Assembly: GCA_964443625.1 (NCBI GenBank)
Contig: CAYUDM010000001.1
Span: 80,705 to 144,704 of the forward strand
From: an uncultured Smithella sp.
GTDB taxonomy: Bacteria; Desulfobacterota; Syntrophia; Syntrophales; Smithellaceae
Length of the DNA stretch: 64,000 nt
Reading direction: 5' to 3'
The notes under the pieces were generated by a model. The model was not told where the DNA came from and did not search any database. It saw only the letters and a program-made list of their open reading frames with translations. This document shows positions 1 through 64,000 of the stretch, in pieces. The translations under genes were made by a program, and so were the position numbers. Positions within the stretch are counted from its first letter, which is position 1, and each line of letters opens with the position of its first letter.

Positions 1-582
1 CATGCCTTTTCGTCTGGCTCTGACGAGAATTTCCACTTCGAATTGAAATCGACGCGCACGGACGGGAAGACTCAGCGCCTCCGGCAGCGGGTAGAGCCGC
101 ATGCCGCTTTGCGAATCCGAAAGCCGGGGCCCGCCCGAAATCCAAACCCAAAAATTGGAAAATTTTCGCCCGAAGCGGCTGGTCCAGGGAATATGCCCGC
201 CGGACTTTGCCGTCATCCCCTCGCGAGCGCCCACGACGACCGGGCGGTTTCCGCCGCGCGCCGCGTCGATCAAACGGCGAATATCTTGGGGATAGTGCTG
301 GCCATCGGCATCGAGCGTCACGGCATAGTCAGCCACATTGGACGCGGCCATAAATCCGGTCATAATCGCCGCGCCCTTCCCTTCGTTTTTCGGATGACGT
401 AAAACCGTTATGCCTTCAACAGCCGCCAGGCGCTGCGGCGTTTCATCCGTCGAGCCGTCGTCCACCACAAAAACGTCGTATCCAAGCCCTCTTGCCTCTC
501 GTGCGACCCGGGCCACCGTGGTCGCGTGGTTGTAAACGGGGATCACCACAGCAATCCGGTTTTTCTGTTCTTGATCCAGCAT
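1..582 (-). CDS. Glycosyltransferase family 2 (C-terminus runs off the window's left edge)
   Basis: My own minus-strand translation from the ATG at 582 gives MLDQEQKNRIAVVIPVYNHATTV...VFVVDDGSTDET...TLDADGQH. This is the typical GT2 N-terminal pattern with a DxD-like motif. The frame stays open to position 1. It lies 34 nt downstream of the Dak2-DegV gene on the same strand. It is absent from the ORF track because it is truncated. Confidence 0.8.
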   Translation of the reverse strand, partial: MLDQEQKNRIAVVIPVYNHATTVARVAREARGLGYDVFVVDDGSTDETPQRLAAVEGITVLRHPKNEGKGAAIMTGFMAASNVADYAVTLDADGQHYPQDIRRLIDAARGGNRPVVVGAREGMTAKSGGHIPWTSRFGRKFSNFWVWISGGPRLSDSQSGMRLYPLPEALSLPVRARRFQFEVEILVRARRKGM

Positions 583-616
583 GTGCGTTCCTTTATCTCA
601 CCACCGAACAGCCCGT

Positions 617-2329
617 CTAATCCATCTCCAAAAACGCGATTCCCCACGTTCCGGGTCCCATGTGAGCCCCTGACGTCAAAGACAAAGGCTGTAGAATAAT
701 TTCCGCCTGCGGGTAGCGCTCCGCCACGCTTTTGCTGACTTGCCGCACCTGCTCTTCGTTGTCGGAATACTCCATCATAATGAGCCCGCGGGAGTCCGTC
801 GCGAACCCGGCGGCCAGTTTCTCCATTGCCATCTTAATCTGGTCCCGGCGGTTGCGCACAACCCCCACTTTTTTTGCGCCATCCGGTTGCGGAGAAATGA
901 CCGGTTTCATTTTCAGCATATCGCCGAAAAAAGCGCTGGTTTTGGAAAGCCGGCCACCGGCCGCAAGATATTCAAGCCTCTCCAGAAACACATACTCCTG
1001 GGCCGTCTCGACGGCTTTGCGGGCAAACGCAATCGTTTTTTCAATATCCCGGGTCTTTGCCCAAAACCGCATCACGGCCAACACCATGATACCCAATCGC
1101 CCTGAGGCCGCTCCCGTATCAATCACTGTAAGGCGATCATCCGGATCGTGTTCCTTTTTCCAGTCGCAGGCCACCTGATAGTTGCCGGTGAATACCGAGC
1201 CGACACACAAATACAGCACTCGTTCAAACCGGGCCAACGCGGCGGCGTAATACTCGTGTCGCTCAAAAACGGAGGACTGGGACGTGGAGACCTTCACGCC
1301 CCGTCGCATCGCATGATAGAGCTCTTCAGGATGGAAGCAGGTTTCCGGCAGCGACTTTTCGCCGACATTCAAATAGCTGTTGAGCAGCGTAAAACCAGAT
1401 CTTTTCGCGTCATCCCGGGTCAGCGATCCGGCCGCATCGCTCATGATGTGCAGGCCGGCGGTTTCCGCGCCGGCGGCGAATTGTTCAATCTGCGCCGAGA
1501 GATTATCGTCCTCCCAATTGACCACAGTGCCCAGCGCTGCCAGTTGGGATTTGATTTTCTCTTTATCGTCCGTGTGGAGATGGATCTTATAGAGATTCCC
1601 GTCACCGATCACAACGGCGCTTTCCTGCCCCGACACGATGCCGGCCAGATCTTTTGAGGCATCGGCATCGGTCTGAATCACGAAATCGACGCAATAACCC
1701 GATTCGGTCTGCCGGTGAAAATTCGGAGCAATCTGAAGGCGGCCTTTAAAAATCTCCGTGACAGGCCGACAGGCGTCGTAAAGACCGGCCAGCGTCCGGA
1801 AAAAGCCTTCAAAAAAAATATACATCCCCAAAGCGCCGGCATCCACAACGCCCGCCTCCTTAAGTTTCGGCAAAAGCTCATGCGTATCGGTCACCGCCTT
1901 TTCAAGTTTTGACACAATCTTTAAAACGGCATTTGGGTCCGATGAAAAATTCTCCCGACACAGAATGTCTTCCAGCGCGTCGAAAACCGTCAGCATCGTG
2001 CCGGGCTTTGGATCCGCAATCGCTTTCCAGGCCCGGGCGTTTCCTTCCTGAGCCGCCGTGGCCAGATCGTAGAGTGAATCGGCCGCGTAAAAGGCGGAAA
2101 AAAACTGCGAGGCGATATTGCCGGAATTCCCGCGGGCGGCCAAAAGCAGTTTCCGGGTAACCGTCTCTTTGGCCTGACCGGCGTGCCGCAGGGGCGCAAG
2201 ACTGATGGCGAGATTGCGTCCCGTATCCCCGTCGGCAACGGGAAACACATTGATCGCGTCGAGCAAATCCGACCAGGCCGACACCCGCTCCGCGCCCGTC
2301 ACATAAGCAGCCGCCAGTAATTCATCCAT
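617..2329 (-). CDS. Dak2(DhaL)-domain / DegV-domain fusion protein (fatty-acid-kinase-like)
   Basis: 570 aa. The N-terminus has FPVADGDTGRNL, the DGDTG motif of Dak2/DhaL phosphotransfer domains. The C-terminal half (HIMSDAAGSL...VLYLCVGSVFTGNYQ...SGAHMGPGTWG) looks like a DegV lipid-binding fold. Its start shares one nucleotide (TAATG) with the upstream thioesterase stop. Confidence 0.75.
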   Translation of the reverse strand: MDELLAAAYVTGAERVSAWSDLLDAINVFPVADGDTGRNLAISLAPLRHAGQAKETVTRKLLLAARGNSGNIASQFFSAFYAADSLYDLATAAQEGNARAWKAIADPKPGTMLTVFDALEDILCRENFSSDPNAVLKIVSKLEKAVTDTHELLPKLKEAGVVDAGALGMYIFFEGFFRTLAGLYDACRPVTEIFKGRLQIAPNFHRQTESGYCVDFVIQTDADASKDLAGIVSGQESAVVIGDGNLYKIHLHTDDKEKIKSQLAALGTVVNWEDDNLSAQIEQFAAGAETAGLHIMSDAAGSLTRDDAKRSGFTLLNSYLNVGEKSLPETCFHPEELYHAMRRGVKVSTSQSSVFERHEYYAAALARFERVLYLCVGSVFTGNYQVACDWKKEHDPDDRLTVIDTGAASGRLGIMVLAVMRFWAKTRDIEKTIAFARKAVETAQEYVFLERLEYLAAGGRLSKTSAFFGDMLKMKPVISPQPDGAKKVGVVRNRRDQIKMAMEKLAAGFATDSRGLIMMEYSDNEEQVRQVSKSVAERYPQAEIILQPLSLTSGAHMGPGTWGIAFLEMD

Positions 2330-2745
2330 TAGACGTACCCCAGCAAATTTCGAATATCGTCGGGAATGGAAAAAAGCGTCTCCATCTCAGGCATTTGCAC
2401 CGCCACCTGCTCGGTGCGACCTCTGGCGCAAACGGCGCCGTCCGTCCGTTTGCGGATTTCAAAATCCACAACCAGTTTGATTCTGGCATCGGCAAGCGTC
2501 GCCCTGACAACGATCTCATCTCGATGTCGCAGCGGTATGATGTGCTTGGTCGATGTGCGGATAATGGGAAAGATGATTTTCTCCCGATCGTAATAACCGT
2601 ACAGATCGACGCCGTAATGGTCGAACAGAGCCGCGCGCGCGACCTCAAAGTAGTTGAGGTAATTGCCGTGCCAGACGATCTGCATCGGGTCCAGATCGTA
2701 AAACGGCACACTGATTTGGACGTCGAAGGTCTTTTTGTCGCTCAT
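2329..2745 (-). CDS. Hotdog-fold acyl-CoA/acyl-ACP thioesterase (YbgC/4HBT-like)
   Basis: FDVQISVPFYDLDPMQIVWHGNYLNYFEVAR is typical of the 4HBT thioesterase family. I prefer the start at M15 (ATG 2745), which forms an ATGA overlap with the ammonia-lyase stop. The track start at 2787 would overlap that gene by 46 nt. Confidence 0.8.
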   Translation of the reverse strand: MSDKKTFDVQISVPFYDLDPMQIVWHGNYLNYFEVARAALFDHYGVDLYGYYDREKIIFPIIRTSTKHIIPLRHRDEIVVRATLADARIKLVVDFEIRKRTDGAVCARGRTEQVAVQMPEMETLFSIPDDIRNLLGYV

Positions 2746-4295
2746 GGCCTCCCCCGGAAAAAATCGGTGTAACGAATGGCAATGCACATCTTTTCAATAT
2801 CCTCGTCCAGCGGCCGGTCTTGAATGACCGGTTCGCTCACCCGACGGATTTTCGAAAGCGTTTCAGCCAGCGCGGGCCGGACGCCGATATTGCCCCGAAT
2901 GTCGCAGGCCTGCGCCGCGGCGAGCAGATGGATGGCGACGACGCGTTCGGCCAGCGTGCACACCCGATCCGCGTCACGAGCCGCAATGGTGCCCATGCTG
3001 ACTTTGTCTTGATTGTGAGATTCGGTGGAACGCGAAAAAGACGCGGCGGGCATGGTGGCCTTTGCCGCCTCTGCGGCAAGCGCCGAGGCGGCAATCGACA
3101 TCGCCTTGAAACCGTGATGCAGACCGTCCTGACGGCCGTTTAGACGCACGAGATCACCTGGAAGCCCCCGGTTGAGATTCGGATTGACCAAAAGCATAAT
3201 CTGGCGGTCGCACATATCGGCCAGGGACGCCACGGCGGCCTTGAGTCCGTCCATGGCAAAGGCGATATGGCCGCCATAGAAATTGCCCCCCATCAAGACC
3301 TGTCCGGTTTCCGGATCAAAGATCGGATTATCGTTTGAGGAATTGGCCTCGATCTCGATCCAGTCGACCATCCAGGGCAGCGCATCACCCAACACGCCCA
3401 GCACCTGGGGCGCGCAGCGCAAGGAGTAAGGATCTTGAAGGGCCTCAAGCGATCCGTCTTCGAGCTTCCGGGCGGAAACCGTGGCACGCAAAAGACGGGT
3501 CAGCCGGCGGGCCACCTCGGTCTGACCGGCAAACGGCTTGGCCTCGGAAATCACCGGATGGTAGTGATGGGCATTGCCTTTCATCGCATGCACGGATAGC
3601 GCCGTGGCATACATCGCGGCGGAAAGCAGACGTCGCGCCCGGTGGGCCGCAACGATGGCGATGCCGGTCATGGTGGTCGTCCCATTCACCATCGACAGCG
3701 GTTCTTTGGGCAAATACTGGTATGGTTTGATTCCCGCCTTTTTCATGGCGCGGGCGGCGGGCATCATCTCGTCTTGGTAAAACACGTCGCGTTCGCCCAT
3801 CAGCGCCGCGCCGATATAGGACATCGGCGTCAAATCGCCTGAGGCGCCCACGGACCCTTCCGCGGGAACCAGGGGGGTAATGCCGGTATTTAAGAACGCT
3901 GCCATCTGTTCGATCAATTGAATGGACACACCGGAATAGCCGCGGGCCAGACACAGCATGCGGGTCAGCATTGCGGCGCGCGTCTCTTCAATGCCAATGG
4001 GATCGCCGGTCCCGCAGCCGTGAAACCGGAAAATGTTCACGCCGCTTTTCATGGCAAGGCCGGAGTCGATCCGGTTGCCGCAGGATTTGCCATAGCCGGT
4101 ATTCACGCCGTAAACCGCAACGCCGTTTTTCATCGCCCGGGCCAGCGCGTTCTGCGTCTTCACCATGCGGGCGACGAAAGCTTTCGATTTTCCCACGATC
4201 ACCGGTTTGCCGTCCACAGCAACGGCCACCATATCGTCAAAGCCGACAGGGCGGCCGTCGATGACCACCGCTGCCCTGCCTCCTGTTTTCTTCAT
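2742..4295 (-). CDS. MIO-dependent aromatic amino acid ammonia-lyase/aminomutase (HAL/PAL/TAL family)
   Basis: 517 aa. It contains GSVGASGDLTPMSYIG, the Ala-Ser-Gly triad that forms the MIO prosthetic group, and is lyase-class-I-like along its length. Substrate (His/Tyr/Phe) cannot be assigned by eye. Confidence 0.9.
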   Translation of the reverse strand: MKKTGGRAAVVIDGRPVGFDDMVAVAVDGKPVIVGKSKAFVARMVKTQNALARAMKNGVAVYGVNTGYGKSCGNRIDSGLAMKSGVNIFRFHGCGTGDPIGIEETRAAMLTRMLCLARGYSGVSIQLIEQMAAFLNTGITPLVPAEGSVGASGDLTPMSYIGAALMGERDVFYQDEMMPAARAMKKAGIKPYQYLPKEPLSMVNGTTTMTGIAIVAAHRARRLLSAAMYATALSVHAMKGNAHHYHPVISEAKPFAGQTEVARRLTRLLRATVSARKLEDGSLEALQDPYSLRCAPQVLGVLGDALPWMVDWIEIEANSSNDNPIFDPETGQVLMGGNFYGGHIAFAMDGLKAAVASLADMCDRQIMLLVNPNLNRGLPGDLVRLNGRQDGLHHGFKAMSIAASALAAEAAKATMPAASFSRSTESHNQDKVSMGTIAARDADRVCTLAERVVAIHLLAAAQACDIRGNIGVRPALAETLSKIRRVSEPVIQDRPLDEDIEKMCIAIRYTDFFRGRP

Positions 4296-4329
4296 TTCAG
4301 GTTTTTCTCCTTTCCCGAATCTCTATCAT

Positions 4330-5559
4330 TTATAAACGAACGCGCGGCTTGTAGGTGCCGTCTGCCTTTTCCTTGTCCATGACGTTTTTGAGCAACTTAA
4401 ACATTTTATAATTCTGCGGTTCTTCTTCATAGAATTTATCCCAGCAGTAGTAGTACATTTCTTGGAGTTTCTCCGGCGTCATGAGTTTGGGTTGAATGAC
4501 CACCTTGCCGCAGGTATAGTCGTTCCAGTTATAGGAAAGAATGCGCCCCTCCTTGTGCAGATCATCAAAAGTCTGCGTATGCGGAAACGGTGTGAGCACC
4601 GTAAATTCCGCCATGTCGAGTTCGATGTCCAACAGGAAGTCCACGAGTCTTTTGATGTAATCCTCCGTGTGATAGTCGAGCCCCAGAAGAATGCTCCCTT
4701 CGACGGCGATGCCGTAGTCGTGGTAACGCTCAATACGTTTCCGGATATAATCGGACGAATCGAAAATCGTCTGATAAACAAACCACGCGCCGGCCTGCGC
4801 GGCCAGATCGAGCACCTCATCATCATCTTCGATGGGATGGCAACACCATTTCTTTTTGAGCGGAATCATTTCCTTGAAAAGCCCGATCTCCCATTCCTTT
4901 TTCTGCGCCAGCGAATTATCGACGATGAACAGACGGTTGTTGTCGATGCCGGCCAACTCTTCGACGACTCTGTCGTAGGGACGGGGACGAAACTGCCGGC
5001 CGCCTAAAAAGCGGACGGCGCACGGATAGCAGTTAAACCGGCAACCGCGGGAGGCGTGCACCAGATCCACCATTTGCACCCCCCGGTAGTTGTACAGATC
5101 ACGATTCAGGATGCTGCGGCGGGCCGGCCCCACGGATTCAATCGGCGGAAAATCATGCATGTAATTGTAAACCTTTTTAAGTTTGCCCGCCTTAAAATCG
5201 GCAAACACCTCCGCAAGTCTTCCTTCGGCCTCGCCCAGAAAAACGGCATCGGCGTGCTGCTCGGATTCCTCGGCATGCAACATCGTTGCAATGCCTCCGA
5301 CAATAACCTTTATTCCTCTGGCCCGGAAGGCGTCCGCGATTTCCCAACCGCGCTTCACCTGAGCGGTCAGCATCATGGACACACCGATAAAGTCCGCGTC
5401 TGTGTTCATGTCCAGCGGTTCGACGTTTTCATCGATGAACCGGACCTCCACATCCGGCGGCAGCGCAGCAGCCATGACGACCGGTCCGTGCGGCGGCAAT
5501 GCAAACCGCGTCTGACGGTCAAGCTTGTCCCATTGCGGATAGATTAACAAAAATTTCAT
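4330..5559 (-). CDS. B12-binding-domain radical SAM enzyme
   Basis: 409 aa. The N-terminal region is cobalamin-binding-like (FIGVSMMLTAQ...KVIVGG). It is followed by ASRGCRFNCYPCAV, a CX3CX2C radical-SAM cluster motif. Confidence 0.85.
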   Translation of the reverse strand: MKFLLIYPQWDKLDRQTRFALPPHGPVVMAAALPPDVEVRFIDENVEPLDMNTDADFIGVSMMLTAQVKRGWEIADAFRARGIKVIVGGIATMLHAEESEQHADAVFLGEAEGRLAEVFADFKAGKLKKVYNYMHDFPPIESVGPARRSILNRDLYNYRGVQMVDLVHASRGCRFNCYPCAVRFLGGRQFRPRPYDRVVEELAGIDNNRLFIVDNSLAQKKEWEIGLFKEMIPLKKKWCCHPIEDDDEVLDLAAQAGAWFVYQTIFDSSDYIRKRIERYHDYGIAVEGSILLGLDYHTEDYIKRLVDFLLDIELDMAEFTVLTPFPHTQTFDDLHKEGRILSYNWNDYTCGKVVIQPKLMTPEKLQEMYYYCWDKFYEEEPQNYKMFKLLKNVMDKEKADGTYKPRVRL

Positions 5560-5569
5560 AAGGCCCCTT

Positions 5570-7093
5570 TTACTCCTCTTCTGTACGTTTTTTCAAAATA
5601 CGTTTGAGCACTTTTCCTGAGGCGTTGCGCGGAAACTCGTCCACGATGAAGATGCGCCGGGGAATTTTGTAATGTGCGATCTTACCTGCAAGAACTTTGA
5701 GCATCGCCTCCTCGGAGATCGTCCGGCCGTCTTTGGCGATCACAAACGCGCCCACCACCTCTCCGCGTCGGACATCGGGAAGTCCAATCACGGCCGCCTC
5801 CTGTACGTCCGGCAGCGACTGAATCGCGCGTTCCACCTCGGCGGGATAAATATTTTCTCCGGACGAAATGATCATTTCGACCTTGCGGCCGACAAGATAA
5901 ATAAAACCGTCCTCATCGCGACGTCCCATGTCACCGGTGGCAAACCAGCCGTCACGAAACGCGGCTTGGGTTTCTTGATCCCTGCGCCAATACCCGGCAA
6001 ACACATTGGGGCCTTGCACCCATATTTCTCCCGGCTCGCCTGCGGGTAAATCCCGGCCGGCATCGTCCACGATACGCAGATTGACATGAAAGACTTCCTT
6101 GCCGACGGAACCGGCCTTCGAGATGGAATCTTCCAGATCCAGCGAGGTGAGCCTCCCGGTTTCGGTCAGCGCGTAGCCCTGCACGAATCCTGCGCCTTTT
6201 TCATCCTGATACTTTCTAATCACGGCCAGAGGAATGGGCGCGCCGCCGGAAATAAAAAAATGCACATGCGACAGATCCGCGTCCTTCCATTCGGGCGTGT
6301 CCGCCATCATTTGATACATAACCGGAACAGCAAACATATAATTGATCTTTTCCCGGCAAATCGTTTTGAGCGTTTCGGCGGCATTGTAAAAACTGCTCAC
6401 CACGAGCGATCCGCCTGCGTAAATGATCGGCGTGACGGACGCGGCCAGCGCCCCGATATGAAAAAGGGGCGCGACGACCAGCGACTTGAAAGACCGGTCG
6501 ACACCGTAGCCTAAAAGTGAATGAATCGCGCCGAAAAGAATATTCTGATGCGTCAGCACCGCACCTTTGGGATCGCCGGTTGTGCCGGAGGTGTACATAA
6601 TGAACAACGGATCGTCCAGTTCAACACCTAGAATGTCGAGCGGCTCGTCGAAGGAGCAGGCCTCGACCACTTCGGAAAAAAGCGGGTCGTCTGCCGGCCC
6701 TTCCCCCCAGGCGCGCAGAAATTGCATCTCGCGGGCCAGAACCGCTTTAATCTGGCGCACCTTGTCGATGAATTCAGGCGAATAGATGAGGACATCCGGC
6801 TCGCTGTCGCGCAGAATGTAGAGAAGCTCCGGCGACGCCAGTCGAAAATTAAGCGGAACCATAATAGCGCCGGTTTTGGCGCATGCAAAAAATATTTCCA
6901 GAAACGCGGCGGAATTGGACATCAGAAGCGCGACCCGCCTGCCTTTGGCCAAGCCCAGATGACCCAAGGCATGCGCTGTCTGATTGACGCGCCGGTCAAA
7001 TGTCTTGTTGCTGACGGATTTTTCCTTTTCCGCGAGAAAAATTCGTTCGGGCGCAATTCGCGCCCGCTTGCTGATCCATTCACCGATATTCAA
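5570..7093 (-). CDS. AMP-dependent acyl/aryl-CoA (or -ACP) ligase, 4-coumarate-CoA-ligase-like
   Basis: 507 aa with the adenylate-forming core motifs YTSGTTGDPKG, GYALTET and TGDMGRRDEDGFIYLVGRKVEMIISSGENIYP. Confidence 0.9.
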   Translation of the reverse strand: MNIGEWISKRARIAPERIFLAEKEKSVSNKTFDRRVNQTAHALGHLGLAKGRRVALLMSNSAAFLEIFFACAKTGAIMVPLNFRLASPELLYILRDSEPDVLIYSPEFIDKVRQIKAVLAREMQFLRAWGEGPADDPLFSEVVEACSFDEPLDILGVELDDPLFIMYTSGTTGDPKGAVLTHQNILFGAIHSLLGYGVDRSFKSLVVAPLFHIGALAASVTPIIYAGGSLVVSSFYNAAETLKTICREKINYMFAVPVMYQMMADTPEWKDADLSHVHFFISGGAPIPLAVIRKYQDEKGAGFVQGYALTETGRLTSLDLEDSISKAGSVGKEVFHVNLRIVDDAGRDLPAGEPGEIWVQGPNVFAGYWRRDQETQAAFRDGWFATGDMGRRDEDGFIYLVGRKVEMIISSGENIYPAEVERAIQSLPDVQEAAVIGLPDVRRGEVVGAFVIAKDGRTISEEAMLKVLAGKIAHYKIPRRIFIVDEFPRNASGKVLKRILKKRTEEE

Positions 7094-7105
7094 AACCGTT
7101 CCTCT

Positions 7106-8356
7106 TTAACTTTCAGATGTCCTAAACACCAGATACGCAAATGTGCCGCCAAAGGAAATTCCGGCCAAAAGCGCGCAATCAACGGCAGGCGCTCTTTGGT
7201 TCGACAGAACAAAATTCAGCGACGCGATGGGATTTTCAAGTCCGACGGTCGGCGGAAGTATTTTTTCATCCAGGGATAAAGCCAAAGCGCACGCTCGCAG
7301 CCCGCCCCCGGAAAAACTTTCACCAATCGCGCCTTTGATCGATGTCACCGCGGGCGACTGACGCGCCCGACGGAAAAATTCCGTGTAGGCGTCGGCTTCG
7401 GTCCGATCCAAAACATCACTGCCGTTGGCGGCGGCCATGACGGCGTCGATTTGATCGGCCTCGATGCCGGCATCGCCCAGCGCGCGTTTCAGTGTTCGCG
7501 TGATGCCGTCTGTTTTTACAGGCCACTGCGTGGGAGCGGCAGGCCCTGATCCGAGAGCCGTGCCGAGAATTTCGCAGTAGACTTTCGCGCCTCTGTCACG
7601 GGCGGATGCAAGACTCTCCAGACACATCATGCCGCACCCCTCTCCGGCCACATAGCCGTTGCGGGCGTCATCGAACGGACGAGCGCCTTCGCTTCGTCCG
7701 TCCTGCGGCGACAATCCGCGAAACCGGGTGAGCACCTCATAGTAGAATTTGGATAAAATGTCCACCCCTCCGGCCAGAAGGACATCCGCCGCTCCGCGCC
7801 GGATTTCGGATACGGCATAGGCAATCGCCGTTTCCGCCGACACGGCAAAATGCGTGACCGTGGTGTTCACACCGCGGAAGCCCAGTTCGATGGACGTGTG
7901 TCCGGCCGGCGCGTTCATGACGGTGTTGGGCACCAGAATCGGATTCACTGAAGACGGTCCCTGGCCTAAAAGCGCATCGGCAACCTGGGCGGTCACATCG
8001 GTGGCCGCAAAGGCCGTTCCTAAAATGATGCCGATGCGGTCGCGGTTTTCTTCCGACACAACCACGCCGGCATCGGTCAGCGCCATCCGTGATGATGCCG
8101 CCGCCAGAAGCGATGTCCGGTCCATCCTTCGCAGATTTTTAAGTGAGATATGATCCCGTGGCGAGAAATTCGTAACTTCCGCCCCCAGATGCGACGGAAA
8201 TCCGCTTGTATCGAACGCGCTCACGGCGCGGATGCCGCTTGCGCCCGCGAAAAGCTTTTCTGAAAACTCCTTCCTTCCCGTTCCAAGAGGGCTCACCATC
8301 CCTACTCCGGTAACAACGACGCGTTTATCATCCGGAAGATTGCGGCGGCTATGCAT
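7106..8356 (-). CDS. KS-like chain-length-factor-type protein (beta-ketoacyl synthase fold lacking the catalytic Cys/His/His)
   Basis: KS fold (VVVTGVGMVSPLG...). At the active-site position it reads THFAVSAETA where the partner has TACSAGAT. AANGSD replaces NAHGT, and KGAIGESFSGGG replaces KSMHAHTLGAAG. The start at ATG 8356 overlaps the upstream KS stop by 8 nt. The track's longer start at 8533 lies inside the KS gene. Confidence 0.85.
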   Translation of the reverse strand: MHSRRNLPDDKRVVVTGVGMVSPLGTGRKEFSEKLFAGASGIRAVSAFDTSGFPSHLGAEVTNFSPRDHISLKNLRRMDRTSLLAAASSRMALTDAGVVVSEENRDRIGIILGTAFAATDVTAQVADALLGQGPSSVNPILVPNTVMNAPAGHTSIELGFRGVNTTVTHFAVSAETAIAYAVSEIRRGAADVLLAGGVDILSKFYYEVLTRFRGLSPQDGRSEGARPFDDARNGYVAGEGCGMMCLESLASARDRGAKVYCEILGTALGSGPAAPTQWPVKTDGITRTLKRALGDAGIEADQIDAVMAAANGSDVLDRTEADAYTEFFRRARQSPAVTSIKGAIGESFSGGGLRACALALSLDEKILPPTVGLENPIASLNFVLSNQRAPAVDCALLAGISFGGTFAYLVFRTSES

Positions 8357-9614
8357 GGAGCGCCCCCTCCCCGTCGTAACGGCCGAAAACCACCGTCGTG
8401 TTGTTTCCGCCAAACGCGAAAGAATTTGACAACGCCGCACGCAGAGATTTGTCCCGGGCGCCGTCGGTAACATAGTCCAAATCGCATTCGGGGTCCGGCT
8501 CGGTGGAGGAAATCGTCGGCGGCACAAAGCCACAAGACAAGGCGATCAAACAGACCACCCCTTCCAGCGCGCCTGCGGCCCCCAGGGTATGGGCATGCAT
8601 GGATTTGGTGGAACTGACCGGAATCGAATAGGCGCGCGCGCCGAAAACTTCCTTGATGGCCTTAGTCTCCATCACATCATTGACCGGCGTGGCCGTGCCG
8701 TGCGCATTGATATAGTCGATGTCTTCCGGCCTAAGGCCGCTTGAGGCCAGGGCCGCCCGCATCGCGCGCACCGCGCCTGAGGCCTTTTCATCCGGCGCGG
8801 TCATATGGAAAGAATCGCAGGTCACACCGTAGCCTAAAATTTCGCCATAGATCTTCGCGCCACGCCGACGGGCCGCATCCAGCGTTTCCATCACGACCAT
8901 CGCCGAGGCTTCTCCCAGGGACAGCCCGGCCCGGTTTTTGTCGAAGGGACGGCAGACGCCTTCATCGACGGATTTGAGCGCGTTGAAGGCCGCATAGGTG
9001 ATCCGGCACATGGGTTCGACACCACCTGCAATCATTCGTTCGGCCTGGCCGCCGACGATCATGTCACGGGCAAATCCCAAGGCGGTCGCGCCCGCTGAAC
9101 AGGCGGTCATAAAAGTTGTCTTCGGCCCGTACAGACCAAATGATGAGGCGATCCGGTCGGCCGACGAGGCGCAATAGATGGCCGAAAGCTTCGAAAAGTG
9201 CGCCCTTGCGGATCCTTTCGCCAGCAGATCGGCGTAGAAGTCTTCCGCTTCCAGAAGCCCCCCGGAGCCGCCGCCGACGACCACACCCGTATCGCCGCAA
9301 AGAGATTCCGGAAAGGGATAGAGGCCGGCGTCGGAAAGCGCCTCAACTGTGGCAGCCATTGCCATTGCATCCGCCCGCGACAGTCTTTTGTGTGAAAATT
9401 CACGAGGAATATGCTCTCGGGGGTTCAAATTCTTAATCTGTCCACCCAGGTGTGTGCGAAAGGCAGCCGTGTCGAAAAGGTCAATCGGCTCGATACCGCA
9501 CACGCCCCGCTTCAAATTTTGTGCAAATTGTCCAGCCGAGCGGGCAATCGCGTTGAGCGTCCCCAGACCCGTGATAACTATGCGTTTCTTTTCTTCCATT
9601 TCCCTTTTAGCCAC
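8349..9614 (-). CDS. Beta-ketoacyl-ACP synthase II-type KS (FabF-like), first gene of the operon
   Basis: 421 aa. It has the intact catalytic triad context: FMTACSAGATALG (Cys), HMTAPD and NAHGTATP (His), and KSMHAHTLGAAG. Confidence 0.9.
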   Translation of the reverse strand: MAKREMEEKKRIVITGLGTLNAIARSAGQFAQNLKRGVCGIEPIDLFDTAAFRTHLGGQIKNLNPREHIPREFSHKRLSRADAMAMAATVEALSDAGLYPFPESLCGDTGVVVGGGSGGLLEAEDFYADLLAKGSARAHFSKLSAIYCASSADRIASSFGLYGPKTTFMTACSAGATALGFARDMIVGGQAERMIAGGVEPMCRITYAAFNALKSVDEGVCRPFDKNRAGLSLGEASAMVVMETLDAARRRGAKIYGEILGYGVTCDSFHMTAPDEKASGAVRAMRAALASSGLRPEDIDYINAHGTATPVNDVMETKAIKEVFGARAYSIPVSSTKSMHAHTLGAAGALEGVVCLIALSCGFVPPTISSTEPDPECDLDYVTDGARDKSLRAALSNSFAFGGNNTTVVFGRYDGEGALHA

Positions 9615-9748
9615 TGTCGCTTAAGCTTCGCTCAAATTTTGCCGAAACTTAAAATTATGAGGGGAAAAAGTCAAATGAATATTCCACGTTCAGCAAGCAG
9701 CGCCCATGGTTAACAACAACAGCGTTCCGAAACAAAACGAATAACCGT

Positions 9749-9777
9749 TTGACAGCCTCAAGGTGTCTTTCTATACT
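9749..9777 (+). promoter_or_regulatory. Sigma-70-type promoter for the hybrid kinase gene
   Basis: TTGACA (9749-9754), a 17-nt spacer, then TATACT (9772-9777). It overlaps the track's GTG start at 9763, which argues that the real start codon is downstream at ATG 9832. Confidence 0.55.
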
Positions 9778-9831
9778 GGAGCTCAAAGCTCGGAAAATGA
9801 CTTTGGAAAGGACAGTCAGGTAAAATACGAT

Positions 9832-12800
9832 ATGCCGTCTTATAAAAAACAGATGGTCTTCCTCATTTTGAGCTTTTTGGTCTGCCTGATCTTCATTGTC
9901 TCGTTGTTGCGGGAAATGCAGTCGCAGGCCGTCGATGTGCTAAATTCGCGCCAGAGGGTCTATGCCAAGCTGACGGCAAAAAATATATCCGATTTCTTCA
10001 CCCACCAGATGGCTGTCCTGAACCATCTGGCCCAAACCGACGAGATCATCCGCCTGGACGCCAAAGGCAAAGCGATTCTTCAGTCTTTCCAGGCAACCGG
10101 AAATAAATACATCACCGGCGTCTCCCGTGTGGACGCCCGTGGTAAACTTCTTTTTACCTGGCCGGATGTCCAGGGCGTTTCAGGCCGGGACATTTCAAAT
10201 CAGCCGCATGTCCAGCGGATTTTGCAAACAAAACAAGTGACCATCAGCGACCCCTTCACCGCCGTGCAAGGATACGAGGGCATCGCCCTGCACGCGCCTG
10301 TCTGGCGCGGCCAGCGATTCGACGGAACGGTCGCTTTTTTGATTTCGTTTGCCGATCTGGCCCGGGAGCATCTGGGCAGCCTGTTTATTCCAAACCAACG
10401 CTATACGCTTCTGATCACCGCCGATGGAAAAATCCTTCAATGCAACAACCCGGTTCACAAAGGAACGTCTGCCACGGATCTGTACCGGAGCAATCTTGAA
10501 GCGCTGGCAATGATTGATGCGATGACGGCCGGAAAAGAAGGAAGTGCGTCTTTCGTGGAACGCCAGGCCGGCGATGACTTCAACGGCCGGCGCGTTTACG
10601 CCGTTTATATACCGATTCAAGTGGGAGACAGGCACTGGGCGCTGGCGGTCGTCTCTTCTGACGATATGCTGATGCCCTCGAGCATGGGTCTGAAAAACCG
10701 TATTCTGATTCTGTCCGCCATTCTCCTTTTGATCTTTGCCGCCATCGCTTACATGGCGGCGCGCATCCGGACCGCAGCTCAGGAAGCGCAGAAGCGCTGG
10801 CAAATCGAAGAAAGTCTGCTGGTCTCAGCCCGGGAAATTCACGACCTTTACCACAACGCCCCCTGCGGCTACCATTCGCTGGACTCGCAGGGGCGGATCG
10901 TTCGCGTCAATGACACGGAACTGACCTGGCTCGGGTACACCCGGAAAGAACTCGAAGGCAAATCCTACGTCGATCTTCTATCGCCGGAAAGCCAAAAGCG
11001 GTTTACCGAAGCCTTTGATCGGGTCAAGCTTTGCAATCTGGCGCGTGACATTGAATACGACATGATCCGCAAGGACGAATCAACCTTCCCGGTTTTAGTG
11101 ACGGCGTCGGCTGTGCTGGACCCGGACGGCCGGTTTCTCATGACGCGGTCCATGGTGATGGACATTACGGAACGCCGACGACAGGAAGAACAATTGCGGG
11201 AAAGCGAAACGCTCTACCGCACCGCCATGGAGACAACCAGTGACGGCATTACCATCACCCAAAACCGCAAGTATGTCTATGCCAACAAGAAGCTCATGGA
11301 AACGATCGGCCGGCCGGATGAAGAGCTGACCGGAAAAACCGCCGGCGTTTACATTCACGCCGATGACCGGAAATTTCTGGAAGAAAATTTCGCGGCCGTT
11401 TCGCGCGGCCTTCCCATGCCGAACCCGACCTACGACATCCGTGTGGTCAAACCGGACGGTTCAGTCGTTTATGTAAGCGTCATCAACGTGCCGATCACCT
11501 ACCACGGAAAGCCGGCAACGCTGGCTTTCATCAAAGATGTCACCTTACAGAAGCAATACGAAGCGGCCCTTCAGGAAAGCGAAAAGCTCTACCGCACTGC
11601 GCTGGAAGCCACCAGCGACGGCGTCACCATCGTCCAGAACGGCATCTATGCGTACGTCAATCAAAAGTTTCTCGATACGATGGGTGTCGAGCGCGAGGTC
11701 ATTATCGATCAACCGCTGGGCATTCTGGCTGGACCTGAGGCACAGGATGGATTGAGGGCCTTTTTAAAAAGACACCCTCAGGCGGACTCCGCTGCCGATA
11801 TTAATCTCACCCGGGTCCAAAAAACGGATGGCTCATTTATTTATTTTCAGTCTTCCTCGGTGGATATCATCTATCGGGGGAAACCGGCTATCTTGACCTT
11901 CATCAAGGACATCACCGAAAGCAAAAAAGCGGAGCAGGCGCTGCGCGAAAGCGAAACGCTCTACCGCACCGCGCTGGAAACCACCAGCGACGGCGTCTCT
12001 ATTATCCAGGATGGCAAATACGTCTATCACAACCAACGCCTGCTCAATACGCTGGGCCGCCCCGGGGAAAGCCTGATCGGCCGGCCGGTGGGCCAGTTGG
12101 TCCACGGGGAGGACTGGGCGAAGGTTTTGCAGTCATACGCCAACCGCAAACCGGGAGATCCCCTGCCCGCCAATATCGAACAGCGGGTGACGCGTCCGGA
12201 CGGATCAATCATTTACATTTCCAGCAATTCCGCCAAAGTGATTTATCGGGGCCGGCCCGCCATCTTGAGTTTTCTGGTGGATGTCACCAAACGCAAGGAG
12301 GCGGAAAACGCTCTGCGCGAAAGCGAAACGCTCTACCGCACCGCGCTGGAAACCACCAGCGACGGCATCTTGATCAGCGATGTTGCGGAGGCAAAGTATC
12401 TGTACATCAATCAGAAACTACTCGACACGCTGGGCCGGCCCCATGAGAACCTCATCGGGGCCCCTATCGATCTATACATACACCCCGACGATGTCGGACT
12501 GGGGAAAAAGTACTTTCTGGAAAGAAAAAGAGAAGGCAAGAAAGCTTCGTATTATGAATCACGCCTCATTAAACCCGACGGCGACATTTCACTGATCAGC
12601 ATCACGTCAACCGACATCATCTTTCAGGGCCGCAAAGCCGTCATCAGTTTTGTTCAGGACATCACCGAAAAGAAAAGGCAGGAACAGGCACTACGGGAAA
12701 GTGAAGAACTTTACCGAACCGCCCTGGAGAAATCCAACGACGGCATATCCATCATCCAGGACGGCAAGTACGTCTATGCCAATCCGAAATTGCTCAAAAC

Positions 12801-14589
12801 GATCGGCCGGGAAGAGGAGGGCATTGTCGGTCTGCCCCTGGGCTTTTATACGCATCCGGATGATCGGGAAAAAGTCCGAGCGTATTATGAAGCACGCCAG
12901 AAAGGCGAACCCGTGCCGCAAAGTTACGACATGCGCGTCGTTAAACCGGACGGCAGCGTCATTATCATCAACATTACCGCCATCAAAATCTCCTATCAGG
13001 GCCGTCCCGCCACCATGTCGTTCATTCTGGACATCACTGAACGCAAAAAAGCGGAAGAGGCGCTTCGTCGTAGCGAGGAACGCTATCGGACGATCATCGA
13101 GAGCATTGACGATGATTACTTCGAAACAGATCTCAAAGGCAGGATCACCTTTTTCAACAAACCGACCGGCTGGTCGGGACACAAGCGCACCGAGCTGGTG
13201 GGTCGGCAGCATACCGAATACACCTCTCCCCAAATGGCCAAGAAAGTCGAAACCATTTTCAACAAGATCTATCGCGACGGCAAACCGGCCCGAATCACCG
13301 ATTATGAGGTTATTCGCCCCGACGGCCACCTGGTCTATCTCGAAATGTCCGTCTCTCTGATGCGTGATGCCGATGGCAAGCCGATCGGTTTTCGAGGGAT
13401 CTCCCGCGATGTGACCGAACAAAAGAAAATGGAGGAGGAACGGAGCAAGCTCACTGAGCAGCTCCATCAGGCGCAAAAAATGGAAGCGATCGGCACGCTC
13501 GCCGGCGGCATCGCGCACGACTTTAACAATTTACTGATGGGCATCCAAGGCTACACATCGCTTATGTTGCTGGATATGACTGAAGCTCATCCCTTTACCG
13601 ACCAGCTCAAAGCCGTTCAGACCCTCGTTCAGAGCGGCGCGACGCTGACTAAACAGCTTTTGGGATTCGCCCGCGCCGGGCGCTATGAAGTGGCGCCGAC
13701 CGATCTCAACGCGCTGATCGCCAAAGCGATCGCCCTTTTTGCCCGCACCCGCAAGGAAATCCGGATTTTTGAAAAGTACGATCCCCACCTGCGGCCGGCG
13801 GATGTCGACCGCGGACAGATCGATCAGGTTCTGCTCAACATTTTCGTCAATGCCTGGCAGGCCATGCCCGCCGGTGGTTCCTTATACGTGGAAACGCAAA
13901 ACAAAACACTGGATGACACATCGGCAAATCATCTCAACCTTCCGGCCGGCACGTATGTGCAGATTTCCATTACGGACAACGGCATCGGAATGGACGATAA
14001 AACGCTCCAGAGAATTTTCGATCCCTTTTTTACAACCAAGGAAATGGGACGCGGCACGGGTCTGGGTCTGGCCTCCGCTTACGGCATTATCAAAGGACAT
14101 GGCGGAACCATCAGCGTTTCGAGCGCCACCGGAGAGGGAAGCACGTTCGACATCTACCTTCCCGCCTCATCGTCCACGCCGGAATCCGAACAGACAGACT
14201 CCTCTGAAACGATCGGGGGGCACGAAACCGTTCTTCTGGTTGACGACGAAGAAATTATCACGGACGTTTCCGGCCGGCTGCTTGAAGAGCTGGGATACCG
14301 CGTTTTAGTCGCCCACAGCGGCGATGAAGCGTTGGTCGTTTACAACAACCGGTGCTCGGAAATCGATCTGGTGATCGTCGATATGATCATGCCCGGCATG
14401 AGCGGATCTGAAACCTTCGATCGTCTCAAGGCGATCAATCCGGATGTGCGAGTGATTCTGTCGAGCGGTTACAGCGTGGATGGCAAGGCTCAGGCAATTT
14501 TAGATCGCGGTGTGAGGGTTTTCCTGCAAAAGCCCTATCGTCTCGATGACCTGGCGCAGAAAATCCGTGAAGCGTTGGCGGATACATAA
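9832..14589 (+). CDS. Hybrid sensor histidine kinase: TM, Cache-like periplasmic domain, TM, about 7 PAS domains, HisKA, HATPase, receiver
   Basis: The N-terminus has two hydrophobic segments flanking a Cache-like region. Tandem PAS modules repeat around (E/R)[13 protein letters not shown]. The H-box is [17 protein letters not shown], the ATPase boxes are NAWQAM and GTGLGLA, and the C-terminal receiver reads VLLVDDEE...[14 protein letters not shown]. The track ORF begins at GTG 9763; I prefer ATG 9832 ([13 protein letters not shown]...) because of the promoter position. Confidence 0.9.
11200..13440 (+). repeat. Tandem array of six roughly 372-378-nt PAS-module repeats inside the kinase gene
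   Basis: The repeat anchor GAAAG(C/T)GA(A/G)... (ESE.LYRTA) recurs at 11200, 11575, 11947, 12319 and 12697, with a more diverged sixth copy (RSEERYRT) near 13068. An exact 54-nt duplicate occurs at 11941-11994 and 12313-12366. Confidence 0.9.
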
Positions 14590-14634
14590 TGCTGAAAGGA
14601 CCGCGCTCCGTAAGACAAAGACCTGGCGGGCGCG

Positions 14635-14943
14635 TCAACGCCGGTATTTTTTAAAACCGAACCAAACCCAAACGCCTCCCCAGAAAACAAGCGCAGGAGC
14701 CGGTCCGATACAAAGATACCAGAACAGTCCGTCTTCCCAGGGCCGCAGAAAAACGGCCGTTGCCGCCAGCCACACCAGCGTAATCATGATCGACAAGCGA
14801 ATCCAGCCCCACAAAGGCGACCACAGCAACCGGCGGCGAGGCGCAGCGGCCGGTTGCTGCCGAGTGCGCCCCAGCCATCTCGGAAGAAAAAATATCGCAA
14901 CGGCGATCGCCGCAACCACTAAAATTTCCTGCATCGCAAGCAC
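14635..14943 (-). CDS. Small Trp-rich integral membrane protein, function unknown
   Basis: 102 aa with three hydrophobic segments (ILVVAAIAVAIFFL, IRLSIMITLVWLAATAVFL, ALVFWGGVWVWFGF). It is convergent with the kinase gene. I recognise no family. Confidence 0.45.
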   Translation of the reverse strand: MLAMQEILVVAAIAVAIFFLPRWLGRTRQQPAAAPRRRLLWSPLWGWIRLSIMITLVWLAATAVFLRPWEDGLFWYLCIGPAPALVFWGGVWVWFGFKKYRR

Positions 14944-15182
14944 CTTATCTTTCGGCCTGTTTCCGTTTCGGCAAATGTTTGCAACCCACCGATACGCGGC
15001 CTATAACACAAGACGCGATAAAATCATACGCTGGAAGAAGCCGAAACTCTGACGATTGACAACCACCCACCGAATCTGCTAGGGATGCCGCATCGATGAA
15101 ACAGTTGCAAAATCAAATGAAATAAACGGCATCGTCAGCCCCTGCCGCCGCAATCCGGAACAGTTATCGAAATAGAAATCTT

Positions 15183-15881
15183 ATGACTTTAACAAATCAT
15201 CGGGCACTCATCAGACTTCTCACCCGACTTCGGGACTCCCGGCACGTGTGGAACACCATGGGCTCTGTGTATAATAAACGGATTCAAGTCGCCATCGCCG
15301 GCCTCTATGAGCGGGTTGCCCGGGAAGTTCCGGTCGCCGGCCTTTCACTGATTCTCGACGCCGGCTCCGGTCGCGGCTACATTTCTTTGCGCCTGGCGGC
15401 AAACAACCGCCAGTCGATGATCACGGGTGTGGACTTCGCATCCCGACAGGTGGCCTCGGCCGAAAAGCTCCGCCGGGAAAAAAATATTCCCAATTGCGCC
15501 TTCATACGGGGCAATGTGATGAACCTGCCGTTTCAGGAGTCGCACTTCGACGCGGCCGTAAGCGTCGGGTCCATTAAACACTGGCCCGACGGCGTCGGAG
15601 GCCTCAGGGAAATTCATCGGGTTCTCAAGCCGGGCGCGACACTCGTTATCGCAGAGACGGATCAGGCCGCATCCGAAGCGGACCTGCGCCGCTTCATCGA
15701 ACGCTTCAAAATCTGGTTTATCCCCGACAGGCTGCTTCTTTGGGGACTCAAACACGTCGTCTTCGGACAAAGCTATTCGCAAGAAACGCTGGCCCGCAGC
15801 GTCGAGCAGGCGGATTTCCGCAACATCGAATGTCTGCGTGCCGCGGATTGCCCCTATGTCATCGTCAAAGCCCTGAAGTAA
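15183..15881 (+). CDS. Class I SAM-dependent methyltransferase
   Basis: 232 aa. Motif I is ILDAGSGRGY, with an acidic post-I residue in TGVDFA and a Methyltransf_11-like layout. Confidence 0.8.
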   Translation: MTLTNHRALIRLLTRLRDSRHVWNTMGSVYNKRIQVAIAGLYERVAREVPVAGLSLILDAGSGRGYISLRLAANNRQSMITGVDFASRQVASAEKLRREKNIPNCAFIRGNVMNLPFQESHFDAAVSVGSIKHWPDGVGGLREIHRVLKPGATLVIAETDQAASEADLRRFIERFKIWFIPDRLLLWGLKHVVFGQSYSQETLARSVEQADFRNIECLRAADCPYVIVKALK

Positions 15882-15951
15882 AGCTCCGCAGGCAAAAGCG
15901 TTACACCGAATAAATAAAGAAGATGACATCCTTTTCATGCTGACCGGAATC

Positions 15952-17985
15952 TTATTTCAGCCCGTATAATCGCATTCTCCGATACAGCGTCGCGCGCGAG
16001 ATATTGAGTTTCGCGGCAATACGGTTCTTGCGCATTTTCCGCCCAAGCATTTCGGCGATCATGTGTTTCTGGGCATCCTCGTCTTCCGGATCGTCTGCGC
16101 TTTCTGCGGTGCGGATGTCGGCCGGCCGAGGAGATCGGATGTGCTCCGGCACCAGATCCACCGTTAATTCGGATGAGGAGAGGAAATTGATCATCCTTTC
16201 GATGGCGTTTTGCAACTCCCGAACGTTGCCCGGCCAGCGATAACTCATGAAGGCATCGATCACTTTTTTGTCCACCCGGACAATCCGCTTTTTCATGGTA
16301 CTGGCATTGCGCTTGATGAAATGATCCGCAAGAAGCGGAATGTCGTCCATCCGGTCGGAAAGCGGAATCATTTCGATGGCAAACACATTGGCACGGTAAT
16401 AGAGATCTTCGCGGAAATTTCCTTTGCGGACCTCCTCGCGCAAATCCTTGTTGGTCGCGGCGATGATGCGGACGTCTACCGGCCGCACACGCGTGCCCCC
16501 GATGCGTAAGACGGACTTGTCTTCGATGACGCGCAACAGCGCCGTTTGTAATTCAAGAGGTGTCTCGGCGATTTCGTCCAGAAAAAGCGTGCCGCCGTCA
16601 GCCAGTTCAAATTTCCCCTGATTCCCGCCGCGGCGGGACCCGGTAAAGGCGCCCTCTTCATGTCCGAACAATTCACTGGCAATCAACTCGCGAGGAATGG
16701 CGCCGCAGTTGATGGCGACATAAGGACCGTTTCTGCGATCGCTGGCATTATGGATGGCCTGGGCGAAGATATCCTTGCCTGTGCCGCTTTTGCCCAAAAG
16801 CAGAACATTGGAATTACTCTTTGCAACCATCTTCGCCTGATCCACCGTCATCAAAAACCGCGGATTGCGTCCGTGAATGTCTTCAAAACGAAAATTGGCG
16901 GAGGCACCCATCATCTTTGTGACCATCGACTTGGCCCGCTGAATTTCATTGAGGATGATGATCTTGCCCATAACCTGCTCGTCGGGAGACAAGATGGGAT
17001 TGCATGTCAGCGTATAGTCACCGGACGATTTTCTCGTAAAAATCCGGACTTCCGTATCCGTGATGGTTTCATTACTTTCAATCAGCATAAAAAACGGAGC
17101 GTTCTCCGACGGAAGAATGTCCCGCAATCGACGCCCTTCCACTTTGGTATTGACCAGATCAAATTTTCGGCGGGCGATTTCATTGACCAGGGTCGCGCGA
17201 CCATCGGAATCCAATGCGACGAGCGCTTCCTGGATCGAGGAAATCACCGTCTGCTGATAGCTCGCGGCGACCCGGCTTTCCGCCAGAGCCCGGCGGATTT
17301 TAAGCTCGTTTTCTATTGCATTGGCGGCCGACACAACAATGCCCAGTGTATGCGGGTTGGCACGGTAATAGCGACCGAAAATGGTCACGATGCCGATGAA
17401 TTCGCCATCCGCGCCGAAGATCGGCGCTCCGCATCCCGTCGCCCCGTGATACAGGCGGATATATTGCTGGGGGCCGAACACTTGCAAGGGCTTTTTGTAG
17501 AAAGCCACCGAGCCGGCCACGTTGTTTCCGGAATAGGGTTCCGCCCAGCAGGCGCCGACAAATCCTTTGGCTGTGCGGATGAGCTTTTCCTCTTCAGGAT
17601 CGCCCAAAACGACCAGGACATACACATCGCGGTCCAGAAGGCTAAACAGAAAACCGGAGCCTTCCAAAAAGCGGTAGAGATTTTTCATAAACGGCTGGCC
17701 CACATCAATCAATTCTTTGTTTCGGGCCAACAAATCGTCGAGCTCTTTTCCTTCCAATACTTTATTAGCCGGCTTCCCCAGAGGGTCTACACCGAGTCCG
17801 GCACAGCGGACCCAGGACTCGTAGACCTCTTCCGGAATGATGGACATGTCCAGTTTGGGATCACCCGCTGTGAACTTCTTCCATTCCTGATAAGTCTGCT
17901 GATAGAAGCGTTCATAGTAATCCGCGCCCATCAAATTAATGTCACGCAAAAGCCTTCTTTTTTCAGAATTGGATTCCTGTGTCAT
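15952..17985 (-). CDS. Sigma-54-dependent transcriptional activator (sensor GAF/PAS region, AAA+ domain, Fis-type HTH)
   Basis: 677 aa. The Walker A is [26 protein letters not shown] contains the GAFTGA-type sigma-54 contact loop. The C-terminal HTH is [14 protein letters not shown]. Confidence 0.9.
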
Positions 17986-18011
17986 CGAATGTTGCTCCCT
18001 GAAGCATGATC

Positions 18012-18049
18012 TGTCTCAATAAATGCATCACCAGTGTCTCAGTGAGACA
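18012..18049. promoter_or_regulatory. Candidate enhancer (UAS) sites for the adjacent EBP
   Basis: A perfect palindrome TGTCTCA-g-TGAGACA lies at 18035-18049, with an extra TGTCTCA half-site at 18012-18018. They sit about 85-120 nt upstream of the -24/-12 promoter, which is the usual UAS distance. Confidence 0.4.
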
Positions 18050-18131
18050 TCTATGAAACATATTTTGAAACATAAATCCATAACAAAAAACAAATTCAAA
18101 TATAATTAAGCACTTCCGAAACAAACAAAAG

Positions 18132-18147
18132 TGGCATACTCCATGCT
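18132..18147 (+). promoter_or_regulatory. Sigma-54 (-24/-12) promoter upstream of the acyl-CoA ligase gene
   Basis: TGGCAT-ACTCC-ATGCT has the GG and GC separated by exactly 10 nt, as in the consensus TGGCAC-N5-TTGCW. It lies 83 nt upstream of ATG 18230, divergent from the EBP gene. Confidence 0.6.
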
Positions 18148-18229
18148 GTGCCATCGGGCAGCATCATTCACCGCCTGTTGGACGAGCTATGAGGTCCGAC
18201 ATTGAGTAACGAGGACGAGAAAGGTTTCC

Positions 18230-19891
18230 ATGGAAAGCAGACCCTGGCAGAAAAACTACGATTATTGCGTTCCGACAGCGATTCGCTTTCCCCGTTTCCC
18301 CGTTCAGAATTTCCTGCATTTGTCCGCCTCTCAGTTTCCCTTTAAAGCAGCCACTGATTTTTACGGATCGGAAATGACCTTTACGCAACTGCGCACCCAG
18401 ATGCTCCGCCTGGCCAATGCACTTGGACAACTGGGCGTGAAAAAGGGCGACCGCATCGGTCTGGCGCTGCCCAATTGTCCTCAATATATCATTGCCTATA
18501 ACGCGATCCTTTCAGCGGGCGCTATCGTGGTTAATATGAATCCTCTCTACACCCACGATGAGCTCAAATTCATGCTGGACAACACCTCGGTCCGTCTGCT
18601 GGTAACTTTCGATGGCGCACTCCCCACGATGCGCCCGCTGTCACAGGAACTGGGCATCGCGCTGATCGTCACCCGTGTCACCGACTATATTACAGGCTTC
18701 GGCGTTTCCACGGCCAAAGACCTGGAACTTGATGAGGGCTGGCATCATTTCTCCGAACTGATTGAAGGTTGCACCAACACGCAAATCCCCCGTGTTGACT
18801 TCACCCCACAAGATGCCGCCCTCATACAATTTACAGGCGGAACCACCGGCATCCCCAAAGGCGCCCTGCTCACCCACGGCAATGTCGTGGCGGCAACCCT
18901 GCAATGCTCGATGTGGGGAAGTTCGATCACGCAGTTTACAGCCTATGAAAAACGTAACGTTTTAAGCATCATCCCGTATTTTCATATCTATGGAAACACC
19001 TGTGCCATGAACTGGGCGCTGGCCAATGCCGCTACCCAGGTGCTCATGCCGCGCTTTGAGCTGGATGAAGTCCTGGGAACCATTAAAAGGATCGACCAGA
19101 TCACCTATTTCCCCGCCGTGCCGACCATGATCACGGCCATCGTCAACTCTCCTAAAGCCCAGGAATTGAATCTGGACCAGCGGTTCCGTTTCTTCAACTC
19201 CGGCGGCGCCCCGATGCCCCAGGAACTGATTTTGAAAGTTAAAGACCTGGGCATTTTCTACGGCGAGGGGTGGGGCATGAGTGAAACGTCTTCCCTGGGT
19301 ATCTCCAACCCGATTCTGGCTTGCCGTACGGGGGCCATCGGTGTGCCGATTCTGGAAAACGATGTCCGCCTGGTGGGTATCGAAAACGGCACCGAAGACG
19401 TCAAACCGGGTGAGCCGGGTGAAATCCTGATTAAAGGCCCGTCGGTCATGCAGGGGTACTGGAACAATCCGCAAGAAACGGCCCTTCAGCTCAAAGACGG
19501 GTGGCTCTCCACCGGCGACATCGGTCAGTCCGATGAAGACGGCTATATTTACATTGTTGACCGCAAGAAGGATATGATCATTGCGGGCGGATTCAATATT
19601 TATCCCCGAGAAGTCGATGAAGTCCTCTACCAGCACCCGAAAATCGCCGAAGCCGTCACCGTCGGCGTTCCGCATGAATACCGTGGGGAAACGGTTAAAG
19701 CCTTTGTCGTCTTGCTGCCCGGCGAAAAAGCGACCGAACAAGAGATCATCGATTTTTGCCGGACCAAGCTGGCGCCCTACAAGGCGCCGAAACTCGTCGA
19801 GTTCCGCGACAGCATTCCGAAATCCGCCGTGGGAAAGATTTTACGAAAAATCCTGCGGGATGAAGAAATCGCAAAGCTGAAAAAGCCGTAG
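18230..19891 (+). CDS. Long/medium-chain fatty-acid--CoA ligase (FadD-like)
   Basis: 553 aa with FTGGTTGIPKGALLTHGN, GEGWGMSET and TGDIGQSDEDGYIYIVDRKKDMIIAGGFNIYP. Confidence 0.9.
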   Translation: MESRPWQKNYDYCVPTAIRFPRFPVQNFLHLSASQFPFKAATDFYGSEMTFTQLRTQMLRLANALGQLGVKKGDRIGLALPNCPQYIIAYNAILSAGAIVVNMNPLYTHDELKFMLDNTSVRLLVTFDGALPTMRPLSQELGIALIVTRVTDYITGFGVSTAKDLELDEGWHHFSELIEGCTNTQIPRVDFTPQDAALIQFTGGTTGIPKGALLTHGNVVAATLQCSMWGSSITQFTAYEKRNVLSIIPYFHIYGNTCAMNWALANAATQVLMPRFELDEVLGTIKRIDQITYFPAVPTMITAIVNSPKAQELNLDQRFRFFNSGGAPMPQELILKVKDLGIFYGEGWGMSETSSLGISNPILACRTGAIGVPILENDVRLVGIENGTEDVKPGEPGEILIKGPSVMQGYWNNPQETALQLKDGWLSTGDIGQSDEDGYIYIVDRKKDMIIAGGFNIYPREVDEVLYQHPKIAEAVTVGVPHEYRGETVKAFVVLLPGEKATEQEIIDFCRTKLAPYKAPKLVEFRDSIPKSAVGKILRKILRDEEIAKLKKP

Positions 19892-19956
19892 AGGGTAAAC
19901 CAAAAAGCAACCGGCCGCACAGGCCGTTTCAGATCCCCTTTTTTTCCTGCCGATGA

Positions 19957-20014
19957 GGAAGAGGGGAGCGGGAGAAAAGGCATCTCACCTCATGCTTTCC
20001 CGTCCCCTTCTTCC
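19957..20014 (+). terminator. Long imperfect hairpin downstream of the ligase gene (possible terminator)
   Basis: GGAAGAGGGGAGCGGGAGAAAAGG ... CTTTCCCGTCCCCTTCTTCC forms arms of about 20 nt with a few mismatches. T-rich sequence follows, but no contiguous U-tract is directly adjacent. Confidence 0.3.
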
Positions 20015-20091
20015 TCACCTTCCTCACCTTTTTTATTTTCACTTTTTGCGGTCCGCATGGTATTGACCTTTCTGGAAAGGAACACAGAATC

Positions 20092-20994
20092 ATGAGCAGT
20101 CCTCGTGTTTTCGGGCTCGGCCAGTGCAGTCTGGACTATATCGGCCGAATTCCCGTTTATCCGCCACCGGACATCAAGTGCGAATTTTCCGATCTGTCGA
20201 TTTCGGGTGGCGGTCCCGTCGCCACCGCGCTTGTGGCGCTTTCCAGATGGGGAATCACCTGCTACTTGGCCGGTGTCACAGGCGACGATGATTTCGGCAG
20301 GACCATCCTGTCTTCTCTGGCCGACGAAGGCATCAACACGAGCGGCGTGCTCATCCGCGAAGGCGGGCATTCTCAATTCGCCTTTATCGTCTGTGAGCCG
20401 GACGCCGCCAGACGGACGATTTTCTGGCAACGACCGGTCGGCCGTCCCGTGCAACCCGATGAGATCGACAAGGCTTTGCTTCTTTCCAGTTCGGCCGTGC
20501 ATACCGACGGCCTGTTTGCCGACGCTTCTTTGCACGCCTGCCGCCTGGCTAAAAAGGCGGGCATCCCCGTGATCGTGGATGCCGGAACGCTGCGCGACGG
20601 CATGCTGGAGCTTGCCCGCGAAAGCGACTGTTTCGTCGCATCCGAAACTTTTTCAGACGCGTTTTCCGAATCTCCCGAAGAGACCTGCCGCAAGCTTTCG
20701 GACATGGGGGTTCGCCTCACGGGGGTCACGCTGGGCGCGAAAGGATATGTCGCATCGGTTGACGGTCGGATGATTCGAAAAATCGCCTACCCGGCAAGGG
20801 TGATTGATACGACCGGCTGCGGTGATGTTTTTCACGCGGGCTTGACTTTCGGCCTGGTGCGGGACTGGCGTGCCGAAGAGTCGCTGGATCTGGGCGCCTG
20901 GGCGGCGGCGCGCGTCAGCGAACACATGGGCGGACGTCAGGGCATCCCCGAATTGGCCGAACTTCAAGAAAAGTTCTCCTTTGAACTTGTGTAG
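20092..20994 (+). CDS. PfkB-family carbohydrate/nucleoside kinase
   Basis: 300 aa with a ribokinase-like layout and the C-terminal signature DTTGCGDVFHAG (DTxGAGD). Confidence 0.85.
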   Translation: MSSPRVFGLGQCSLDYIGRIPVYPPPDIKCEFSDLSISGGGPVATALVALSRWGITCYLAGVTGDDDFGRTILSSLADEGINTSGVLIREGGHSQFAFIVCEPDAARRTIFWQRPVGRPVQPDEIDKALLLSSSAVHTDGLFADASLHACRLAKKAGIPVIVDAGTLRDGMLELARESDCFVASETFSDAFSESPEETCRKLSDMGVRLTGVTLGAKGYVASVDGRMIRKIAYPARVIDTTGCGDVFHAGLTFGLVRDWRAEESLDLGAWAAARVSEHMGGRQGIPELAELQEKFSFELV

Positions 20995-21121
20995 TATGCT
21001 ACCCACCGCAAAGCAGTTTTCGCACAGAAACCACTTCCGGAGTTTCGCGGCAAAACCGAATACCGGATTCTTTTCTCAATGTTTTCATTCTTCTATAAAT
21101 CTGAGGCAAGGCATCGACATT

Positions 21122-21137
21122 TGGCACAACCACTGCT
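21122..21137 (+). promoter_or_regulatory. Sigma-54 (-24/-12) promoter upstream of accC
   Basis: TGGCAC-AACCA-CTGCT has GG-N10-GC spacing and lies 46 nt upstream of ATG 21183. Confidence 0.55.
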
Positions 21138-21182
21138 TGAGCAGGCCGTGCAACTTGAATATTTTTAGGAGTATCGTCGAAT

Positions 21183-22565
21183 ATGGAAAGATTTAAAAAA
21201 ATTCTCATCGCCAACCGCGGCGAAATCGCGGTGCGCATCATCCGGACGTGCAAGGATATGGGCATCGGCTCGGTGGCGGTCTATTCTCAGGCGGACAAAG
21301 AGGCGCTGCATGTTCGTCTGGCGGACGAGACCTATGAGATCGGTCCGCCCGAAGCGCTGGAGAGCTATCTGAATTTTGACAAGATTATCGCCGTCGCAAA
21401 ACAAAGCGGCGCGGACGCGATTCATCCCGGCTATGGGTTTCTCGCGGAGAATCCGGATTTTGTCGAGCGGTGCGAAAAAGAAAATCTCATTTTTATCGGA
21501 CCGTCAAGCGAATGCATGTCGAAGGCCAAACCCAAGAACCGCGCCCGCCAACTGATGAAGATGATCAACATTCCGGTCACACCCGGATGCGACGACGCGA
21601 TCACCAACGGCACGGAGGAAGGCACGCGCCGTGCCAAGGAAATCGCGGCGGACATCGGCTATCCCGTCATCGTGAAACCATCGGGAGGCGGAGGCGGCAT
21701 CGGCATCATGATCGCGCGCGACGAAGAAGAACTCAAAAAAGCCATTGCCGGCGCGGAAACGCGCGGACGCAAGGCTTTCGGCATGTCGGCCTTTTACATT
21801 GAAAAGTTTCTTCACGGCATGAAGCATGTGGAATTCCAGGTGCTCGCCGACAGCCACGGCAACGTGGTGCATTTAGGTGAACGCGACTGCTCGGTGCAGC
21901 GGCGGTTTCAGAAGTTGGTTGAAGAAGCGCCCTGCCCTATCGTCAGCCCCTTCTGGCGGATGAAGATGGGCGCGGCGGCTATCGACGTGGCGCTTGCGCT
22001 CGACTACGTCGGCGCGCTGACCGTCGAGTTTTTTTATTTTCCCGAAGAAAGAAAATTCTATTTCAATGAAATCAACTCGCGACTGCAAGTGGAGCATTGC
22101 GTCACCGAAATGGTCACAGGCATCGACCTCATCCGCGAACAGATCCGCATTGCAGAAGGCGAAGAATTGAGTTTCAACCAGGATGACATCCGAATGCACG
22201 TCCACGCCCTTGAATGCCGCATCAATGCAGAAGACGCGCTCAGGAACTTCATCCCCTCGCCGGGGGTCATTTCAAAGCTGCGCCTGCCGCACGGGCCCGG
22301 CATCCGCATCGATGAAGGGATATATGAGGGGTACACGTTCCCGTATCATTACGACTCGCTGATGATGAAACTGATGAGTGTGGGAAAAAACCGCGCCGAT
22401 GCCATCGCGCGGATGAAGCGGGCGCTGGCGGAGTTGGAACTGGCCGGCCCCAAAACAACGATTCCCTTTCATCATGTCATTTTAAATGAAGACGAGTTTC
22501 TAAGTGGCGACTACACCACGGACCTGGCCGACCGCCCGGAAATCCGAAACAAACTCAAAGGCTGA
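21183..22565 (+). CDS. accC: Biotin carboxylase (acetyl-CoA carboxylase or pyruvate carboxylase subunit A type)
   Basis: 460 aa with KILIANRGEIAVRIIRTC, the glycine-rich loop GGGGIGIM, and EINSRLQVEHCVTE. No accB/BCCP gene is adjacent. Confidence 0.9.
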   Translation: MERFKKILIANRGEIAVRIIRTCKDMGIGSVAVYSQADKEALHVRLADETYEIGPPEALESYLNFDKIIAVAKQSGADAIHPGYGFLAENPDFVERCEKENLIFIGPSSECMSKAKPKNRARQLMKMINIPVTPGCDDAITNGTEEGTRRAKEIAADIGYPVIVKPSGGGGGIGIMIARDEEELKKAIAGAETRGRKAFGMSAFYIEKFLHGMKHVEFQVLADSHGNVVHLGERDCSVQRRFQKLVEEAPCPIVSPFWRMKMGAAAIDVALALDYVGALTVEFFYFPEERKFYFNEINSRLQVEHCVTEMVTGIDLIREQIRIAEGEELSFNQDDIRMHVHALECRINAEDALRNFIPSPGVISKLRLPHGPGIRIDEGIYEGYTFPYHYDSLMMKLMSVGKNRADAIARMKRALAELELAGPKTTIPFHHVILNEDEFLSGDYTTDLADRPEIRNKLKG

Positions 22566-22597
22566 GTATCAGCACGCATGACCGCCCCACAAGGCGG

Positions 22598-23557
22598 TTA
22601 TGCACCTATTCCTTCGAACAAAACGGTGGAAAGATAGCGTTCGCCCGTATCCGGCAGAATCACGACGATCGTCTTACCTGCAAATTCTGGTTTTTTGGCC
22701 AGCCTCACAGCGCCGGCGGCGGCCGCACCGCAGGAAATGCCGACGAGCATGCCTTCTTCTTTGGCGAGTCTCCGCGCAAATTCCACGGCCTCGGCACTAT
22801 CCACCTGCTCGACTTGATCAATAACCGATAAATCAAGCGTGTCGGGTATGAAGCCCGCGCCGATACCCTGAATCTTGTGCGGTGATGGCTTGAGTTCCTG
22901 GCCCGCAAGCTTCTGGCTTATCACGGGGCTTTCTTTGGGCTCCACCGCGACGGAAAGAATCTTTTTACCCATCGTCTTTTTGATGTAGCGCGACACACCG
23001 GAAATGGTTCCGCCCGTGCCGACACCCGCGACCAGCACATCCATTGCGCCCTCTGTGTCGTTCCAGATTTCCGGGCCGGTGGTCTTTTCGTGAATCGCGG
23101 GATTGGCCGGATTCTTGAACTGCTGCGGCAGAAAAATATTCTCGGGGTCGGACGCGGCGAGGCTCTCGGCTCTGGCAATCGCGCCTTTCATGCCTTCCGT
23201 GCCGGGCGTCAAAATCAGGTTCGCACCGAAGGCCGCAAGCACGCGTCGACGCTCGATGCTCATGGTCTCCGGCATGGTGAGCGTCAGCTTGTAGCCGCGC
23301 GCCGCCCCCACGTAGGCCAGCGCGATGCCGGTGTTGCCGCTGGTGGGCTCGATGATCTCCATGCCGGGTTTGAGCAGGCCCTTTTCTTCCGCATCCCAGA
23401 TCATGGCCGCGCCGATCCGGCATTTAACGGAATAGGCGGGGTTGCGCCCTTCCATTTTAGCCAGTACGGTTGCCTTTGCCCCATCGGTCACACGATTTAA
23501 TTTCACCAGCGGTGTATTGCCGATGGATAGAGAATTGTCTTCATAAATTTTTTTCAT
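22598..23557 (-). CDS. cysK: Cysteine synthase A (O-acetylserine sulfhydrylase)
   Basis: 319 aa. The PLP-lysine context is [11 protein letters not shown]. Also present are [10 protein letters not shown] and [10 protein letters not shown]. Confidence 0.9.
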
Positions 23558-23578
23558 GATTTCCCCCCCTCACCCTAA

Positions 23579-23601
23579 CCCTCTCCCGCAAGGGGAGAGG
23601 G
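23579..23601. other. Perfect 9-bp GC-rich hairpin between metY and cysK
   Basis: CCCTCTCCC-gcaag-GGGAGAGGG. There is no U-tract on the transcribed (minus) strand, so it is not a classical intrinsic terminator. Confidence 0.5.
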
Positions 23602-23611
23602 GATTAATAGA

Positions 23612-24904
23612 TCAAATCTTCCCCAGCGCCTGATCGATGTCTGCCAGGATGTCGTCTATGTGTTCGAGGCCGATGGACAGGCGGATGAAGTCCGGCGTGA
23701 CGCCGGTGGCCTGCTGTTCTTCGGACGTCAGCTGCGAATGTGTGGTTGATGCCGGATGAATCGCAAGGCTCTTGGCATCGCCGATATTGGCCAGATGCGA
23801 GATGAGCTCAAGCGAATTGATGAACTTCTTTCCCGCCTCGATGCCGCCTTCAATGCCGAACCCCATAATGGCGCCCGCGCCGCGCTTGAGATACTTGTCG
23901 GCTCCGGCTTTTTCCGGCGAGCACGAAAGCCCCGGATAATTAACCCACGCAACCTTGGGATGGCGGTTGAGATGCTCGGCCACAGCCAGCGCGTTTTGCG
24001 AATGGCGCTCCATCCGCAGATGCAGCGTTTCGAGGCCCTGCAAAAATAGAAACGCATTGAAAGGCGACATGGCCGGACCGAGATCGCGCAAGAGTACGAC
24101 GCGGGCTTTCGTGATGTAGGCGATATTGCCCATGGGCGCGAGTGCTTCGACAAAGTTGAGCCCGTGATAGGCCGGATCGGGGTCGGCAATGAGGGGGAAT
24201 TTGCCATTGGTCCAGTCAAACTTTCCCGAATCCACAATCAGGCCGCCAAGCGACGTGCCGTGTCCGCCGATAAACTTCGTCGCGGAATACACCAGAACAT
24301 CAACGCCGAAATCAAACGGCCGCAGAAGATACGGAGAGACGGTATTGTCCAGAACAAAAGGGATGCCGTGCTTGTGGGCGATGGCGGCAATGCCTGTCAG
24401 ATCCGCCACGTCCATCTTGGGGTTCCCGATGGATTCGGCGTACACGGCTTTGGTTTTCGGGCCGATGGCGGCATCGAGCGCGGCCAGGTCGTTGGACTTC
24501 ACGAATTTCACCTTGATACCCAGCCTAGGGAAAGTGTAGTGAAACAGTGTGTAGGTGCCACCGTAGAGATTGTCGGCCGAAACAATGTCATCACCCGCCT
24601 GCGCGATGTTCAAAAGCGCAAGTGTAATCGCGGACTGCCCGCTGGCCAGCGCCAGGGCGCCTGCGCCGCCGTCGAGGAGCGCGATGCGTTTTTCCAGCAC
24701 ATCGTTGGTCGGGTTCATCAGTCGCGTGTAGATATTTCCGAACTCGGTGAGCCCGAAGAGCGCCGCCGCGTGGTCGGTATCGCGAAATTGATACGATGTG
24801 GTTTGATAAATCGGCACGGCGCGCGAGCCAGTCGTCGGGTCCGGCTCCTGCCCTCCATGCAGCGCCAATGTTTCTATTTTTAAATGATTGTCAATTTTGC
24901 TCAT
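23612..24904 (-). CDS. metY: O-acetylhomoserine/O-acetylserine sulfhydrylase (PLP-dependent)
   Basis: Cys/Met-metabolism PLP family, with [16 protein letters not shown] containing the PLP lysine. I prefer the start at ATG 24904 (MSKIDNHL), preceded by GAGGGGAG. The track start at 24919 is a TTG. Confidence 0.9.
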
Positions 24905-24945
24905 ATCATCTCCCCTCAATCAATCTAATCCTTATACCCTGACAC

Positions 24946-26031
24946 CTATCGCCTCACGCCCTCAATCACACCGCCCCCCAGTAGTTCATCGCCTGTATAG
25001 AAAACAAAAGCCTGACCCGGAGTGATCGCCTCCTGCGGCTCGGCAAAATCAACAACGAGCTTTTCGCCTTCCTTTCTTACCCGGCAGCGCGCCGCCTTTT
25101 TACGGTAGCGAATTTTTCCCTCCACTTCCTCAGGAATGGAATCGGCAAACAGATTGAGATCCCCTGCCACAAGCCGCGACGCAAGCAAGTCTTCTTTATG
25201 CCCGACGACGACACGATGATTCCGGGCGTCGAGTTCCAGAACATAGAGCGGCCGTTTTGCGCTCACGCCCAGGCCGCCGCGCTGGCCTATCGTGTAATGG
25301 ATAACTCCGCGATGCCGCCCCAACACATTTCCCATCGAATCGACAATCTCGCCCGGCTCCGGGCACACGCCGCGCATTTCAAAAACCCGGCCGTAGTCGC
25401 CATCCGGCACAAAACAGATGTCCTGGCTTTCCGGCCGGCGCGCTATGTGCAGACCGGCTTCATTCGCCTTCCGGCGCACCTCGTCTTTGGTCAAGGCGCC
25501 CAGGGGAAACAAAATATTTTTAAGATCACCGCGGCGGATCCCATAGAGGAAGTAGCTCTGATCCTTGCTCTCGTCCACCGCCCGCAAGAGCCGCCAGAAT
25601 TCGTCCTTTCGTTCAATCCGGGCAAAATGTCCGGTTGCCAAAGAATCAAATCCCAGATCCCGTGTTTTTTTCATCAGGGCACCGAATTTCAAATGCCGGT
25701 TACAGTCGATGCAGGGATTGGGTGTTCTTCCTCTTCTGTATTCGCGGATGAATGCACCGATCACCTTCTCTTCCATCAAGTCGGCATAGAAAAACGTCAT
25801 ATGTCCGATGCGCAGATCACCGCAAACGCGCTTCGCATCGTCAATCGCCTCATCGGTAAAGCGCCCAGGACTGCCTGCCTCCCGATGCACCCCCAAAGAC
25901 ATAGTCGCGCCGGTCACATCATAGCCCGCTTCCAGAAGCAAAAGCGCCGCGACGGATGAATCCACGCCGCCGCTCATCGCGACCAGAACTTTTTTAGTCC
26001 GTGAATGATCACTTAACATCTTACGCCTCAA
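24946..26031 (-). CDS. mnmA: tRNA 2-thiouridine(34) synthase
   Basis: 361 aa with the PP-loop VLVAMSGGVDSSVAA and MnmA-like sequence over its whole length (TPNPCIDCN, GHFARI). The true start may be the internal M5 at 26019. Confidence 0.9.
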   Translation of the reverse strand: MRRKMLSDHSRTKKVLVAMSGGVDSSVAALLLLEAGYDVTGATMSLGVHREAGSPGRFTDEAIDDAKRVCGDLRIGHMTFFYADLMEEKVIGAFIREYRRGRTPNPCIDCNRHLKFGALMKKTRDLGFDSLATGHFARIERKDEFWRLLRAVDESKDQSYFLYGIRRGDLKNILFPLGALTKDEVRRKANEAGLHIARRPESQDICFVPDGDYGRVFEMRGVCPEPGEIVDSMGNVLGRHRGVIHYTIGQRGGLGVSAKRPLYVLELDARNHRVVVGHKEDLLASRLVAGDLNLFADSIPEEVEGKIRYRKKAARCRVRKEGEKLVVDFAEPQEAITPGQAFVFYTGDELLGGGVIEGVRR

Positions 26032-26451
26032 ATATTACTCATCAGAGAATTTTTCATTTTGCCGCGCCGCTTTCGAACCAGATCGGCAAGCGTGACACAG
26101 CTCAAAGTCTCGGCGATTTTTTGCCCCAACGCACCCCATAACGTGTCCGAGTGGACAATTTCATAACTCAAAAACCCTGATAAACCAGTATTACTATCTT
26201 TTTGGTAGTGTTTAATGCAACCTAAATGAGATGTCAAGAAAATATTCCACAGCTTGAAAATATTGCCAAGATTTGAAATCTGAAGCGTTGGCCGCGTTTT
26301 TCCTTTTCTTTTTCCTCATTATCCTTGACCATTTACCCTTTTACGTGTACGGGTACATCAAATGATCCGAAAAAACATGGGCTGTTGAACTTCAAGCGAC
26401 CCGTCGCTTTTCGGGGCATATAATCCACCCCAGAAACAAAGGAGACATCCC

Positions 26452-26793
26452 ATGAGCGAGCCCAAAATTACCAATATTGAAATCAACATCGATAACCTCT
26501 ACAAAGAGGAAAGTTTTTCAGATCTGACTTTTGTGACAATCCGACGGCTCACGCCTGTTAAGACAGACGGCTCGGTCGATGAAAGCCGGGAAACTAAATA
26601 CACCGGTATGGCGCAACTTATGTCGCCCAACGGTCCGATTCCGGTCCACTGTATGATTGAAGGTGCAAAAAGCCTGGATGACGCCATCGCCAAGTTGCCC
26701 GATGAAATTGAAAAAGCCGTGAAAGCTATGATCGCCGAAGCTCAGGAAATGGAAAAACAGGATAAATCACGGATCGTTATGCCCGGCCAATAA
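26452..26793 (+). CDS. Hypothetical cytoplasmic protein (113 aa)
   Basis: A strong RBS (AAAGGAGA) sits 7 nt upstream of the ATG, and an intrinsic terminator follows the gene. I recognise no family. Confidence 0.6.
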   Translation: MSEPKITNIEINIDNLYKEESFSDLTFVTIRRLTPVKTDGSVDESRETKYTGMAQLMSPNGPIPVHCMIEGAKSLDDAIAKLPDEIEKAVKAMIAEAQEMEKQDKSRIVMPGQ

Positions 26794-26823
26794 GCCTAAT
26801 AAGCTTCACTTTTATGAATAAAA

Positions 26824-26852
26824 GGCGGAAACCTTAAATTTCCGTCTTTTTT
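26824..26852 (+). terminator. Rho-independent terminator
   Basis: GGCGGAAA-ccttaaa-TTTCCGTC (one G-U pair) followed by TTTTTT. Confidence 0.7.
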
Positions 26853-27089
26853 ATCTCGAGCGACGAAACCAATCTCCTTTTCTGATCTTCTCGCATCGGA
26901 CAGGCTCTCTTCAAAAAAGACACCAAATCGTCAAGTTTCGCCCGTCAAGGCTTTTACGGCGCCTAGTTTTCCAAAGTGTAAAAATATCCGACACATTGTG
27001 TAATGTTTGAAAGAGCGTTCGGGCTACGATTCCAAACAAAAACAGCTCACAGTGGCTAAATTCAAAGAAGCCCTTTTCGGATGACGGGC

Positions 27090-27118
27090 TTGACATTTCC
27101 GGTTTGAGAGCCTACATT
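27090..27118 (+). promoter_or_regulatory. Sigma-70-type promoter for the zinc-ribbon gene
   Basis: TTGACA (27090-27095), a 17-nt spacer, then TACATT (27113-27118). Confidence 0.5.
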
Positions 27119-27144
27119 GTCAGAAAAACAAGGAAATTTTGTTT

Positions 27145-27393
27145 ATGCCCATCTATGAGTTTACATGCGATAAATGCAAGAAAGATTTCGAAGTCATCAC
27201 GCTGAGCTTAAGCGAAAAGCCCAATGCCATTTGTCCCAAATGTAAATCTAAAAAGACGAAAAAAATCATCTCCAAAGTATCCAAAGGCAAGTACGCATCC
27301 CTTGGCGCAGGCGGATCGTCAAGCGCCGGCGCTTCTGCCGCTTCAGGTTGCGCATCCTGTTCATCGAGCAACTGTTCCTCCTGCGGGCACTGA
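27145..27393 (+). CDS. FmdB-family zinc-ribbon protein (CxxC_CxxC_SSSS type)
   Basis: MPIYEFTCDKCKKDFEV...CPKCKS has two CxxC pairs. The tail is Ser/Ala/Cys-rich (GAGGSSSAGASAASGCASCSSSNCSSCGH). ATG 27145 is preceded by AAGGAAA; the track start at 27139 is a TTG. Confidence 0.85.
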   Translation: MPIYEFTCDKCKKDFEVITLSLSEKPNAICPKCKSKKTKKIISKVSKGKYASLGAGGSSSAGASAASGCASCSSSNCSSCGH

Positions 27394-27405
27394 GTTTTTC
27401 GACTC

Positions 27406-27423
27406 CGGGGGCCATTGCCCCCG
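27406..27423 (+). terminator. Short GC hairpin after the zinc-ribbon gene
   Basis: CGGGGGC-catt-GCCCCCG is a perfect 7-bp stem, but only a weak T-tract (TTCATT) follows. Confidence 0.35.
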
Positions 27424-27617
27424 TTCATTGAACCTTTAGCCGACGCATCCACAATCTCCGGCAATGCCTGGTCAAACGTTTTGTTGCCGCGCCGCTTTTG
27501 ATCCGACTTGTTCTTCCTTCAATCGGCGTCTTTGCTTTCTCCGGACACGCGCTTTTTTAGGCTCTTGTTCCGGATGGACGTTTTTTCAACCCTTTAACAC
27601 CTGAAAGGAGGAAGGTT

Positions 27618-27827
27618 ATGAACAACATCTATAAGGTCATCGAAATTATCGGCGGCAGTGAAGTTTCCTGGGAAGAAGCGGCAAAAAAAGCCGTGGAGAC
27701 AGCCACTAAAAGCCTTAAGGAAATTCGCGTGGCCGAAGTCAAGGAACTCGACATGCGGGTCGAGGATGGAAAGGTTGCAGAGTATCGGGTGAAACTCCGT
27801 GTGTCGTTTAAATATCTGCCGGAATAA
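27618..27827 (+). CDS. Dodecin-family flavin-binding protein
   Basis: 69 aa. YKVIEIIGGSEVSWEEAAKKAVETA...EVKELDMRVEDGKV..YRVKLRVSF is the typical dodecin sequence pattern. The RBS is AAAGGAGGAAGG. Confidence 0.85.
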   Translation: MNNIYKVIEIIGGSEVSWEEAAKKAVETATKSLKEIRVAEVKELDMRVEDGKVAEYRVKLRVSFKYLPE

Positions 27828-27851
27828 AATTCAACCCCTGCTCCTGACGGA

Positions 27852-27889
27852 AATGCCGGCGACATCACAGGGATGTTGCCGGCATTTTT
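27852..27889 (+). terminator. Rho-independent terminator after the dodecin gene
   Basis: AATGCCGGC ... GCCGGCATT forms a 9-bp outer stem plus inner pairs, followed by TTTT. It sits between convergent genes. Confidence 0.7.
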
Positions 27890-28034
27890 ATCCTGTCGAT
27901 AGCACACATGAGCACCCAAAGCCTTAAACCACCTCGAGTATTCAGGAAATCTGTAAAAAGGCATCTGACTGGCCCTCTGATTTACCAAATCTTTTTGTTC
28001 CTGCAGGTAAGAATCGCGGATGCCGGCAACTGAG

Positions 28035-29204
28035 TTAACCGACAAACCAACCGTAAGCCATTCCGGCAGTGGTGGACATAGCCACGACAATCGCGCAGAA
28101 CACGGCGGTTTTCTTAACCCCCATAATGCCTGCAATCGCAATCATATTGGGAAGCGACAAAGCCGGTCCCGCTAAAAGCAGCGCGAGCGCCGGACCCTGG
28201 CCCATGCCGGAACCGATCAATCCTTGCAGAATCGGCACTTCGGTAAGCGTGGCAAAATACATGAGCGCCCCGACGATAGAGGCAAAGAAATTGGCCCATA
28301 GTGAGTTACCGCCGACAAGCATCTGAATGTAGGATTCAGGAATCAGCGCCGGATGACCGGGACGGCCTAACAGAAATCCCGCCACCAAAACGCCGGCAAA
28401 CAACAGCGGTAGAATCTGCTTGGAAAAATCCCAGGTGGACTGCACCCAGTCTTTGATTTCATCCTTTACAAACCACTTTTTAAGCATGACACCCAGAACA
28501 ATCATCAGCGCGATCACCACAAACCACTTGACGCTGAAGATCGTCCGCCACAGCATTCCGTCATCATCGGATGGCTTTGCAAACGACGCAAAAATCAGGA
28601 TTAAAACCATCGTCAGCATATAAAGACCGTTTTTCCACAGCGGCCGGGTTTCCTCCTCGTCGGGCAAAAAGATTTCGCCCGTTTCACGATTGGCGTCGTC
28701 TTTGCGGAAAATAAACGCCATTAACAAACCCGTGACAATGGCAAAAATAATTGCGCCAATCGCGCGGGCGAGCCCCAACTGCCAGCCCAGCACCTTCGCG
28801 GTCAGAATAATCGCGAGCACATTGATCGCGGGACCGGAATAGAGGAAAGCCGTCGCCGGGCCTATGCCTGCGCCGCGTGTGTAAATACCAGCAAACAGCG
28901 GCAGCACCGTGCAGGAACAAACCGCCAGCACCGAACCGGAAACGGACGCAACGGAATAAGACAGAATCTTATTGGCTTTGGCTCCAAAATATTTGAGCAC
29001 GGCCGCCTGCGAGACAAACACACTGATTGCCCCGGCGATGAAAAACGCGGGGATCAGGCAGGTGAGCACATGCTGGCGGGCGTAGTCCTGAAGCATCATA
29101 AACGCTTCGAGGCCCGCCTGACGAATCAGCAGCGCATCCCAGGGGATAAAATACGCGCCCAGAAAGATGCCGACGATCCACAGTAATTTTTGCCACTCTT
29201 TCAT
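28035..29204 (-). CDS. ArsP-like permease (PF03773-type 'predicted permease')
   Basis: 389 aa and polytopic. It has the vicinal-cysteine motif AVCSCTVLPLFAG characteristic of this permease family. It is the last gene of an ArsR-headed operon. Confidence 0.75.
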   Translation of the reverse strand: MKEWQKLLWIVGIFLGAYFIPWDALLIRQAGLEAFMMLQDYARQHVLTCLIPAFFIAGAISVFVSQAAVLKYFGAKANKILSYSVASVSGSVLAVCSCTVLPLFAGIYTRGAGIGPATAFLYSGPAINVLAIILTAKVLGWQLGLARAIGAIIFAIVTGLLMAFIFRKDDANRETGEIFLPDEEETRPLWKNGLYMLTMVLILIFASFAKPSDDDGMLWRTIFSVKWFVVIALMIVLGVMLKKWFVKDEIKDWVQSTWDFSKQILPLLFAGVLVAGFLLGRPGHPALIPESYIQMLVGGNSLWANFFASIVGALMYFATLTEVPILQGLIGSGMGQGPALALLLAGPALSLPNMIAIAGIMGVKKTAVFCAIVVAMSTTAGMAYGWFVG

Positions 29205-29214
29205 CTTGAAGCGC

Positions 29215-30258
29215 CTATTTCTTTCCGGCGGCCAGATGCGCCTGAAGTTTTTTCAAACCATCCCATATTTCATCCGAACCGACATATTTTTGAGTTTCTG
29301 CGCCCGGATACCTGATGATGCAAGTCGGCGTCGCGTCAATTTTATGTTCTTTGATGACAGCGCTCAAAAGCGGGAAGATGGACTTTTCGTCCATAGGCTT
29401 GATGGCAATGTTTTGTCCTTTCAGATAGGCGGCTAAATCGTCTTCTTTCTTAATTCTTTTTTCCTGCGCTGCACAAAATAGTTCCGCCCGGACATGGAGA
29501 AGGTTTTCGATGGCCGGATCGGCATTCACCGCATACAGATAATATTTTGCATAAACCGGCGTAATGCGTGAAAAGGGCACGTCAACAAACATTATCTTTA
29601 CTTGATCTGTCGCCACCAGCTCTTTGAAAAGCCCTTCAGCTTTGGTGTCGATGGCTTTACACGGCGGGCAAAAATAATCGGAAAATATAATCACTTCATA
29701 AGGCCCCTTCCCCAGTGACGGGATCACGCGGACTGCATCCTGCCCGTAAACCGGCGTTACGGAACCGGTAAATGTTAACAGAATAGATATATATCCCAGC
29801 ACGCTCATCAACAACAACGGAAATCTCTTTATTTTTAACATCGGCACATTCACCTCCCCAAGGAAATACAGCCACATCCGGCTGCGCTTTTCGCGCCAGG
29901 CGGACGGAACTTCATAATTCATCAGAAACGACAAAATCAACATCACCGAAAACGCCAGACAAAACGGGCAATAGACGTCGTTTTGCCATTGAAACGCGTA
30001 CAGATGAACCTCTACACCCAAGCCCGCAGCCAGAAGTATCCGGACAAAAGCCGTCTGTTTAAACGCGGCAAAAACAATCACGACCGACATGTAAGCGATA
30101 CCGACCCATTTGAGGTCGATCCCCAAAATATCCCCTTTCAGGTAACTGCAGGCGGTATCACAGTAATCGTAATACGCCATAAGTCCAATACCTACAAGCG
30201 CCAGGAGAATCGTACCAATGTGGCGATACTTTTTAATGAAGGCAAAAACATCAGACAT
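29215..30258 (-). CDS. VKOR/DsbB-like membrane domain fused to a DsbA-like thioredoxin domain
   Basis: 347 aa. The N-terminal half has about 5 TM segments, a loop Cys pair (YCDTAC) and an in-membrane CPFC. The C-terminal soluble domain has FSDYFCPPCKA, a DsbA-type CPxC. Confidence 0.65.
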   Translation of the reverse strand: MSDVFAFIKKYRHIGTILLALVGIGLMAYYDYCDTACSYLKGDILGIDLKWVGIAYMSVVIVFAAFKQTAFVRILLAAGLGVEVHLYAFQWQNDVYCPFCLAFSVMLILSFLMNYEVPSAWREKRSRMWLYFLGEVNVPMLKIKRFPLLLMSVLGYISILLTFTGSVTPVYGQDAVRVIPSLGKGPYEVIIFSDYFCPPCKAIDTKAEGLFKELVATDQVKIMFVDVPFSRITPVYAKYYLYAVNADPAIENLLHVRAELFCAAQEKRIKKEDDLAAYLKGQNIAIKPMDEKSIFPLLSAVIKEHKIDATPTCIIRYPGAETQKYVGSDEIWDGLKKLQAHLAAGKK

Positions 30259-30281
30259 ACCAAGCTCCCTCTATTCACGAA

Positions 30282-30701
30282 TCAAATGCCTTGCGTTTGC
30301 AAGAAAACCTGCAACTTCGTTTTAATCTCATCTCGAACACGCCGGAATTCCCGTAAAATATCTTCGTGGCTTCCGGTGGCTTTGGCCGGATCGTCAAACC
30401 CGATGTGTGTCTTTTTCGTACCGCCGATATAAAGAGGGCAGGTTTCGTTGGCGTCGCCGCACAGCGTGATGACATAGTCGAAGGTTTGACCATCAAACTC
30501 GGATAGATTTTTTGACCGATGCGACAAAATATCAATGCCGATTTCTTTCAAGACCTCAATGGCCTTGGGGTTTACAAACGATGCGTTCGTTCCCGCAGAA
30601 TATGCCTCCAGCCGGTCACCCCAAAAATGGTTGGTGATGCCTTCGGCTATTTGCGACCGGCAGGAATTTGCCGTGCATAAAAACAAAACTCTTTTTTTCA
30701 T
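30282..30701 (-). CDS. arsC: Arsenate reductase, LMW-PTPase (thioredoxin-coupled) type
   Basis: 139 aa. The P-loop is LFLCTANSCRSQ (CX5R). The downstream Cys pair is in TLCGDANETCP, the pattern equivalent to pI258 ArsC Cys82/Cys89. Confidence 0.9.
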   Translation of the reverse strand: MKKRVLFLCTANSCRSQIAEGITNHFWGDRLEAYSAGTNASFVNPKAIEVLKEIGIDILSHRSKNLSEFDGQTFDYVITLCGDANETCPLYIGGTKKTHIGFDDPAKATGSHEDILREFRRVRDEIKTKLQVFLQTQGI

Positions 30702-30707
30702 AAATTT

Positions 30708-31415
30708 CTAAATCCAGTTCAACGCAATCAGATAAACGCCGCCCAGAATCACCAGCACACCGCAAACCTTTTTGAGGATGACCGCGCCTTTGGACTTTTC
30801 ACTCCAGTGCAGGTAATGCTGTACCACTTCTGTAAACGTCCCTGCGAAGACCAGCACGGCGCAGTGCCCCACAGCAAAAGCCGCCAGAAGTGATATCGCC
30901 AGCGCAAGCTGCGTGGAGGCCATACTGAATACGACGCCCAGCATCGTCGCCATGTAGGCGAATGTACAGGGCCCCAGCGCCACACCAAATATGAGCCCAA
31001 GGATAAACGCCGCCAGAAATCCTTTTCTTTTGTAATTGGGGTTTGCGCCGCCTTCCATGAAAGGCAGAGGCAACACGCCCAGCAGATTCAACCCGACGGC
31101 GAAAAAAACAATCGCAACAACATAATTGCCGTAGCCGCCGATATCCCCCATCATACGTCCTGCCAGAGCCGTGATGAAACCGATCAGACCAATCGTGATG
31201 AGAATGCCCATTCCGAAAAGGAGTGACAGGACAAAAGCCCGGCCTGTGCTGATGTTCCCCTGTCCGTCAATGAAGCCGACAATCAAGGGAATGCAGGCAA
31301 TGTGACAAGGGGAAAGGATAACCGACAGGATACCCCAGGCGAATGCCGCACCGATGGCGATTTCCGGAGACTGGGTAAGAGCGCCTGTCAGCCAGGTGAA
31401 TAGTTCAACCAGCAT
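30708..31415 (-). CDS. ccdA: CcdA/DsbD-family transmembrane thiol-disulfide electron transporter
   Basis: 235 aa with six TM segments and the two conserved membrane cysteines in LSPCHIA and LGPCTFA. Confidence 0.85.
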   Translation of the reverse strand: MLVELFTWLTGALTQSPEIAIGAAFAWGILSVILSPCHIACIPLIVGFIDGQGNISTGRAFVLSLLFGMGILITIGLIGFITALAGRMMGDIGGYGNYVVAIVFFAVGLNLLGVLPLPFMEGGANPNYKRKGFLAAFILGLIFGVALGPCTFAYMATMLGVVFSMASTQLALAISLLAAFAVGHCAVLVFAGTFTEVVQHYLHWSEKSKGAVILKKVCGVLVILGGVYLIALNWI

Positions 31416-31966
31416 TATTTAACCCCACCCCTTTTTAGGATCTCGACGACACCCTCCTGGGGAAAATAGCCTTCATGTCGGAAATACTCATTTCCGTCCT
31501 GATTTAAGAAGACCTGCGTGGGAATGACGCGAATATTGTACTTAGCCGCATCCATTTTCCCCTCGGGCGTCCAGACGTCATGAAATACAACTTTGAGCTG
31601 CTCGCCGAATTCCTCTTCCACCGCTTTCATGACGGGCTGCATCGCGCGGCAGGGAATGCAGTTGACGGAACCGATTTCCACAAAGGTCACAACCGGCATT
31701 TTCTTTTTTTCAACATCCGCCGGTTTCTTTTCAGGAGCAGCAGGAGCGACAGGCGCCGCCTGGAACGGGACATTCGATGGCGCAACTGCGGCCTCGGAAA
31801 CTTCAGTGGCTTCCTGCCTCGGTGTTTCCGGTTTAATATTCGCAGCCTCGGTTCCTGCATTCTCCACGGCCGCGGTGTTATCGCCCGCATCATCCGATTT
31901 TCCACAACTCATTAAGAGCAACACCGCAACCACGATAAGTCCAATTATTTTCAAACGCATAATCAT
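31415..31966 (-). CDS. Periplasmic thioredoxin-family lipoprotein
   Basis: 183 aa. The signal peptide has the lipobox LLLMSCG, followed by a low-complexity A/P/E linker and a thioredoxin fold with CIPC (GSVNCIPCRAM). Its stop overlaps the ccdA start by 1 nt. Confidence 0.8.
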   Translation of the reverse strand: MIMRLKIIGLIVVAVLLLMSCGKSDDAGDNTAAVENAGTEAANIKPETPRQEATEVSEAAVAPSNVPFQAAPVAPAAPEKKPADVEKKKMPVVTFVEIGSVNCIPCRAMQPVMKAVEEEFGEQLKVVFHDVWTPEGKMDAAKYNIRVIPTQVFLNQDGNEYFRHEGYFPQEGVVEILKRGGVK

Positions 31967-31997
31967 GCAACAACCCTTTCCATTATTATTGCTGCTT

Positions 31998-32231
31998 TCA
32001 GCCCTTAATCCAGCCTTTGATCTGGTCTTCCGAAGGGATTTTTCCGGCCGCCTTCACTTCGCCGTTGACCACCAGAGCGGGCGTCGTCATGACACCGTAG
32101 CTCATAATTTTTTTAAAATCTTCGACTTTGGAAATATCGGTGCTGACACCTTCTTTCCTGGCGACTTCACGAACCAATTCTTCCAGCTTATGGCACTTTG
32201 CACAACCGACACCCAAAACTTCAATCTTCAT
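31998..32231 (-). CDS. Small thioredoxin-fold protein (redox-active disulfide protein 2 / Thioredoxin_3 type)
   Basis: 77 aa. MKIEVLGVGCAKCHKL...TPALVVNGEV is the typical Thioredoxin_3 pattern. Confidence 0.8.
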   Translation of the reverse strand: MKIEVLGVGCAKCHKLEELVREVARKEGVSTDISKVEDFKKIMSYGVMTTPALVVNGEVKAAGKIPSEDQIKGWIKG

Positions 32232-32298
32232 AGCCTTGACTCCTTAAGTTTAAAATTCCATGACACGCAGGTTAAATTGATATGACCTTTACCGGCGA

Positions 32299-32628
32299 TT
32301 ACCGGCAACACCGCAAAATCGCTTTTTGTTCACGGACATTGGAGGAAAGCACGTCTTCTACACAACCCATGAACTGCATCACGCATGGCGTCCGCAGCGT
32401 ATAAAAAATGGAATTTCCCCGCTTGTCGTCACTCACCAGACCGGCATTTTTCAAAACACTCAAATGCTTGGACACGGTGGACGCGTCCGCGCCAATCATG
32501 TCGGTGAGTTCGCCAACACAGCGCTCGCCTTTGTTGAGCTCCTCGATAATCAGCAATCGACTGGGATGCGCCATGGCCTTGATGATTTTTGCCCGCGCTT
32601 CATAACGCGCCTTTAAAGAATTCTTCAT
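32299..32628 (-). CDS. arsR: ArsR/SmtB-family transcriptional repressor
   Basis: HPSRLLIIEELNKGERCVGEL...STVSKHLSVLKNAGLV. I prefer the start at M18 (ATG 32628), because the longer track start at 32679 would cover the palindromic operator. It has a single Cys (RCVGEL), not the CVC triad. Confidence 0.85.
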   Translation of the reverse strand: MKNSLKARYEARAKIIKAMAHPSRLLIIEELNKGERCVGELTDMIGADASTVSKHLSVLKNAGLVSDDKRGNSIFYTLRTPCVMQFMGCVEDVLSSNVREQKAILRCCR

Positions 32629-32640
32629 AACACCCCCTAT

Positions 32641-32658
32641 GCTATTTGGCAAAATAGC
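32641..32658. promoter_or_regulatory. Candidate ArsR operator (inverted repeat)
   Basis: GCTATTT-ggca-AAATAGC is a perfect 7-bp inverted repeat located 13 nt upstream of ATG 32628. Confidence 0.4.
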
Positions 32659-32767
32659 CATGTAGCATAGTGTTGTCAAGGTATATTATTTACCCTGAAG
32701 ACGACCGGCATAAACACTTGATTCCATTTATTCTTGATGGTCTCTGCACGAGAGACGATTACACCGA

Positions 32768-33031
32768 TCAGGTTCCGCCGAAAAGTGGAATGCCGCCGCG
32801 CAGGGAACTTTCCCCCAAAAACCCGACCGTCACCTTTTCGCCTTCGACGATGACGGGGACCTGTCTTCTTCCCCCGGAAAGCGTGAGCATTTCTTTGAGC
32901 TTTTCAGCGTCTTTGTCTACGTCTATAAAGACGGCTCTGTCTTTGTAAGCTTCTTGCGCCTGCACGCAGAAAGGACAGGTGGACGTGCCGTAAATCAATA
33001 TTTTTTTGCCCGTTTTATCTGTGCACTGCAT
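32768..33031 (-). CDS. Glutaredoxin-like protein
   Basis: ILIYGTSTCPFCVQAQEAY has a CPFC active site, and the gene ends with a Grx-like ...VPVIVEGEKVTVGF. ATG 33031 is preceded by GAGGAAGG; the track start at 33043 is a GTG. Confidence 0.8.
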   Translation of the reverse strand: MQCTDKTGKKILIYGTSTCPFCVQAQEAYKDRAVFIDVDKDAEKLKEMLTLSGGRRQVPVIVEGEKVTVGFLGESSLRGGIPLFGGT

Positions 33032-33050
33032 ACCCTTCCTCACCGATGTT

Positions 33051-34109
33051 TTAAAGTCCGTCTTGCTTTTGAAAATACTTCTGCTGAAATTTGAGCGCCA
33101 CCGTTACCAGGGCAATCATCACCGGCACCTCGACCAGCGGGCCGATCACCGCGGCGAACGCGGCGCCGGAAGAGATGCCGAACACCGCAATCGCCACGGC
33201 AATGGCAAGCTCAAAATTATTGCTGGCCGCCGTGAACGCCAGCGTCGTCGTTTTGGAATAGTCTGCGCCAAGCTTCTTTCCCATGTAAAACGACACCAGA
33301 AACATCACGACAAAGTAAATCAAAAGCGGAATGGCGATGCGCACGACGTCCATCGGCAAGGTAATAATTAAATTACCCTTGAGACTGAACATGACCACAA
33401 TGGTGAACAAAAGCGCAATCAGCGTGAGCGGACTGATGAGCGGCACAAAGCGCGCGTGGTAGCGCTCCTTCCCCATCACCTTGACACCGACCAGCCGGGT
33501 GAGCGCGCCCGCGATAAAGGGAATACCCAGATAGATGAAAACGCTCTCAGCAATCTGGCCGATGCTGACATCCACAACAACGCCGGCGATTCCAAAATAG
33601 GGCGGAAGGACCGTGATAAAAAACCACGCAAACACGCTGTAAAACAAAACCTGAAAAATGCTGTTGAAGGCCACCAGACCCGCCGCATATTCCGTGCTGC
33701 CTTTGGCCAGTTCATTCCAGACGATGACCATCGCAATGCAGCGGGCAAGCCCGATCATGACAAGCCCCACCATATAGTCGGGCTTGTCCGGCAAAAAGAT
33801 AATGGCCAGGGCAAACATCAGAATCGGCCCGATAACCCAGTTTTGCACCAAAGACAGGCCCAGAATTTTGAAATTGCGAAAGACGCGCGGCAGCTCCTCA
33901 TATTTCACTTTGGCAAACGGCGGATACATCATCAAAATAAGCCCTGCCGCGATGGGAACATTGGTCGCCCCCACCTGAAAGCGGTTGATGAAGCCTTCAA
34001 CGCCCTCAATGAAATAACCAAAGCCCACGCCCAGAATCATGGCCGCGAAGATCCATAATGTGAGAAAGCGATCTAAAAAGGACAATTTATTTGCGATATG
34101 CTCTGACAT
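33051..34109 (-). CDS. acr3: ACR3-family arsenite efflux transporter
   Basis: 352 aa with 10 TM segments. The N-terminus [13 protein letters not shown] and the motif [11 protein letters not shown] (conserved Cys in TM4) are typical of Acr3. Confidence 0.9.
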
Positions 34110-34124
34110 GATTCCCCTGGCCTT

Positions 34125-34628
34125 TTAACTGATATTTTGAGCGGCTTCCAAAAGCCATTGCTGGATTTTTTTCTTCTCCGGCACAGAACCCACGGCAACA
34201 ACTTTGCCGTTTATGATTAAAGCGGGCGTTCCCATGACCTCGTAGCGGCCGATTTCCTTGATGTCGGTCACATGCAGTAAATCGCCCGCCAGATTTCCTT
34301 CAGCCATGACATCGCGCACACTCGATTCCAAAGATGCACACTGGGCGCAACCCGGACCCAGAATCACAACCTGCAAACCGCAAAAGGCCTCTTCTTCAAC
34401 GTCTTCACCCATGAACTTCTTATACTCACGAAACAACGCTTTACCGTAGGCTTCCTTGATGGTGGATGGGATATAATTGCGTTTCCCCACGCGCTTGAGC
34501 AGCTCGCCGGTGATTTCCGCTTCGGTTTTCTCCTTAGCCCATTCCACAATCGCCTGAATGTTGTATTCCAGACCGACGACACCCGTCTGCCGCCCGTCAA
34601 CTCGAATTTGAGAAACCTTGTTTTCCAT
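34125..34628 (-). CDS. Fusion of an uncharacterised ~85-aa N-terminal domain to a Thioredoxin_3 domain
   Basis: 167 aa. The C-terminal half, VVILGPGCAQCASL...TPALIINGKVV, parallels the 77-aa protein at 31998-32231. I do not recognise the N-terminal half. Confidence 0.7.
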   Translation of the reverse strand: MENKVSQIRVDGRQTGVVGLEYNIQAIVEWAKEKTEAEITGELLKRVGKRNYIPSTIKEAYGKALFREYKKFMGEDVEEEAFCGLQVVILGPGCAQCASLESSVRDVMAEGNLAGDLLHVTDIKEIGRYEVMGTPALIINGKVVAVGSVPEKKKIQQWLLEAAQNIS

Positions 34629-34662
34629 GATGAACCTCTAAATATTCTTCTTTCGGTATACA

Positions 34663-35010
34663 CTAAGATCGTTTACAACCGGATTTGCGCTCTATATCCG
34701 GCAATCTTTTTACCATCTGATGAATCTGCGCGTCGTCGGAGAACCAATGGCTGAGATTGCCTAAAAGCACGGCCGCATAGGGATTGTCGCTTGGGTACCG
34801 GAGGGAATAATACACCCATAAGCCGTCCTTGTCCCCTTTGACCAAACCGGCCTTTTCAAGCGCCTTCATATGCTTGGACACCGTCGGCTGGGCCATATCC
34901 AAAAGCTCTTGAATTTCGCAAACGCACAGGGTTTTAATCTGTAGAATCTTTAATATTCTTACCCGTGTGGCATCAGAGAGCGCTTTCATCACGCTTATGA
35001 AATGATCCAT
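34663..35010 (-). CDS. arsR: ArsR-family arsenite-responsive repressor
   Basis: 115 aa. DATRVRILKILQIKTLCVCEIQELL contains the CVC As(III)-binding motif, and the HTH is QPTVSKHMKALEKAGLV. Confidence 0.9.
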   Translation of the reverse strand: MDHFISVMKALSDATRVRILKILQIKTLCVCEIQELLDMAQPTVSKHMKALEKAGLVKGDKDGLWVYYSLRYPSDNPYAAVLLGNLSHWFSDDAQIHQMVKRLPDIERKSGCKRS

Positions 35011-35022
35011 GTTCTCCCCTAA

Positions 35023-35042
35023 ATATTCCTTTTTTGGAATAT
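35023..35042. promoter_or_regulatory. Candidate ArsR operator (inverted repeat)
   Basis: ATATTCC-tttttt-GGAATAT is a perfect 7-bp inverted repeat located 13 nt upstream of ATG 35010. Confidence 0.45.
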
Positions 35043-35323
35043 ATAGAGATGCCTGGGGCCTTTGTCAAGTGCATTTTCCGGCGGAGGTTCTTTCATGTGC
35101 AAGACCGCCGGATTAAACCTTGATCAGCCTCACCCGGCTTTGGTAAAACACGTCTCTGCCGCCCATCGGATCGACAAGGCCGGTGTTTTGATGATTGGGA
35201 TTGATAATCAACGGATTTTCCGTTAGCCTACACGAGCTGCCTCAAGATCAGGCGCTTGTGTAAAAAAGAAAGCCTTATGCCACGATAAATGTTTGCCCAT
35301 CGAGCCAGACGTGAGTTGACAAC

Positions 35324-36916
35324 ATGAACCCGGCCCCTTTCATTCTCGGCTATAAGATTTTTCTCATCGTCGCGTTCGCGGCCTGTCTTTTTCTGCTGGC
35401 CTTAGCCTGGCGTTATCGTCAGGCGCGTGGATCAACCGCGCTTTTAATCATGCTGATGGGTGAAACGCTTTGGATATTCTTCTATGTTTTACAGCTTTGG
35501 GGTTTTCCGCATCCGTTTCCAGATCCCTATTTCTGGTCGAAACTGACTTTTTTGGGCGTCGTCATGGTGCCTGCCTCTTTTCTGGCCTGGTCATCCATTT
35601 ATACCCAGCGCGATGCCTGGCTCGGAAAAACAGCCATCGTTTTGTTGCTCGTCGAACCCGTCGTCTTTAACGCCATGATCTGGACCGATCCCTGGCACGG
35701 CTGGTTTTCCGGAAGCTTTAAAACCACCGGCCAGTTGGGAATCGCCTTCACCCTCCATACACTTTACTCCTACCTGCTCATTTTCGCCGGCGTGGCCATG
35801 CAAGTCCGAAATCTTTTTCAGATTCAGCCCGCTTATCGTCTCCAGGCTTATCTGTTGATTTTGGCTCTGCCCGTCTCCATTTTTTCCAACATCCTGACCA
35901 TCGCTTTTATAGAAACGATAAAGCTGGATTTCTCTCCGATAGGATTTCTGGTTGTGGCGGCCGCCCTGACCTATGCGCAGGTCAGGCATAAGCTTTTCGA
36001 TATTCTTCCGGTTGCCCGCCATAAAGTAGTGGACGACATGCGCGACGGCCTGGTTGTGCTCGACCAGGACAACCGCATCATCGACATCAATCCCGCGGCA
36101 AAATTCATCCTGGCAACAAGCATGAAAGAAGCGCGGGGTCTTTTGGCCCAAGCCGTCATCCCCATATGGAATAAACTCATTGAAAGGCCATTTGATCAGG
36201 AACAAAAGACCATCGAAGTCACCACTGATAGCGGGGTAGTTCGACACATTGATGTGGAAATGTCCGTCATGCTCAACCGGCTGGGTCAACCCGCAGGCAG
36301 GCTGGTGCTGCTGCGCGACGTCACCCGGATCAAAAATATCGAAAAGGCTCTTCGCGAAACCAACGAAGAGCTCCTGGCAAGAATTCATGAAATTGAAAAG
36401 CTTCAGGAACAGTTGAAGGAGCAGGCCATTCGGGATCCCCTCACCGATCTGTATAACCGGCGCTTTTTACATGAAACACTCGAACAAGAGCTGATCCGGG
36501 CCGAAAGAACAAAAGAGCCGATCAGTCTGGCGCTCATCGATCTGGACCACTTCAAAAACATCAACGACACCTTCGGTCATGACGCGGGAGACTTTGTGTT
36601 GAAAGCATTGGCAAAATGTTTGACACAAAAAATGCGTCAAAGCGATGTAGCCTGCCGCTATGGCGGTGAAGAATTTCTCATTATTATGCCGGGCGCACCT
36701 TTGGCCGTCGCCACCACCCGGATCGACAGCCTGAGGGAGACTTTCAGCGCAAAGACGACAGTCGTCGGCAGCCATCAGATCACCGCAACGTTTTCAGCCG
36801 GGCTGGCCGCCTATCCGGTATCAGGTAAAAATGAAAATGAGCTTCTCCTTGCCGCCGACAAGGCCCTCTACGAAGCAAAGGCGGCGGGACGAAACCGCGT
36901 TGTCGCGCTGGCGTAA
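35324..36916 (+). CDS. Membrane diguanylate cyclase (7TM N-terminal sensor, PAS, GGDEF)
   Basis: 530 aa. The N-terminus is 7TM (HisKA_7TM-like), followed by one PAS domain. The GGDEF domain has an active site GGEEF and an RxxD I-site (RQSD) five residues upstream. Confidence 0.85.
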   Translation: MNPAPFILGYKIFLIVAFAACLFLLALAWRYRQARGSTALLIMLMGETLWIFFYVLQLWGFPHPFPDPYFWSKLTFLGVVMVPASFLAWSSIYTQRDAWLGKTAIVLLLVEPVVFNAMIWTDPWHGWFSGSFKTTGQLGIAFTLHTLYSYLLIFAGVAMQVRNLFQIQPAYRLQAYLLILALPVSIFSNILTIAFIETIKLDFSPIGFLVVAAALTYAQVRHKLFDILPVARHKVVDDMRDGLVVLDQDNRIIDINPAAKFILATSMKEARGLLAQAVIPIWNKLIERPFDQEQKTIEVTTDSGVVRHIDVEMSVMLNRLGQPAGRLVLLRDVTRIKNIEKALRETNEELLARIHEIEKLQEQLKEQAIRDPLTDLYNRRFLHETLEQELIRAERTKEPISLALIDLDHFKNINDTFGHDAGDFVLKALAKCLTQKMRQSDVACRYGGEEFLIIMPGAPLAVATTRIDSLRETFSAKTTVVGSHQITATFSAGLAAYPVSGKNENELLLAADKALYEAKAAGRNRVVALA

Positions 36917-37014
36917 CTTTCGGCCGGACGCCGGCCAAAGGCAAGGATCCGACTATCAAGAAACGGGAGGATCCCCGGCTTTTTTGCGTCAGGCGGCTTC
37001 AAGATTCGAAACGA

Positions 37015-38196
37015 CTAAGCCCCGATGGACGAAAGAATCTCAGGAATGTCGGAATAGTCGTCAAACCAGATCGGATGGACGCCGAGTTGTTCGAGAATGA
37101 AGCTTTGCTGATCCACATCGACGCGGTGCACTTCTTCGATGATGGAAACGATCTGCTCCTGCCAGTCGCTATCAGCCGATTTAAACTTTTCCTCCCAGTC
37201 GGTTTTAACGCCGCTGACTTCAAAACGATAGAAGTAAGTCAACGCCTTTTCATTGATGCGGTTTAACTCGGCCTGATCCGGTTTTTTCAAGGCCGGTTTT
37301 TTCAAGAGCGCATAATTGTTCGTCTCGACGGGCATTTGGGAGACCGCGTCAAGCAGCCTGCGCATGTTCCGGTCGGACAAAGACAGGCCGATCATCAGCC
37401 CCGTAGTGCTCGATAGAGATTGAATCTGCACCAGATTGGCCCAGGAGTAGGCGTCCTTGGCGGACTGGTGATATTGATCTTCAGTAAAGACGATGTCCTG
37501 CTCGGTCAGTTCCGTCACATTGAGCGGAACATAGCCGTGCACATGATAAATGGGCAGCTTACCCCGTCCAAGCGGCGCGGCCTTGCAGATTGCCTGATAC
37601 GGATGCCCGGCAAGCGAAATTTCCAAAAGGGAATCATAATTATAGGTAATGACGCCCCGCACACCCCTCCGACCGTCGGACGCCCCCCGGCATAGATTCG
37701 TGATCGCCCCCAGCGTCGGGTTGCCACGGCAGATCGCGGCGGGATCGACTGCCGATTCGCCCTCTTTAAATCCGTCTAAAAAACCGGCGTAGAGAGTCTC
37801 CCACAGATGGAGCATGAAGTCATCGTCATCCTTGTAATACCGTCGAAGCTTGCGCGCGGTGATTTCCAGAGGCTCGTTGGTGCGTTCCAGATGCCATTCG
37901 GCGGTGGCGAAAAGATAACTCGGATAAAGCCGCCAGGGCGTCGGGGCGTGTTTGCCCAGCGCCGAAAAATACATTGCCAATACCAGTTTATCCCAGGTGG
38001 GAAGGCCGCTTCCGACGGATACACCGGCGCCCAGATAAAGCGACAGATTGCCGTTTTGATACGCTTTGCGCAAAGACTCAATCGAATCGCAGCAGATACC
38101 GCTCACAAAACCTCCGGCAGTGGAAAATGAAGTTAAAAACTTCCTTGAAATTTTGAATCTGGAATCATCAAACGATAAATCCAGTTTGCGAGACAT
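37015..38196 (-). CDS. SIR2_2-family (ThsA/DSR-type sirtuin-like) protein with an unassigned C-terminal region
   Basis: 393 aa with the motifs LYLGAGVSVGSGLPTWDKL (GAGxS...P.W), ITYNYDSLLE (TxNYD), LPIYHVHGY (catalytic-His context), IVFTEDQY and GLSLSDRNMRRLL. It starts 17 nt after the J-domain gene's stop. Confidence 0.8.
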   Translation of the reverse strand: MSRKLDLSFDDSRFKISRKFLTSFSTAGGFVSGICCDSIESLRKAYQNGNLSLYLGAGVSVGSGLPTWDKLVLAMYFSALGKHAPTPWRLYPSYLFATAEWHLERTNEPLEITARKLRRYYKDDDDFMLHLWETLYAGFLDGFKEGESAVDPAAICRGNPTLGAITNLCRGASDGRRGVRGVITYNYDSLLEISLAGHPYQAICKAAPLGRGKLPIYHVHGYVPLNVTELTEQDIVFTEDQYHQSAKDAYSWANLVQIQSLSSTTGLMIGLSLSDRNMRRLLDAVSQMPVETNNYALLKKPALKKPDQAELNRINEKALTYFYRFEVSGVKTDWEEKFKSADSDWQEQIVSIIEEVHRVDVDQQSFILEQLGVHPIWFDDYSDIPEILSSIGA

Positions 38197-38213
38197 TTCG
38201 GGGCTGAAATTTG

Positions 38214-39059
38214 TTACATCCAGTATTTTTTGTTGTGCATTTTCATCTCAACGACAAGTTTGAAAAGATCGCCGGACGTGAGAAGTCGTTCATCGAGGAA
38301 ATATTTACCGATCCGGGGCTGGGTGGTTTTCTGCTTTTCTAAAATTCGCGTCAGCTGATAGCGGGACAGATACCCCAGCCGGATCGCACACTCCCCGAAC
38401 TTTTCGCCGTATTTACGGGATCGCAGAATGGCAAGAACATCCGGCCCCGTAAGCCAGTCCCAGCTGACCGCAATCGCGCCGACCGACGGCCGATGCAGAC
38501 GCTGCCAGACGATGGCCTTGATCAATTGCGACAATGAGATGCTTCCCGAATAATACAGGTATTGCCCCAGAAGCAGACGCCGCGTTGGCATCCGGCCCGA
38601 ATACAGAGGTTCGGCGGGCGTTCGGGGTTTTGCCTGACGGGGTTGCGTAAAGGTCGCCGATTTCGCGCGGGGTCGGAAGCCGGAACGCGCGGAGGGGGAC
38701 TGATCGGCGCGCCGGTGGGTCTGCCGCCGCTGATAGAGCGCGCCTTTTTCATCGAGGGAATACTTCCAGGGCGCGGCCATAAACTCCAAAAGAAGTTGAT
38801 AGGCCACACTGACTTCCTTGAACCGGTCGGCAAGGAAGTCCGAATTGCCGCTCGTCACAACGGCCCGGTCGGGATGCGTTTCCATCGCTTTTTTACGGTA
38901 CGCGGCTTTAACGCCCGCGGGCTTGAGATAACGCAGAAATTCCACCGACACGTCGATGTCGGTTCCAAAAAGGGATTCACAGGCTTTGAACAGATCCTGA
39001 CGGGAGACGGCCGTATCGGACAAAAACGATCTCCTTTTCAGCGTTTTATTGCCTCGCAC
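38214..39059 (-). CDS. J-domain protein with C-terminal tandem MshEN/GspE_N-like repeats
   Basis: The J-domain is ...GVKAAYRKKAMETHPDRAV...FKEVSVAYQLL with the HPD tripeptide. An R/P/S/Q-rich linker covers aa ~105-160. Four 24-residue repeats of the form xLGxx(L)xxxGx(I/L)xxxxLxxx(L/I)xxQ follow. The track start at 39059 is a GTG. A TTG at 39023, preceded by AAAGGAG at good spacing, is an equally good or better start. Confidence 0.8.
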   Translation of the reverse strand: MRGNKTLKRRSFLSDTAVSRQDLFKACESLFGTDIDVSVEFLRYLKPAGVKAAYRKKAMETHPDRAVVTSGNSDFLADRFKEVSVAYQLLLEFMAAPWKYSLDEKGALYQRRQTHRRADQSPSARSGFRPRAKSATFTQPRQAKPRTPAEPLYSGRMPTRRLLLGQYLYYSGSISLSQLIKAIVWQRLHRPSVGAIAVSWDWLTGPDVLAILRSRKYGEKFGECAIRLGYLSRYQLTRILEKQKTTQPRIGKYFLDERLLTSGDLFKLVVEMKMHNKKYWM

Positions 39060-39134
39060 TGTAGCATGGCGGCCGAAAAAAAAACAAGCGGCAAATGCCC
39101 GTCGATGACAACCGTCTGTTGATCATCTTCTTTC

Positions 39135-39163
39135 TTGACTATTGTCCATTTTCTCCATAAAGT
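39135..39163 (+). promoter_or_regulatory. Sigma-70-type promoter for the BNR-repeat gene
   Basis: TTGACT (39135-39140), a 17-nt spacer, then TAAAGT (39158-39163). The track's ORF start at 39135 is the TTG of this -35 box. Confidence 0.45.
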
Positions 39164-39197
39164 TGCGCGCAGAAAAAAAATCCTACGGAGGCCCCTC

Positions 39198-40925
39198 ATG
39201 AAGCGAATACCGATTTATCTTCTTGTTGTGTTTGCGGCCTGTTTCCTGTACCTGCCCGCACACGCTCAGTCCGTTACCTGGAACACCGATCAAATGCTTT
39301 CCGTTTCAACGGAGAACACCACGACACCTGACGTTGCCGTCTCCGGCAATCGGGCAGTTGCCGTCTGGGCGCAGCGGGACGGCGATTTCGATCACATTTA
39401 TGCCAGCTATTCGACCAACGGGGGTGAAACCTGGAGCACGCCCCAGTTAATCGAAGATAATTTTTACCGCGCCCAAAAACCACGTGTGTTCATGTCGGGA
39501 GAAAAGGTGGTCGCCATCTGGGAGCAATTCAACGGCTCCGTGATCAATGTTTACAGCAATTTCTCCACCGACGGAGGCGTAACCTGGCTGGCCACGGCCA
39601 GCCCCCAACGGCTCAATACCGTTGGAAGCTATGACGCCGGGGAGACCAGCGCGGCCATGTCGGGCGACAACATCGTGGTCGTCTGGGCGCAGTTGCTCGA
39701 CGGATCCTTCAACCGCATTTACGCCAACACCTCAACGAACGCGGGCGTCACCTGGGGAACGCCGGTCCAGATCAGCAGCACAACCTCGACCATTGCAAAG
39801 TCGCCGCATGTCGCCATTTCCGGCGGCAATGCCGCGGCTGTCTGGCAGCAGGAAAAAGATCCCGCCACGAATTTTTACCTTATCCGAGCTAACGCTTCGG
39901 CCGATGCCGGCCTTACCTGGGGAACCGACGCCGCTGTGGACAACACTCCGTCTCAGCAAAGCAGAAGACCCCAGATCGCGGTGTCGGATGACGCGGTGGT
40001 GGCCGTCTGGGATACCGAAGACGCAAGCGGCTGGACTCACATGTATTCCAACCGCACCGCTTTTTCCGGCGGGACGGTTGTCTGGACTCCGGCCAACGCT
40101 CAGCTGCTGGAAGACACCGCAACCGGCTTTTACGATGTGGAAGCGAAAATTGCGATGTTTGGGCAAAACGTCATCGTCGCCTGGCAGCGATGGGACGCGA
40201 GCAATCATACGTGGCTTCAATCCGTCCAGTCGGGAAATGCTGGCGCAAGTTGGAGCCTTCCGGTAACGCTCGACGGCAGCGCTTCCGGGATTAATCGACA
40301 CGAACTGATTCTGATGGAACGCTACGCGGTTGCCATCTGGCAATACGATGATGGCTCCCTTGCGAAAGTCCGCACCAGCGCCTCGTTTGACGAGGGCGAG
40401 TCCTGGACGGATCCCGAAGCCATCGACAGCAGCACACTCTACAACAACTTTGACATGAAAATTGCCGCATCGGGCAACAATCTGGTCAGTGTCTACGCCA
40501 GATACAACTCCGACCCGGCGATTGACCGGGTAAACATCTATGTCAATTCCGCCGCCTACTCAAGCGGCGGGGTCGGCCCGATCCCCGGCGCGGGCGGCGG
40601 AGGCGGAAGCTGCTTTATCGCCAGCGCGGCCTTCGGCTCGCCTTTGGCCTCGCAGGTGGATAGTCTGCGCAAATTCCGCGACGGCTATCTGCTCACCAAC
40701 AGCCTGGGCCGCAAGTTCGTCGCCTGGTATTACGCCAACGGTCCGGCCGCCGCGCAGTTTATCTCTGACAAACCGATGGCCAAAGCTTTCGTCAGAGTGG
40801 CGCTTTATCCGCTGGTCGGCTTTTCTTTCCTGCTGGTCAACGGCTACCTGCCGTTTGCTCTGGCGGGGCTTTTGCTTGCGGCAATCGCTTTTCTTTACCT
40901 GCGCCGCCGAAAAACGGCCGCTTAG
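39198..40925 (+). CDS. Secreted BNR/Asp-box beta-propeller protein with a CFI-type C-terminal hydrophobic tail
   Basis: ATG 39198 is preceded by GGAGG. The signal peptide is MKRIPIYLLVVFAACFLYLPAHAQS. About 8 tandem ~50-aa units end in (A/V)(V/I)W.Q, and 6 of them carry Asp-boxes (STNGGETWS, STDGGVTWL, STNAGVTWG, SADAGLTWG, SGNAGASWS, SFDEGESWT). The C-terminus is GGGGSCFIASAAFGS followed by a hydrophobic segment and RRRK. Confidence 0.85.
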   Translation: MKRIPIYLLVVFAACFLYLPAHAQSVTWNTDQMLSVSTENTTTPDVAVSGNRAVAVWAQRDGDFDHIYASYSTNGGETWSTPQLIEDNFYRAQKPRVFMSGEKVVAIWEQFNGSVINVYSNFSTDGGVTWLATASPQRLNTVGSYDAGETSAAMSGDNIVVVWAQLLDGSFNRIYANTSTNAGVTWGTPVQISSTTSTIAKSPHVAISGGNAAAVWQQEKDPATNFYLIRANASADAGLTWGTDAAVDNTPSQQSRRPQIAVSDDAVVAVWDTEDASGWTHMYSNRTAFSGGTVVWTPANAQLLEDTATGFYDVEAKIAMFGQNVIVAWQRWDASNHTWLQSVQSGNAGASWSLPVTLDGSASGINRHELILMERYAVAIWQYDDGSLAKVRTSASFDEGESWTDPEAIDSSTLYNNFDMKIAASGNNLVSVYARYNSDPAIDRVNIYVNSAAYSSGGVGPIPGAGGGGGSCFIASAAFGSPLASQVDSLRKFRDGYLLTNSLGRKFVAWYYANGPAAAQFISDKPMAKAFVRVALYPLVGFSFLLVNGYLPFALAGLLLAAIAFLYLRRRKTAA

Positions 40926-40951
40926 ATGGATTGAACCTGAGTTTTAAAGCC

Positions 40952-40986
40952 GCACCCCCGGCCGAATCCGCGCCGGGGGTGCTTTT
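40952..40986. terminator. Bidirectional rho-independent terminator
   Basis: GCACCCCCGGC-cgaatccgc-GCCGGGGGTGC is a perfect 11-bp stem. TTTT follows on the plus strand and a short 3-nt A-run (TTT on the minus strand) precedes it. It sits between convergent genes. Confidence 0.8.
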
Positions 40987-40999
40987 CGTTTAACGCTGA

Positions 41000-43324
41000 T
41001 TAACTTATCAGTTTAATCCTGATGGTCAAGTTTCTTTCTTTTGCCACGCCCGCCGGAAAGATCCAGTCTTTCATTTTTTCGATCAGACATTGCCAAATTG
41101 TCGCCTGCTTCAGATTTCCCGAATCGATGAAGACGGCTTTCACCGTGCCGTCGGCGTTGATCGTCAGTCGCACGGTGAAGATCGTTCCGTTGGCCGTTCC
41201 TTTCAGGCAGGATGCCAGATCCTCCGCCTGACGCGTCACGGAGTCAAACGCCTTATCACGGCTCCATCCCTTCGAAACCGTAAGCGAAAGAATTTCAAAC
41301 TTCTGAGATTCGTCTTTGGAAACGCCTTTGAACGCCCGCTCCGGGCTGATCGGTTGTGCAGGCCGTCCAACGACTTCATGGCGCTGCATTTTAGCGGTTT
41401 GCGCCATCACCGGCCCGAAAGCCGCATCACCCACAGCATGGTTCGACACGCCTTGAGGCAAGGGCAAAGGCTGCTTCACTAAAACGGGCTTTCCATCCAC
41501 GTTGCGAATTTCAGAATCCACGGCGACAAACGAAGTATAGGCGCTAAGCAGATTGTAAGACAGAGCCAGGCGCGTGATGTCTTCGACGCGTTTGGCGTTG
41601 TGGCGCAGGCTGTTGTAGTCCGACAAAAGCGCGATGCGGTGACGCGCCCACAGGTATTTCAGAGCGGATGCGTCTTTAGACGGCTTGAAATCCGAAACAG
41701 CAAGGCTTTCTGAATATTGCCCCGTCCCCGTCGTTCCGCGCAAGGTAATCGTTCCTTGAGGCTTGCCGCGCCACTTTCCGAACACAATCACCGGACGCTC
41801 GGCCAAAACGTCGGGGACAGTCTGCGGTTCCACATCATAGGCCTCAAATCCATGGAAACGAACTTGAATTTGCGCAAGCGCGGGTGTCTCGATCATCTTG
41901 CGGAAACGCGCGGCCTCCGCGGCGGCTGTTTTCGGATCGGTCAGCACAAACGGCTCGCCCATCCCGACTCTGGCCATGCCTTCGATGAGATGACGGTTCA
42001 CACTGGAGCCGATGCCGAAGGCAAACAGGTTGGCTTTGCCCAGATTCGCGCGAATCAGATCAAAGGCTTCTTCCTCCACGCTGACATAGCCATCTGTCAC
42101 AATCACCATCGTTTTGGAGCTTCCTTCCAAGCGCGGCAGATCGAGCGCGCACCGAAGAGCCGGCAAAAGCTCGGTACCGCCTCCGCCTCGCTGACGTTCG
42201 ATCACAGATATGGCTTTTTGAATATTGCCGCGCGTCGCGGGCAGGGATTTCTCGGCAAGCAACGTCGAACCGCCCGAAAAGAGCAAAACGTTAAAGGTAT
42301 CCGAGGAGCGCAAATTCCCGATGAGATCGGCCAGAAGTTTTTTGGAAATATCCAGCGGGAAGCCATGCATGGAGCCGGACACATCGACAATAAAGATATA
42401 CTCGCGGCCGGGAATATCGGCCACGGCGATTTTTCGGGGCGGCTGCACCATCAGCGCAAAGAAGTTTTCTTTTTCCCCTTCATGCAAAAGCAAGCCGCCC
42501 GCAATCCGGTCGCCCGCCAAACGGTAGCGCAAAATGAAATCGCGGTTCGCGGCGTTTCGATCCTTTTGATCCAGACGAATGTCGACCTTGTCGGTGCCTG
42601 CAAACGTTGTGGTCACTTTGTGGGAGGGACAGCTCACCTCGCCGATCGGCATGCCTGCCGCCAGAGAAAGCGTCAGGTCAAATGTTACAGGCGATGTCTC
42701 GCCCTGCTTCAAATAGGGATTAGCCGTCCAGTCCGAAGCTTCTTTACCTGACCCGCCGCGCCCCACATAACGTGGTCCGACCACGGTCGGATAGACAAAC
42801 TCGTAGATCCGGTCGGTCGGAATCAGAAGCTCCGTGTATTTGAGCTCCACCCGGATTTCGTCGCCGGGCAGAATGTTGGCGACATTCATCTGGAAAACAT
42901 TGGGGCGGTGCTGCTCTAAAAGAGAAGCGCTTTTCCCGGCATCGCGGGCCTGCTCGTAAATTTTGCGCGCCTCGTCGCGGCGGTTGATCTGCGCTTCGAT
43001 CACTCTTTTGCCGATGGTCATCTTCATGCCGTAGACGGCCGCGCGTGTGGAGCCCGGAAAAACATAGATCGCCTCTATCGGCCGACGTCCTTCATTTTTG
43101 TAAACCTGGACCACCGTCACATCGGCGATGACACCGGCAATAGACACGGATGCTTCCGTGGCTTTGAGCGGCATCCGGTCGGTTGCGGGATCATCGCTTT
43201 GCACAAAAAAATAAGGGGACAACATTCGCGTGTCCTCCTCCTGAGCAAAGGACAAAGAGCCTGCACTAAGCAAAATCGCTAAAATCAAGCCTGCCGTAAA
43301 ACATCTTTTCTTTAATCGTTTCAT
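41000..43324 (-). CDS. Secreted VIT-domain / von Willebrand factor A protein
   Basis: 774 aa with signal peptide ...LLSAGSLSFAQ and an N-terminal VIT-like region (PLKATEASVSIAGVIADVTVVQVYKNEG). The vWA domain has the MIDAS motif FIVDVSGSM. The ~100-aa C-terminal beta-rich domain is unassigned. Confidence 0.85.
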   Translation of the reverse strand: MKRLKKRCFTAGLILAILLSAGSLSFAQEEDTRMLSPYFFVQSDDPATDRMPLKATEASVSIAGVIADVTVVQVYKNEGRRPIEAIYVFPGSTRAAVYGMKMTIGKRVIEAQINRRDEARKIYEQARDAGKSASLLEQHRPNVFQMNVANILPGDEIRVELKYTELLIPTDRIYEFVYPTVVGPRYVGRGGSGKEASDWTANPYLKQGETSPVTFDLTLSLAAGMPIGEVSCPSHKVTTTFAGTDKVDIRLDQKDRNAANRDFILRYRLAGDRIAGGLLLHEGEKENFFALMVQPPRKIAVADIPGREYIFIVDVSGSMHGFPLDISKKLLADLIGNLRSSDTFNVLLFSGGSTLLAEKSLPATRGNIQKAISVIERQRGGGGTELLPALRCALDLPRLEGSSKTMVIVTDGYVSVEEEAFDLIRANLGKANLFAFGIGSSVNRHLIEGMARVGMGEPFVLTDPKTAAAEAARFRKMIETPALAQIQVRFHGFEAYDVEPQTVPDVLAERPVIVFGKWRGKPQGTITLRGTTGTGQYSESLAVSDFKPSKDASALKYLWARHRIALLSDYNSLRHNAKRVEDITRLALSYNLLSAYTSFVAVDSEIRNVDGKPVLVKQPLPLPQGVSNHAVGDAAFGPVMAQTAKMQRHEVVGRPAQPISPERAFKGVSKDESQKFEILSLTVSKGWSRDKAFDSVTRQAEDLASCLKGTANGTIFTVRLTINADGTVKAVFIDSGNLKQATIWQCLIEKMKDWIFPAGVAKERNLTIRIKLIS

Positions 43325-43538
43325 CTTTGGAACCTCCCTTCGAATCGTTTTGGAGGGTTAGACAGGAATTCTCCCGGAAAGTTCCCCTTTTTTTTTAAAT
43401 TCTGTTTAGGCGCTTGAACGTTTCTTTTAAATTTTATCAAAACAACGTGATGCGTGGCGTTCCATGCTCCTTATCGCGATCAATTATTATTTATATATAT
43501 TCAATACTTGCATAAATAAAGATGAATCCGGGTCATTT

Positions 43539-43555
43539 TGGCACGTCTTTTTCAT
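43539..43555 (+). promoter_or_regulatory. Weak sigma-54-like promoter candidate
   Basis: TGGCAC-GTCTT-TTTCA has a perfect -24 box, but the -12 element reads TTTC instead of TTGC, so the near-invariant GC is missing. It lies 50 nt upstream of ATG 43606 and is preceded by a very AT-rich stretch. Confidence 0.25.
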
Positions 43556-43605
43556 TAGATAAAGTCAAACAAAACGCTTTAAACCTTTTAAGGAGGGTAC
43601 AGATC

Positions 43606-43881
43606 ATGAAAAAGACATTAGGAACAATGGTAGCGGCGGCGGCAGTGGTTTTCTTGACGGCAACCTTCGGATTTGCCGAATACGCGGCGGCGGGCGCAGC
43701 AAACTTTCCGTATTTTCAGCTGGGCTGCCTGATCGTGGGCGGTTTGATTCTGGTGAGCCTCAAGAGAAAGTATGACAAGATGTACACGGCGGAAGTGGTG
43801 GGTGTTTTCGCGCTGTACACCATGCTGATGGCTTTGTTCACCAATCCGGTCATCGACATGGTCAAAACAATCGTCACCTGA
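43606..43881 (+). CDS. Small membrane protein (91 aa), function unknown
   Basis: ATG 43606 is preceded by AAGGAGG. The protein has a signal/anchor segment MKKTLGTMVAAAAVVFLTATFGFA and two further hydrophobic helices. The track's longer start at 43522 lacks an RBS. Confidence 0.55.
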   Translation: MKKTLGTMVAAAAVVFLTATFGFAEYAAAGAANFPYFQLGCLIVGGLILVSLKRKYDKMYTAEVVGVFALYTMLMALFTNPVIDMVKTIVT

Positions 43882-43938
43882 AACATTAAAGAGATTTGAC
43901 AAAGAAACGCAAAAAAAGGAAAGGAGGGGCGGCGGATC

Positions 43939-44160
43939 ATGATCGCGAATAAATATAGCGCATTCCACGGTGTGGTGGTGTTATCGGCCTGGGGATTTAT
44001 TACGGTGATCGCTTCCTTCCTGTTTTTGGGATTGGGCTATCAGTTGGACAAACTTCTGGGCACAACTCCCCACTTCATGATCGGGTTGTTTTTCCTGGCC
44101 GTCTTTCTGTGCATGACCAGACTCTATCAGGAAGCAAAAAGAAGAATGAACGGATTATAG
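43939..44160 (+). CDS. Small two-TM membrane protein, AtpZ/AtpI-like
   Basis: 73 aa. The RBS is GGAAAGGAGGGG. FLFLGLGYQLDKLLGTTPHFMIGLFFLAVFL resembles the AtpZ/AtpI-family core. Confidence 0.5.
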   Translation: MIANKYSAFHGVVVLSAWGFITVIASFLFLGLGYQLDKLLGTTPHFMIGLFFLAVFLCMTRLYQEAKRRMNGL

Positions 44161-44226
44161 GATGCACTCCACCGCTCATTGAAAGCGTCGTGACCTCCGA
44201 ATTCTGATCTGTTGAAAATATGCCGA

Positions 44227-44258
44227 CCCCTCAAGCTCGGACGGTTTGAGGGGTTTTT
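44227..44258 (+). terminator. Rho-independent terminator
   Basis: CCCCTCAA-gctcggacggt-TTGAGGGG followed by TTTTT. It overlaps the track's TTG start at 44246, which supports the later start for the next gene. Confidence 0.75.
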
Positions 44259-44296
44259 ATTTACAAAACCCCTCCCCTCGTGCTAAGCCTGCGCGC

Positions 44297-45625
44297 ATGT
44301 CAATCTGGAAAGAAAATAGACGCATTCTCCTGACCTGCCCCAAGGGGGTGGTCTCCTTGCTCAAATCGGAGGTGGAGCAGCTCGGTTACGCGGTCGTCGG
44401 AGAGATCGACACAGCCGTCTCCATCGACGGGACGATGACGGACGCCATGCGGTTGAATCTGCATCTGCGCACCGCGTCGCGAATCCTGTACCAGCTTCAA
44501 TCCTTCAAGGCTATTTCGCCCGCTTCGGTGTATGACCGCGTTTCTTCCCTGCCCTGGGAAGCCTGGCTTCACGAGTCGGGACCCCAGGCCTATATTTGCG
44601 TCACCTCGGTCGTCGAAAATCCGCTCATCAACGATTCCCGCTTCGTCAATGTAAAAGTCAAAGATGCCATTGTGGACCGCATCCGGAATGAACGAGGCGC
44701 GCGGCCGGATTCCGGCCCCGAACGCGACCGTGCGGTGATTCACATCTACTGGAAGAACGATCAGGCAAGCGTTTATCTCGACACCAGCGGAGAACGCCTG
44801 TCGATGCGGGGATATCGGAAAATTCCACTGACCGCGCCTCTTCAGGAAGGTCTGGCCGCGGCGCTGATTTTAGCCACGTCCTGGCGAGGCAAAGGCGCGC
44901 TTATCAATCCGATGTGCGGCAGCGGAACGCTCGCCATCGAGGCGGCATTGATTGCGCAAAACCGGGCGCCGGGTCTTCTGCGTAACCGGTTCGGGTTCAT
45001 GTCGATCAGGGATTTCCCCGCCGATGCCTGGCAGGACATGCGCAGGCAGGCTCGAAAGCAATCCTTCAGCCCGGCCCGACTCCGGATTATCGCCACCGAT
45101 ATCGACCCGCGCGCCGTGGAAGCCGCGCGTCGAAACGCGCAGACGGCCGGTGTAGATCACTGCCTTGAATTTCACGTCTGCCCTTTCGAGCAAACGCCCA
45201 TCCCGCCGGGAGGCGGCATCCTCGTCGTCAACCCCCCCTACGGCGAACGCCTGGACACCGTTGCGGACGGGCCCAAAACAATCTCCAGCGCCCGCCGCGA
45301 CGCGTCGGGAAACCGTTTCATCATGCGCAAAGCCTCCCTGCAGCCGAAACCATCCGCCGCAATCGCCGCGCTGCAAAACCTGGAAACACTGTACGCCGGA
45401 CTGGGAAACTTTTTTAAACAGTCCGCCCGCGGTTATCAGGCCTACATCTTTACCGGCAATCTGGGAATGATCAAAAAAATCGGCCTGCAAACCAAACGAC
45501 GCCTGACCTTTTTCAATGGCGACATTGAATGCCGCCTGCTGGAATACGACCTTTACGCCGGCAGCAAAAAAGTCAGAGGACCGAAAGATGCTCCACCGGC
45601 ATCTTCTCCACAAGACGACGCTTAA
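44297..45625 (+). CDS. THUMP-domain class I RNA methyltransferase (RlmL/UPF0020-like)
   Basis: MSIWKENRRILLTCPKG...RLNLHLRTASRILYQL is the THUMP region. The methyltransferase half has INPMCGSGTLAIEAA and VVNPPYGERL (NPPY). Confidence 0.85.
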   Translation: MSIWKENRRILLTCPKGVVSLLKSEVEQLGYAVVGEIDTAVSIDGTMTDAMRLNLHLRTASRILYQLQSFKAISPASVYDRVSSLPWEAWLHESGPQAYICVTSVVENPLINDSRFVNVKVKDAIVDRIRNERGARPDSGPERDRAVIHIYWKNDQASVYLDTSGERLSMRGYRKIPLTAPLQEGLAAALILATSWRGKGALINPMCGSGTLAIEAALIAQNRAPGLLRNRFGFMSIRDFPADAWQDMRRQARKQSFSPARLRIIATDIDPRAVEAARRNAQTAGVDHCLEFHVCPFEQTPIPPGGGILVVNPPYGERLDTVADGPKTISSARRDASGNRFIMRKASLQPKPSAAIAALQNLETLYAGLGNFFKQSARGYQAYIFTGNLGMIKKIGLQTKRRLTFFNGDIECRLLEYDLYAGSKKVRGPKDAPPASSPQDDA

Positions 45626-45704
45626 GAAAAATCTGTCGCAAACCGATAAGAACCGGTCAGCGCCGCGAAACCTTTTGCCATGGGTCTTTTTTTGCGGCAA
45701 GACT

Positions 45705-47519
45705 ATGCAAAGCAAAAGGAAACTTTCCGCAATGCCCAGAAAACTCTTCATTCTCGCGTTCCTTTTTCTTGCCACGTCCTGCCTGCCGTCGCAGAACATC
45801 ACAGCGGGCAGCCCTACGGTCGGGACGCTGTCCGCATTTGAAGATCCGGCGGGTCATTTAAACATTTTGGACATCCTCGACAGAAAAGATGAATTCCAAA
45901 CCGCTTCCGGAGAAACCCCGAACTTTCTTCTGACACGCTCCGCCTGGTGGTTTCGTATTCCCGTCCAATACACCGGCTTCGAAAACAAAACCTTCTATCT
46001 CGATGTGTTGTATCCAACGCTCGATGATGTTTTGCTTTTCGTCGTCGGCGCAGACGGCCCCCGCGGCTTTCAGCGAACAGGAGATCGCATCCCGGCCGAG
46101 GCGAGGCCCTTTCCGGATGCCATGACGCTCGTTGTCCCCTTCGATCTGCAAGCCGGAGAATCCGTCGATCTTTACATCCGCGTCCGGGGGAACGCTCAGG
46201 CGCTTTTATTTCCTTTTAAAATTCGGACCGAGGCGGAGCTGCGCAAGTCGCTTGCGACGGAACGGTTTATTCACGGCATCATGGCGGGGCTCTTTGTGGC
46301 CCTTCTGACTTTTAACTTTTTTCTCTACATCATGCTCAGAGAGCCATCCCGGCTTTACTTCATGGCCTATCTGCCGTTTGTGTTTCTCGCCTTTACCGCG
46401 CTCGACGGATTCGGCCCGACGGTGATCTACCCGGACAATACCTGGTTTGTAAATGAAGGATTGGTTTTTTTCCACGGCTTGAGTTCCATTTTCATACTGC
46501 TTTTCACACGGGTTTTCCTTCGAACGGAAAAAGGCGTCATTTTCGACCGGGGCGTCAAAGCCGTCGGTATCATCAGCATCCTGCTGGTTTTATCGGCCTT
46601 TCTCATCCCGGTGCGTCAGGCCTATCTGTTTAGCGCCTCAATGCTTTTAGTGACGCCCCTTGTCCTGATGCTTCTTAGCTTCACGGCATGGCGTCGGGGA
46701 AAAACGGAGGTGCGATTCTACGTTCTGGCGCAAAGCGCTTCGTTTCTTGGGGGCTTGTTGTTTGTTTTGATGGTGTCGGGTATTTTGCCTTTCTCCAAAT
46801 GGTTTCTGGAAGCCATCCCGATCGGTGTGTGCACGGGAGCGCTCATGCACTCTCTGGCCATCGCCGACCGCATTCGCATTCTTGAGCAAAAAAACAAAGC
46901 CGCCGAAGAAACCGCTCGTCGAAATCTGGAATTGCGTCAGGAAGAGTTGGAGACACTGGTCGCGCAAAGGACGCATGAACTGGAAACCGCACGCCGTGAA
47001 GCGGAACGACAGGCAACCACGGATGCGTTGACCGGCATCTTCAACCGGCGGGGACTGCTGGCCGATGCCGACCGGGCCATGAAGCTGACGCTTCGCTATG
47101 GACGGCCTTTGTCTCTGGCCATGTTCGACATCGACCGATTCAAAGCCATCAACGATCAATACGGCCATCTGGAAGGCGACCGGATCTTGCAGGAAATCAC
47201 ACGGGTGGTCTCACATGAAATCCGAACAACCGATTTGTTCGGACGCGTCGGGGGAGAAGAATTTCTGATCGTCATGCCCGACACCCCGTCGCAGGCCGCA
47301 TCCGACCTGGCTGAGCGACTCCGCGCGCGGATCGAGGAAAATATTCGAACCGGACATCCGGCCCGGACCGTCACCGCCAGTTTCGGCGTTGCGTGCCTGT
47401 CCGCTAAAAACAGCACACTGCGCCTGCTCATTGAGGCCTCCGATGCCGCGCTTTACAAGGCCAAGCAAAACGGCCGCAATCGAGTTGAAATCGATGATCC
47501 GCAAAGGACGTTTCTCTAG
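45705..47519 (+). CDS. Diguanylate cyclase with 7TMR-DISM extracellular and 7TM sensor domains
   Basis: The start is at ATG 45705 (MQSKRKLSAMPRKLFILAFLFLATSC...); the track's longer ORF overlaps the previous gene. The protein has a DISMED2-like extracellular region, 7 TM helices and a coiled coil. The GGDEF domain has GGEEF and an RTTD I-site five residues upstream. Confidence 0.85.
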   Translation: MQSKRKLSAMPRKLFILAFLFLATSCLPSQNITAGSPTVGTLSAFEDPAGHLNILDILDRKDEFQTASGETPNFLLTRSAWWFRIPVQYTGFENKTFYLDVLYPTLDDVLLFVVGADGPRGFQRTGDRIPAEARPFPDAMTLVVPFDLQAGESVDLYIRVRGNAQALLFPFKIRTEAELRKSLATERFIHGIMAGLFVALLTFNFFLYIMLREPSRLYFMAYLPFVFLAFTALDGFGPTVIYPDNTWFVNEGLVFFHGLSSIFILLFTRVFLRTEKGVIFDRGVKAVGIISILLVLSAFLIPVRQAYLFSASMLLVTPLVLMLLSFTAWRRGKTEVRFYVLAQSASFLGGLLFVLMVSGILPFSKWFLEAIPIGVCTGALMHSLAIADRIRILEQKNKAAEETARRNLELRQEELETLVAQRTHELETARREAERQATTDALTGIFNRRGLLADADRAMKLTLRYGRPLSLAMFDIDRFKAINDQYGHLEGDRILQEITRVVSHEIRTTDLFGRVGGEEFLIVMPDTPSQAASDLAERLRARIEENIRTGHPARTVTASFGVACLSAKNSTLRLLIEASDAALYKAKQNGRNRVEIDDPQRTFL

Positions 47520-47845
47520 CTCGCCGATTCCTTTTCTTTGGCCTTGGCCGCCTTTTTAGCCGCCTTCGCCATGGCCTTTTGTGCCTTCTTGTCGAAAACG
47601 GCGGGCTGTGACGTTTTTTGAAGCGCTTGCCCGGAGGACTCGATCACGGGGGTCTGCGGCCTGGCCGACGATTCGGGACCCTGCGCTTTTTCTAGTTTGT
47701 TTTCTTTTTCCCTTTTCAGTCGCGCTTTTTTAACAATGGCTTCCGCCAGCATTCTGCCGAACTGCCCGATAAATCCGGCAATGAGGACCAACACGACCCA
47801 CTTGAGCGCGGACCATGTGCTCAAGTAATCCAAAATTTCAGACAT
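47516..47845 (-). CDS. Small single-pass membrane protein with a Lys/Ala-rich tail
   Basis: 109 aa with one TM helix (WVVLVLIAGFIGQFG) followed by a low-complexity basic tail. Its stop overlaps the stop of the convergent DGC gene. Confidence 0.4.
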   Translation of the reverse strand: MSEILDYLSTWSALKWVVLVLIAGFIGQFGRMLAEAIVKKARLKREKENKLEKAQGPESSARPQTPVIESSGQALQKTSQPAVFDKKAQKAMAKAAKKAAKAKEKESAS

Positions 47846-48067
47846 ACAGACCTCCCAAAAAGGGTTGACCGAAAGGGCCGACCGACCGAAACGGCAAGCC
47901 CTTTATACTCGAATCACGCGTTCCCTCTCAAGGATTATGTTTTCCGATACTCAGGCGGCGCAGGAAGAGACCGGAGCCCTCAGACATTGAAATCGCGCCG
48001 GGCATCTGCTATACAACACGCGGTTATCTAGTACCGGCCAAAGCGCCATCATGGAGATTTTTGCGAC

Positions 48068-49153
48068 ATGATTTGTTTGTCAAGAAGCGCCCTAACCGCT
48101 TTCATCCTCCTGGCCTTTCTTTGCGCCTGCTCGCCACCTCGCATTCAACCTGTCTCCGGTTCGGCCGCGGAGCCGCCATCCGCGGCTTTTTTCCGGGCGG
48201 CAAAAAGCGGAAATCTGGTGGACCTGATGCGTCTGGTGGAAGAAAAGACCGTGCCGATCTCAACGCGGGACGCCTCGGGCTGGAACGCGCTGATGTATGC
48301 GGCGCAAAACGGGCACGAAGGCATCGCGGAATACTGCTTAAAAATGGGTGAAAAAATCGAGGGCCGCGACAAAGACGGGCTCACGGCGCTGATGATCGCC
48401 GTCAACTACCGTCAAACCGGCATGGTCCTGTATCTGCTCGAATCCGGGGCGCAGGCCGACACGCAGGATAAAAACGGTTACACACCGCTCATGTGGGCCG
48501 TCTACAACAAAAGCGATGACAGCATCGCCCCGCTTCTGAAAACCGGGCTGGCCCTTGACGCCCGGAATCGATCCGGGCAAACAGCGCTGCATCTGGCCTA
48601 TTACTACCAAATGACGGACGCCGCCCGGAAAATCCTCGCGGCGGGCGCGGCGGTGGGTCTTCGCGACAATTACCTTCAGACACCGCTGCATCTGGCGGCG
48701 TCCTCAGGCAACCTTCCCGGTGTAAAAAGTCTGCTGGCCCGCGGCGCCGATCCGAATAGCCCGGATGACCGAAATGAAACGCCGCTTCTCAAGGCGCTAG
48801 CAGCCGGCTCCGGCGACACGGCGCTTTTCCTCGCCGGACAAACGGCCCGGATCGATCAGCGCGACCGGCAGGGCCAAACGGCGCTGCATCTGGCCGTCCA
48901 AAGGGACCTGCCCGATGTCGTCACCGCCTTACTGTCAAAAGGCGCGAATCCCGACGCCAAAGACAATCAGGGCTACACACCGCTGATGAGCGCGGCTCGC
49001 TGGGGTCTGGAAAATATTGTAAAAAGCCTGCTTGGCGCCGGCGCGTCGGCGCGGATAAAAAATGCATACGGAGAAACGGCCGGCGACATTGCCGTGAGCT
49101 ACCGGCAGCATCGGGTAGCTGAAATGATCAAGAAAAAGGCGACGGCGAGATGA
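48068..49153 (+). CDS. Ankyrin-repeat lipoprotein
   Basis: 361 aa. The signal peptide has a lipobox-like AFLCAC. About 9 ankyrin repeats are present (G.NALMYAAQNGH, GLTALMIAV, GYTPLMWAV, GQTALHLA repeated, TPLHLAASSG, and so on). Confidence 0.85.
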   Translation: MICLSRSALTAFILLAFLCACSPPRIQPVSGSAAEPPSAAFFRAAKSGNLVDLMRLVEEKTVPISTRDASGWNALMYAAQNGHEGIAEYCLKMGEKIEGRDKDGLTALMIAVNYRQTGMVLYLLESGAQADTQDKNGYTPLMWAVYNKSDDSIAPLLKTGLALDARNRSGQTALHLAYYYQMTDAARKILAAGAAVGLRDNYLQTPLHLAASSGNLPGVKSLLARGADPNSPDDRNETPLLKALAAGSGDTALFLAGQTARIDQRDRQGQTALHLAVQRDLPDVVTALLSKGANPDAKDNQGYTPLMSAARWGLENIVKSLLGAGASARIKNAYGETAGDIAVSYRQHRVAEMIKKKATAR

Positions 49154-50445
49154 ACGGTCGATTAAAACACATGCGGGTTCTTCTGCGGATTCTGACCGCC
49201 GCTTGTGTTCTTACCGGTCTGGGAGGCTGCAGCTATCTGAGCATTCCCCCCCACGACAATATCGCGCCAAAACCCGCGCAAGGCGGCACAGTGGATCCGT
49301 CTTCCTACAACTGCGCCGTCATTCAAGGAAAAATCATCCCCTGGCGAAAAAACCCGCCTGCCACGCTCATCATCGCCTGGCGGCTCGCACCCGGCAACGC
49401 AGCCTTTTCCGAATACACAACCACCGATTCAAACGGCGCCTTTTCTTTGTATTTGCCGCAGGGCCGATACCAGCTTTATGCCGTAACGGACGACAATCAA
49501 AACGGCATTTTTGAAGACACGGAAGTCTGCGGTGTTTACGGGTCTTACGAGTCTATAAAAAGCATTGATCTCCGGGAAGGCAATCTCTTAAACAATGTCA
49601 TCATTTTCACCTCCTCCGATGACCGAAAAACGCCGGCACTGCCGGCTTCGCTGCCCTTTGGCGACGCAAAATTCTTCGATCATCGCCGCACGCAAAACGG
49701 CCAGGTTTTAAAAATCTATTCGGAGGTCTTCTCCCCTAAAAACGCGCAGACCGGATACTGGAACCCCACGGCATTCATGAGGACGTTCGGCGCGCAAATC
49801 TATTTGACCGAACCTTACAACCCGAAGAAAATTCCAGTTTTGTTCGTCCACGGAACGGAAGGCACGCCACATAACTGGATTTACTTTTACATGCGCCTGG
49901 ACCACAGCCGCTACCAGATGTGGCATTACTATTATCCTTCCGGCATCCGCCTGCCTCTGGCGGCATCGCTTCTCGACGAGGCGCTGAGTCAGCTGCAAGC
50001 CAAATACCGGTTTCATAAGATAGCCGTCGTGGCGCACAGCGTGGGCGGGCTGACCGCCCGTTCCTTTCTGGTTCGACATGCGAAAGACGGTCGGTTCGAC
50101 TGCGTCAAGGTATTGATCACGCTTGCCACCCCCTGGAGCGGATTTCCCATGGCGGATGCCTCCCAGGTGATAACCCATAAGAGCATCCCCGTCTGGCGCG
50201 ATCTGGGAACGCAAAGTGTTTTTATCCGTCAGACACTTGCGGCGGATTTACCCCGTACTGTCAGACACTATCTGTTTTACGGAAAAAATGATGTGCTTGC
50301 GGCGGATGCTGCGCTCGATCGCCGCGCCACCGAAGGCGCGGTGAAGGTTTTGGAATTTGACTGCTGCCACGATTCCATTTTAAGCAGCCGTATGGTCTTT
50401 GCTACTTTTGCCGATATCCTCAATCGGGAATTCAATTCTAAATGA
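49150..50445 (+). CDS. Lipoprotein with an N-terminal beta-sandwich-like region and a C-terminal alpha/beta-hydrolase (lipase/esterase) domain
   Basis: 431 aa. The lipobox is LTGLGGCS. The hydrolase region has VLFVHGTEGTPHNW and the nucleophile elbow VVAHSVGGL (GxSxG-type). Its start forms an ATGA overlap with the ankyrin gene's stop. Confidence 0.75.
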   Translation: MNGRLKHMRVLLRILTAACVLTGLGGCSYLSIPPHDNIAPKPAQGGTVDPSSYNCAVIQGKIIPWRKNPPATLIIAWRLAPGNAAFSEYTTTDSNGAFSLYLPQGRYQLYAVTDDNQNGIFEDTEVCGVYGSYESIKSIDLREGNLLNNVIIFTSSDDRKTPALPASLPFGDAKFFDHRRTQNGQVLKIYSEVFSPKNAQTGYWNPTAFMRTFGAQIYLTEPYNPKKIPVLFVHGTEGTPHNWIYFYMRLDHSRYQMWHYYYPSGIRLPLAASLLDEALSQLQAKYRFHKIAVVAHSVGGLTARSFLVRHAKDGRFDCVKVLITLATPWSGFPMADASQVITHKSIPVWRDLGTQSVFIRQTLAADLPRTVRHYLFYGKNDVLAADAALDRRATEGAVKVLEFDCCHDSILSSRMVFATFADILNREFNSK

Positions 50446-50473
50446 CGCCCCAGTTGTCCAGGAGAACTCATCC

Positions 50474-52147
50474 TCAGCAGTCCGTCTTCATCCTGGATCT
50501 TTTTCCTATCTCTATGTGATCCCACGGCAGGATTTCATCGGGGAGTTTTTCTCGATACACGTAAAAATCCGGATTGATATGGACGGCTTTGAGTGCCCGC
50601 GGCCAGTTGCCATTTTTTGCGTGCGCGGAAAGCAGAATATCGCCCACCCGTCTGTCTCCCAACGCCAGAAGGGCCTGAACATAGTTCCATTTGGGAACAT
50701 CATGGATGACGCTGATCTGTTTGTCCCGGCGAAAAGCGGACACAACCTTGTGGATTTTTCTTGCCACCTCCGCGATGTCCGCAAGGGGATGACGTTCAAA
50801 AGGCGTGCGGGGCTTGGGAATGAACTGATTGATGCTCAGTGTAATACGACGAAATTTTTTCCTGCCTTCGGTGCGGAAAAGCGCCTCATGCTGGATTTTC
50901 TTAACAAGATCAATGATCGCGTCGATGTCGGTTTCCTGTTCCGTCGGCAGTCCGACCATGAAATACAGGCGAAGCTGCAAAATGCCGCCCGCAAGAAGAG
51001 ACAACGCGGCCTCAATAATCTTCCGGTCGGACAGATCCTTGCAAACCGCGGCCCGCAGTCGCTCCGATCCGGCCTCGGGGGCAAGCGCCACGGTCTCAAT
51101 ACCGCTTTCAACCAAAATGCTGACCATCGGGGCGTCGATCCGGTCGGCCCGCAGCGAACCGATGCCGACCTTTCCGCCACGATCCAGGATATAACGGCAG
51201 ATCGCAAGTAGCTCGGGATGGTCGGACACCGCCGTGCCGACGAGTCCGATTCTATTTTTCCTGGCCAAACCCCGGTCCAGTGCCGGCGCCAGGTCATCCA
51301 AGCGGCGAAAGCGCACAGGCGCATAAAGATGTCCCGCGGCGCAAAAAAGGCAGCGCCTCGGGCAGCCGCGGTTCACTTCAACAAGATACATCTCCGACAT
51401 CTCGGTATCGGGCGCGCTGATGACTTCTTCCGTGGAAAACCCGTCGAGCCGTTTTATCGCGCGAACCCGGATGCACGCCGGCAGCCCCGCCGCAAGTGGC
51501 TCGACGCCCGTTGTGGTTCCGTCGGCCGCATACTTGACACGATACAGAGAAGGCACGTAGACGCCCGCCAGGCTTTTTTGCATCTCGACGAGAAGCTCCC
51601 GGCGCGGCCGACCGGCGGCTTTCGCCCCGTCGAAAAGATCGCAGAAACGGGGCAGACCTTCCTCGGCTTCCCCCAAAAGAAAGACATCGATAAAATCAGC
51701 CATCGGCTCGGGGTTGATCGAAAAAGCGACGCCGCCGCCCAGCACGAGCGGATGGCTCTCCGAGCGATCGGCGGATTTCAGGGGCAGGCCCGCCGCATCG
51801 AGTATTTTCAGAAGATGGGAGTAGTCGTTTTCAAAGGAAACGGAAAAAGCCACGATGTCGAATTCACCCAGAGGTTTTCGACTTTCCAGACTAATCGCCT
51901 CCGCCGCGACGGCGGCGGATTCGGCGCCGCCGCCTGCCGCGGACAGAAAGGCTCTCTCACAAAGAAAGGAGGGGTGCTCGTTAATAATTTTATAAACAGC
52001 CTGAAAACCCAGATTCGCCATGCCCGCCCGGTAACTATTGGGATAAACCAGGCAGACGCTCAACGCGCTTCCCCACACCTTAGCGGGGGGGCCCTGCTCG
52101 CGCGCCAGAAGCGCTTCGCTTTGCTTTCGAAGTTTCCAGTTCATCAC
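50474..52147 (-). CDS. Radical SAM protein with a B12-binding-like N-terminal domain (uncharacterised rSAM family)
   Basis: 557 aa. The N-terminus is VCLVYPNSYRAGMANLGFQAVY, and the cluster motif VEVNRGCPRRCLFCAAG is CX3CX2C. It lies 57 nt downstream of ftsZ on the same strand. Confidence 0.85.
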   Translation of the reverse strand: MMNWKLRKQSEALLAREQGPPAKVWGSALSVCLVYPNSYRAGMANLGFQAVYKIINEHPSFLCERAFLSAAGGGAESAAVAAEAISLESRKPLGEFDIVAFSVSFENDYSHLLKILDAAGLPLKSADRSESHPLVLGGGVAFSINPEPMADFIDVFLLGEAEEGLPRFCDLFDGAKAAGRPRRELLVEMQKSLAGVYVPSLYRVKYAADGTTTGVEPLAAGLPACIRVRAIKRLDGFSTEEVISAPDTEMSEMYLVEVNRGCPRRCLFCAAGHLYAPVRFRRLDDLAPALDRGLARKNRIGLVGTAVSDHPELLAICRYILDRGGKVGIGSLRADRIDAPMVSILVESGIETVALAPEAGSERLRAAVCKDLSDRKIIEAALSLLAGGILQLRLYFMVGLPTEQETDIDAIIDLVKKIQHEALFRTEGRKKFRRITLSINQFIPKPRTPFERHPLADIAEVARKIHKVVSAFRRDKQISVIHDVPKWNYVQALLALGDRRVGDILLSAHAKNGNWPRALKAVHINPDFYVYREKLPDEILPWDHIEIGKRSRMKTDC

Positions 52148-52204
52148 GTCCGTCCGGACTTTTTCTCAATCGCTCCCGTCGGAGGATCTGTCCGGAACAT
52201 TACC

Positions 52205-53362
52205 CTAGTCGGCCTGCCTGCGCAGAAATGTCGGAATTTCCATATCGACATTTTCCACTTCATCCTGAAGGCCCAGCGTCAGCACATTGGCATGATCGCG
52301 CGATTTTTCCTTGCGAATAAACGCCGGCGTGGAGAGGTCTTCCCTGCGGAATCCGCCCAGGTGAGACACGTTGGGTGGTATCTGTTTCTTTTTCATCACG
52401 TCTTCAAACCCCGTGGCGATGACGGTGATGCGGATTTCATCGTTCATGGTCTCATCGATGACGGTACCGAAGATAATATTGGCCTCTTCGTGCGCCTCGG
52501 CCTGAATGAGCGAAGACGCCTCGTTGACTTCGTAGAGGCTCACGTCCAGACCGCCTGTGATGTTAAGCAAAATGCCGCGCGCGCCCTGAATCGTGTTGTC
52601 TTCCAGAAGCGGCGAGGAAATCGCACGCTGTGCGGCCTCGATGGCGCGATTTTCTCCGGATCCGACGCCGGTGCCCATGAGCGCCATACCCATACCGCTC
52701 ATGATGTTTTTCACGTCGGCGAAATCCAGGTTGATGAGCCCCGGCACGATAATGAGATCGGAAATGCCTTTGACGGCCTGGTATAGAATGTCGTCGGCCT
52801 TCTTGAACGCGTCCAGCAGCGACAGGTTGCGTCCCCCCAGGCTCAGCAGACGCTGGTTGGGGACGACGATGAGTGTGTCCACCACATCGCGAAGCGCCGC
52901 GATGCCGTCTTCGGCCTGCTGGTTTCTCTTCTTGCCTTCGAACTGGAAGGGTTTGGTCACAACCGCCACGGTAAGCGCACCGCTTTCACGGGCGATCTGC
53001 GCAATGACCGGCGCCGCTCCCGTTCCCGTACCGCCGCCCAGACCCGCGGTGACAAAAATCATGTCCGCGCCCTCCAAGTGCGCGCGGATTTCGTCGCGTG
53101 ACTCCAGAGCCGACTGCTTCCCGATATCCGGGTTGGAACCCGCCCCCAGGCCCTTGGTTACCTCCGCGCCGATCTGAAGCTTTACCGGCGCGGCCGACGC
53201 GGAAAGCGCCTGCGCGTCGGTATTGGCGATAATGAAATCCACCCCCTTGAGGCTATAGGAGATCATCGTGTTAACGGCGTTGCCGCCGCCCCCTCCCGCA
53301 CCGATCACTTTAATTCTTGCCGAATTGTCCAGACAGACTTCCGTTAATTCAAACATGAGCAC
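52205..53362 (-). CDS. ftsZ: Cell division protein FtsZ
   Basis: 385 aa with [15 protein letters not shown] and the tubulin signature [15 protein letters not shown]. Confidence 0.95.
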
Positions 53363-53375
53363 CCCCTTCGTGTGT

Positions 53376-54602
53376 TTAGAAAAATTCTAAAAACCATTTT
53401 TTTATGGCCCGAATCCAATCCGTAAAAAAGTTTCCCGTCCGCCGATAGACGGAGTCTCCGTCCAATCTGCGCGACCCGTAAGCGATCAGACCGACGGCAA
53501 CCGCATAGGCCGGCGAGTTGACAACGTCGCTTAACCCTCCTACCCCCTCGGGATGACCGCGCCGCACCGGCATGTCAAAGAGCTGCTCGGCCATCTCGTT
53601 GATCCCCGGCAGAAGCGATGTGCCGCCGGTCAGGACCAGTCCCGCCGCAAGCAAATCCTCATAGCCGGACCGCACAACTTCTTTGAGGGCAAGATTCAAT
53701 ATTTCCTCTATGCGCGGCTCGACAATCCGGCCCAGAATCTGCCTTGAGACCATCCTCGCCTCACGACCGCCCACACTGGGAACCTCGATGGTCTCCTCTT
53801 TGGGAATCATCGCCGTCAGCGCGCAGCCATACTGAAGCTTGATCTTTTCCGCTTCAGCAAGAGGCGTGCGCAACCCTGTGGCGATGTCGGAGGTCAGATA
53901 GTTCCCACCCACCGGCAGGATCGCCGTATGCTTGATGCTGCCTTCCGCGAAAATGGCAATCGATGTGGAGGACCCGCCGATGTCGATGAGCGCAACCCCC
54001 AGATCCTTCTCGTCGGAACTCAAAATCGCTTCGCTGGCCGCCAGCTGTTCCAAAACGATGTCGTCGATATCCAGGCCGACGCGATGGACGGATTTGACCA
54101 CGTTCTGAACCGACGAGGAAGACCCGGTCACAATGTGAACTTTCGCTTCGAGTCTCACGCCGGACATCCCCACCGGATCGCGGATGCCGTCCTGGCCGTC
54201 AACAACGTAATTTTGCGGCAGCGTGTGAAGGATCTCCCGGTCCACCGGAATGGCGATGGCTTTAGAGGCGTCGATCGCCCGCTGCACGTCGTCTTCTCCG
54301 ACTTCCCGACCCTTGACCGCGATGATGCCCAGTGAGTTTTGGCCTTTGATATGGCTTCCGGCAATGCCGATATAAGCGGAATTGATTCGGCATCCGGACA
54401 TATGCTCGGCCTCATCCACGGCTTTTTTCACAGCTTCAACCGTGTTGTCGATATTGACGACGGTACCTTTGCGAAGTTCTTTCGCGGGAGAAACGCCGAA
54501 TCCGATAATGTCGATTCCGGTTTCGGTTATCTCGCCGACCACCGCCGCCGTTTTGGTTGTTCCGATATCAATGCCCACCAGAACCTTGCTTTTTCGCCTC
54601 AT
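53376..54602 (-). CDS. ftsA: Cell division protein FtsA
   Basis: Actin-like ATPase with [16 protein letters not shown] and [14 protein letters not shown] prefer the start at ATG 54602 (MRRKSK...). Confidence 0.95.
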
Positions 54603-54636
54603 GCTGTTCACCTTTTTTACCTTCAACGTCAGTCTG

Positions 54637-55482
54637 TCACATCCTGTAGCGCGGACCTTTTCCCGATTGCGCGGCTGTGCCGGTCAAGTCCCGGCGCTGT
54701 ACGGTGATCTTGGACAAATCGGCCAGATCGACAAACAAGTAGCCTTTTCGCATTCCGCGCTTTTCCAGGTCGGCCAAAACGATATCCAACTGCCTGAGCT
54801 TCTGATCGTACTGATCCGTTCCGAGTTTAAGCAAAAGGCCCCGGTCGGTCAGAAGCGACAGACCGAAAACCTCGTCAAGTTTGACTTCGGAGACGGTCCC
54901 GAGCATATCGGCGCGACCGGACTCCGACAGAGCCTCCAGCAGGGCCAGCGCGTCCGGCAGCAGCCTGCGGCCGGACGGGTCGTCCAGGGGCGCGCCCGTA
55001 ATGATAGCCAGATCCATATCGTCGCCCCGGTAAAGCTTTTTGAAGGCATAACCCTCGGCGTCCATCAGATACAATCCGCCGGCCTGTTTCAAAAGCGCGA
55101 CGGGTTTGCGCTCACAGATGTCCACCACCAGACGGTCGGGAAGCTCACGACCGACAAACACCCGCTTCACCCAGGGGTTGGCTGTGATCCGTTCCTCCAG
55201 AAGGCCCAGATTCACGGCCAGAATGTTCTGGTGTTTGGCGACGCCTGCCAGGGACAGAATTTCCTTTTCGGTTAATTGTTGAACGCCTCGCACCCGGACT
55301 TCACGGACTTCGAAATAGGAACTCGACAGCACCGCGCAAAACAGATAGACAAAACAAAGGCATCCTGCAACCGCTGTCCCCAGAAGCGCGAAGGCGCCCA
55401 GGCTTTCGCCCGCCGCGCCAACCAGCCTGCGGCTCAGTCGGTTTCTTCTGGCTGCCAGTCCGGCTTTAATTTTCCTGGTCAT
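54637..55482 (-). CDS. ftsQ: Cell division protein FtsQ
   Basis: Single N-terminal TM helix followed by a POTRA-like region (FEVREVRVRGVQQLTEKEI). It occupies the position between murB and ftsA. ATG 55482 forms an ATGA overlap with the murB stop. Confidence 0.85.
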   Translation of the reverse strand: MTRKIKAGLAARRNRLSRRLVGAAGESLGAFALLGTAVAGCLCFVYLFCAVLSSSYFEVREVRVRGVQQLTEKEILSLAGVAKHQNILAVNLGLLEERITANPWVKRVFVGRELPDRLVVDICERKPVALLKQAGGLYLMDAEGYAFKKLYRGDDMDLAIITGAPLDDPSGRRLLPDALALLEALSESGRADMLGTVSEVKLDEVFGLSLLTDRGLLLKLGTDQYDQKLRQLDIVLADLEKRGMRKGYLFVDLADLSKITVQRRDLTGTAAQSGKGPRYRM

Positions 55483-56402
55483 GCGATCTCTCCGATAATC
55501 ATCCATTCCGGCTCCAGCCGGACGCCTTTTTCGCTTAACGCTTTATCCTGAACAAGCCCAATGAGCGCCATCACGTCCGCGGCGGTGGCGCGGCCCTTGT
55601 TGACGATAAAATTGCCGTGCTGCTTGGAAATCTGCGCGTCGCCGTGACGAACCCCCTTGAGCCCCAGCTCCTCAATCAGCCGGCCTGCCGGCAGACCCGG
55701 CGGATTTTTGAAAACCGATCCCGCATTGGGATATCGCAGCGGATGCTTTTCCTGACGCCATTTCATGATCTCGGCCATTTTCTCCCGGATCGCGGCGCCA
55801 TCGCCTTTTTGCGCCGTAAACCGCGCCCCGGTGATGAGTGTGTCCGCCTTCAGCCCCCAGCTTCGATAGACAAAAGGAATCTCGCCACGCCGCAACGATT
55901 TTTTACCTTCCCGCGCGTCGAACACATCGATGCCGGTCGTGACATCTTTGATTTCAGAGCCGAACGCGCCGGCGTTCATCCGGATCGCCCCGCCCACACT
56001 GCCGGGAATTCCCGCCAGACATTCAAATCCGGCAAGCTCACGCGAGGCGCAAAGCGCGACCACGCGGGCAAGCGGCGCGCCCGCCTGCGCGAAGATTTCA
56101 TGTTGCCCTTCCGCTTCAACGGCGCTGACGGTATCGAGCATCCGCATCCACAGAAGGACACCCCGATAGCCGCCGTCCTGCACCAGGAGATTGGTCAGGT
56201 TGCCGACCGGCAAATACGCGATGTTCGCGGATCGCAAGACATCGATCACCCGCAAAAGCGCCTCTTCGCAATGCGGCGAAACCAGCGCGTCTGCCCGGCC
56301 GCCGAGTTTGAGCGATGCGTGCCGGGAGATCGGCTCATCATAGAGAATGTCGAGATCCGGAAGCCCAAAAAGCGCTTCGCGGATGGCCTCGCGCTGCGAC
56401 AT
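55479..56402 (-). CDS. murB: UDP-N-acetylenolpyruvoylglucosamine reductase
   Basis: 307 aa with an FAD-binding region (LKLGGRAD..., GNLTNLLV) and a MurB C-terminal domain (GSVFKNP). Confidence 0.9.
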   Translation of the reverse strand: MSQREAIREALFGLPDLDILYDEPISRHASLKLGGRADALVSPHCEEALLRVIDVLRSANIAYLPVGNLTNLLVQDGGYRGVLLWMRMLDTVSAVEAEGQHEIFAQAGAPLARVVALCASRELAGFECLAGIPGSVGGAIRMNAGAFGSEIKDVTTGIDVFDAREGKKSLRRGEIPFVYRSWGLKADTLITGARFTAQKGDGAAIREKMAEIMKWRQEKHPLRYPNAGSVFKNPPGLPAGRLIEELGLKGVRHGDAQISKQHGNFIVNKGRATAADVMALIGLVQDKALSEKGVRLEPEWMIIGEIA

Positions 56403-57808
56403 TACAACTCTCCTTTGGCCAGCGCCTCCAGAAGCGCTTCGCCGATTTTATAGACACTGCCCGCGCCGAGCGTCAGGACCGTGTCGCCGGAGCGGACGGT
56501 TTGCATCAGATACTCCAAGGTATTTTGCGCCTGGCCGATATATGAGACGTCGGGATGGCCGCTCTCCCGGATCGCCGCCCACAGGGCGGCGGAATTGATG
56601 CCGGGAATCGGCGCTTCGCTGGCCGGATAGATATCATTTAAAATCAAAACATCCGCATCGCCGAACGCGCCGGTGAATTCGTTGAAAAGCGCCTGCGTGC
56701 GTGAAAAACGATGCGGCTGAAAAACAACAATCAACCGTCCGCGATAGCGCTGCCGGGCCGCGGCAAGCGTCGCCGTAATTTCCGTCGGGTGATGACCGTA
56801 GTCGTCCACCACCGTGATGCCGCCTGCCTCGCCTTTGATCTCCAGACGACGCCCGACACCCGAGAAACCCGCCAGCGCGTCGGAAATCGTTTCCATGTCC
56901 AACCCCAGTTCACGGGCCACCGCCACGGCGGCCATCGCATTATAGACGTTGAAGAGTCCCGGCACGCGAAGCTCTATCTTTCCGAGGCTGCGACCGGCAT
57001 GAAAAAGATGAAAGATTGTTTTGTCCTGCTGAAAGTCGATGTCGCGGGCGGCATAATCGGCCGGCTGATCGATGCTGTATGTAATGGTCCGCCTTTTAAT
57101 CGAATCGGCAATCGCGCGCACATGTTCGTTGTCGACGCACATCACCGTGCAGCCGTAAAAAGGAACGATGTTGGCAAAGGTCAGAAAGGCCTTTTTGATC
57201 TCTTCGATCCCCGGATAGTAATCGAGATGCTCGCGGTCGATATTGGTGATGACCGCGATGGTCGGCGACAGCTTTAAAAACGATCCGTCGCTCTCGTCCG
57301 CTTCCGCGACGAGAATGTCGCCGTCGCCTAAGCGGGCGTTGGACCCGATGCTCGCGAGCTTTCCACCGATGACCATCGTCGGGTCCAAACCGCCGTGCGC
57401 CAGAATCGTCGAGACCATCGAGGTTGTGGACGTCTTGCCGTGGCTGCCGGAGACGGCCACGGAAAATTTCATCTTCAGCAGTTCGGCCAGCATTTCGGCG
57501 CGCGGAATCACGGGAATGCCGCGCAAATGCGCCTCCGCGACTTCAGGATTGTCGCCTTTTACGGCCGTGGAGGTGACCACGACGTCGGCGTTGCCGATAT
57601 TGTCGGCGGCGTGCCCCAGCGCAACGCGCGCCCCCAGCCCCAAAAGGCGATTAGTCGTGTCGGAGGTCTGCACGTCGGAACCGCTGACCGCATAGCCGAG
57701 GTTGATGAGCACTTCGGCGATGCCGCTCATTCCAATCCCGCCGATGCCGACGAAGTGGATGCGTTTGACTTTGCGCTGCATCAATCCGGTTTCTTTGTCT
57801 GTTTTCAT
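56402..57808 (-). CDS. murC: UDP-N-acetylmuramate--L-alanine ligase
   Basis: IHFVGIGGIGMSGIAEVL and GSHGKTSTTSM are Mur-ligase motifs. The start is at ATG 57808 or 57781; the track start at 57886 overlaps murG. Confidence 0.9.
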   Translation of the reverse strand: MKTDKETGLMQRKVKRIHFVGIGGIGMSGIAEVLINLGYAVSGSDVQTSDTTNRLLGLGARVALGHAADNIGNADVVVTSTAVKGDNPEVAEAHLRGIPVIPRAEMLAELLKMKFSVAVSGSHGKTSTTSMVSTILAHGGLDPTMVIGGKLASIGSNARLGDGDILVAEADESDGSFLKLSPTIAVITNIDREHLDYYPGIEEIKKAFLTFANIVPFYGCTVMCVDNEHVRAIADSIKRRTITYSIDQPADYAARDIDFQQDKTIFHLFHAGRSLGKIELRVPGLFNVYNAMAAVAVARELGLDMETISDALAGFSGVGRRLEIKGEAGGITVVDDYGHHPTEITATLAAARQRYRGRLIVVFQPHRFSRTQALFNEFTGAFGDADVLILNDIYPASEAPIPGINSAALWAAIRESGHPDVSYIGQAQNTLEYLMQTVRSGDTVLTLGAGSVYKIGEALLEALAKGEL

Positions 57809-57855
57809 AAAGGGTCCGTTTCTTTCGTGATCTTCTTTTTCTTTATCCGCGCCGA

Positions 57856-58956
57856 TCAATGACCGGACGCGATTAGCGACAAACACGCGTCGACAATTTT
57901 CACCGCGGCGTCGGGCCGACCCAGGGCGAGCGACAACGCTTCCATGGAGACGAGTTTTTCGATATCCCCGATCAGCCCGTCAATCGTCCGCCACAGGACC
58001 TCCGCGCTCAGATCGCGCTCCCGGATCATGACGGCGGCGCCCGCCCGGACCATGGCTTCGGCATTCTTCGCCTGGTGATCGCCGACCGCATGGGGGAAAG
58101 GAATGAGGATGCAGGCCTTTCCGGCAGCTGTAATTTCCGCAAGCGATGTCGCTCCCGCGCGACACACGATCAGATCCGCCGCCGCAATGGCTGAAGCCAT
58201 ATCCGTAATAAACGGCAGGACCTCCGCTTCGAATCCATATCGGGCGTAGCTTTCACGGACAGTCTCAAGATCATTCTCACCCGTTTGATGGATAAAGCGG
58301 ATATCGCCCTTTCTGGCCTGAGCCAGAGGCAGCATTTCCCTCATGGTTTTGTTGATCGCGGCGGCTCCCTGGGATCCACCGAAAACCAGCACGCGACGAA
58401 AGGAATCCTCCCTCGCGGGCGGCAAAAGCCGTTCGACAAACGCGGCGCGCACGGGGTTGCCCGTCACCAGAACTTTTTTTGAGGGAAACCCCTTCCGGCT
58501 TTCTTCGTAGGTCAGAAAAATCCGGTCCACCACTTTTCCTAAAATCCGGTTGGTGTTCCCCGCCAGCGCGTTTTGCTCGGCAATCGCCGTGGGAAGGCCG
58601 GAAAGACGCGCGGCCAAAACGGTCGGACCCGACGCGTAGCCCCCCACGCCGAGCACGACATGCGGCATGAAATTCCGAATAATAGCCCGCGACTGCACCA
58701 TGCTTTTCGGCACGGCGTAGAGTCCTTTGACCAGCGCCATGAAGCCCCGACCCTTTACGCCCTCTACATCGATCTCTTTCAATTCATAGCCAAGATTCGG
58801 CAGCACATGGTGCTCGATACCCCGGCTTGTGCCGACAAACAGCACCCGGTTGCGCGCATTGCGTTTCAGGAGTTCTTCCGCAACGGCAATGCCGGGGTAA
58901 AGATGCCCCCCCGTTCCCCCGCCCGCAATGATCATCTTCACCACCGTGCGTTCCAT
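57856..58956 (-). CDS. murG: Lipid II glycosyltransferase (UDP-GlcNAc:undecaprenyl-PP-MurNAc-pentapeptide GlcNAc transferase)
   Basis: The real N-terminus is MERTVVKMIIAGGGTGGHLYPGIAV. ATG 58956 lies 2 nt after the ftsW stop. The track's additional 148 N-terminal codons overlap ftsW. Confidence 0.9.
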   Translation of the reverse strand: MERTVVKMIIAGGGTGGHLYPGIAVAEELLKRNARNRVLFVGTSRGIEHHVLPNLGYELKEIDVEGVKGRGFMALVKGLYAVPKSMVQSRAIIRNFMPHVVLGVGGYASGPTVLAARLSGLPTAIAEQNALAGNTNRILGKVVDRIFLTYEESRKGFPSKKVLVTGNPVRAAFVERLLPPAREDSFRRVLVFGGSQGAAAINKTMREMLPLAQARKGDIRFIHQTGENDLETVRESYARYGFEAEVLPFITDMASAIAAADLIVCRAGATSLAEITAAGKACILIPFPHAVGDHQAKNAEAMVRAGAAVMIRERDLSAEVLWRTIDGLIGDIEKLVSMEALSLALGRPDAAVKIVDACLSLIASGH

Positions 58957-58958
58957 CC

Positions 58959-60068
58959 TCAAACCCTCTGCGTGGAAATGTTCAGCAGGATGCCCACCGA
59001 CGTCATGCTCATGACAAACGCGGTGCCCCCATAACTCAAGAAAGGCAGCGCGAGGCCTTTGAGCGGAATGAGCCCCATCACGCCCGCGATATTGATGAAT
59101 GCCTGCATAGCGATCAGCATCGTGAGCCCCGCCGCCAGAAGCGTGCCGAAAAGGTCGGGCGCGCGAAAGGCAATCATAAAACCGCGCAACAAGAAAAAGG
59201 TAAACAGCACAATCACGATCGTCACACCGATAAATCCACTCTCTTCGGCAATAATCGACAAAATGAAATCCGTATGCGGCTCCGGCAGGTAAAACAATTT
59301 CTGCATGCCGTCGCCGATGCCCACCCCGAACGCGCCGCCGGAGCCGAAGGAAATCAGCGACTGAATAATCTGGAAGCCGGTATTGTCCGGATCCTTCCAC
59401 GGATCGAGAAACGCCGTCAGCCGGGCCATCCGGTAGCCCTTGTGCAGAATCAGCCAGATCCCGACCGGAATGAAGGCGGCCGCAAGAAACACCAGATGAC
59501 TGATGCGGGACCCGGCCAAAGACAACATCAGAAGCAGGATGGAGGCAATGATGACCACGGTGCCAAAATCCGGCTGCAAGATGATCAGCCCCATGATCAC
59601 GCCGGTGACCGACAACGGCACGAGCACGCCGCGGCTGAACTTCTTGAGCTGATGCGACTTGCGCGTAAGCAGGTGCGCCAGAAAAATGACCATTGCCACC
59701 TTCACCAATTCGCTGACCTGAAACGTAAAGACGACCAGATTCAGCCAGCGCGTCGCGCCACCGCGTTTCACGCCGAGATAAGGAACGAATAAAAGCAACA
59801 GCAGGATGATGGAAACGATGACGCCCGGATAGGCTATTTTTTTGAGATATTCGTAAGGGACTTTAATCATGACGGTCATCATGATGAGCCCCAGCGCGAC
59901 AAAGAAGATATGCTTCTTGAGAAAATATTGTCCGTCTTTAAATTTCTCGAGCGCGATGATGGAACTCGACGAATAAATCATGACCGTGCCGATGATCACC
60001 AGAAACAGGGTGGCCAAAAGCAGGATGATATCCGGCGTATTGATGTCTTTTTGGTTGACTGCTTCCAT
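58959..60068 (-). CDS. ftsW: SEDS-family lipid II polymerase/flippase FtsW
   Basis: Ten-TM SEDS protein with QPDFGT and LPEPHTDFI. ATG 60068 lies 1 nt after the murD stop. Confidence 0.9.
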   Translation of the reverse strand: MEAVNQKDINTPDIILLLATLFLVIIGTVMIYSSSSIIALEKFKDGQYFLKKHIFFVALGLIMMTVMIKVPYEYLKKIAYPGVIVSIILLLLLFVPYLGVKRGGATRWLNLVVFTFQVSELVKVAMVIFLAHLLTRKSHQLKKFSRGVLVPLSVTGVIMGLIILQPDFGTVVIIASILLLMLSLAGSRISHLVFLAAAFIPVGIWLILHKGYRMARLTAFLDPWKDPDNTGFQIIQSLISFGSGGAFGVGIGDGMQKLFYLPEPHTDFILSIIAEESGFIGVTIVIVLFTFFLLRGFMIAFRAPDLFGTLLAAGLTMLIAMQAFINIAGVMGLIPLKGLALPFLSYGGTAFVMSMTSVGILLNISTQRV

Positions 60069-60069
60069 T

Positions 60070-61416
60070 CTAAAGTTTCCCAACCGTCTGTTGAAAGACG
60101 TCTCCCCGGTGTTTATAATCTTTAAACTCGTCAAAGCTGGCACATCCGGGTGACAAAAGCACGACATCCCCCACCGCGGCGATTTCGGCCGCACGCTCAA
60201 CGCCCTCCCGCATCGTTTGCGTCTTCACGACTCTCGGGGCGGCATCACCAATCAGCTCTGCAATGCGCTCACGGGCTTCACCGAAGAGCACGACGGCGCG
60301 GACATTCTTTTGCAGCCGGGGGCGCAGTGTCTGAAAATCTCCATCTTTGTCGCGGCCGCCCAGAAGCAGAACCACCGGTTTAGAAAAAGTCGCCAGCGCA
60401 CGCACAACAGCGTCCACATTCGTCCCTTTGGAGTCGTCGTAGTACTTGACGCCGTCTTTTTCCCTCACAAACTCGATGCGGTGCGGCAGACCGCGAAAGT
60501 CCCGAACCGCGGATTCAATCGCTTCAGGCGCCAGGCCCGCAAATCGGGCGGCGATCAGGGCCGCCATGACGTTTTCCACATTATGCAGCCCGGAAAGCCG
60601 GATCATGGAAAGCGGATAGCGCTCTTCAGAGGCGCCGTGGAGCCGGCAAACCAGGTCGGATCCGTCGAGGAATGCTCCGGTTTCCACCGCTTTCGTTGAA
60701 CTGAAAAAAGCCACGCGGGCCGGGCAGTCGGTTTCCAGTCCTTTTTGCGCAGGATCATCGGCATTTAAAATCGCCAGATCGCTCTGTTGCATATTTTCGA
60801 AAATCCGCGCTTTGACGCGGCGGTATTCATCAAACGACCCGTGATAGTTCATGTGGTCGCAGGTGATGTTTAAAAGCGCCGCAGCGGCGGGACGAAAGGT
60901 TTCAATCCACTGCAACTGAAAGCTGCTGATCTCCGCGACGACAAACTCGTCTTCCTGCGATCCGGAGGCGTATTCAATAAGCGGTGTGCCGATATTGCCG
61001 CCGACAAAAACCTTTTTACCCGCCAGGGCCAGCATCTCGCCCAAAAGCGTGGTGGCCGTCGTCTTGCCGTTGGTGCCCGTCACCGCGAGAATCGGCGCGC
61101 GGATATGGCGGAACGCCAACTCGATTTCACCCGTTATCGGAATCCCCTCGCGGCAGGCCGCCTGCAAAATGGGATGGTGCGGAGGAATGCCCGGAGAGGG
61201 CACAACCCGATCCATGCCGTCCAGGGCGGTTTCGTCATAGGCGGCCTCCGACAGCCAGGGCTGCCCCGCAAGCGTCAGATAGGCAGACCCCCGGCTTTGG
61301 GATGGTTTTTCATCGGTCACGGAAACGCGCGCGCCGCGCGCGCCGAGAAATGACGCGGTCGCAACGCCCGTCGCGCCCATGCCGATGATCAGAATATGTT
61401 GACCCGCCAGTTCCAT
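60070..61416 (-). CDS. murD: UDP-N-acetylmuramoylalanine--D-glutamate ligase
   Basis: 448 aa with ILIIGMGATGVA and VTGTNGKTTATTL. Confidence 0.9.
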   Translation of the reverse strand: MELAGQHILIIGMGATGVATASFLGARGARVSVTDEKPSQSRGSAYLTLAGQPWLSEAAYDETALDGMDRVVPSPGIPPHHPILQAACREGIPITGEIELAFRHIRAPILAVTGTNGKTTATTLLGEMLALAGKKVFVGGNIGTPLIEYASGSQEDEFVVAEISSFQLQWIETFRPAAAALLNITCDHMNYHGSFDEYRRVKARIFENMQQSDLAILNADDPAQKGLETDCPARVAFFSSTKAVETGAFLDGSDLVCRLHGASEERYPLSMIRLSGLHNVENVMAALIAARFAGLAPEAIESAVRDFRGLPHRIEFVREKDGVKYYDDSKGTNVDAVVRALATFSKPVVLLLGGRDKDGDFQTLRPRLQKNVRAVVLFGEARERIAELIGDAAPRVVKTQTMREGVERAAEIAAVGDVVLLSPGCASFDEFKDYKHRGDVFQQTVGKL

Positions 61417-61424
61417 ATCCGCCC

Positions 61425-62504
61425 CTACCGCAACTTCAATGTGGCAATGGCCAGAAGCGCCAGAAGAATCGAAATCACCCAGAAACGTACGATGACTTTG
61501 GGCTCCGCCCAGCCTTTGAGTTCAAAGTGATGATGAATGGGCGCCATGCGGAAGATCCGCTTGCCACCGGTCAACCTGAAATAGCCGACCTGGAAAATCA
61601 CCGAAAACGTCTCCAGAACGAAAATGCCGCCGACGATTGCCAGCAGAATTTCCTGTTTGGTGATGACCGCCACGGCTCCGAGCGCGCCGCCCAGAGAAAG
61701 CGATCCGACATCGCCCATAAAGATCTCGGCCGGATAGGAATTGAACCATAAAAATCCCAGCGCGGCCCCGACAAGCGCGCCGCAAAAAACCGCCAGTTCA
61801 CCCGTGCCGGACACATAAGGAATCTGAAGATACTGGGCGACCTTTACATTGCCCGCGAAATAGGCAAAAAACACGTAGGTTGCAAAACAAATAATGATCG
61901 GTCCGGTCGCCAGGCCGTCGAGTCCGTCGGTCAGATTTACGGCATTGGCCGTGCCCACGATGATGAAGACGCAAAGCACAATGTAGCCCCACCCCAGATC
62001 GGGCAAAACGGTCTTGAAAAAAGGAATGGTGACCTGTGTGCTGAAACCCGGCTTGAAATACAGCAGCACACCGACCCCAAGCGCAATGGCGATTTCCGCC
62101 GCCAGGCGCACATTTCCCGGCACGCCCCGGGAATTTTTTCGGGAAAGTTTGCGGTAGTCATCGAGAAACCCGATGAGACCGAAACCGAGCATGACCAGAA
62201 GCACAAGCCACACATAGGCAATGGAAAGATTCGCCCACAAAAGCGTCGAGATGACCACGGCGAAGATGATCATGATGCCGCCCATCGTGGGCGTCCCCTT
62301 TTTGACCTGATGGGTTTTCGGTCCGTCTTCTCGAATTTGCTGGTCGATTTGCAGATTTTGCAGTTTACGGATCAGCCACCGCCCGAGAATCAGGCAGATT
62401 AAAAGCGCGGTCACGGAGGCGAAGATCGTCCGAAACGTGATGTAGCGAAACACGTTGAACGAGGAAAAAACCGTATGCAATGGAAATAGAAATTCGTAAA
62501 CCAC
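61425..62504 (-). CDS. mraY: Phospho-N-acetylmuramoyl-pentapeptide transferase
   Basis: 359 aa with [22 protein letters not shown] and [11 protein letters not shown]. Confidence 0.95.
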
Positions 62505-62519
62505 GTCAATGCCTCCGTA

Positions 62520-63944
62520 TCAAGAAACCGGTCCGGTTCCAAACTGCTCGCGGATGGCCGCCGCGATGCGGTCCATCTTCATGGCGCGGGAGCCTTTGAT
62601 CAAAATCCAGTCGCCTTTGCGAACCTGAGTGCCGAGCTGCCCCAAAGCCATTTCGTCATCACCAAATACCAGGATCTGTTCATCGGCCATCCCGCCTTCG
62701 CGGGCGCCTGCGGCCGTGTCGTCGGCATGGTCGCCTTTTAGAAAAACTCTCAACACGCCGATCGTCGCCAGAATTCTGCCGATGCGGCGGTGAAGATCAA
62801 CGGCCGCCTCTCCCAGCTCCAGCATATCGCCCAGAAAGACAAACGCGCGATGGCCTTCTTTCAAGTCCTTGAGCGCCAGAAGCGCTTCCCGGACAGACGC
62901 GGGATTGGCGTTATACGAATCGTCGATCAAATAGGCCCCGTTGCCCAGTTCCATCATGTCCATCCGGCCGGAAACGGGCGAAAACGATTCCAGACCGCGC
63001 CGGATGCCTTCGGGCTCGCAGCCTGCCGCCCAGGCCGCCGCCGCCGACGCCATCGCGTTATAGATGTGATGGATCCCCGCAATTTTCATATCCACCTTAA
63101 GTTCGAGGTTGCCCAGAATCAGTTGAAATCTCACCCCCCGGATGCCTCGCTTCTGGATGTCTTTTACCCCGACTTCGGCATTTTCACTCATGCCGAACGT
63201 CACGCGCCGGCCCGGCCACCGCTGCGCGATCACTCGAATGGCCTCATCATCCACGTTCACCACCGCGCAGGCTGAATTTCTGAGTTTTGAAAACAGGGCC
63301 CCTTTTTCCTCACGCACTGCGTCGAGGGAACCGAATCCCGCCAGATGGGCGGGGCCGACATTCGTAATGAGTCCGATGTCCGGATCGGCAATTTCGGCCA
63401 GCCTGGCTATTTCACCGGGCGTGTTGGTGCCCATCTCGACAATCGCCAGATCGTGATCCGCCGAAAGGCCAAACAGCGTTTTCGGAACACCGATAAGGTT
63501 ATTGAGGTTGCCTTGGGTCTTGAGAACTTTTTTTTCGCCGCCTAAAATGGTCGCAAGCATCTCCTTAGTGGTCGTTTTTCCCGATGACCCGGTCAGACCG
63601 ATAACCGTCGCCCGGAAATTTTTCCGGTACGCATGCGCCAGATCACCCAGCGCGAACAGCGTGTCGGTGGCGGCGATCACAGCGACGTCGGCATCGGCCG
63701 CCGCCCGGCGCACCTGATCCTCCTGCACCAGCAGGACCGCCGCTCCTTTTTCGCGGGCCTGTGCGAGAAAATCGTGACCATCGAAATGCTCCCCTTTGAT
63801 CGCCACAAAAAGATTTCCCGGCATAAGCGTGCGGGAATCTGTGGACACTCCCACAATCCGCCCGGACGGTCGGCCCGAAACGAGTCTGCCCCCGCAGGCA
63901 TTGAGAATTTCATCGATCGTAAACATCGGCACATCGGTCGTCAT
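62520..63944 (-). CDS. murF: UDP-N-acetylmuramoyl-tripeptide--D-alanyl-D-alanine ligase
   Basis: 474 aa with LTGSSGKTTTKEM and MurF-like sequence throughout. Its start forms an ATGA overlap with the murE stop. Confidence 0.9.
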   Translation of the reverse strand: MTTDVPMFTIDEILNACGGRLVSGRPSGRIVGVSTDSRTLMPGNLFVAIKGEHFDGHDFLAQAREKGAAVLLVQEDQVRRAAADADVAVIAATDTLFALGDLAHAYRKNFRATVIGLTGSSGKTTTKEMLATILGGEKKVLKTQGNLNNLIGVPKTLFGLSADHDLAIVEMGTNTPGEIARLAEIADPDIGLITNVGPAHLAGFGSLDAVREEKGALFSKLRNSACAVVNVDDEAIRVIAQRWPGRRVTFGMSENAEVGVKDIQKRGIRGVRFQLILGNLELKVDMKIAGIHHIYNAMASAAAAWAAGCEPEGIRRGLESFSPVSGRMDMMELGNGAYLIDDSYNANPASVREALLALKDLKEGHRAFVFLGDMLELGEAAVDLHRRIGRILATIGVLRVFLKGDHADDTAAGAREGGMADEQILVFGDDEMALGQLGTQVRKGDWILIKGSRAMKMDRIAAAIREQFGTGPVS

Positions 63945-64000
63945 CGGCGCGCCTCCTTGCGTTTGAGCGCCTGCGAGGCTTCGAGCAGGTCATCAAACGG
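63941..64000 (-). CDS. murE: Mur ligase 3' end, presumably murE (N-terminus lies beyond the right edge)
   Basis: The minus-strand frame is open from 64000 (...PFDDLLEASQALKRKEARR*). Its TGA at 63943-63941 overlaps the murF ATG. The identity is inferred only from the canonical dcw gene order. Confidence 0.55.
   Translation of the reverse strand, partial: PFDDLLEASQALKRKEARR

Follow-up and report, generated by a model that had tools for sequence, protein, structure and literature searches.

The eight-gene operon on the minus strand at positions 1-9614 of the window, i.e., the whole 64,000-nt stretch of Smithella DNA analyzed here, looks like a stripped-down, uncharacterized anaerobe version of the widespread aryl-polyene (APE) envelope-lipid pathway. 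Judging from sequence comparison, there is about an even chance that it is a "short form" of APE-related clusters specific to anaerobes, in which an aryl-acrylate-primed lipid would be built, tailored, released, re-activated and attached to a glycolipid. Domain calls with Pfam and NCBIfam confirmed the eight genes named in the initial annotation, in the order KS-CLF-ligase-rSAM-lyase-TE-Fak-GT2:

8349..9614, minus strand: KS, FabF-like, with intact Cys/His/His active site (N- and C-terminal ketoacyl-synt domains, Pfam)
7106..8356, minus strand: CLF-like dead KS paralogue (KS fold, Pfam; triad Ala/Ala/Glu)
5570..7093, minus strand: AMP-forming acyl-CoA ligase, FadD/MenE-like (Pfam AMP-binding and AMP-binding_C)
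4330..5559, minus strand: B12-binding radical SAM protein, rSAM (PF02310; cluster motif CRFNCYPC)
2742..4295, minus strand: MIO lyase (Pfam Lyase_aromatic, 510 bits; ASG)
2329..2745, minus strand: hotdog thioesterase (TE), ApeK-like (Pfam 4HBT_2 and 4HBT)
617..2329, minus strand: Fak fusion (Pfam Dak2, FakA-like_M and DegV, all above cutoffs)
1..582, minus strand: GT2, truncated at the window edge after 194 of its 240 aa (Glycos_transf_2, 89 bits)
9615..9762, no strand: divergent intergenic region between KS and a PAS histidine-kinase gene (gene map)

The junctions are as tight as first described, with an 8-nt overlap of KS and CLF, an ATGA common to lyase and TE, a TAATG common to TE and Fak, and remaining gaps of 12, 10, 34, and 34 nt. 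The KS start codon is either GTG at 9614 or ATG at 9599. The operon promoter presumably lies in 9615..9762, a placement made by position alone since a consensus scan, with overall counts no different from those of shuffles, left the minus strand of this region without a sigma-70-like site. At the other end, an identical metagenome contig has the full-length GT2 of 240 aa with a convergent gene after it, which shows that the operon stops at GT2. No ACP, KR, or DH was found in the 64-kb window, in agreement with the initial annotation, but the proposal that they lie beyond the left edge does not hold, because the operon ends there with GT2. Relatives have these genes upstream of KS, a position occupied in the window by the divergent PAS kinase gene.

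Smithellaceae genomes of different species share this gene order, and all eight of their operon proteins are 56-93% identical to those of the window, which argues for a real operon rather than a chance arrangement. Among Smithellaceae loci with enough flanking DNA, the operon structure is kept: 57/57 have Fak, 55/57 have TE, and 47/47 have GT2. In every one of the 57 genome loci the lyase is followed by Fak, as it is in 21 of 27 distant metagenome loci, and rSAM lies directly upstream of the lyase in 73/73 genome loci and in 38 of the 53 metagenome loci retrieved through the lyase. Lyase and Fak are likewise paired in Spirochaetota and in further Desulfobacterota, and DegV and ammonia-lyase were not found together in any paper of the literature searched. 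Three Smithellaceae loci without the lyase retain rSAM-TE-Fak-GT2. The persistent core consists of rSAM, lyase, TE, Fak fusion, and GT2; rSAM and the Fak fusion, initially regarded as non-standard additions, are together with the lyase the most constant parts of the family.

The lyase falls under the NCBIfam cutoffs of hutH, BagA, FlxA, Tyr-aminomutase, and PAL. Its top match is hutH (422.6 bits vs. a cutoff of 539), and it carries the ASG triad. Its switch residues are Phe-His, where histidase has Ser-His and TAL has His-Leu; the His at the second position is a histidase feature, and Asn-Gln stands at the Gln-Glu414 positions of histidase. Of 120 homologues, 77 have FH and 25 have YH at the switch, and 108 have TESHNQDK. 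The (F/Y)H switch and the ESHNQDK motif mark the lyase as a member of a separate MIO subfamily, its signature being nearer to Phe/Tyr enzymes than to histidase, and the protein is predicted to be either an aromatic-amino-acid ammonia-lyase or an aminomutase, between which sequence does not separate. A plain histidase, the outcome that the initial annotation had named as fatal to its reading, is rejected, given the score below the hutH cutoff, the Gln in place of Glu414, and the absence of hutU/I/G genes beside the lyase. In flexirubin clusters, the tyrosine ammonia-lyase FlxA feeds an aryl-polyene. The idea would be the same here, i.e., an MIO lyase yielding an aryl-acrylic starter for APE-type elongation, although the Smithella lyase scores only 321.6 against the FlxA cutoff of 700 and has its own (F/Y)H and ESHNQDK signature. 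Moreover, flexirubin clusters belong to Bacteroidota, whereas the host of this operon is a strict anaerobe of the Desulfobacterota.

The KS passes the cutoff of the NCBIfam FabF subfamily NF005589 (408 vs. 387) and remains under that of the FabF equivalog (412.6 vs. 493.75). Its best PDB matches are FabF structures, and with 39% identity to the heteromeric FabF-like pair 9s5h, as against 43% to the cyanobacterial FabF of Synechocystis, it has no special affinity to the former. In the CLF, Ala/Ala/Glu replaces Cys/His/His and the active site is dead; BLAST of this protein against E. coli ApeC gave no match. In a NJ tree the pair takes no firm position and lies outside both the ApeO and the ApeR clades; its nearest match is FabF-type enzymes. 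KS and CLF are not of the ApeO/ApeC type, and a saturated or other non-polyene chain is equally possible as their product.

With regards to the ligase, first annotated as 4CL-like, the only NCBIfam match above its cutoff is a long-chain-fatty-acid-CoA ligase subfamily (479.7 vs. 476), and the identity to ApeH is merely 27% across 117 aa; neither a 4CL-like nor an ApeH-like assignment can be demonstrated. Of the 57 Smithellaceae loci, 27 have the gene, placed between CLF and rSAM, and in about 20 loci it is followed by an additional gene of about 1.1 kb, which in one of them (L008) is an acyl-CoA dehydrogenase. The ligase is best described as a FadD-like accessory cassette.

The rSAM reaches 32.3 with PF02310 (cutoff 32.1) and 23.7, under the cutoff, with PF04055. 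All its NCBIfam matches are far under cutoffs, and membership in TIGR04072 is rejected (47 vs. 360). Its orthologue group is narrow, with just two full-length clusters at 50% identity and then at most 39%; no characterized relative was found, and the predicted structure model is poor.

The Fak fusion combines, in one chain, a FakA kinase domain, a FakA central domain, and a DegV (FakB-like) acid-binding domain; it matches FakA_N structures over residues 4-182 and DegV/FakB structures over residues 287-567. Six diverse orthologues all have DGDTGRN and Cys213/His250/His252, the latter residues fitting the pattern of the catalytic Cys/His/His of FakA_L (PMC9136124), and DegV retains the fatty-acid-binding motifs usual for its family. 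While the score against the FakA equivalog is 111 (cutoff 975), the protein can be considered a putative single-chain fatty-acid-kinase-like enzyme with intact catalytic motifs. In Firmicutes, FakA_N and FakA_L suffice for kinase activity, FakB carries the acid, and PlsX can move the acyl-phosphate from FakB to ACP (PMC9136124). The two systems share the Dak2 FakA_N with DGDTG, the FakA_L Cys/His/His, and a DegV/FakB-type domain (PMC9136124), but in Smithella these form one polypeptide in which DegV replaces the FakB-docking FakA_C, and the fusion is part not of general fatty-acid salvage but of a specialized lipid operon in a Gram-negative-type anaerobe.

The likeness to APE clusters, represented by apeA-apeR of E. 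coli CFT073 (PMC8253772), lies in the type-II FAS/PKS-like logic with a KS and an inactive partner, and in two proteins of the window: TE matches E. coli ApeK with 33% identity across 133 aa (E = 4e-22), and GT2 matches the N-terminal half of ApeJ with 36% across 239 aa (E = 5e-36). About one third of the informative loci are long forms with extra genes upstream of KS, namely an ApeP-like DH, an ApeQ-like KR, LolA, a phytoene-desaturase-like flavoenzyme, an ACP, an ApeR-like KS, and an ApeD-like acyltransferase. In three of them (L030, L038, L040), KR is 44% identical to ApeQ, LPLAT 33% to ApeD, and DH 26% to ApeP, together with LolA and ACP, and a KS (KS3) 38% identical to ApeR groups with it at 100% NJ bootstrap. 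The deltaproteobacterial locus L003 reads rSAM-ACP-ACP-ApeO/ApeC fusion-amine oxidase-lyase-TE-Fak, with an ApeH-like ligase about 10 kb off, and five others (L105, L119, L134, L153, L155) read ApeP-like-KR-LolA-unknown-rSAM-lyase-(TE)-Fak. In the spirochaete locus L087, lyase-(TrmO-like)-Fak-GT2 is followed by an LpxL-like acyltransferase, which together with GT2 spans both halves of ApeJ; KS, ACP, and ligase were not found within 10 kb. Unlike APE clusters, the window has FabF-like KS/CLF instead of ApeO/ApeC and lacks ACP, KR, and DH as well as homologues of ApeH, ApeB, ApeG, ApeM, ApeN, and ApeA; the last five are absent from all 171 sequences (170 loci and the window), among which 12, all from related loci and none from Smithellaceae, have ApeH-like ligases. 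The MIO lyase, the B12-rSAM, and the FakA-DegV kinase are in turn absent from the E. coli APE gene-function list (PMC8253772). The aryl-polyene/flexirubin-like logic first proposed is supported by comparison with relatives through TE, GT2, and the Ape genes of the long forms and L003, but not by KS/CLF and the ligase, which are not of the Ape type.

Gene content, coupling, conservation, and homology to Ape proteins are direct observations, as are the integrity of the catalytic motifs in KS, lyase (ASG), rSAM (CxxxCxxC), and Fak fusion and the dead active site of the CLF; the following steps are drawn from homology and gene context. The MIO lyase would deaminate an aromatic amino acid to an aryl-acrylic acid, and it is the lyase alone that speaks for an aryl starter. 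The starter would be converted to a thioester, the optional FadD-like ligase loading it where present, and the acyl-CoA dehydrogenase that sometimes accompanies the ligase could yield the same enoyl-CoA from arylpropionate. On an ACP, the starter would then be elongated by the FabF-derived KS paired with its dead partner, with KR and DH steps probably provided in trans, since these genes adjoin in long-form relatives and are missing at the window locus. The rSAM may tailor either the head group or the chain. For this enzyme class, C-methylation is the likeliest reaction, and an ApeB-type methyltransferase is absent. The ApeK-like TE would free the acid, which DegV, within the Fak fusion, would bind and the FakA-type kinase domains convert to an acyl-phosphate; the acyl group would finally be transferred to a glycolipid anchor, which the ApeJ-like GT2 would make or decorate, with an acyltransferase encoded elsewhere also involved.

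It is hardly credible that the genes are chance neighbors of ordinary metabolism, with a histidase for histidine catabolism next to fatty-acid salvage by FadD, FabF, TE, and Fak. Such a view could invoke hutH as top match of the lyase and the ligase and KS scores above fatty-acid-CoA ligase and FabF subfamily cutoffs, but the lyase has neither the hutH score, the Ser-His and Glu414 signature, nor hut neighbors, one KS copy is catalytically dead, and coupling and gene order are kept across the Smithellaceae genomes examined, with lyase-Fak in other phyla. It is also very improbable that the MIO enzyme acts as an aminomutase, giving a β-aryl-β-amino acid which is N-acylated by acyl-phosphate or acyl-ACP to a lipo-amino acid, andrimid-like without NRPS. 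MIO aminomutases score about as high as lyases (Tyr 2,3-aminomutase 317 bits, SgTAM 254 bits) and acyl-phosphates are good N-acyl donors; however, the two activities are inseparable by sequence, the operon has no condensation, transglutaminase, or N-acyltransferase gene, and a starter role better fits the APE-type relatives. A "ladderane-type" fatty-acid pathway, as in the FAS-II-like clusters of Kuenenia and Desulfotalea, is distinctly unlikely. In that case, the FabF/dead-FabF pair would make an aliphatic chain, the rSAM would remodel it by methylation, cyclization, or C-C formation, and the lyase would not be the starter source. Anammox Cluster I and the Desulfotalea/Geobacter clusters likewise have a FabF-type KS with a dead FabF paralogue (PMC2649909; bioRxiv 10.64898/2026.05.19.726425) and a B12-radical-SAM enzyme, the Smithellaceae long forms resemble these clusters in their phytoene-desaturase-like flavoenzyme, ACP, and DH, lyase relatives adjoin a TIGR04072 "lipid biosynthesis B12-binding/radical SAM protein" (380 vs. 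a cutoff of 360), and synteny between the Kuenenia and deltaproteobacterial clusters has been described (Rattray 2009; PMC2649909). Against this, the window rSAM is not a TIGR04072 member, the lyase, the most conserved gene, stays unexplained, and the ApeK-, ApeJ-, ApeQ-, ApeR-, ApeD-, and ApeO/C-type genes indicate APE logic; ladderanes were not detected in Desulfotalea psychrophila (PMC2649909). The literature on these clusters does not mention "ammonia-lyase", and no description of a Fak fusion was found in it.

Within the same pathway family, Fak could instead act at the front end, converting the aryl-acrylic acid to an acyl-phosphate for transfer to ACP by a PlsX-type transacylase/acyltransferase and so replacing an ApeH-type ligase. 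This placement is unlikely, even though the lyase-Fak pairing extends across phyla, the ligase is dispensable (present in 27/57 loci) and Smithellaceae have no ApeH-like one, lyase and Fak of the spirochaete locus stand without KS, ACP, or ligase within 10 kb, and the PlsX route from FakB acyl-phosphate is possible (PMC9136124). Three loci with ApeH-like ligases (L003, L089, L090) nevertheless retain the Fak fusion, as do the three without lyase, TE stands between lyase and Fak, and the usual fatty-acid-binding motifs of DegV offer nothing that favors a small aromatic ligand. The back-end role assigned to Fak in the preferred APE-type reading is in turn favored by the translational coupling of TE and Fak, the position of GT2 after Fak, and the rSAM-TE-Fak-GT2 order kept in the lyase-less loci.

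The operon at the left end of the window consists of eight co-directional genes on the minus strand, which were taken from the ORF listing and its translation, with domains assigned by Pfam and NCBIfam:

Genes of the operon (window coordinates, strand, product and basis of the assignment)
8349-9614, minus: KS (ORF listing and Pfam/NCBIfam)
7106-8356, minus: CLF, a second KS-fold protein (ORF listing and Pfam/NCBIfam)
5570-7093, minus: AMP-forming ligase (ORF listing and Pfam/NCBIfam)
4330-5559, minus: B12-binding-domain radical SAM protein, rSAM (CRFNCYPC motif)
2742-4295, minus: MIO lyase (Ala-Ser-Gly triad)
2329-2745, minus: hotdog thioesterase, TE (4HBT-type)
617-2329, minus: Fak fusion (Dak2, FakA-like_M and DegV)
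1-582, minus: GT2, cut by the window edge

All domain names proposed in the initial annotation are borne out by Pfam and NCBIfam, and the junctions it described are exact, with an 8-nt overlap between KS and CLF, an ATGA common to lyase and TE, a TAATG common to TE and Fak, and gaps of 10-34 nt elsewhere. An exact-protein look-up placed the same Fak protein in two metagenome contigs. One of them (L001) repeats the operon, while the other (L002, an identical contig) runs past the left edge of the window, where GT2 proves to have 240 aa only and a convergent PNPOx-like gene comes next, with an MBL-fold gene beyond it. Since GT2 is this short and is followed by a convergent gene, the operon ends at GT2, and the suggestion that the missing ACP, ketoreductase (KR) and dehydratase (DH) genes lie beyond the left edge had to be abandoned: none can be found left of GT2 in the L002 extension. 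Likewise, tblastn of the 64-kb window with ACP, ApeI/ApeP-like DH, KR, LolA, LPLAT and amine-oxidase queries from related loci gave no match. By Pfam, the other ORFs of the window encode regulators, a second ligase paralogue, housekeeping proteins, an arsenic-resistance-like low-GC island and the dcw cell-division cluster. Scans for promoters and terminators gave counts that did not differ from those in shuffled sequences. Divergent from KS, at 9763-14589 on the plus strand, lies a gene for a 1608-aa PAS-rich hybrid histidine kinase, in which a long run of near-repeated PAS modules, each opening with a motif like ALRESE(T/E)LYRTALE(T/A)TSDG, precedes HisKA/HATPase and receiver domains. This kinase could regulate the operon; its adjacency is not kept in most related loci.

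The operon structure is kept in related genomes. Homologues of rSAM at 82-100% identity carry the labels Smithellaceae, Smithella or Syntrophaceae, and with one genome per species 528 relatives were retrieved, the best 80 of which are all Smithellaceae-type MAGs (77-93% identity). In a representative-level search the orthologue group is narrow, with only two full-length 50%-identity clusters (71% and 52% identical) before identity falls to 39% or less. When the eight window proteins were compared by tblastn with the best 80 loci, the order KS-CLF-(ligase)-rSAM-lyase-TE-Fak-GT2 was recovered. Counting only loci with enough flanking DNA, Fak follows the lyase in 57/57 loci, TE in 55/57 and GT2 in 47/47, and the ligase is found between CLF and rSAM in 27/57. 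An extra gene of about 1.1 kb, which in L008 is an acyl-CoA dehydrogenase, follows the ligase in about 20 loci. In several loci, unrelated genes are inserted between CLF and rSAM, or KS and CLF are absent nearby, and three loci (L013, L021 and L077) have lost the lyase and retain rSAM-TE-Fak-GT2, extra ligases being present in the lyase-less loci. The operon, found in no fewer than 80 Smithellaceae genomes at species level and in part also in other Desulfobacterota and in Spirochaetota, is real and under selection, its parts being unequally constant.

Two observations on these loci can be added. In the Smithella MAG L013 (9713-11230), a leftover of the CLF C-terminus stands in frame ahead of the rSAM ORF, and KS, CLF and lyase are missing; this looks like natural decay down to the core genes. 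An LpxL-like (Lip_A_acyltrans) gene lies about 4 kb downstream of GT2 in many Smithellaceae-type loci, namely L101-L103, L106, L117, L130, L131, L137, L140, L144, L146, L159 and L168, together with 19 of the genome loci L006-L085 (e.g., L028, L059, L063, and L071); a copy belonging to the window, if any, would lie beyond its left edge.

In alignment to FabF, the Cys/His/His triad of KS is intact, while CLF has Ala/Ala/Glu at these positions and is therefore a catalytically dead, CLF-like partner. An active KS gene overlapping by a few nucleotides with that of a triad-less paralogue is the arrangement of type II PKS/FAS KS-CLF heterodimers, and KS and CLF can be assigned as a putative heterodimeric pair of this kind. 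The best matches of both proteins are FabF-type enzymes. KS shares 31% identity with ApeO and 33% with ApeR (proteins of the aryl-polyene, APE, cluster of E. coli CFT073) vs. 37-43% with FabF, the identities to E. coli FabF being approximate; CLF gave no match to ApeC. Both proteins score below the FabF equivalog TIGR03150 (412.6 for KS and 297.6 for CLF, cutoff 493.75), and KS passes the looser subfamily model NF005589 (408.2 vs. 387). A neighbor-joining analysis of 12 KS sequences gives good support to the ApeO, ApeR and FabF clades, with ApeO joined at 100% to an ApeO/ApeC fusion from the deltaproteobacterial contig L003; the placement of the window KS and CLF receives 12-42% support. Among the best structural relatives of KS and CLF are chains B and C (413 and 412 aa) of PDB 9s5h and 9s5i, a heteromeric FabF-like pair that may be the anammox amxFabF2/amxFabFmut heterodimer of a 2026 preprint. 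The operon's KS and dead CLF resemble the anammox FabF2/FabFmut pair; a special link to the 9s5h pair was rejected, as chain B is 39% identical to the window KS vs. 43% for a cyanobacterial FabF. The operon ligase aligns with ApeH over no more than 117 aa, at 27% identity, and the sole NCBIfam family for which it scores above cutoff is that of long-chain-fatty-acid-CoA ligases. A second AMP-forming ligase, 32% identical to it, is encoded at 18230-19891 on the plus strand, adjoining a sigma-54 activator with a PAS domain (15952-17985, minus strand).

The lyase belongs to the MIO aromatic amino acid lyase/aminomutase superfamily (PF00221, 509.8 bits) and displays the GSVGASGDL motif. It remains below the cutoff of every NCBIfam equivalog, whether hutH (TIGR01225, 422.6 against 539.15), BagA (395 against 1000), Tyr-aminomutase (317 against 501) or PAL (313 against 519), and differs from the flexirubin tyrosine ammonia-lyase FlxA as well (NF053541, 321.6 bits vs. 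a cutoff of 700). The selectivity switch of PAL is Phe-Leu. In alignments, that of the window lyase reads Phe-His, vs. Ser-His in histidase (7tqr) and His-Leu in Rhodobacter TAL (2o78), and Asn-Gln stands where histidase has Gln-Glu414. Of 120 lyase homologues, 77 have FH and 25 have YH at the switch, 108 contain TESHNQDK, and all keep ASG. The lyase is accordingly placed, from its sequence features, in a separate MIO subfamily with carboxylate-side residues like those of TAL/PAL, and this subfamily, with its (F/Y)H and ESHNQDK signature, may have a substrate specificity that is new for MIO enzymes. A plain histidase lying by chance beside hut genes, the reading that the initial annotation had held against its own, is rejected in view of the sub-cutoff hutH score, Phe-His in place of Ser-His and Gln in place of Glu414, and the absence of hut genes from the 64-kb window.

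The operon rSAM is a predicted B12-binding (class B) radical SAM enzyme. It just passes PF02310 (32.3 vs. a cutoff of 32.1), scores below cutoff for PF04055 (23.7 vs. 29.5), and carries CRFNCYPC, a motif of the CxxxCxxC type. Its AlphaFold model (mean pLDDT 58, pTM 0.42) is confident for the N-terminal alpha/beta domain only. No characterized relative was found in NCBIfam or in a PDB sequence search, where all matches had E > 0.001, and the protein is far from TIGR04072, the radical SAM family of "ladderane" clusters (47.4 vs. 360, below cutoff). Another radical SAM protein, with a Radical_SAM_N2 domain, is encoded at 50474-52147 on the minus strand directly upstream of the ftsZ/ftsA/mur (dcw) cluster, and is a weak tblastn match to the TIGR04072-type protein of the related locus L004.

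In the Fak fusion, the Dak2, FakA-like_M and DegV Pfam domains all score above their cutoffs; the structures matched are those of FakA_N for residues 4-182 and of DegV/FakB for residues 287-567, and six diverse orthologues all keep DGDTGRN and Cys213/His250/His252 unchanged. [quoted passage not shown] As FakA_N, the Cys/His/His of FakA_L and the DegV/FakB domain are all present on the one chain, the fusion looks like a self-contained acid kinase whose docking domain has been replaced by an acid-binding domain. It differs from full-length FakA in falling far below that equivalog (111 vs. 975).

Likeness to APE clusters was assessed with the CFT073 proteins as reference, gene roles being those of PMC8253772. 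The window TE is 33% identical to ApeK (E = 4e-22) and GT2 is 36% identical to the N-terminal half of ApeJ (E = 5e-36), so that the attachment genes of APE clusters, an ApeK-type thioesterase and an ApeJ-type glycosyltransferase, have counterparts in the operon. Further Ape-like genes can be found in long forms of the locus, in which about 13 of the 41 informative Smithellaceae loci are extended upstream of KS and carry ACP, KR and DH genes there, as do L003 and L004 outside this group. The extension of L038 comprises, in order, a small DH (26% identical to ApeP), an SDR ketoreductase (44% to ApeQ), LolA, an unknown 218-aa protein, a phytoene-desaturase-like flavoenzyme, a 91-aa ACP (29% to ApeF), a third KS (38% to ApeR), and a PF01553 acyltransferase (33% to ApeD), followed by the window-type genes. 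The aryl-polyene/flexirubin-like logic first proposed has comparative support in TE, GT2 and the long-form genes, but other APE features do not hold in the window: the KS/CLF pair is not of the ApeO/ApeC type, the ligase is not an ApeH-type aryl-acid:ACP ligase, neither the operon nor the rest of the 64-kb window encodes a dedicated ACP, an ApeQ KR or ApeI/ApeP DHs, and the export/localization genes (ApeG, ApeL, ApeM, and ApeN) are lacking, a LolA-family gene occurring in long-form relatives only. Homologues of ApeA, ApeB, ApeG, ApeM and ApeN were found in none of 171 sequences (170 loci and the window). The operon would function in the manner of an APE or flexirubin pathway, yet these differences in the window set it outside the canonical APE family.

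Outside Smithellaceae, the genes occur in more varied company. The contig L003 (rSAM 52% identical) shows the order rSAM-ACP-ACP-ApeO/ApeC fusion-amine oxidase-lyase (54%)-TE (46%)-Fak (48%), with ApeI/ApeP-like DHs, an ApeH-like ligase, two more radical SAM genes and a second KS pair nearby. In L004 (rSAM 71%), rSAM follows KR, LolA and an unknown gene, and the genes around it encode ACPs and ApeI/ApeP-like DHs as well as a KS pair and two radical SAM proteins; a further B12-binding radical SAM protein from the same neighborhood passes TIGR04072, the model named "lipid biosynthesis B12-binding/radical SAM protein" (380.2 vs. 360). The lyase family itself extends at 55-63% identity to Desulfomonilia, Desulfobacterales, Spirochaetota and Chrysiogenales. 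In L086, lyase-TE-Fak lies near LolA and KR; in the spirochaete locus L087, the lyase is followed by a TrmO-like gene, Fak, GT2 and, directly after GT2, an LpxL-like acyltransferase, the last two matching the N- and C-terminal halves of ApeJ, respectively; in L089 and L090, the order is ligase-lyase-TE-Fak-PlsC-like acyltransferase-ApeR-like KS, the ligase of L089 being ApeH-like as in L003. A metagenome scan with the lyase alignment added 80 loci. In its distant subset (lyase <68% identical to that of the window, n = 27), Fak lies within 2 kb after the lyase in 21/27 and TE after it in 16/27, and a B12-type radical SAM gene, of either the operon type or the TIGR04072 type, adjoins the lyase in most. 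From these neighbor counts, the persistent core across lineages is the lyase with the Fak fusion, usually together with a B12-binding radical SAM gene, TE, and GT2 or an acyltransferase, and this core sits within gene sets of the APE-like or "ladderane-type" kind. The operon also resembles the FAS-II-like clusters of Kuenenia and Desulfotalea with radical SAM and phytoene-desaturase-like genes (PMC2649909), although its own radical SAM protein is not of the TIGR04072 type.

The direct evidence consists of gene content, coupling, conservation, Ape homologies, and intact or dead active sites, and a pathway can be proposed around it. The lyase would supply an aryl-acrylic starter, which KS and its dead partner would elongate on an ACP with KR and DH acting in trans. 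The radical SAM enzyme would tailor the molecule, perhaps by methylation, which is favored as the commonest chemistry of the enzyme class and because no ApeB-type methyltransferase is present. The ApeK-like TE would free the acid, the Fak fusion would turn it into an acyl-phosphate, and the ApeJ-like GT2 with an acyltransferase would attach the acyl group to a glycolipid anchor. More speculatively, the ligase, with or without the dehydrogenase, might open an alternative route to the same enoyl-thioester starter from an arylpropionate, in keeping with the scattered occurrence of the ligase and with the additional ligases of the lyase-less loci.

The step most open to another reading is that of the Fak fusion. 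The main alternative sets it at the front end, activating the lyase product, and is supported by the spirochaete locus and by a ligase that is dispensable. A role at the back end is favored, since TE and Fak are translationally coupled, GT2 follows Fak, and Fak is kept where the lyase is lost. With Fak at the back end, rSAM-lyase-TE-Fak-GT2 might tentatively, and against the balance of probability, be regarded as a previously unrecognized envelope-lipid route of strict anaerobes, combining a new MIO starter lyase, a B12-binding radical SAM enzyme acting on a ketoacyl-type (non-isoprenoid) lipid, and a one-chain kinase that passes an acyl-phosphate to the anchor. [quoted passage not shown] The fusion would there replace or supplement the anchor-transfer step of APE pathways, and the acyl-phosphate route is directly testable. 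A 2026 review names just two proposed examples in which a radical SAM enzyme modifies a ketoacyl lipid, ladderanes and jawsamycin; the operon would place a B12-binding radical SAM enzyme within a FAS/PKS-type lipid pathway outside anammox bacteria, and its product may be a widespread but so far overlooked lipid or biomarker of the anaerobes that carry the operon or parts of it. In the literature library searched, no paper mentions both DegV and ammonia-lyase, and none was retrieved that describes the operon in Smithella or Syntrophus.

Elsewhere in the window, positions 26000-36000 form a low-GC island (GC 0.46-0.51 vs. about 0.56 elsewhere) with genes for an ArsP-type permease, thioredoxin-like proteins, an LMW phosphatase/ArsC-like protein, a DsbD-type membrane protein and an SBF/ACR3-type transporter. 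The island has the appearance of an acquired determinant of arsenic or redox-stress resistance. At 37015-38196 on the minus strand, a gene for a SIR2_2-domain protein, which PADLOC matches weakly to ThsA (52 bits) and LmuA, adjoins a gene for a DnaJ-domain protein and may be a defense gene.

Follow-up and report, generated by a model that had tools for sequence, protein, structure and literature searches.

The 64-kb stretch of DNA analysed here (the window) harbours a chromosomal arsenic-resistance island of a Smithella-like (Syntrophales) anaerobe, organised as two units that are presumably repressed by ArsR proteins (Table 1). All 11 open reading frames listed in a preliminary description of the locus were recovered at the same positions on the minus strand, and its motifs and both ArsR-headed units (28035-35068) were verified. 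As read from the sequence, the genes are tightly spaced, with intergenic gaps of 6-67 nt and one 1-nt overlap, the lone gap of ~130 nt being the site of the second promoter and operator. The G+C content of the island is 0.50, relative to 0.55-0.57 in its flanks. Beyond the usual arsenic pumps and reductase, the island encodes small redox proteins, one of which contains selenocysteine, and two membrane thiol systems, one predicted to reduce and the other to oxidise protein thiols outside the cytoplasm.

Table 1. Features of the ars island, with positions in the window and supporting evidence
Feature	Positions	Strand	Description	Evidence
Unit A promoter	35040..35068	-	TTGACA (35063-35068), 17-nt spacer, TATATA (35040-45)	Read from sequence
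O1	35023..35042	.	Predicted operator, ATATTCC-N6-GGAATAT	Overlaps unit A -10 box
arsR1	34663..35010	-	ArsR/SmtB repressor with CVC (LCVCE) and C-terminal Cys112	HTH_5 59.8 bits; NF033788 93 bits
xTrx3	34125..34628	-	167 aa; ~82-aa N-terminal domain and MTH895/ArsE-type Thioredoxin_3 (GCAQC)	TIGR00412 83.8 bits (cut-off 62)
acr3	33051..34109	-	Arsenite efflux permease	TIGR00832 equivalog 442 bits (cut-off 282.8)
grxU	32759..33031	-	UXX-star glutaredoxin-like selenoprotein, CPFC and C-terminal GGT-U-SV	NF041114 86.4 bits (cut-off 72)
SECIS-like hairpin	32740..32756	-	GUCUCU-CGUGC-AGAGAC	Begins 11 nt after UGA
Unit B promoter	32651..32679	-	TTGACA-17-TATTTT	Best promoter-like site of the region, 10/12 matches
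O2	32642..32660	.	Predicted operator, TGGCTATTTTGCCAAATAG, nested palindrome	Overlaps unit B -10 box
arsR2	32299..32628	-	ArsR/SmtB repressor, CVG replacing CVC	HTH_5 57 bits; NF033788 88 bits
trx3	31998..32231	-	77-aa cytoplasmic MTH895/ArsE-type thioredoxin-like protein (GCAKC)	PF13192 102.6 bits; TIGR00412 105 bits
pTrx	31415..31966	-	Exported lipoprotein thioredoxin, lipobox LLMSC, active site CIPC	Thioredoxin and Thioredoxin_2 matches; signal peptide/lipobox read from sequence
ccdA	30708..31415	-	DsbD-type transmembrane thiol-disulfide electron transporter (DsbD_TM)	PF02683 41.4 bits (cut-off 27.1)
arsC	30282..30701	-	Thioredoxin-coupled LMW-PTP-type arsenate reductase	Full-length alignment with B. 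subtilis ArsC 1JL3 (3.6e-35) and pI258 ArsC 1LJL
vkor-dsbA	29215..30258	-	347 aa; five-TM VKOR-like domain (loop C33/C37; CPFC at TM4) and periplasmic DsbA-like domain (CPPC; Thioredoxin_4)	
arsP-like	28035..29204	-	Permease, CSC motif	PF03773 (ArsP_1) 266 bits

The proposed division into two tandem ArsR-headed operons was borne out: each unit has a sigma-70-like promoter together with a palindromic operator of its own that is conserved. O1 is an exact palindrome and the sole exact copy within the window, where 0.19 matches were expected by chance; two other O1-like matches carry 2 mismatches each. The form ATATTC(C)-N6-8-(G)GAATAT is conserved at 12 loci, the TTGACA box and its spacing are kept upstream of 12 ArsR1 orthologues, and both the CVC motif and Cys112 are invariant in the 12 orthologues of ArsR1. 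O2 is likewise unique within the window (0.03 matches expected) and belongs to a conserved motif family, TATTTGGC-N-GCCAAATA, found upstream of ArsR2 orthologues, ~30 of which also retain the unit B TTGACA. The conserved operators are specific to regulator type, O1 pairing with ArsR1 and O2 with ArsR2. Each repressor would bind its cognate operator, which overlaps the -10 box of the unit concerned, and binding of an arsenical to the conserved cysteine triads would cause both to let go of the DNA.

ArsR2 indeed lacks the CVC site, CVG being present instead, and among 31 orthologues its C37, C81 and C89 are invariant whilst C108 is mostly conserved. The suggestion of a distinct inducer for operon B appears unlikely, as single operons encoding both Acr3 and ArsC in related genomes (loci L011, L024, L042, L045, L080 and L081) have no regulator other than an ArsR2-type repressor, which is paired there with the same operator. 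Arsenic is therefore most likely the inducer of operon B, as judged from this comparison of sequences, though it may be a different arsenical species, such as MAs(III).

The cytoplasmic arsenic genes were assigned by family, and their roles are those established for these families. ArsC aligns position by position with thioredoxin-coupled ArsCs, catalytic cysteines included: it has the CX5R loop and counterparts of both Cys82 and Cys89. Its C9, C81 and C88 are invariant among orthologues, though it scores below the NCBI equivalog cut-off (TIGR02691, 141 vs 174). Cys124 of Acr3 is invariant in 41 orthologues, as are C96 and C98 of the ArsP-like permease in 32; the latter protein did not reach the SaoE or SO_0444 equivalog cut-offs. 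The xTrx3 protein matches MTH895 in the PDB (1ILO, E=2.8e-5), and its C94 and C97 are invariant, as are C10 and C13 of Trx3 (37 orthologues). The N-terminal domain of xTrx3 has no Pfam family match; it represents a family of 219 clusters at 50% identity, fused to Thioredoxin_3 in 47 of the 60 members sampled.

The product placed at 32768-33043 and described as a glutaredoxin is glutaredoxin-like, but its start, end and selenoprotein nature had been missed. The in-frame TGA of grxU (32768-32770) is followed by two codons and the true stop, TAA at 32759-32761 (FGGT-U-S-V-TAA), and the start is most likely the ATG at 33031, located after a AGGAAGGG ribosome-binding site. The same succession of TGA, two codons and a stop occurs in 13/13 orthologues examined, and in the orthologue at L016 a further TGA takes the place of the first Cys codon of CPFC. 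The folding energy of the SECIS-like hairpin (-8.5 kcal/mol) is not significant alone; the hairpin is 100% paired across 13 sequences, with its outer pair swapping between GC and AU. No selenocysteine insertion machinery was seen within the 64-kb window.

The preliminary description had also claimed a reducing arm, and its components, a cytoplasmic Thioredoxin_3 protein, CcdA and an exported lipoprotein thioredoxin, are all encoded. The start of ccdA overlaps the pTrx stop by 1 nt, as had been noted, such that ATG and TGA share ATGA and ccdA is translationally coupled to pTrx. Both C103 and C106 of pTrx are invariant, as are C37 and C150 of CcdA (28 orthologues), whose homologues, 83-100% identical, span >120 clusters. 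Proteins of the CcdA/DsbD family carry electrons outward. A Trx-CcdA(-TauE-FmdE) module was also found in a betaproteobacterial plasmid metal-resistance island, adjoining RND and CDF efflux genes and ArsC, which fits a general envelope-thiol role under thiophilic metal or metalloid stress.

An oxidising-type arm is encoded by a gene fusion that joins a VKOR-like membrane domain to a DsbA-like one. The DsbA-like part was supported both by profile, with matches to S. aureus DsbA (1e-7) and BdbD, and by fold, with matches to ScsC and DsbA proteins, and the CPFC and CPPC motifs were present as described. The VKOR assignment did not hold at the sequence level, where the N-terminal domain gave neither a Pfam VKOR match at E<=1 nor a PDB sequence match, yet it is supported by the cysteine pattern and by the predicted fold, for which the top five PDB matches were all VKOR (TM-score 0.47-0.67; weak Foldseek E-values of 0.04-0.37). 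Model confidence for this domain was modest: the pLDDT was 65 for the domain in isolation, and 72-89 for the bulk of this region when the whole protein was modelled. By the positive-inside rule, the DsbA-like domain would face the periplasm, as would every cysteine of the VKOR-like domain. Four of the six fusion cysteines are invariant in 73 sequences, and C33/C37 are present in 72, the exception being an alignment gap.

Of 46 well-flanked fusion genes, 28 lie within ars clusters, accompanied by Acr3 (27 loci), ArsR2 (24), CcdA and pTrx (20) or ArsC (13). Fusion paralogues were also found in at least two non-ars settings, hence the family is not arsenic-specific. To describe redox genes under ArsR control as unusual was an overstatement, given that part of this arrangement was noted in 2010 and that the name ArsE is already in use for PF13192 proteins of ars operons; only the VKOR-like/DsbA fusion, for which no literature report in an ars context was found, appears to be new to such a setting.

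In that earlier survey, Castillo & Saier (2010) found arsC in 7/8 such operons and proposed a private thioredoxin system feeding arsenate reduction. Were the redox genes here solely to supply cytoplasmic ArsC, CcdA would be no outward conduit; the thioredoxin-coupled type of ArsC, the cytoplasmic CxxC proteins Trx3 and xTrx3 encoded within the same units, and an F420_oxidored/NADP-type reductase directly after Trx3 in larger clusters, which could recharge it, are all compatible with such a supply. We nonetheless regard this explanation as unlikely. It is at odds with the signal peptide and lipobox of pTrx and its coupling to CcdA, the outward direction of CcdA/DsbD electron flow, the periplasmic, oxidising type of the fusion, and the scarcity of ArsC relative to CcdA and pTrx at the ars-linked loci; the mismatch with a cytoplasmic ArsC was pointed out by Castillo & Saier themselves.

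Alternatively, several of the thioredoxin-fold proteins could bind arsenic as chaperones or sinks and not act in redox catalysis. Flanking acr3, xTrx3 and the Sec-containing GrxU would deliver As(III) to Acr3 in the way that ArsD, itself of thioredoxin fold, serves ArsA. In the periplasm, As(III) would be bound by pTrx and by the DsbA-like domain with its CPPC, as Cu(I) is by ScsC. The xTrx3-acr3-grxU triad is conserved, the conserved selenocysteine tail of GrxU together with CPFC is predicted to form a good tridentate As(III) site, a neighbouring Thioredoxin_3 protein at locus L007 gave a weak ArsD match, and the DsbA-like domain has ScsC as its best fold match; a review also considers that the Sec of UXX-star proteins may serve as a metal ligand. 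However, CcdA and the VKOR-like domain are electron-transfer devices, implying redox cycling of their partners, and the CxxC motifs conform to the classical redox type, leaving the chaperone reading doubtful.

The gene association would have been weakened had it been confined to this genome. Instead, the layout recurs across dozens of Smithella/Syntrophales genomes, many of them species-level, with near-identical two-unit versions at L009 (ArsP lying past the contig end), L014 and L016, and larger single-operon versions at L011 and L080. This recurrence of gene order in many independent genomes and the invariance of the redox-active cysteines among orthologues indicate more than a chance association. 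It could still be supposed that the CcdA-pTrx and VKOR-DsbA modules, which resemble housekeeping systems and, for the fusion, have paralogues in non-ars contexts, serve cytochrome c maturation and disulfide formation and are located here incidentally. This is highly improbable in view of the tight gene order kept inside ArsR-headed operons of dozens of genomes, with 6-30 nt between genes and one overlap, the lower G+C of the island, and the housekeeping-like paralogues encoded elsewhere in the same genomes, HGW-Deltaproteobacteria-12 and SDB_sulfate1 being examples that carry two copies.

The larger clusters bear on another possibility, namely that the periplasmic arms perform metalloid chemistry (for instance formation or breakdown of thioarsenicals, or reduction of As(V) or organoarsenical(V)) rather than protein protection. 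The additional genes of such clusters encode TauE, FmdE, a rhodanese and a second DsbA-like protein, the last two being secreted; some of the clusters adjoin a TtrBCA/Psr-like molybdoenzyme, and a sulfate reducer with ArsR-ArsP-ArsE operons has been reported to produce putative thioarsenicals. The locus in the window has no rhodanese, TauE, FmdE or molybdoenzyme, and this possibility, the case for which is purely one of context, seems quite improbable. We know of no DsbA/VKOR or CcdA/Trx enzyme that acts on arsenic.

The best overall model, to which we assign roughly even confidence, is an ArsR-repressed island combining cytoplasmic arsenic detoxification with inducible reducing and oxidising arms that shield periplasmic thiols against the As(III) being exported; the arsenic induction, electron path, periplasmic substrates and protective purpose are inferred. 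ArsC would reduce As(V) through a Cys9/Cys81/Cys88 cascade and be regenerated by a donor of thioredoxin type, for which the island's own MTH895/ArsE-type Trx3 and xTrx3 are the most plausible candidates. Acr3 would export As(III), and another thiophilic species, probably an organoarsenical, would leave through the ArsP-like permease. GrxU, with its CPFC and C-terminal selenol, is encoded beside Acr3 and may be either a redoxin or a carrier that binds As(III) with high affinity. In the reducing arm, electrons would pass from Trx3 via CcdA to the lipoprotein thioredoxin, whose CIPC is a reductant-type motif. In the oxidising arm, the DsbA-like domain, with its oxidant-type CPPC, would oxidise exported dithiols and pass the electrons to the VKOR-like domain, first to its loop Cys pair and next to CPFC, and on to menaquinone. 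An oxidase and a reductase of one operon could short-circuit unless kinetically insulated, which counts against the model, though such insulation has a precedent in DsbA and DsbC. A known analogue is the copper-linked ScsB/ScsC system. The two arms would thus amount to an arsenic-inducible copy of the normal oxidase/reductase pair that manages periplasmic cysteines, by which envelope proteins, such as disulfide proteins and apocytochromes c, may be kept from, or rescued from, the As(III)-vulnerable free-dithiol state whilst As(III) builds up in the periplasm through the action of Acr3.

Scans against Pfam and NCBIfam confirmed the eleven genes and the family assignments of the preliminary description, all of them close-packed on the minus strand between positions 28035 and 35068. 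They form two units, the first (unit A) comprising arsR1, xTrx3, acr3 and grxU, and the second (unit B) comprising arsR2, trx3, pTrx, ccdA, arsC, a gene for a VKOR-like/DsbA-like fusion protein (hereafter the fusion) and a gene for an ArsP-like permease.

Genes of the Smithella sp. ars island, listed from unit A to unit B
Product	Position	Strand	Features
ArsR1	34663-35010	minus	LCVCE
xTrx3, 167 aa	34125-34628	minus	C-terminal half MTH895/ArsE-type Thioredoxin_3; TIGR00412 83.8 bits (cut-off 62)
Acr3	33051-34109	minus	TIGR00832 442 bits (cut-off 282.8)
Glutaredoxin-like GrxU	32768-33043 as called; corrected gene 32759-33031	minus	
ArsR2	32299-32628	minus	CVG replaces CVC
Thioredoxin_3 (trx3), 77 aa	31998-32231	minus	GCAKC
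pTrx	31415-31966	minus	Signal peptide; lipobox LLMSC; CIPC
CcdA	30708-31415	minus	ATG shares 1 nt with preceding TGA
LMW-PTP ArsC	30282-30701	minus	
VKOR-like/DsbA-like fusion, membrane protein, 347 aa	29215-30258	minus	Terminal Thioredoxin_4/DsbA-like domain; CPFC, CPPC
PF03773 'ArsP_1' permease	28035-29204	minus	CSC

The G+C content of the island was approximately 0.50, relative to 0.55-0.57 in its flanks. A mobile element was nevertheless rejected for the window, since the genes on either side (mnmA, PLP enzymes, biotin carboxylase and GGDEF) are of an ordinary chromosomal kind. A transposase was observed near the related ars locus L001. The G+C content reached a low of 0.456 at positions 26000-28000, across a run of small genes encoding a 113-aa ORF without a family, an FmdB-type zinc-ribbon protein with a Ser/Cys-rich tail and a dodecin, whilst an Rfam scan of the 26-37 kb region returned a single sub-threshold CRISPR-DR16 match (27401-27434) that probably arose by chance. 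A SIR2_2-domain protein (37015-38196, minus) gave weak matches to the defence proteins ThsA (8.7e-15) and LmuA, and is encoded next to a DnaJ-domain protein (38214-39059, minus); it may represent a defence gene or merely a SIR2-family enzyme. The window also encodes a 1608-aa hybrid sensor kinase (9763-14589, plus) with dCache, approximately seven PAS, HisKA/HATPase and receiver domains, which is unrelated to the ars island.

Arsenic resistance is usually described as a cytoplasmic process of reduction followed by pumping out. PF13192 proteins encoded in ars operons carry the name ArsE, and the island as a whole is an ars operon with thiol-redox accessory genes, a known kind, of which eight instances were inventoried without experiments by Castillo & Saier (2010). 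Those operons contain the same three determinants (CcdA, a thioredoxin and a Thioredoxin_3/MTH895-type protein) under an ArsR, together with ArsC, Acr3 and an ArsP homologue, and the initial view that redox genes in an ars operon are unusual was therefore overstated. The present island differs from them in that its thioredoxin is clearly an exported lipoprotein, in being split between two repressors, and in the addition of the fusion oxidase, a second Thioredoxin_3 protein with an N-terminal domain and a selenoprotein glutaredoxin. No report linking VKOR to ars operons was found in the literature searched. Judged from the sequences, the new elements are a recruited VKOR-like/DsbA oxidase, the triad xTrx3-Acr3-GrxU(Sec), which is conserved, an N-terminal domain peculiar to Thioredoxin_3 proteins, and an ArsR whose set of conserved cysteines is non-canonical.

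The C-terminal domain of the fusion matched PF13462 (38.9 bits, relative to a threshold of 23.2), and a profile built from 48 homologues matched Staphylococcus aureus DsbA (1e-7, residues 182-333) and BdbD. Foldseek searches with a full-length model (pLDDT 80.8) retrieved ScsC and many DsbA proteins. A helical insert is present in the thioredoxin fold of this domain, and its CPPC (a CPxC motif) and T310-P311 (cis-Pro loop) residues are invariant. The N-terminal half, previously described as VKOR-like, gave no Pfam PF07884 match at E<=1, and no PDB match by phmmer or with the 48-sequence profile. As the full-length fold search was dominated by the DsbA-like domain, the N-domain (residues 1-168, pLDDT 65) was modelled separately and compared by Foldseek with 350,542 PDB chains. 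The five best matches were all VKOR proteins (4NV6, 3KP9, 4NV5, 4NV2 and 6WVB), with query-normalised TM-scores of 0.61-0.67 for the four Synechococcus VKOR entries and 0.47 for 6WVB (Takifugu VKOR-like), probabilities of 0.97-1.00 and weak E-values of 0.04-0.37. The cysteine pattern is also that of VKOR, consisting of a loop pair (C33/C37), the CPFC motif at the start of TM4 and a CXXC in the fused domain, and all six cysteines are periplasmic by the positive-inside rule. These six are conserved in 73 sequences, four of them, including C97 and C100, being invariant, whilst C33 and C37 are present in 72 of the 73 (one alignment gap). The active-site cysteines were likewise invariant in each of the other island proteins. 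From the model and the cysteine pattern we accept a VKOR-like fold and wiring for this half of the protein, but not membership at the Pfam level.

The top structural match of the N-domain, the Synechococcus VKOR-thioredoxin-like fusion (3KP9/4NV2/4NV5/4NV6), shares with the Smithella protein a core of four helices, a fifth TM helix and a thioredoxin-fold domain on the periplasmic side, as well as the loop pair and the CXXC motifs at TM4 and in the fused domain. The two have no detectable sequence similarity, the loop cysteines here are spaced CX3C, and the fused domain is a full DsbA-like one with a helical insert, whereas that of Synechococcus is plain thioredoxin-like. Bacterial VKOR homologues replace DsbB; the Smithella fusion differs from these, and from the Synechococcus protein, in being encoded inside an ars operon. 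Judged by analogy, the nearest functional counterpart of the island is the copper-linked Scs system, which is likewise a metal-stress-linked periplasmic thiol-redox module combining a DsbD-family protein (ScsB, DsbD-like) with a DsbA-fold protein (ScsC, DsbA/DsbG-like), and ScsC (4GXZ) ranked first among the fold matches to the DsbA-like domain. The systems differ in that Scs is linked to copper and the island to arsenic, and in that ScsB keeps ScsC reduced, whereas in the island the DsbA-like domain is joined to a VKOR-like (oxidising) partner and CcdA is paired with a separate thioredoxin.

CcdA matched PF02683 (41.4 bits, relative to 27.1), and its two TM cysteines, C37 and C150, were invariant in 28 sequences. 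It is 83-100% identical across more than 120 clusters, compared with at most 78% for the adjoining fusion. One copy of 94% identity carried the label of a Chloroflexi MAG, suggesting either mis-binning or a recent horizontal transfer. The CcdA-ResA/CcmG and DsbD-DsbC systems share with the island the two invariant CcdA TM cysteines and an adjacent, translationally coupled, membrane-anchored CxPC thioredoxin; here, however, no genes for cytochrome c maturation lie in the vicinity, control is of the ArsR type, and a dedicated small cytoplasmic thioredoxin-like gene lies ahead. Reductants, ResA and TlpA among them, typically bear a CxPC motif like the CIPC of pTrx, and oxidants a CPxC motif like the CPPC of the fusion. 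A thioredoxin-CcdA-OsmC-TauE-FmdE block, with a CcdA of 56% identity, was also located on the Sulfuricella denitrificans plasmid pSCD (L095, NC_022358.1, 47801-62487) in a metal-resistance island, among RND and CDF efflux genes and ArsC, indicating that the Trx-CcdA(-TauE-FmdE) module is not confined to the Syntrophales or to arsenic-only loci.

Homologues of the fusion comprised at least 649 clusters at 90% identity, and the best 120 of those listed were 67-78% identical to the window protein. In a search that favours close relatives, the genome matches were almost all to Smithella, Smithellaceae or Syntrophaceae MAGs, with the addition of one Nitrospirota MAG. Neighbouring genes, tabulated by tblastn, showed a near-identical two-unit layout at L009, L014 and L016 (at L009, ArsP lies past the contig end), whilst in many genomes the genes formed one operon that begins with an ArsR2-type gene, in the order ArsR2-Trx3-(F420_oxidored)-pTrx-CcdA-(355-aa lipoprotein)-ArsC-(xTrx3)-Acr3-(GrxU)-fusion, followed by (secreted DsbA-like)-(secreted rhodanese)-ArsP-(TauE-FmdE). 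Flanking DNA was sufficient for 46 genes of the fusion family; of these, 28 lay in ars clusters, and these loci encoded Acr3 (27), Trx3 (25), ArsR2 (24), CcdA with pTrx (20), ArsP (20) and ArsC (13). The remaining 18 were paralogues, the majority of which occupied one of two other conserved contexts. We regard an incidental co-location of the redox and arsenic genes as very improbable. The periplasmic redox relay first noticed in the window is real as anatomy, and is conserved in related genomes.

Several genomes carried two or three copies of the fusion. The two paralogue contexts, whose neighbours were named from N-terminal sequences and not from family scans, were a cluster with NifX-like, DUF134, MinD-type FeS ATPase, radical-SAM and pyruvoyl arginine decarboxylase genes (L031, L051, L063, L072, L077 and L086), and a divergent arrangement with a flavodoxin-like, WrbA-like gene (L046, L047, L059, L061, L069, L070 and L085), which may encode an NAD(P)H:quinone oxidoreductase. 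The presence of this WrbA-like gene near one paralogue is only suggestive of the fusion coupling quinone reduction to thiol oxidation.

Extended ars clusters (L001/L011, L004 and L080) contained an F420_oxidored/NADP-type reductase gene directly after Trx3, in addition to a 355-aa lipoprotein without a Pfam match, a secreted 204-aa DsbA-like protein, a secreted rhodanese, TauE and FmdE, and some also carried a DGC (PF08859) protein. In some relatives the ars/redox cluster is adjoined by a complex of the TtrBCA/Psr/Arr type, Fer4_11-NrfD-molybdopterin (1073 aa) (L004, 13344-17041; L093, 244-5410; L094, 233-5399), a proximity that may point to a connection with respiratory chemistry of sulfur or arsenic. 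No such complex lies in the window, and a role of the island itself in periplasmic arsenic or sulfur chemistry appears improbable to us.

ArsC aligned over its full length with ArsC of Bacillus subtilis (1JL3, 3.6e-35) and of pI258 (1LJL), with the CX5R loop and the equivalents of Cys82 and Cys89 in register (CTANSCRS and TLCGDANETCP aligned) and with C9, C81 and C88 invariant. Although it fell below the NCBIfam equivalog cut-offs (141 against 174.3 bits for TIGR02691, and 134 against 215 for NF010053), this register of catalytic cysteines identifies it, at the level of the alignment, as the thioredoxin-coupled LMW-PTP type. Castillo & Saier (2010) suggested that the accessory genes feed ArsC, and noted the outward flow of electrons as a misfit with a cytoplasmic ArsC. 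That the redox genes supply electrons to ArsC and do nothing else would accord with a thioredoxin-coupled enzyme and leave that misfit standing; we consider this unlikely.

Acr3 scored above the TIGR00832 equivalog cut-off, and its Cys124 was invariant in 41 sequences. The ArsP-like permease matched PF03773 (266 bits), a family that also takes in the Cu/Zn (SO_0444) and SaoE branches, and fell below the equivalog cut-offs of both; its CSC motif was invariant in 32 sequences. It may export MAs(III) or another organoarsenical. It shares PF03773 and a Cys-X-Cys in a TM helix with SO_0444, SaoE and Campylobacter jejuni ArsP, a methylarsenite efflux permease, and at 389 aa is longer than the latter, which reportedly has about 315 aa.

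Both Thioredoxin_3 proteins exceeded the TIGR00412 cut-off, trx3 with 105.4 bits, and have an invariant CxxC. The N-domain of xTrx3 spans approximately 82 residues (34383-34628, minus; residues 1-82) with conserved G..G.GL, NYIP, Y and F..E..FLG motifs. It matched no Pfam family (the best being DUF6956 at E=0.11) and nothing in the PDB. A word-indexed search returned only four stand-alone homologues, and an exhaustive search yielded 219 clusters at 50% identity, in which the domain was found almost only N-terminal to Thioredoxin_3 or alone, with no other named domain beside it.

The protein described at first as a glutaredoxin proved to be glutaredoxin-like in the family scan, but its gene does not end at the apparent TGA stop. 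GrxU matched NF041114, 'UXX-star selenoprotein family 1' (86.4 bits, cut-off 72), and the TGA is followed by TCG GTG TAA, giving a C-terminus of ...FGGT-U-S-V. The TGA, two codons (S/A-V; A-V-K in one copy) and a stop were found at 13 of 13 orthologous loci examined, and the orthologue at L016 (6772-7008) carries a further TGA where the first Cys of CPFC would stand, forming a Cys/Sec pair. A 6-bp hairpin, a candidate bacterial SECIS element, begins 11 nt 3' of the UGA, is 100% paired in the 13 sequences and has an outer pair that covaries between GC and AU; the folding energy of this small hairpin is not by itself significant (z = -0.33). The 64-kb window contains no tRNA-Sec. By its family score and the conserved codons around the TGA, GrxU is identified as a selenoprotein with its gene at 32759-33031, which amends the gene starts reported initially and corrects standard ORF calling, whereby the last three residues are cut off. 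The UXX-star family was already known, and is listed among selenoproteins tied to metal(loid) resistance. GrxU shares with its family 1 ('distant Grx-like protein 1') the glutaredoxin-like fold, the CxxC and a Sec third from the C-terminus, without structural difference; what sets it apart is its conserved place right after acr3 in an ars operon. This position might alternatively be read as a sign that several of the thioredoxin-fold proteins act as As(III) chaperones or sinks, a reading we find rather unlikely for an island that also wires such proteins to CcdA and to a VKOR-like domain.

Unit A is preceded by a promoter (TTGACA-17-TATATA) 5' of arsR1, the -10 box of which is overlain by a perfect palindrome, ATATTCC-N6-GGAATAT (35023-35042), the proposed operator O1. 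The approximately 130-nt gap 5' of arsR2 contains both the unit B promoter (TTGACA-17-TATTTT) and a different palindrome, TGGCTATTTTGCCAAATAG (32642-32660), the proposed operator O2. Each palindrome has one exact copy in the 64-kb window, and in other genomes the palindrome type tracks the type of ArsR encoded (12 loci for ArsR1 and approximately 30 for ArsR2). No terminator was found between units A and B, hence read-through from A into B is possible. Both regulators are winged-helix HTH_5 proteins of the ArsR/SmtB family (PF01022, 59.8 and 57.2 bits; NF033788, 93.2 and 88.4 bits, for ArsR1 and ArsR2, respectively). ArsR1 is of the R773 type, with a Cys-Val-Cys As(III) site where the recognition-helix region begins. 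Its LCVCE motif and a C-terminal Cys were invariant in 12 orthologues, and ArsR1 is predicted to leave its operator upon As(III) binding.

In ArsR2, CV(G/N) replaces CVC, with C37, C81 and C89 invariant and C108 mostly conserved; C37 occupies the position of Cys32 in the R773 CVC site. The As(III) sites described comprise CVC(X2)C (type 1), CC...C at the C-terminus (type 2) and CC at the N-terminus together with C55 (type 3), and the ArsR2 arrangement presumably fits none of them. ArsR2 also matched BigR (53 bits), with PDB matches to BigR and SqrR. A persulfide sensor of the BigR/SqrR type is not favoured, since in the alignment C37 falls at position 32, in the CVC site of R773, and not at the BigR/SqrR cysteine, and since the same regulator heads Acr3/ArsC operons elsewhere. 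In related genomes Acr3 and ArsC have no regulator other than one of the ArsR2 type, which indicates that ArsR2 probably works like an arsenic sensor, and weakens the earlier proposal of a different inducer for the second unit.

We tentatively propose, as a possibility well short of an even chance, that the island encodes an ArsR-controlled envelope arm in which the VKOR-like/DsbA oxidase and a Trx3-CcdA-pTrx reductase defend periplasmic cysteines against exported As(III), with GrxU and xTrx3 acting as As(III) carriers for Acr3, and with ArsR2 sensing arsenic via a previously undescribed Cys triad (one in alpha-3 and two in alpha-5). Under the explanation we favour, which we rate at about an even chance, both units would be induced by arsenic, and in the cytoplasm the small redoxins of the operon would recycle ArsC, and As(III) would be exported by Acr3 and another arsenical by the ArsP-like permease. 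In the envelope, a reducing arm would run from Trx3 through CcdA to the lipoprotein thioredoxin, and an oxidising arm from the DsbA-like CPPC domain through the VKOR-like domain to menaquinone, so that periplasmic cysteines would be kept safely oxidised or correctly reduced whilst As(III) is pumped into the periplasm.

Were the proposed ArsR-controlled envelope arm borne out, it would represent the first pathway of periplasmic thiol protection to be assigned to arsenic, and the CcdA/thioredoxin genes recognised in ars operons from 2010 onwards would acquire a function. To these operons the island and its relatives add an exported thioredoxin partner for CcdA, an oxidising VKOR-like/DsbA module recruited in the Syntrophales and a selenoprotein beside Acr3. 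Should envelope protection hold, it would explain how these organisms tolerate the high periplasmic As(III) made by their own pumps, and would provide a parallel to the copper-linked Scs system with defined genes, operators and cysteines.
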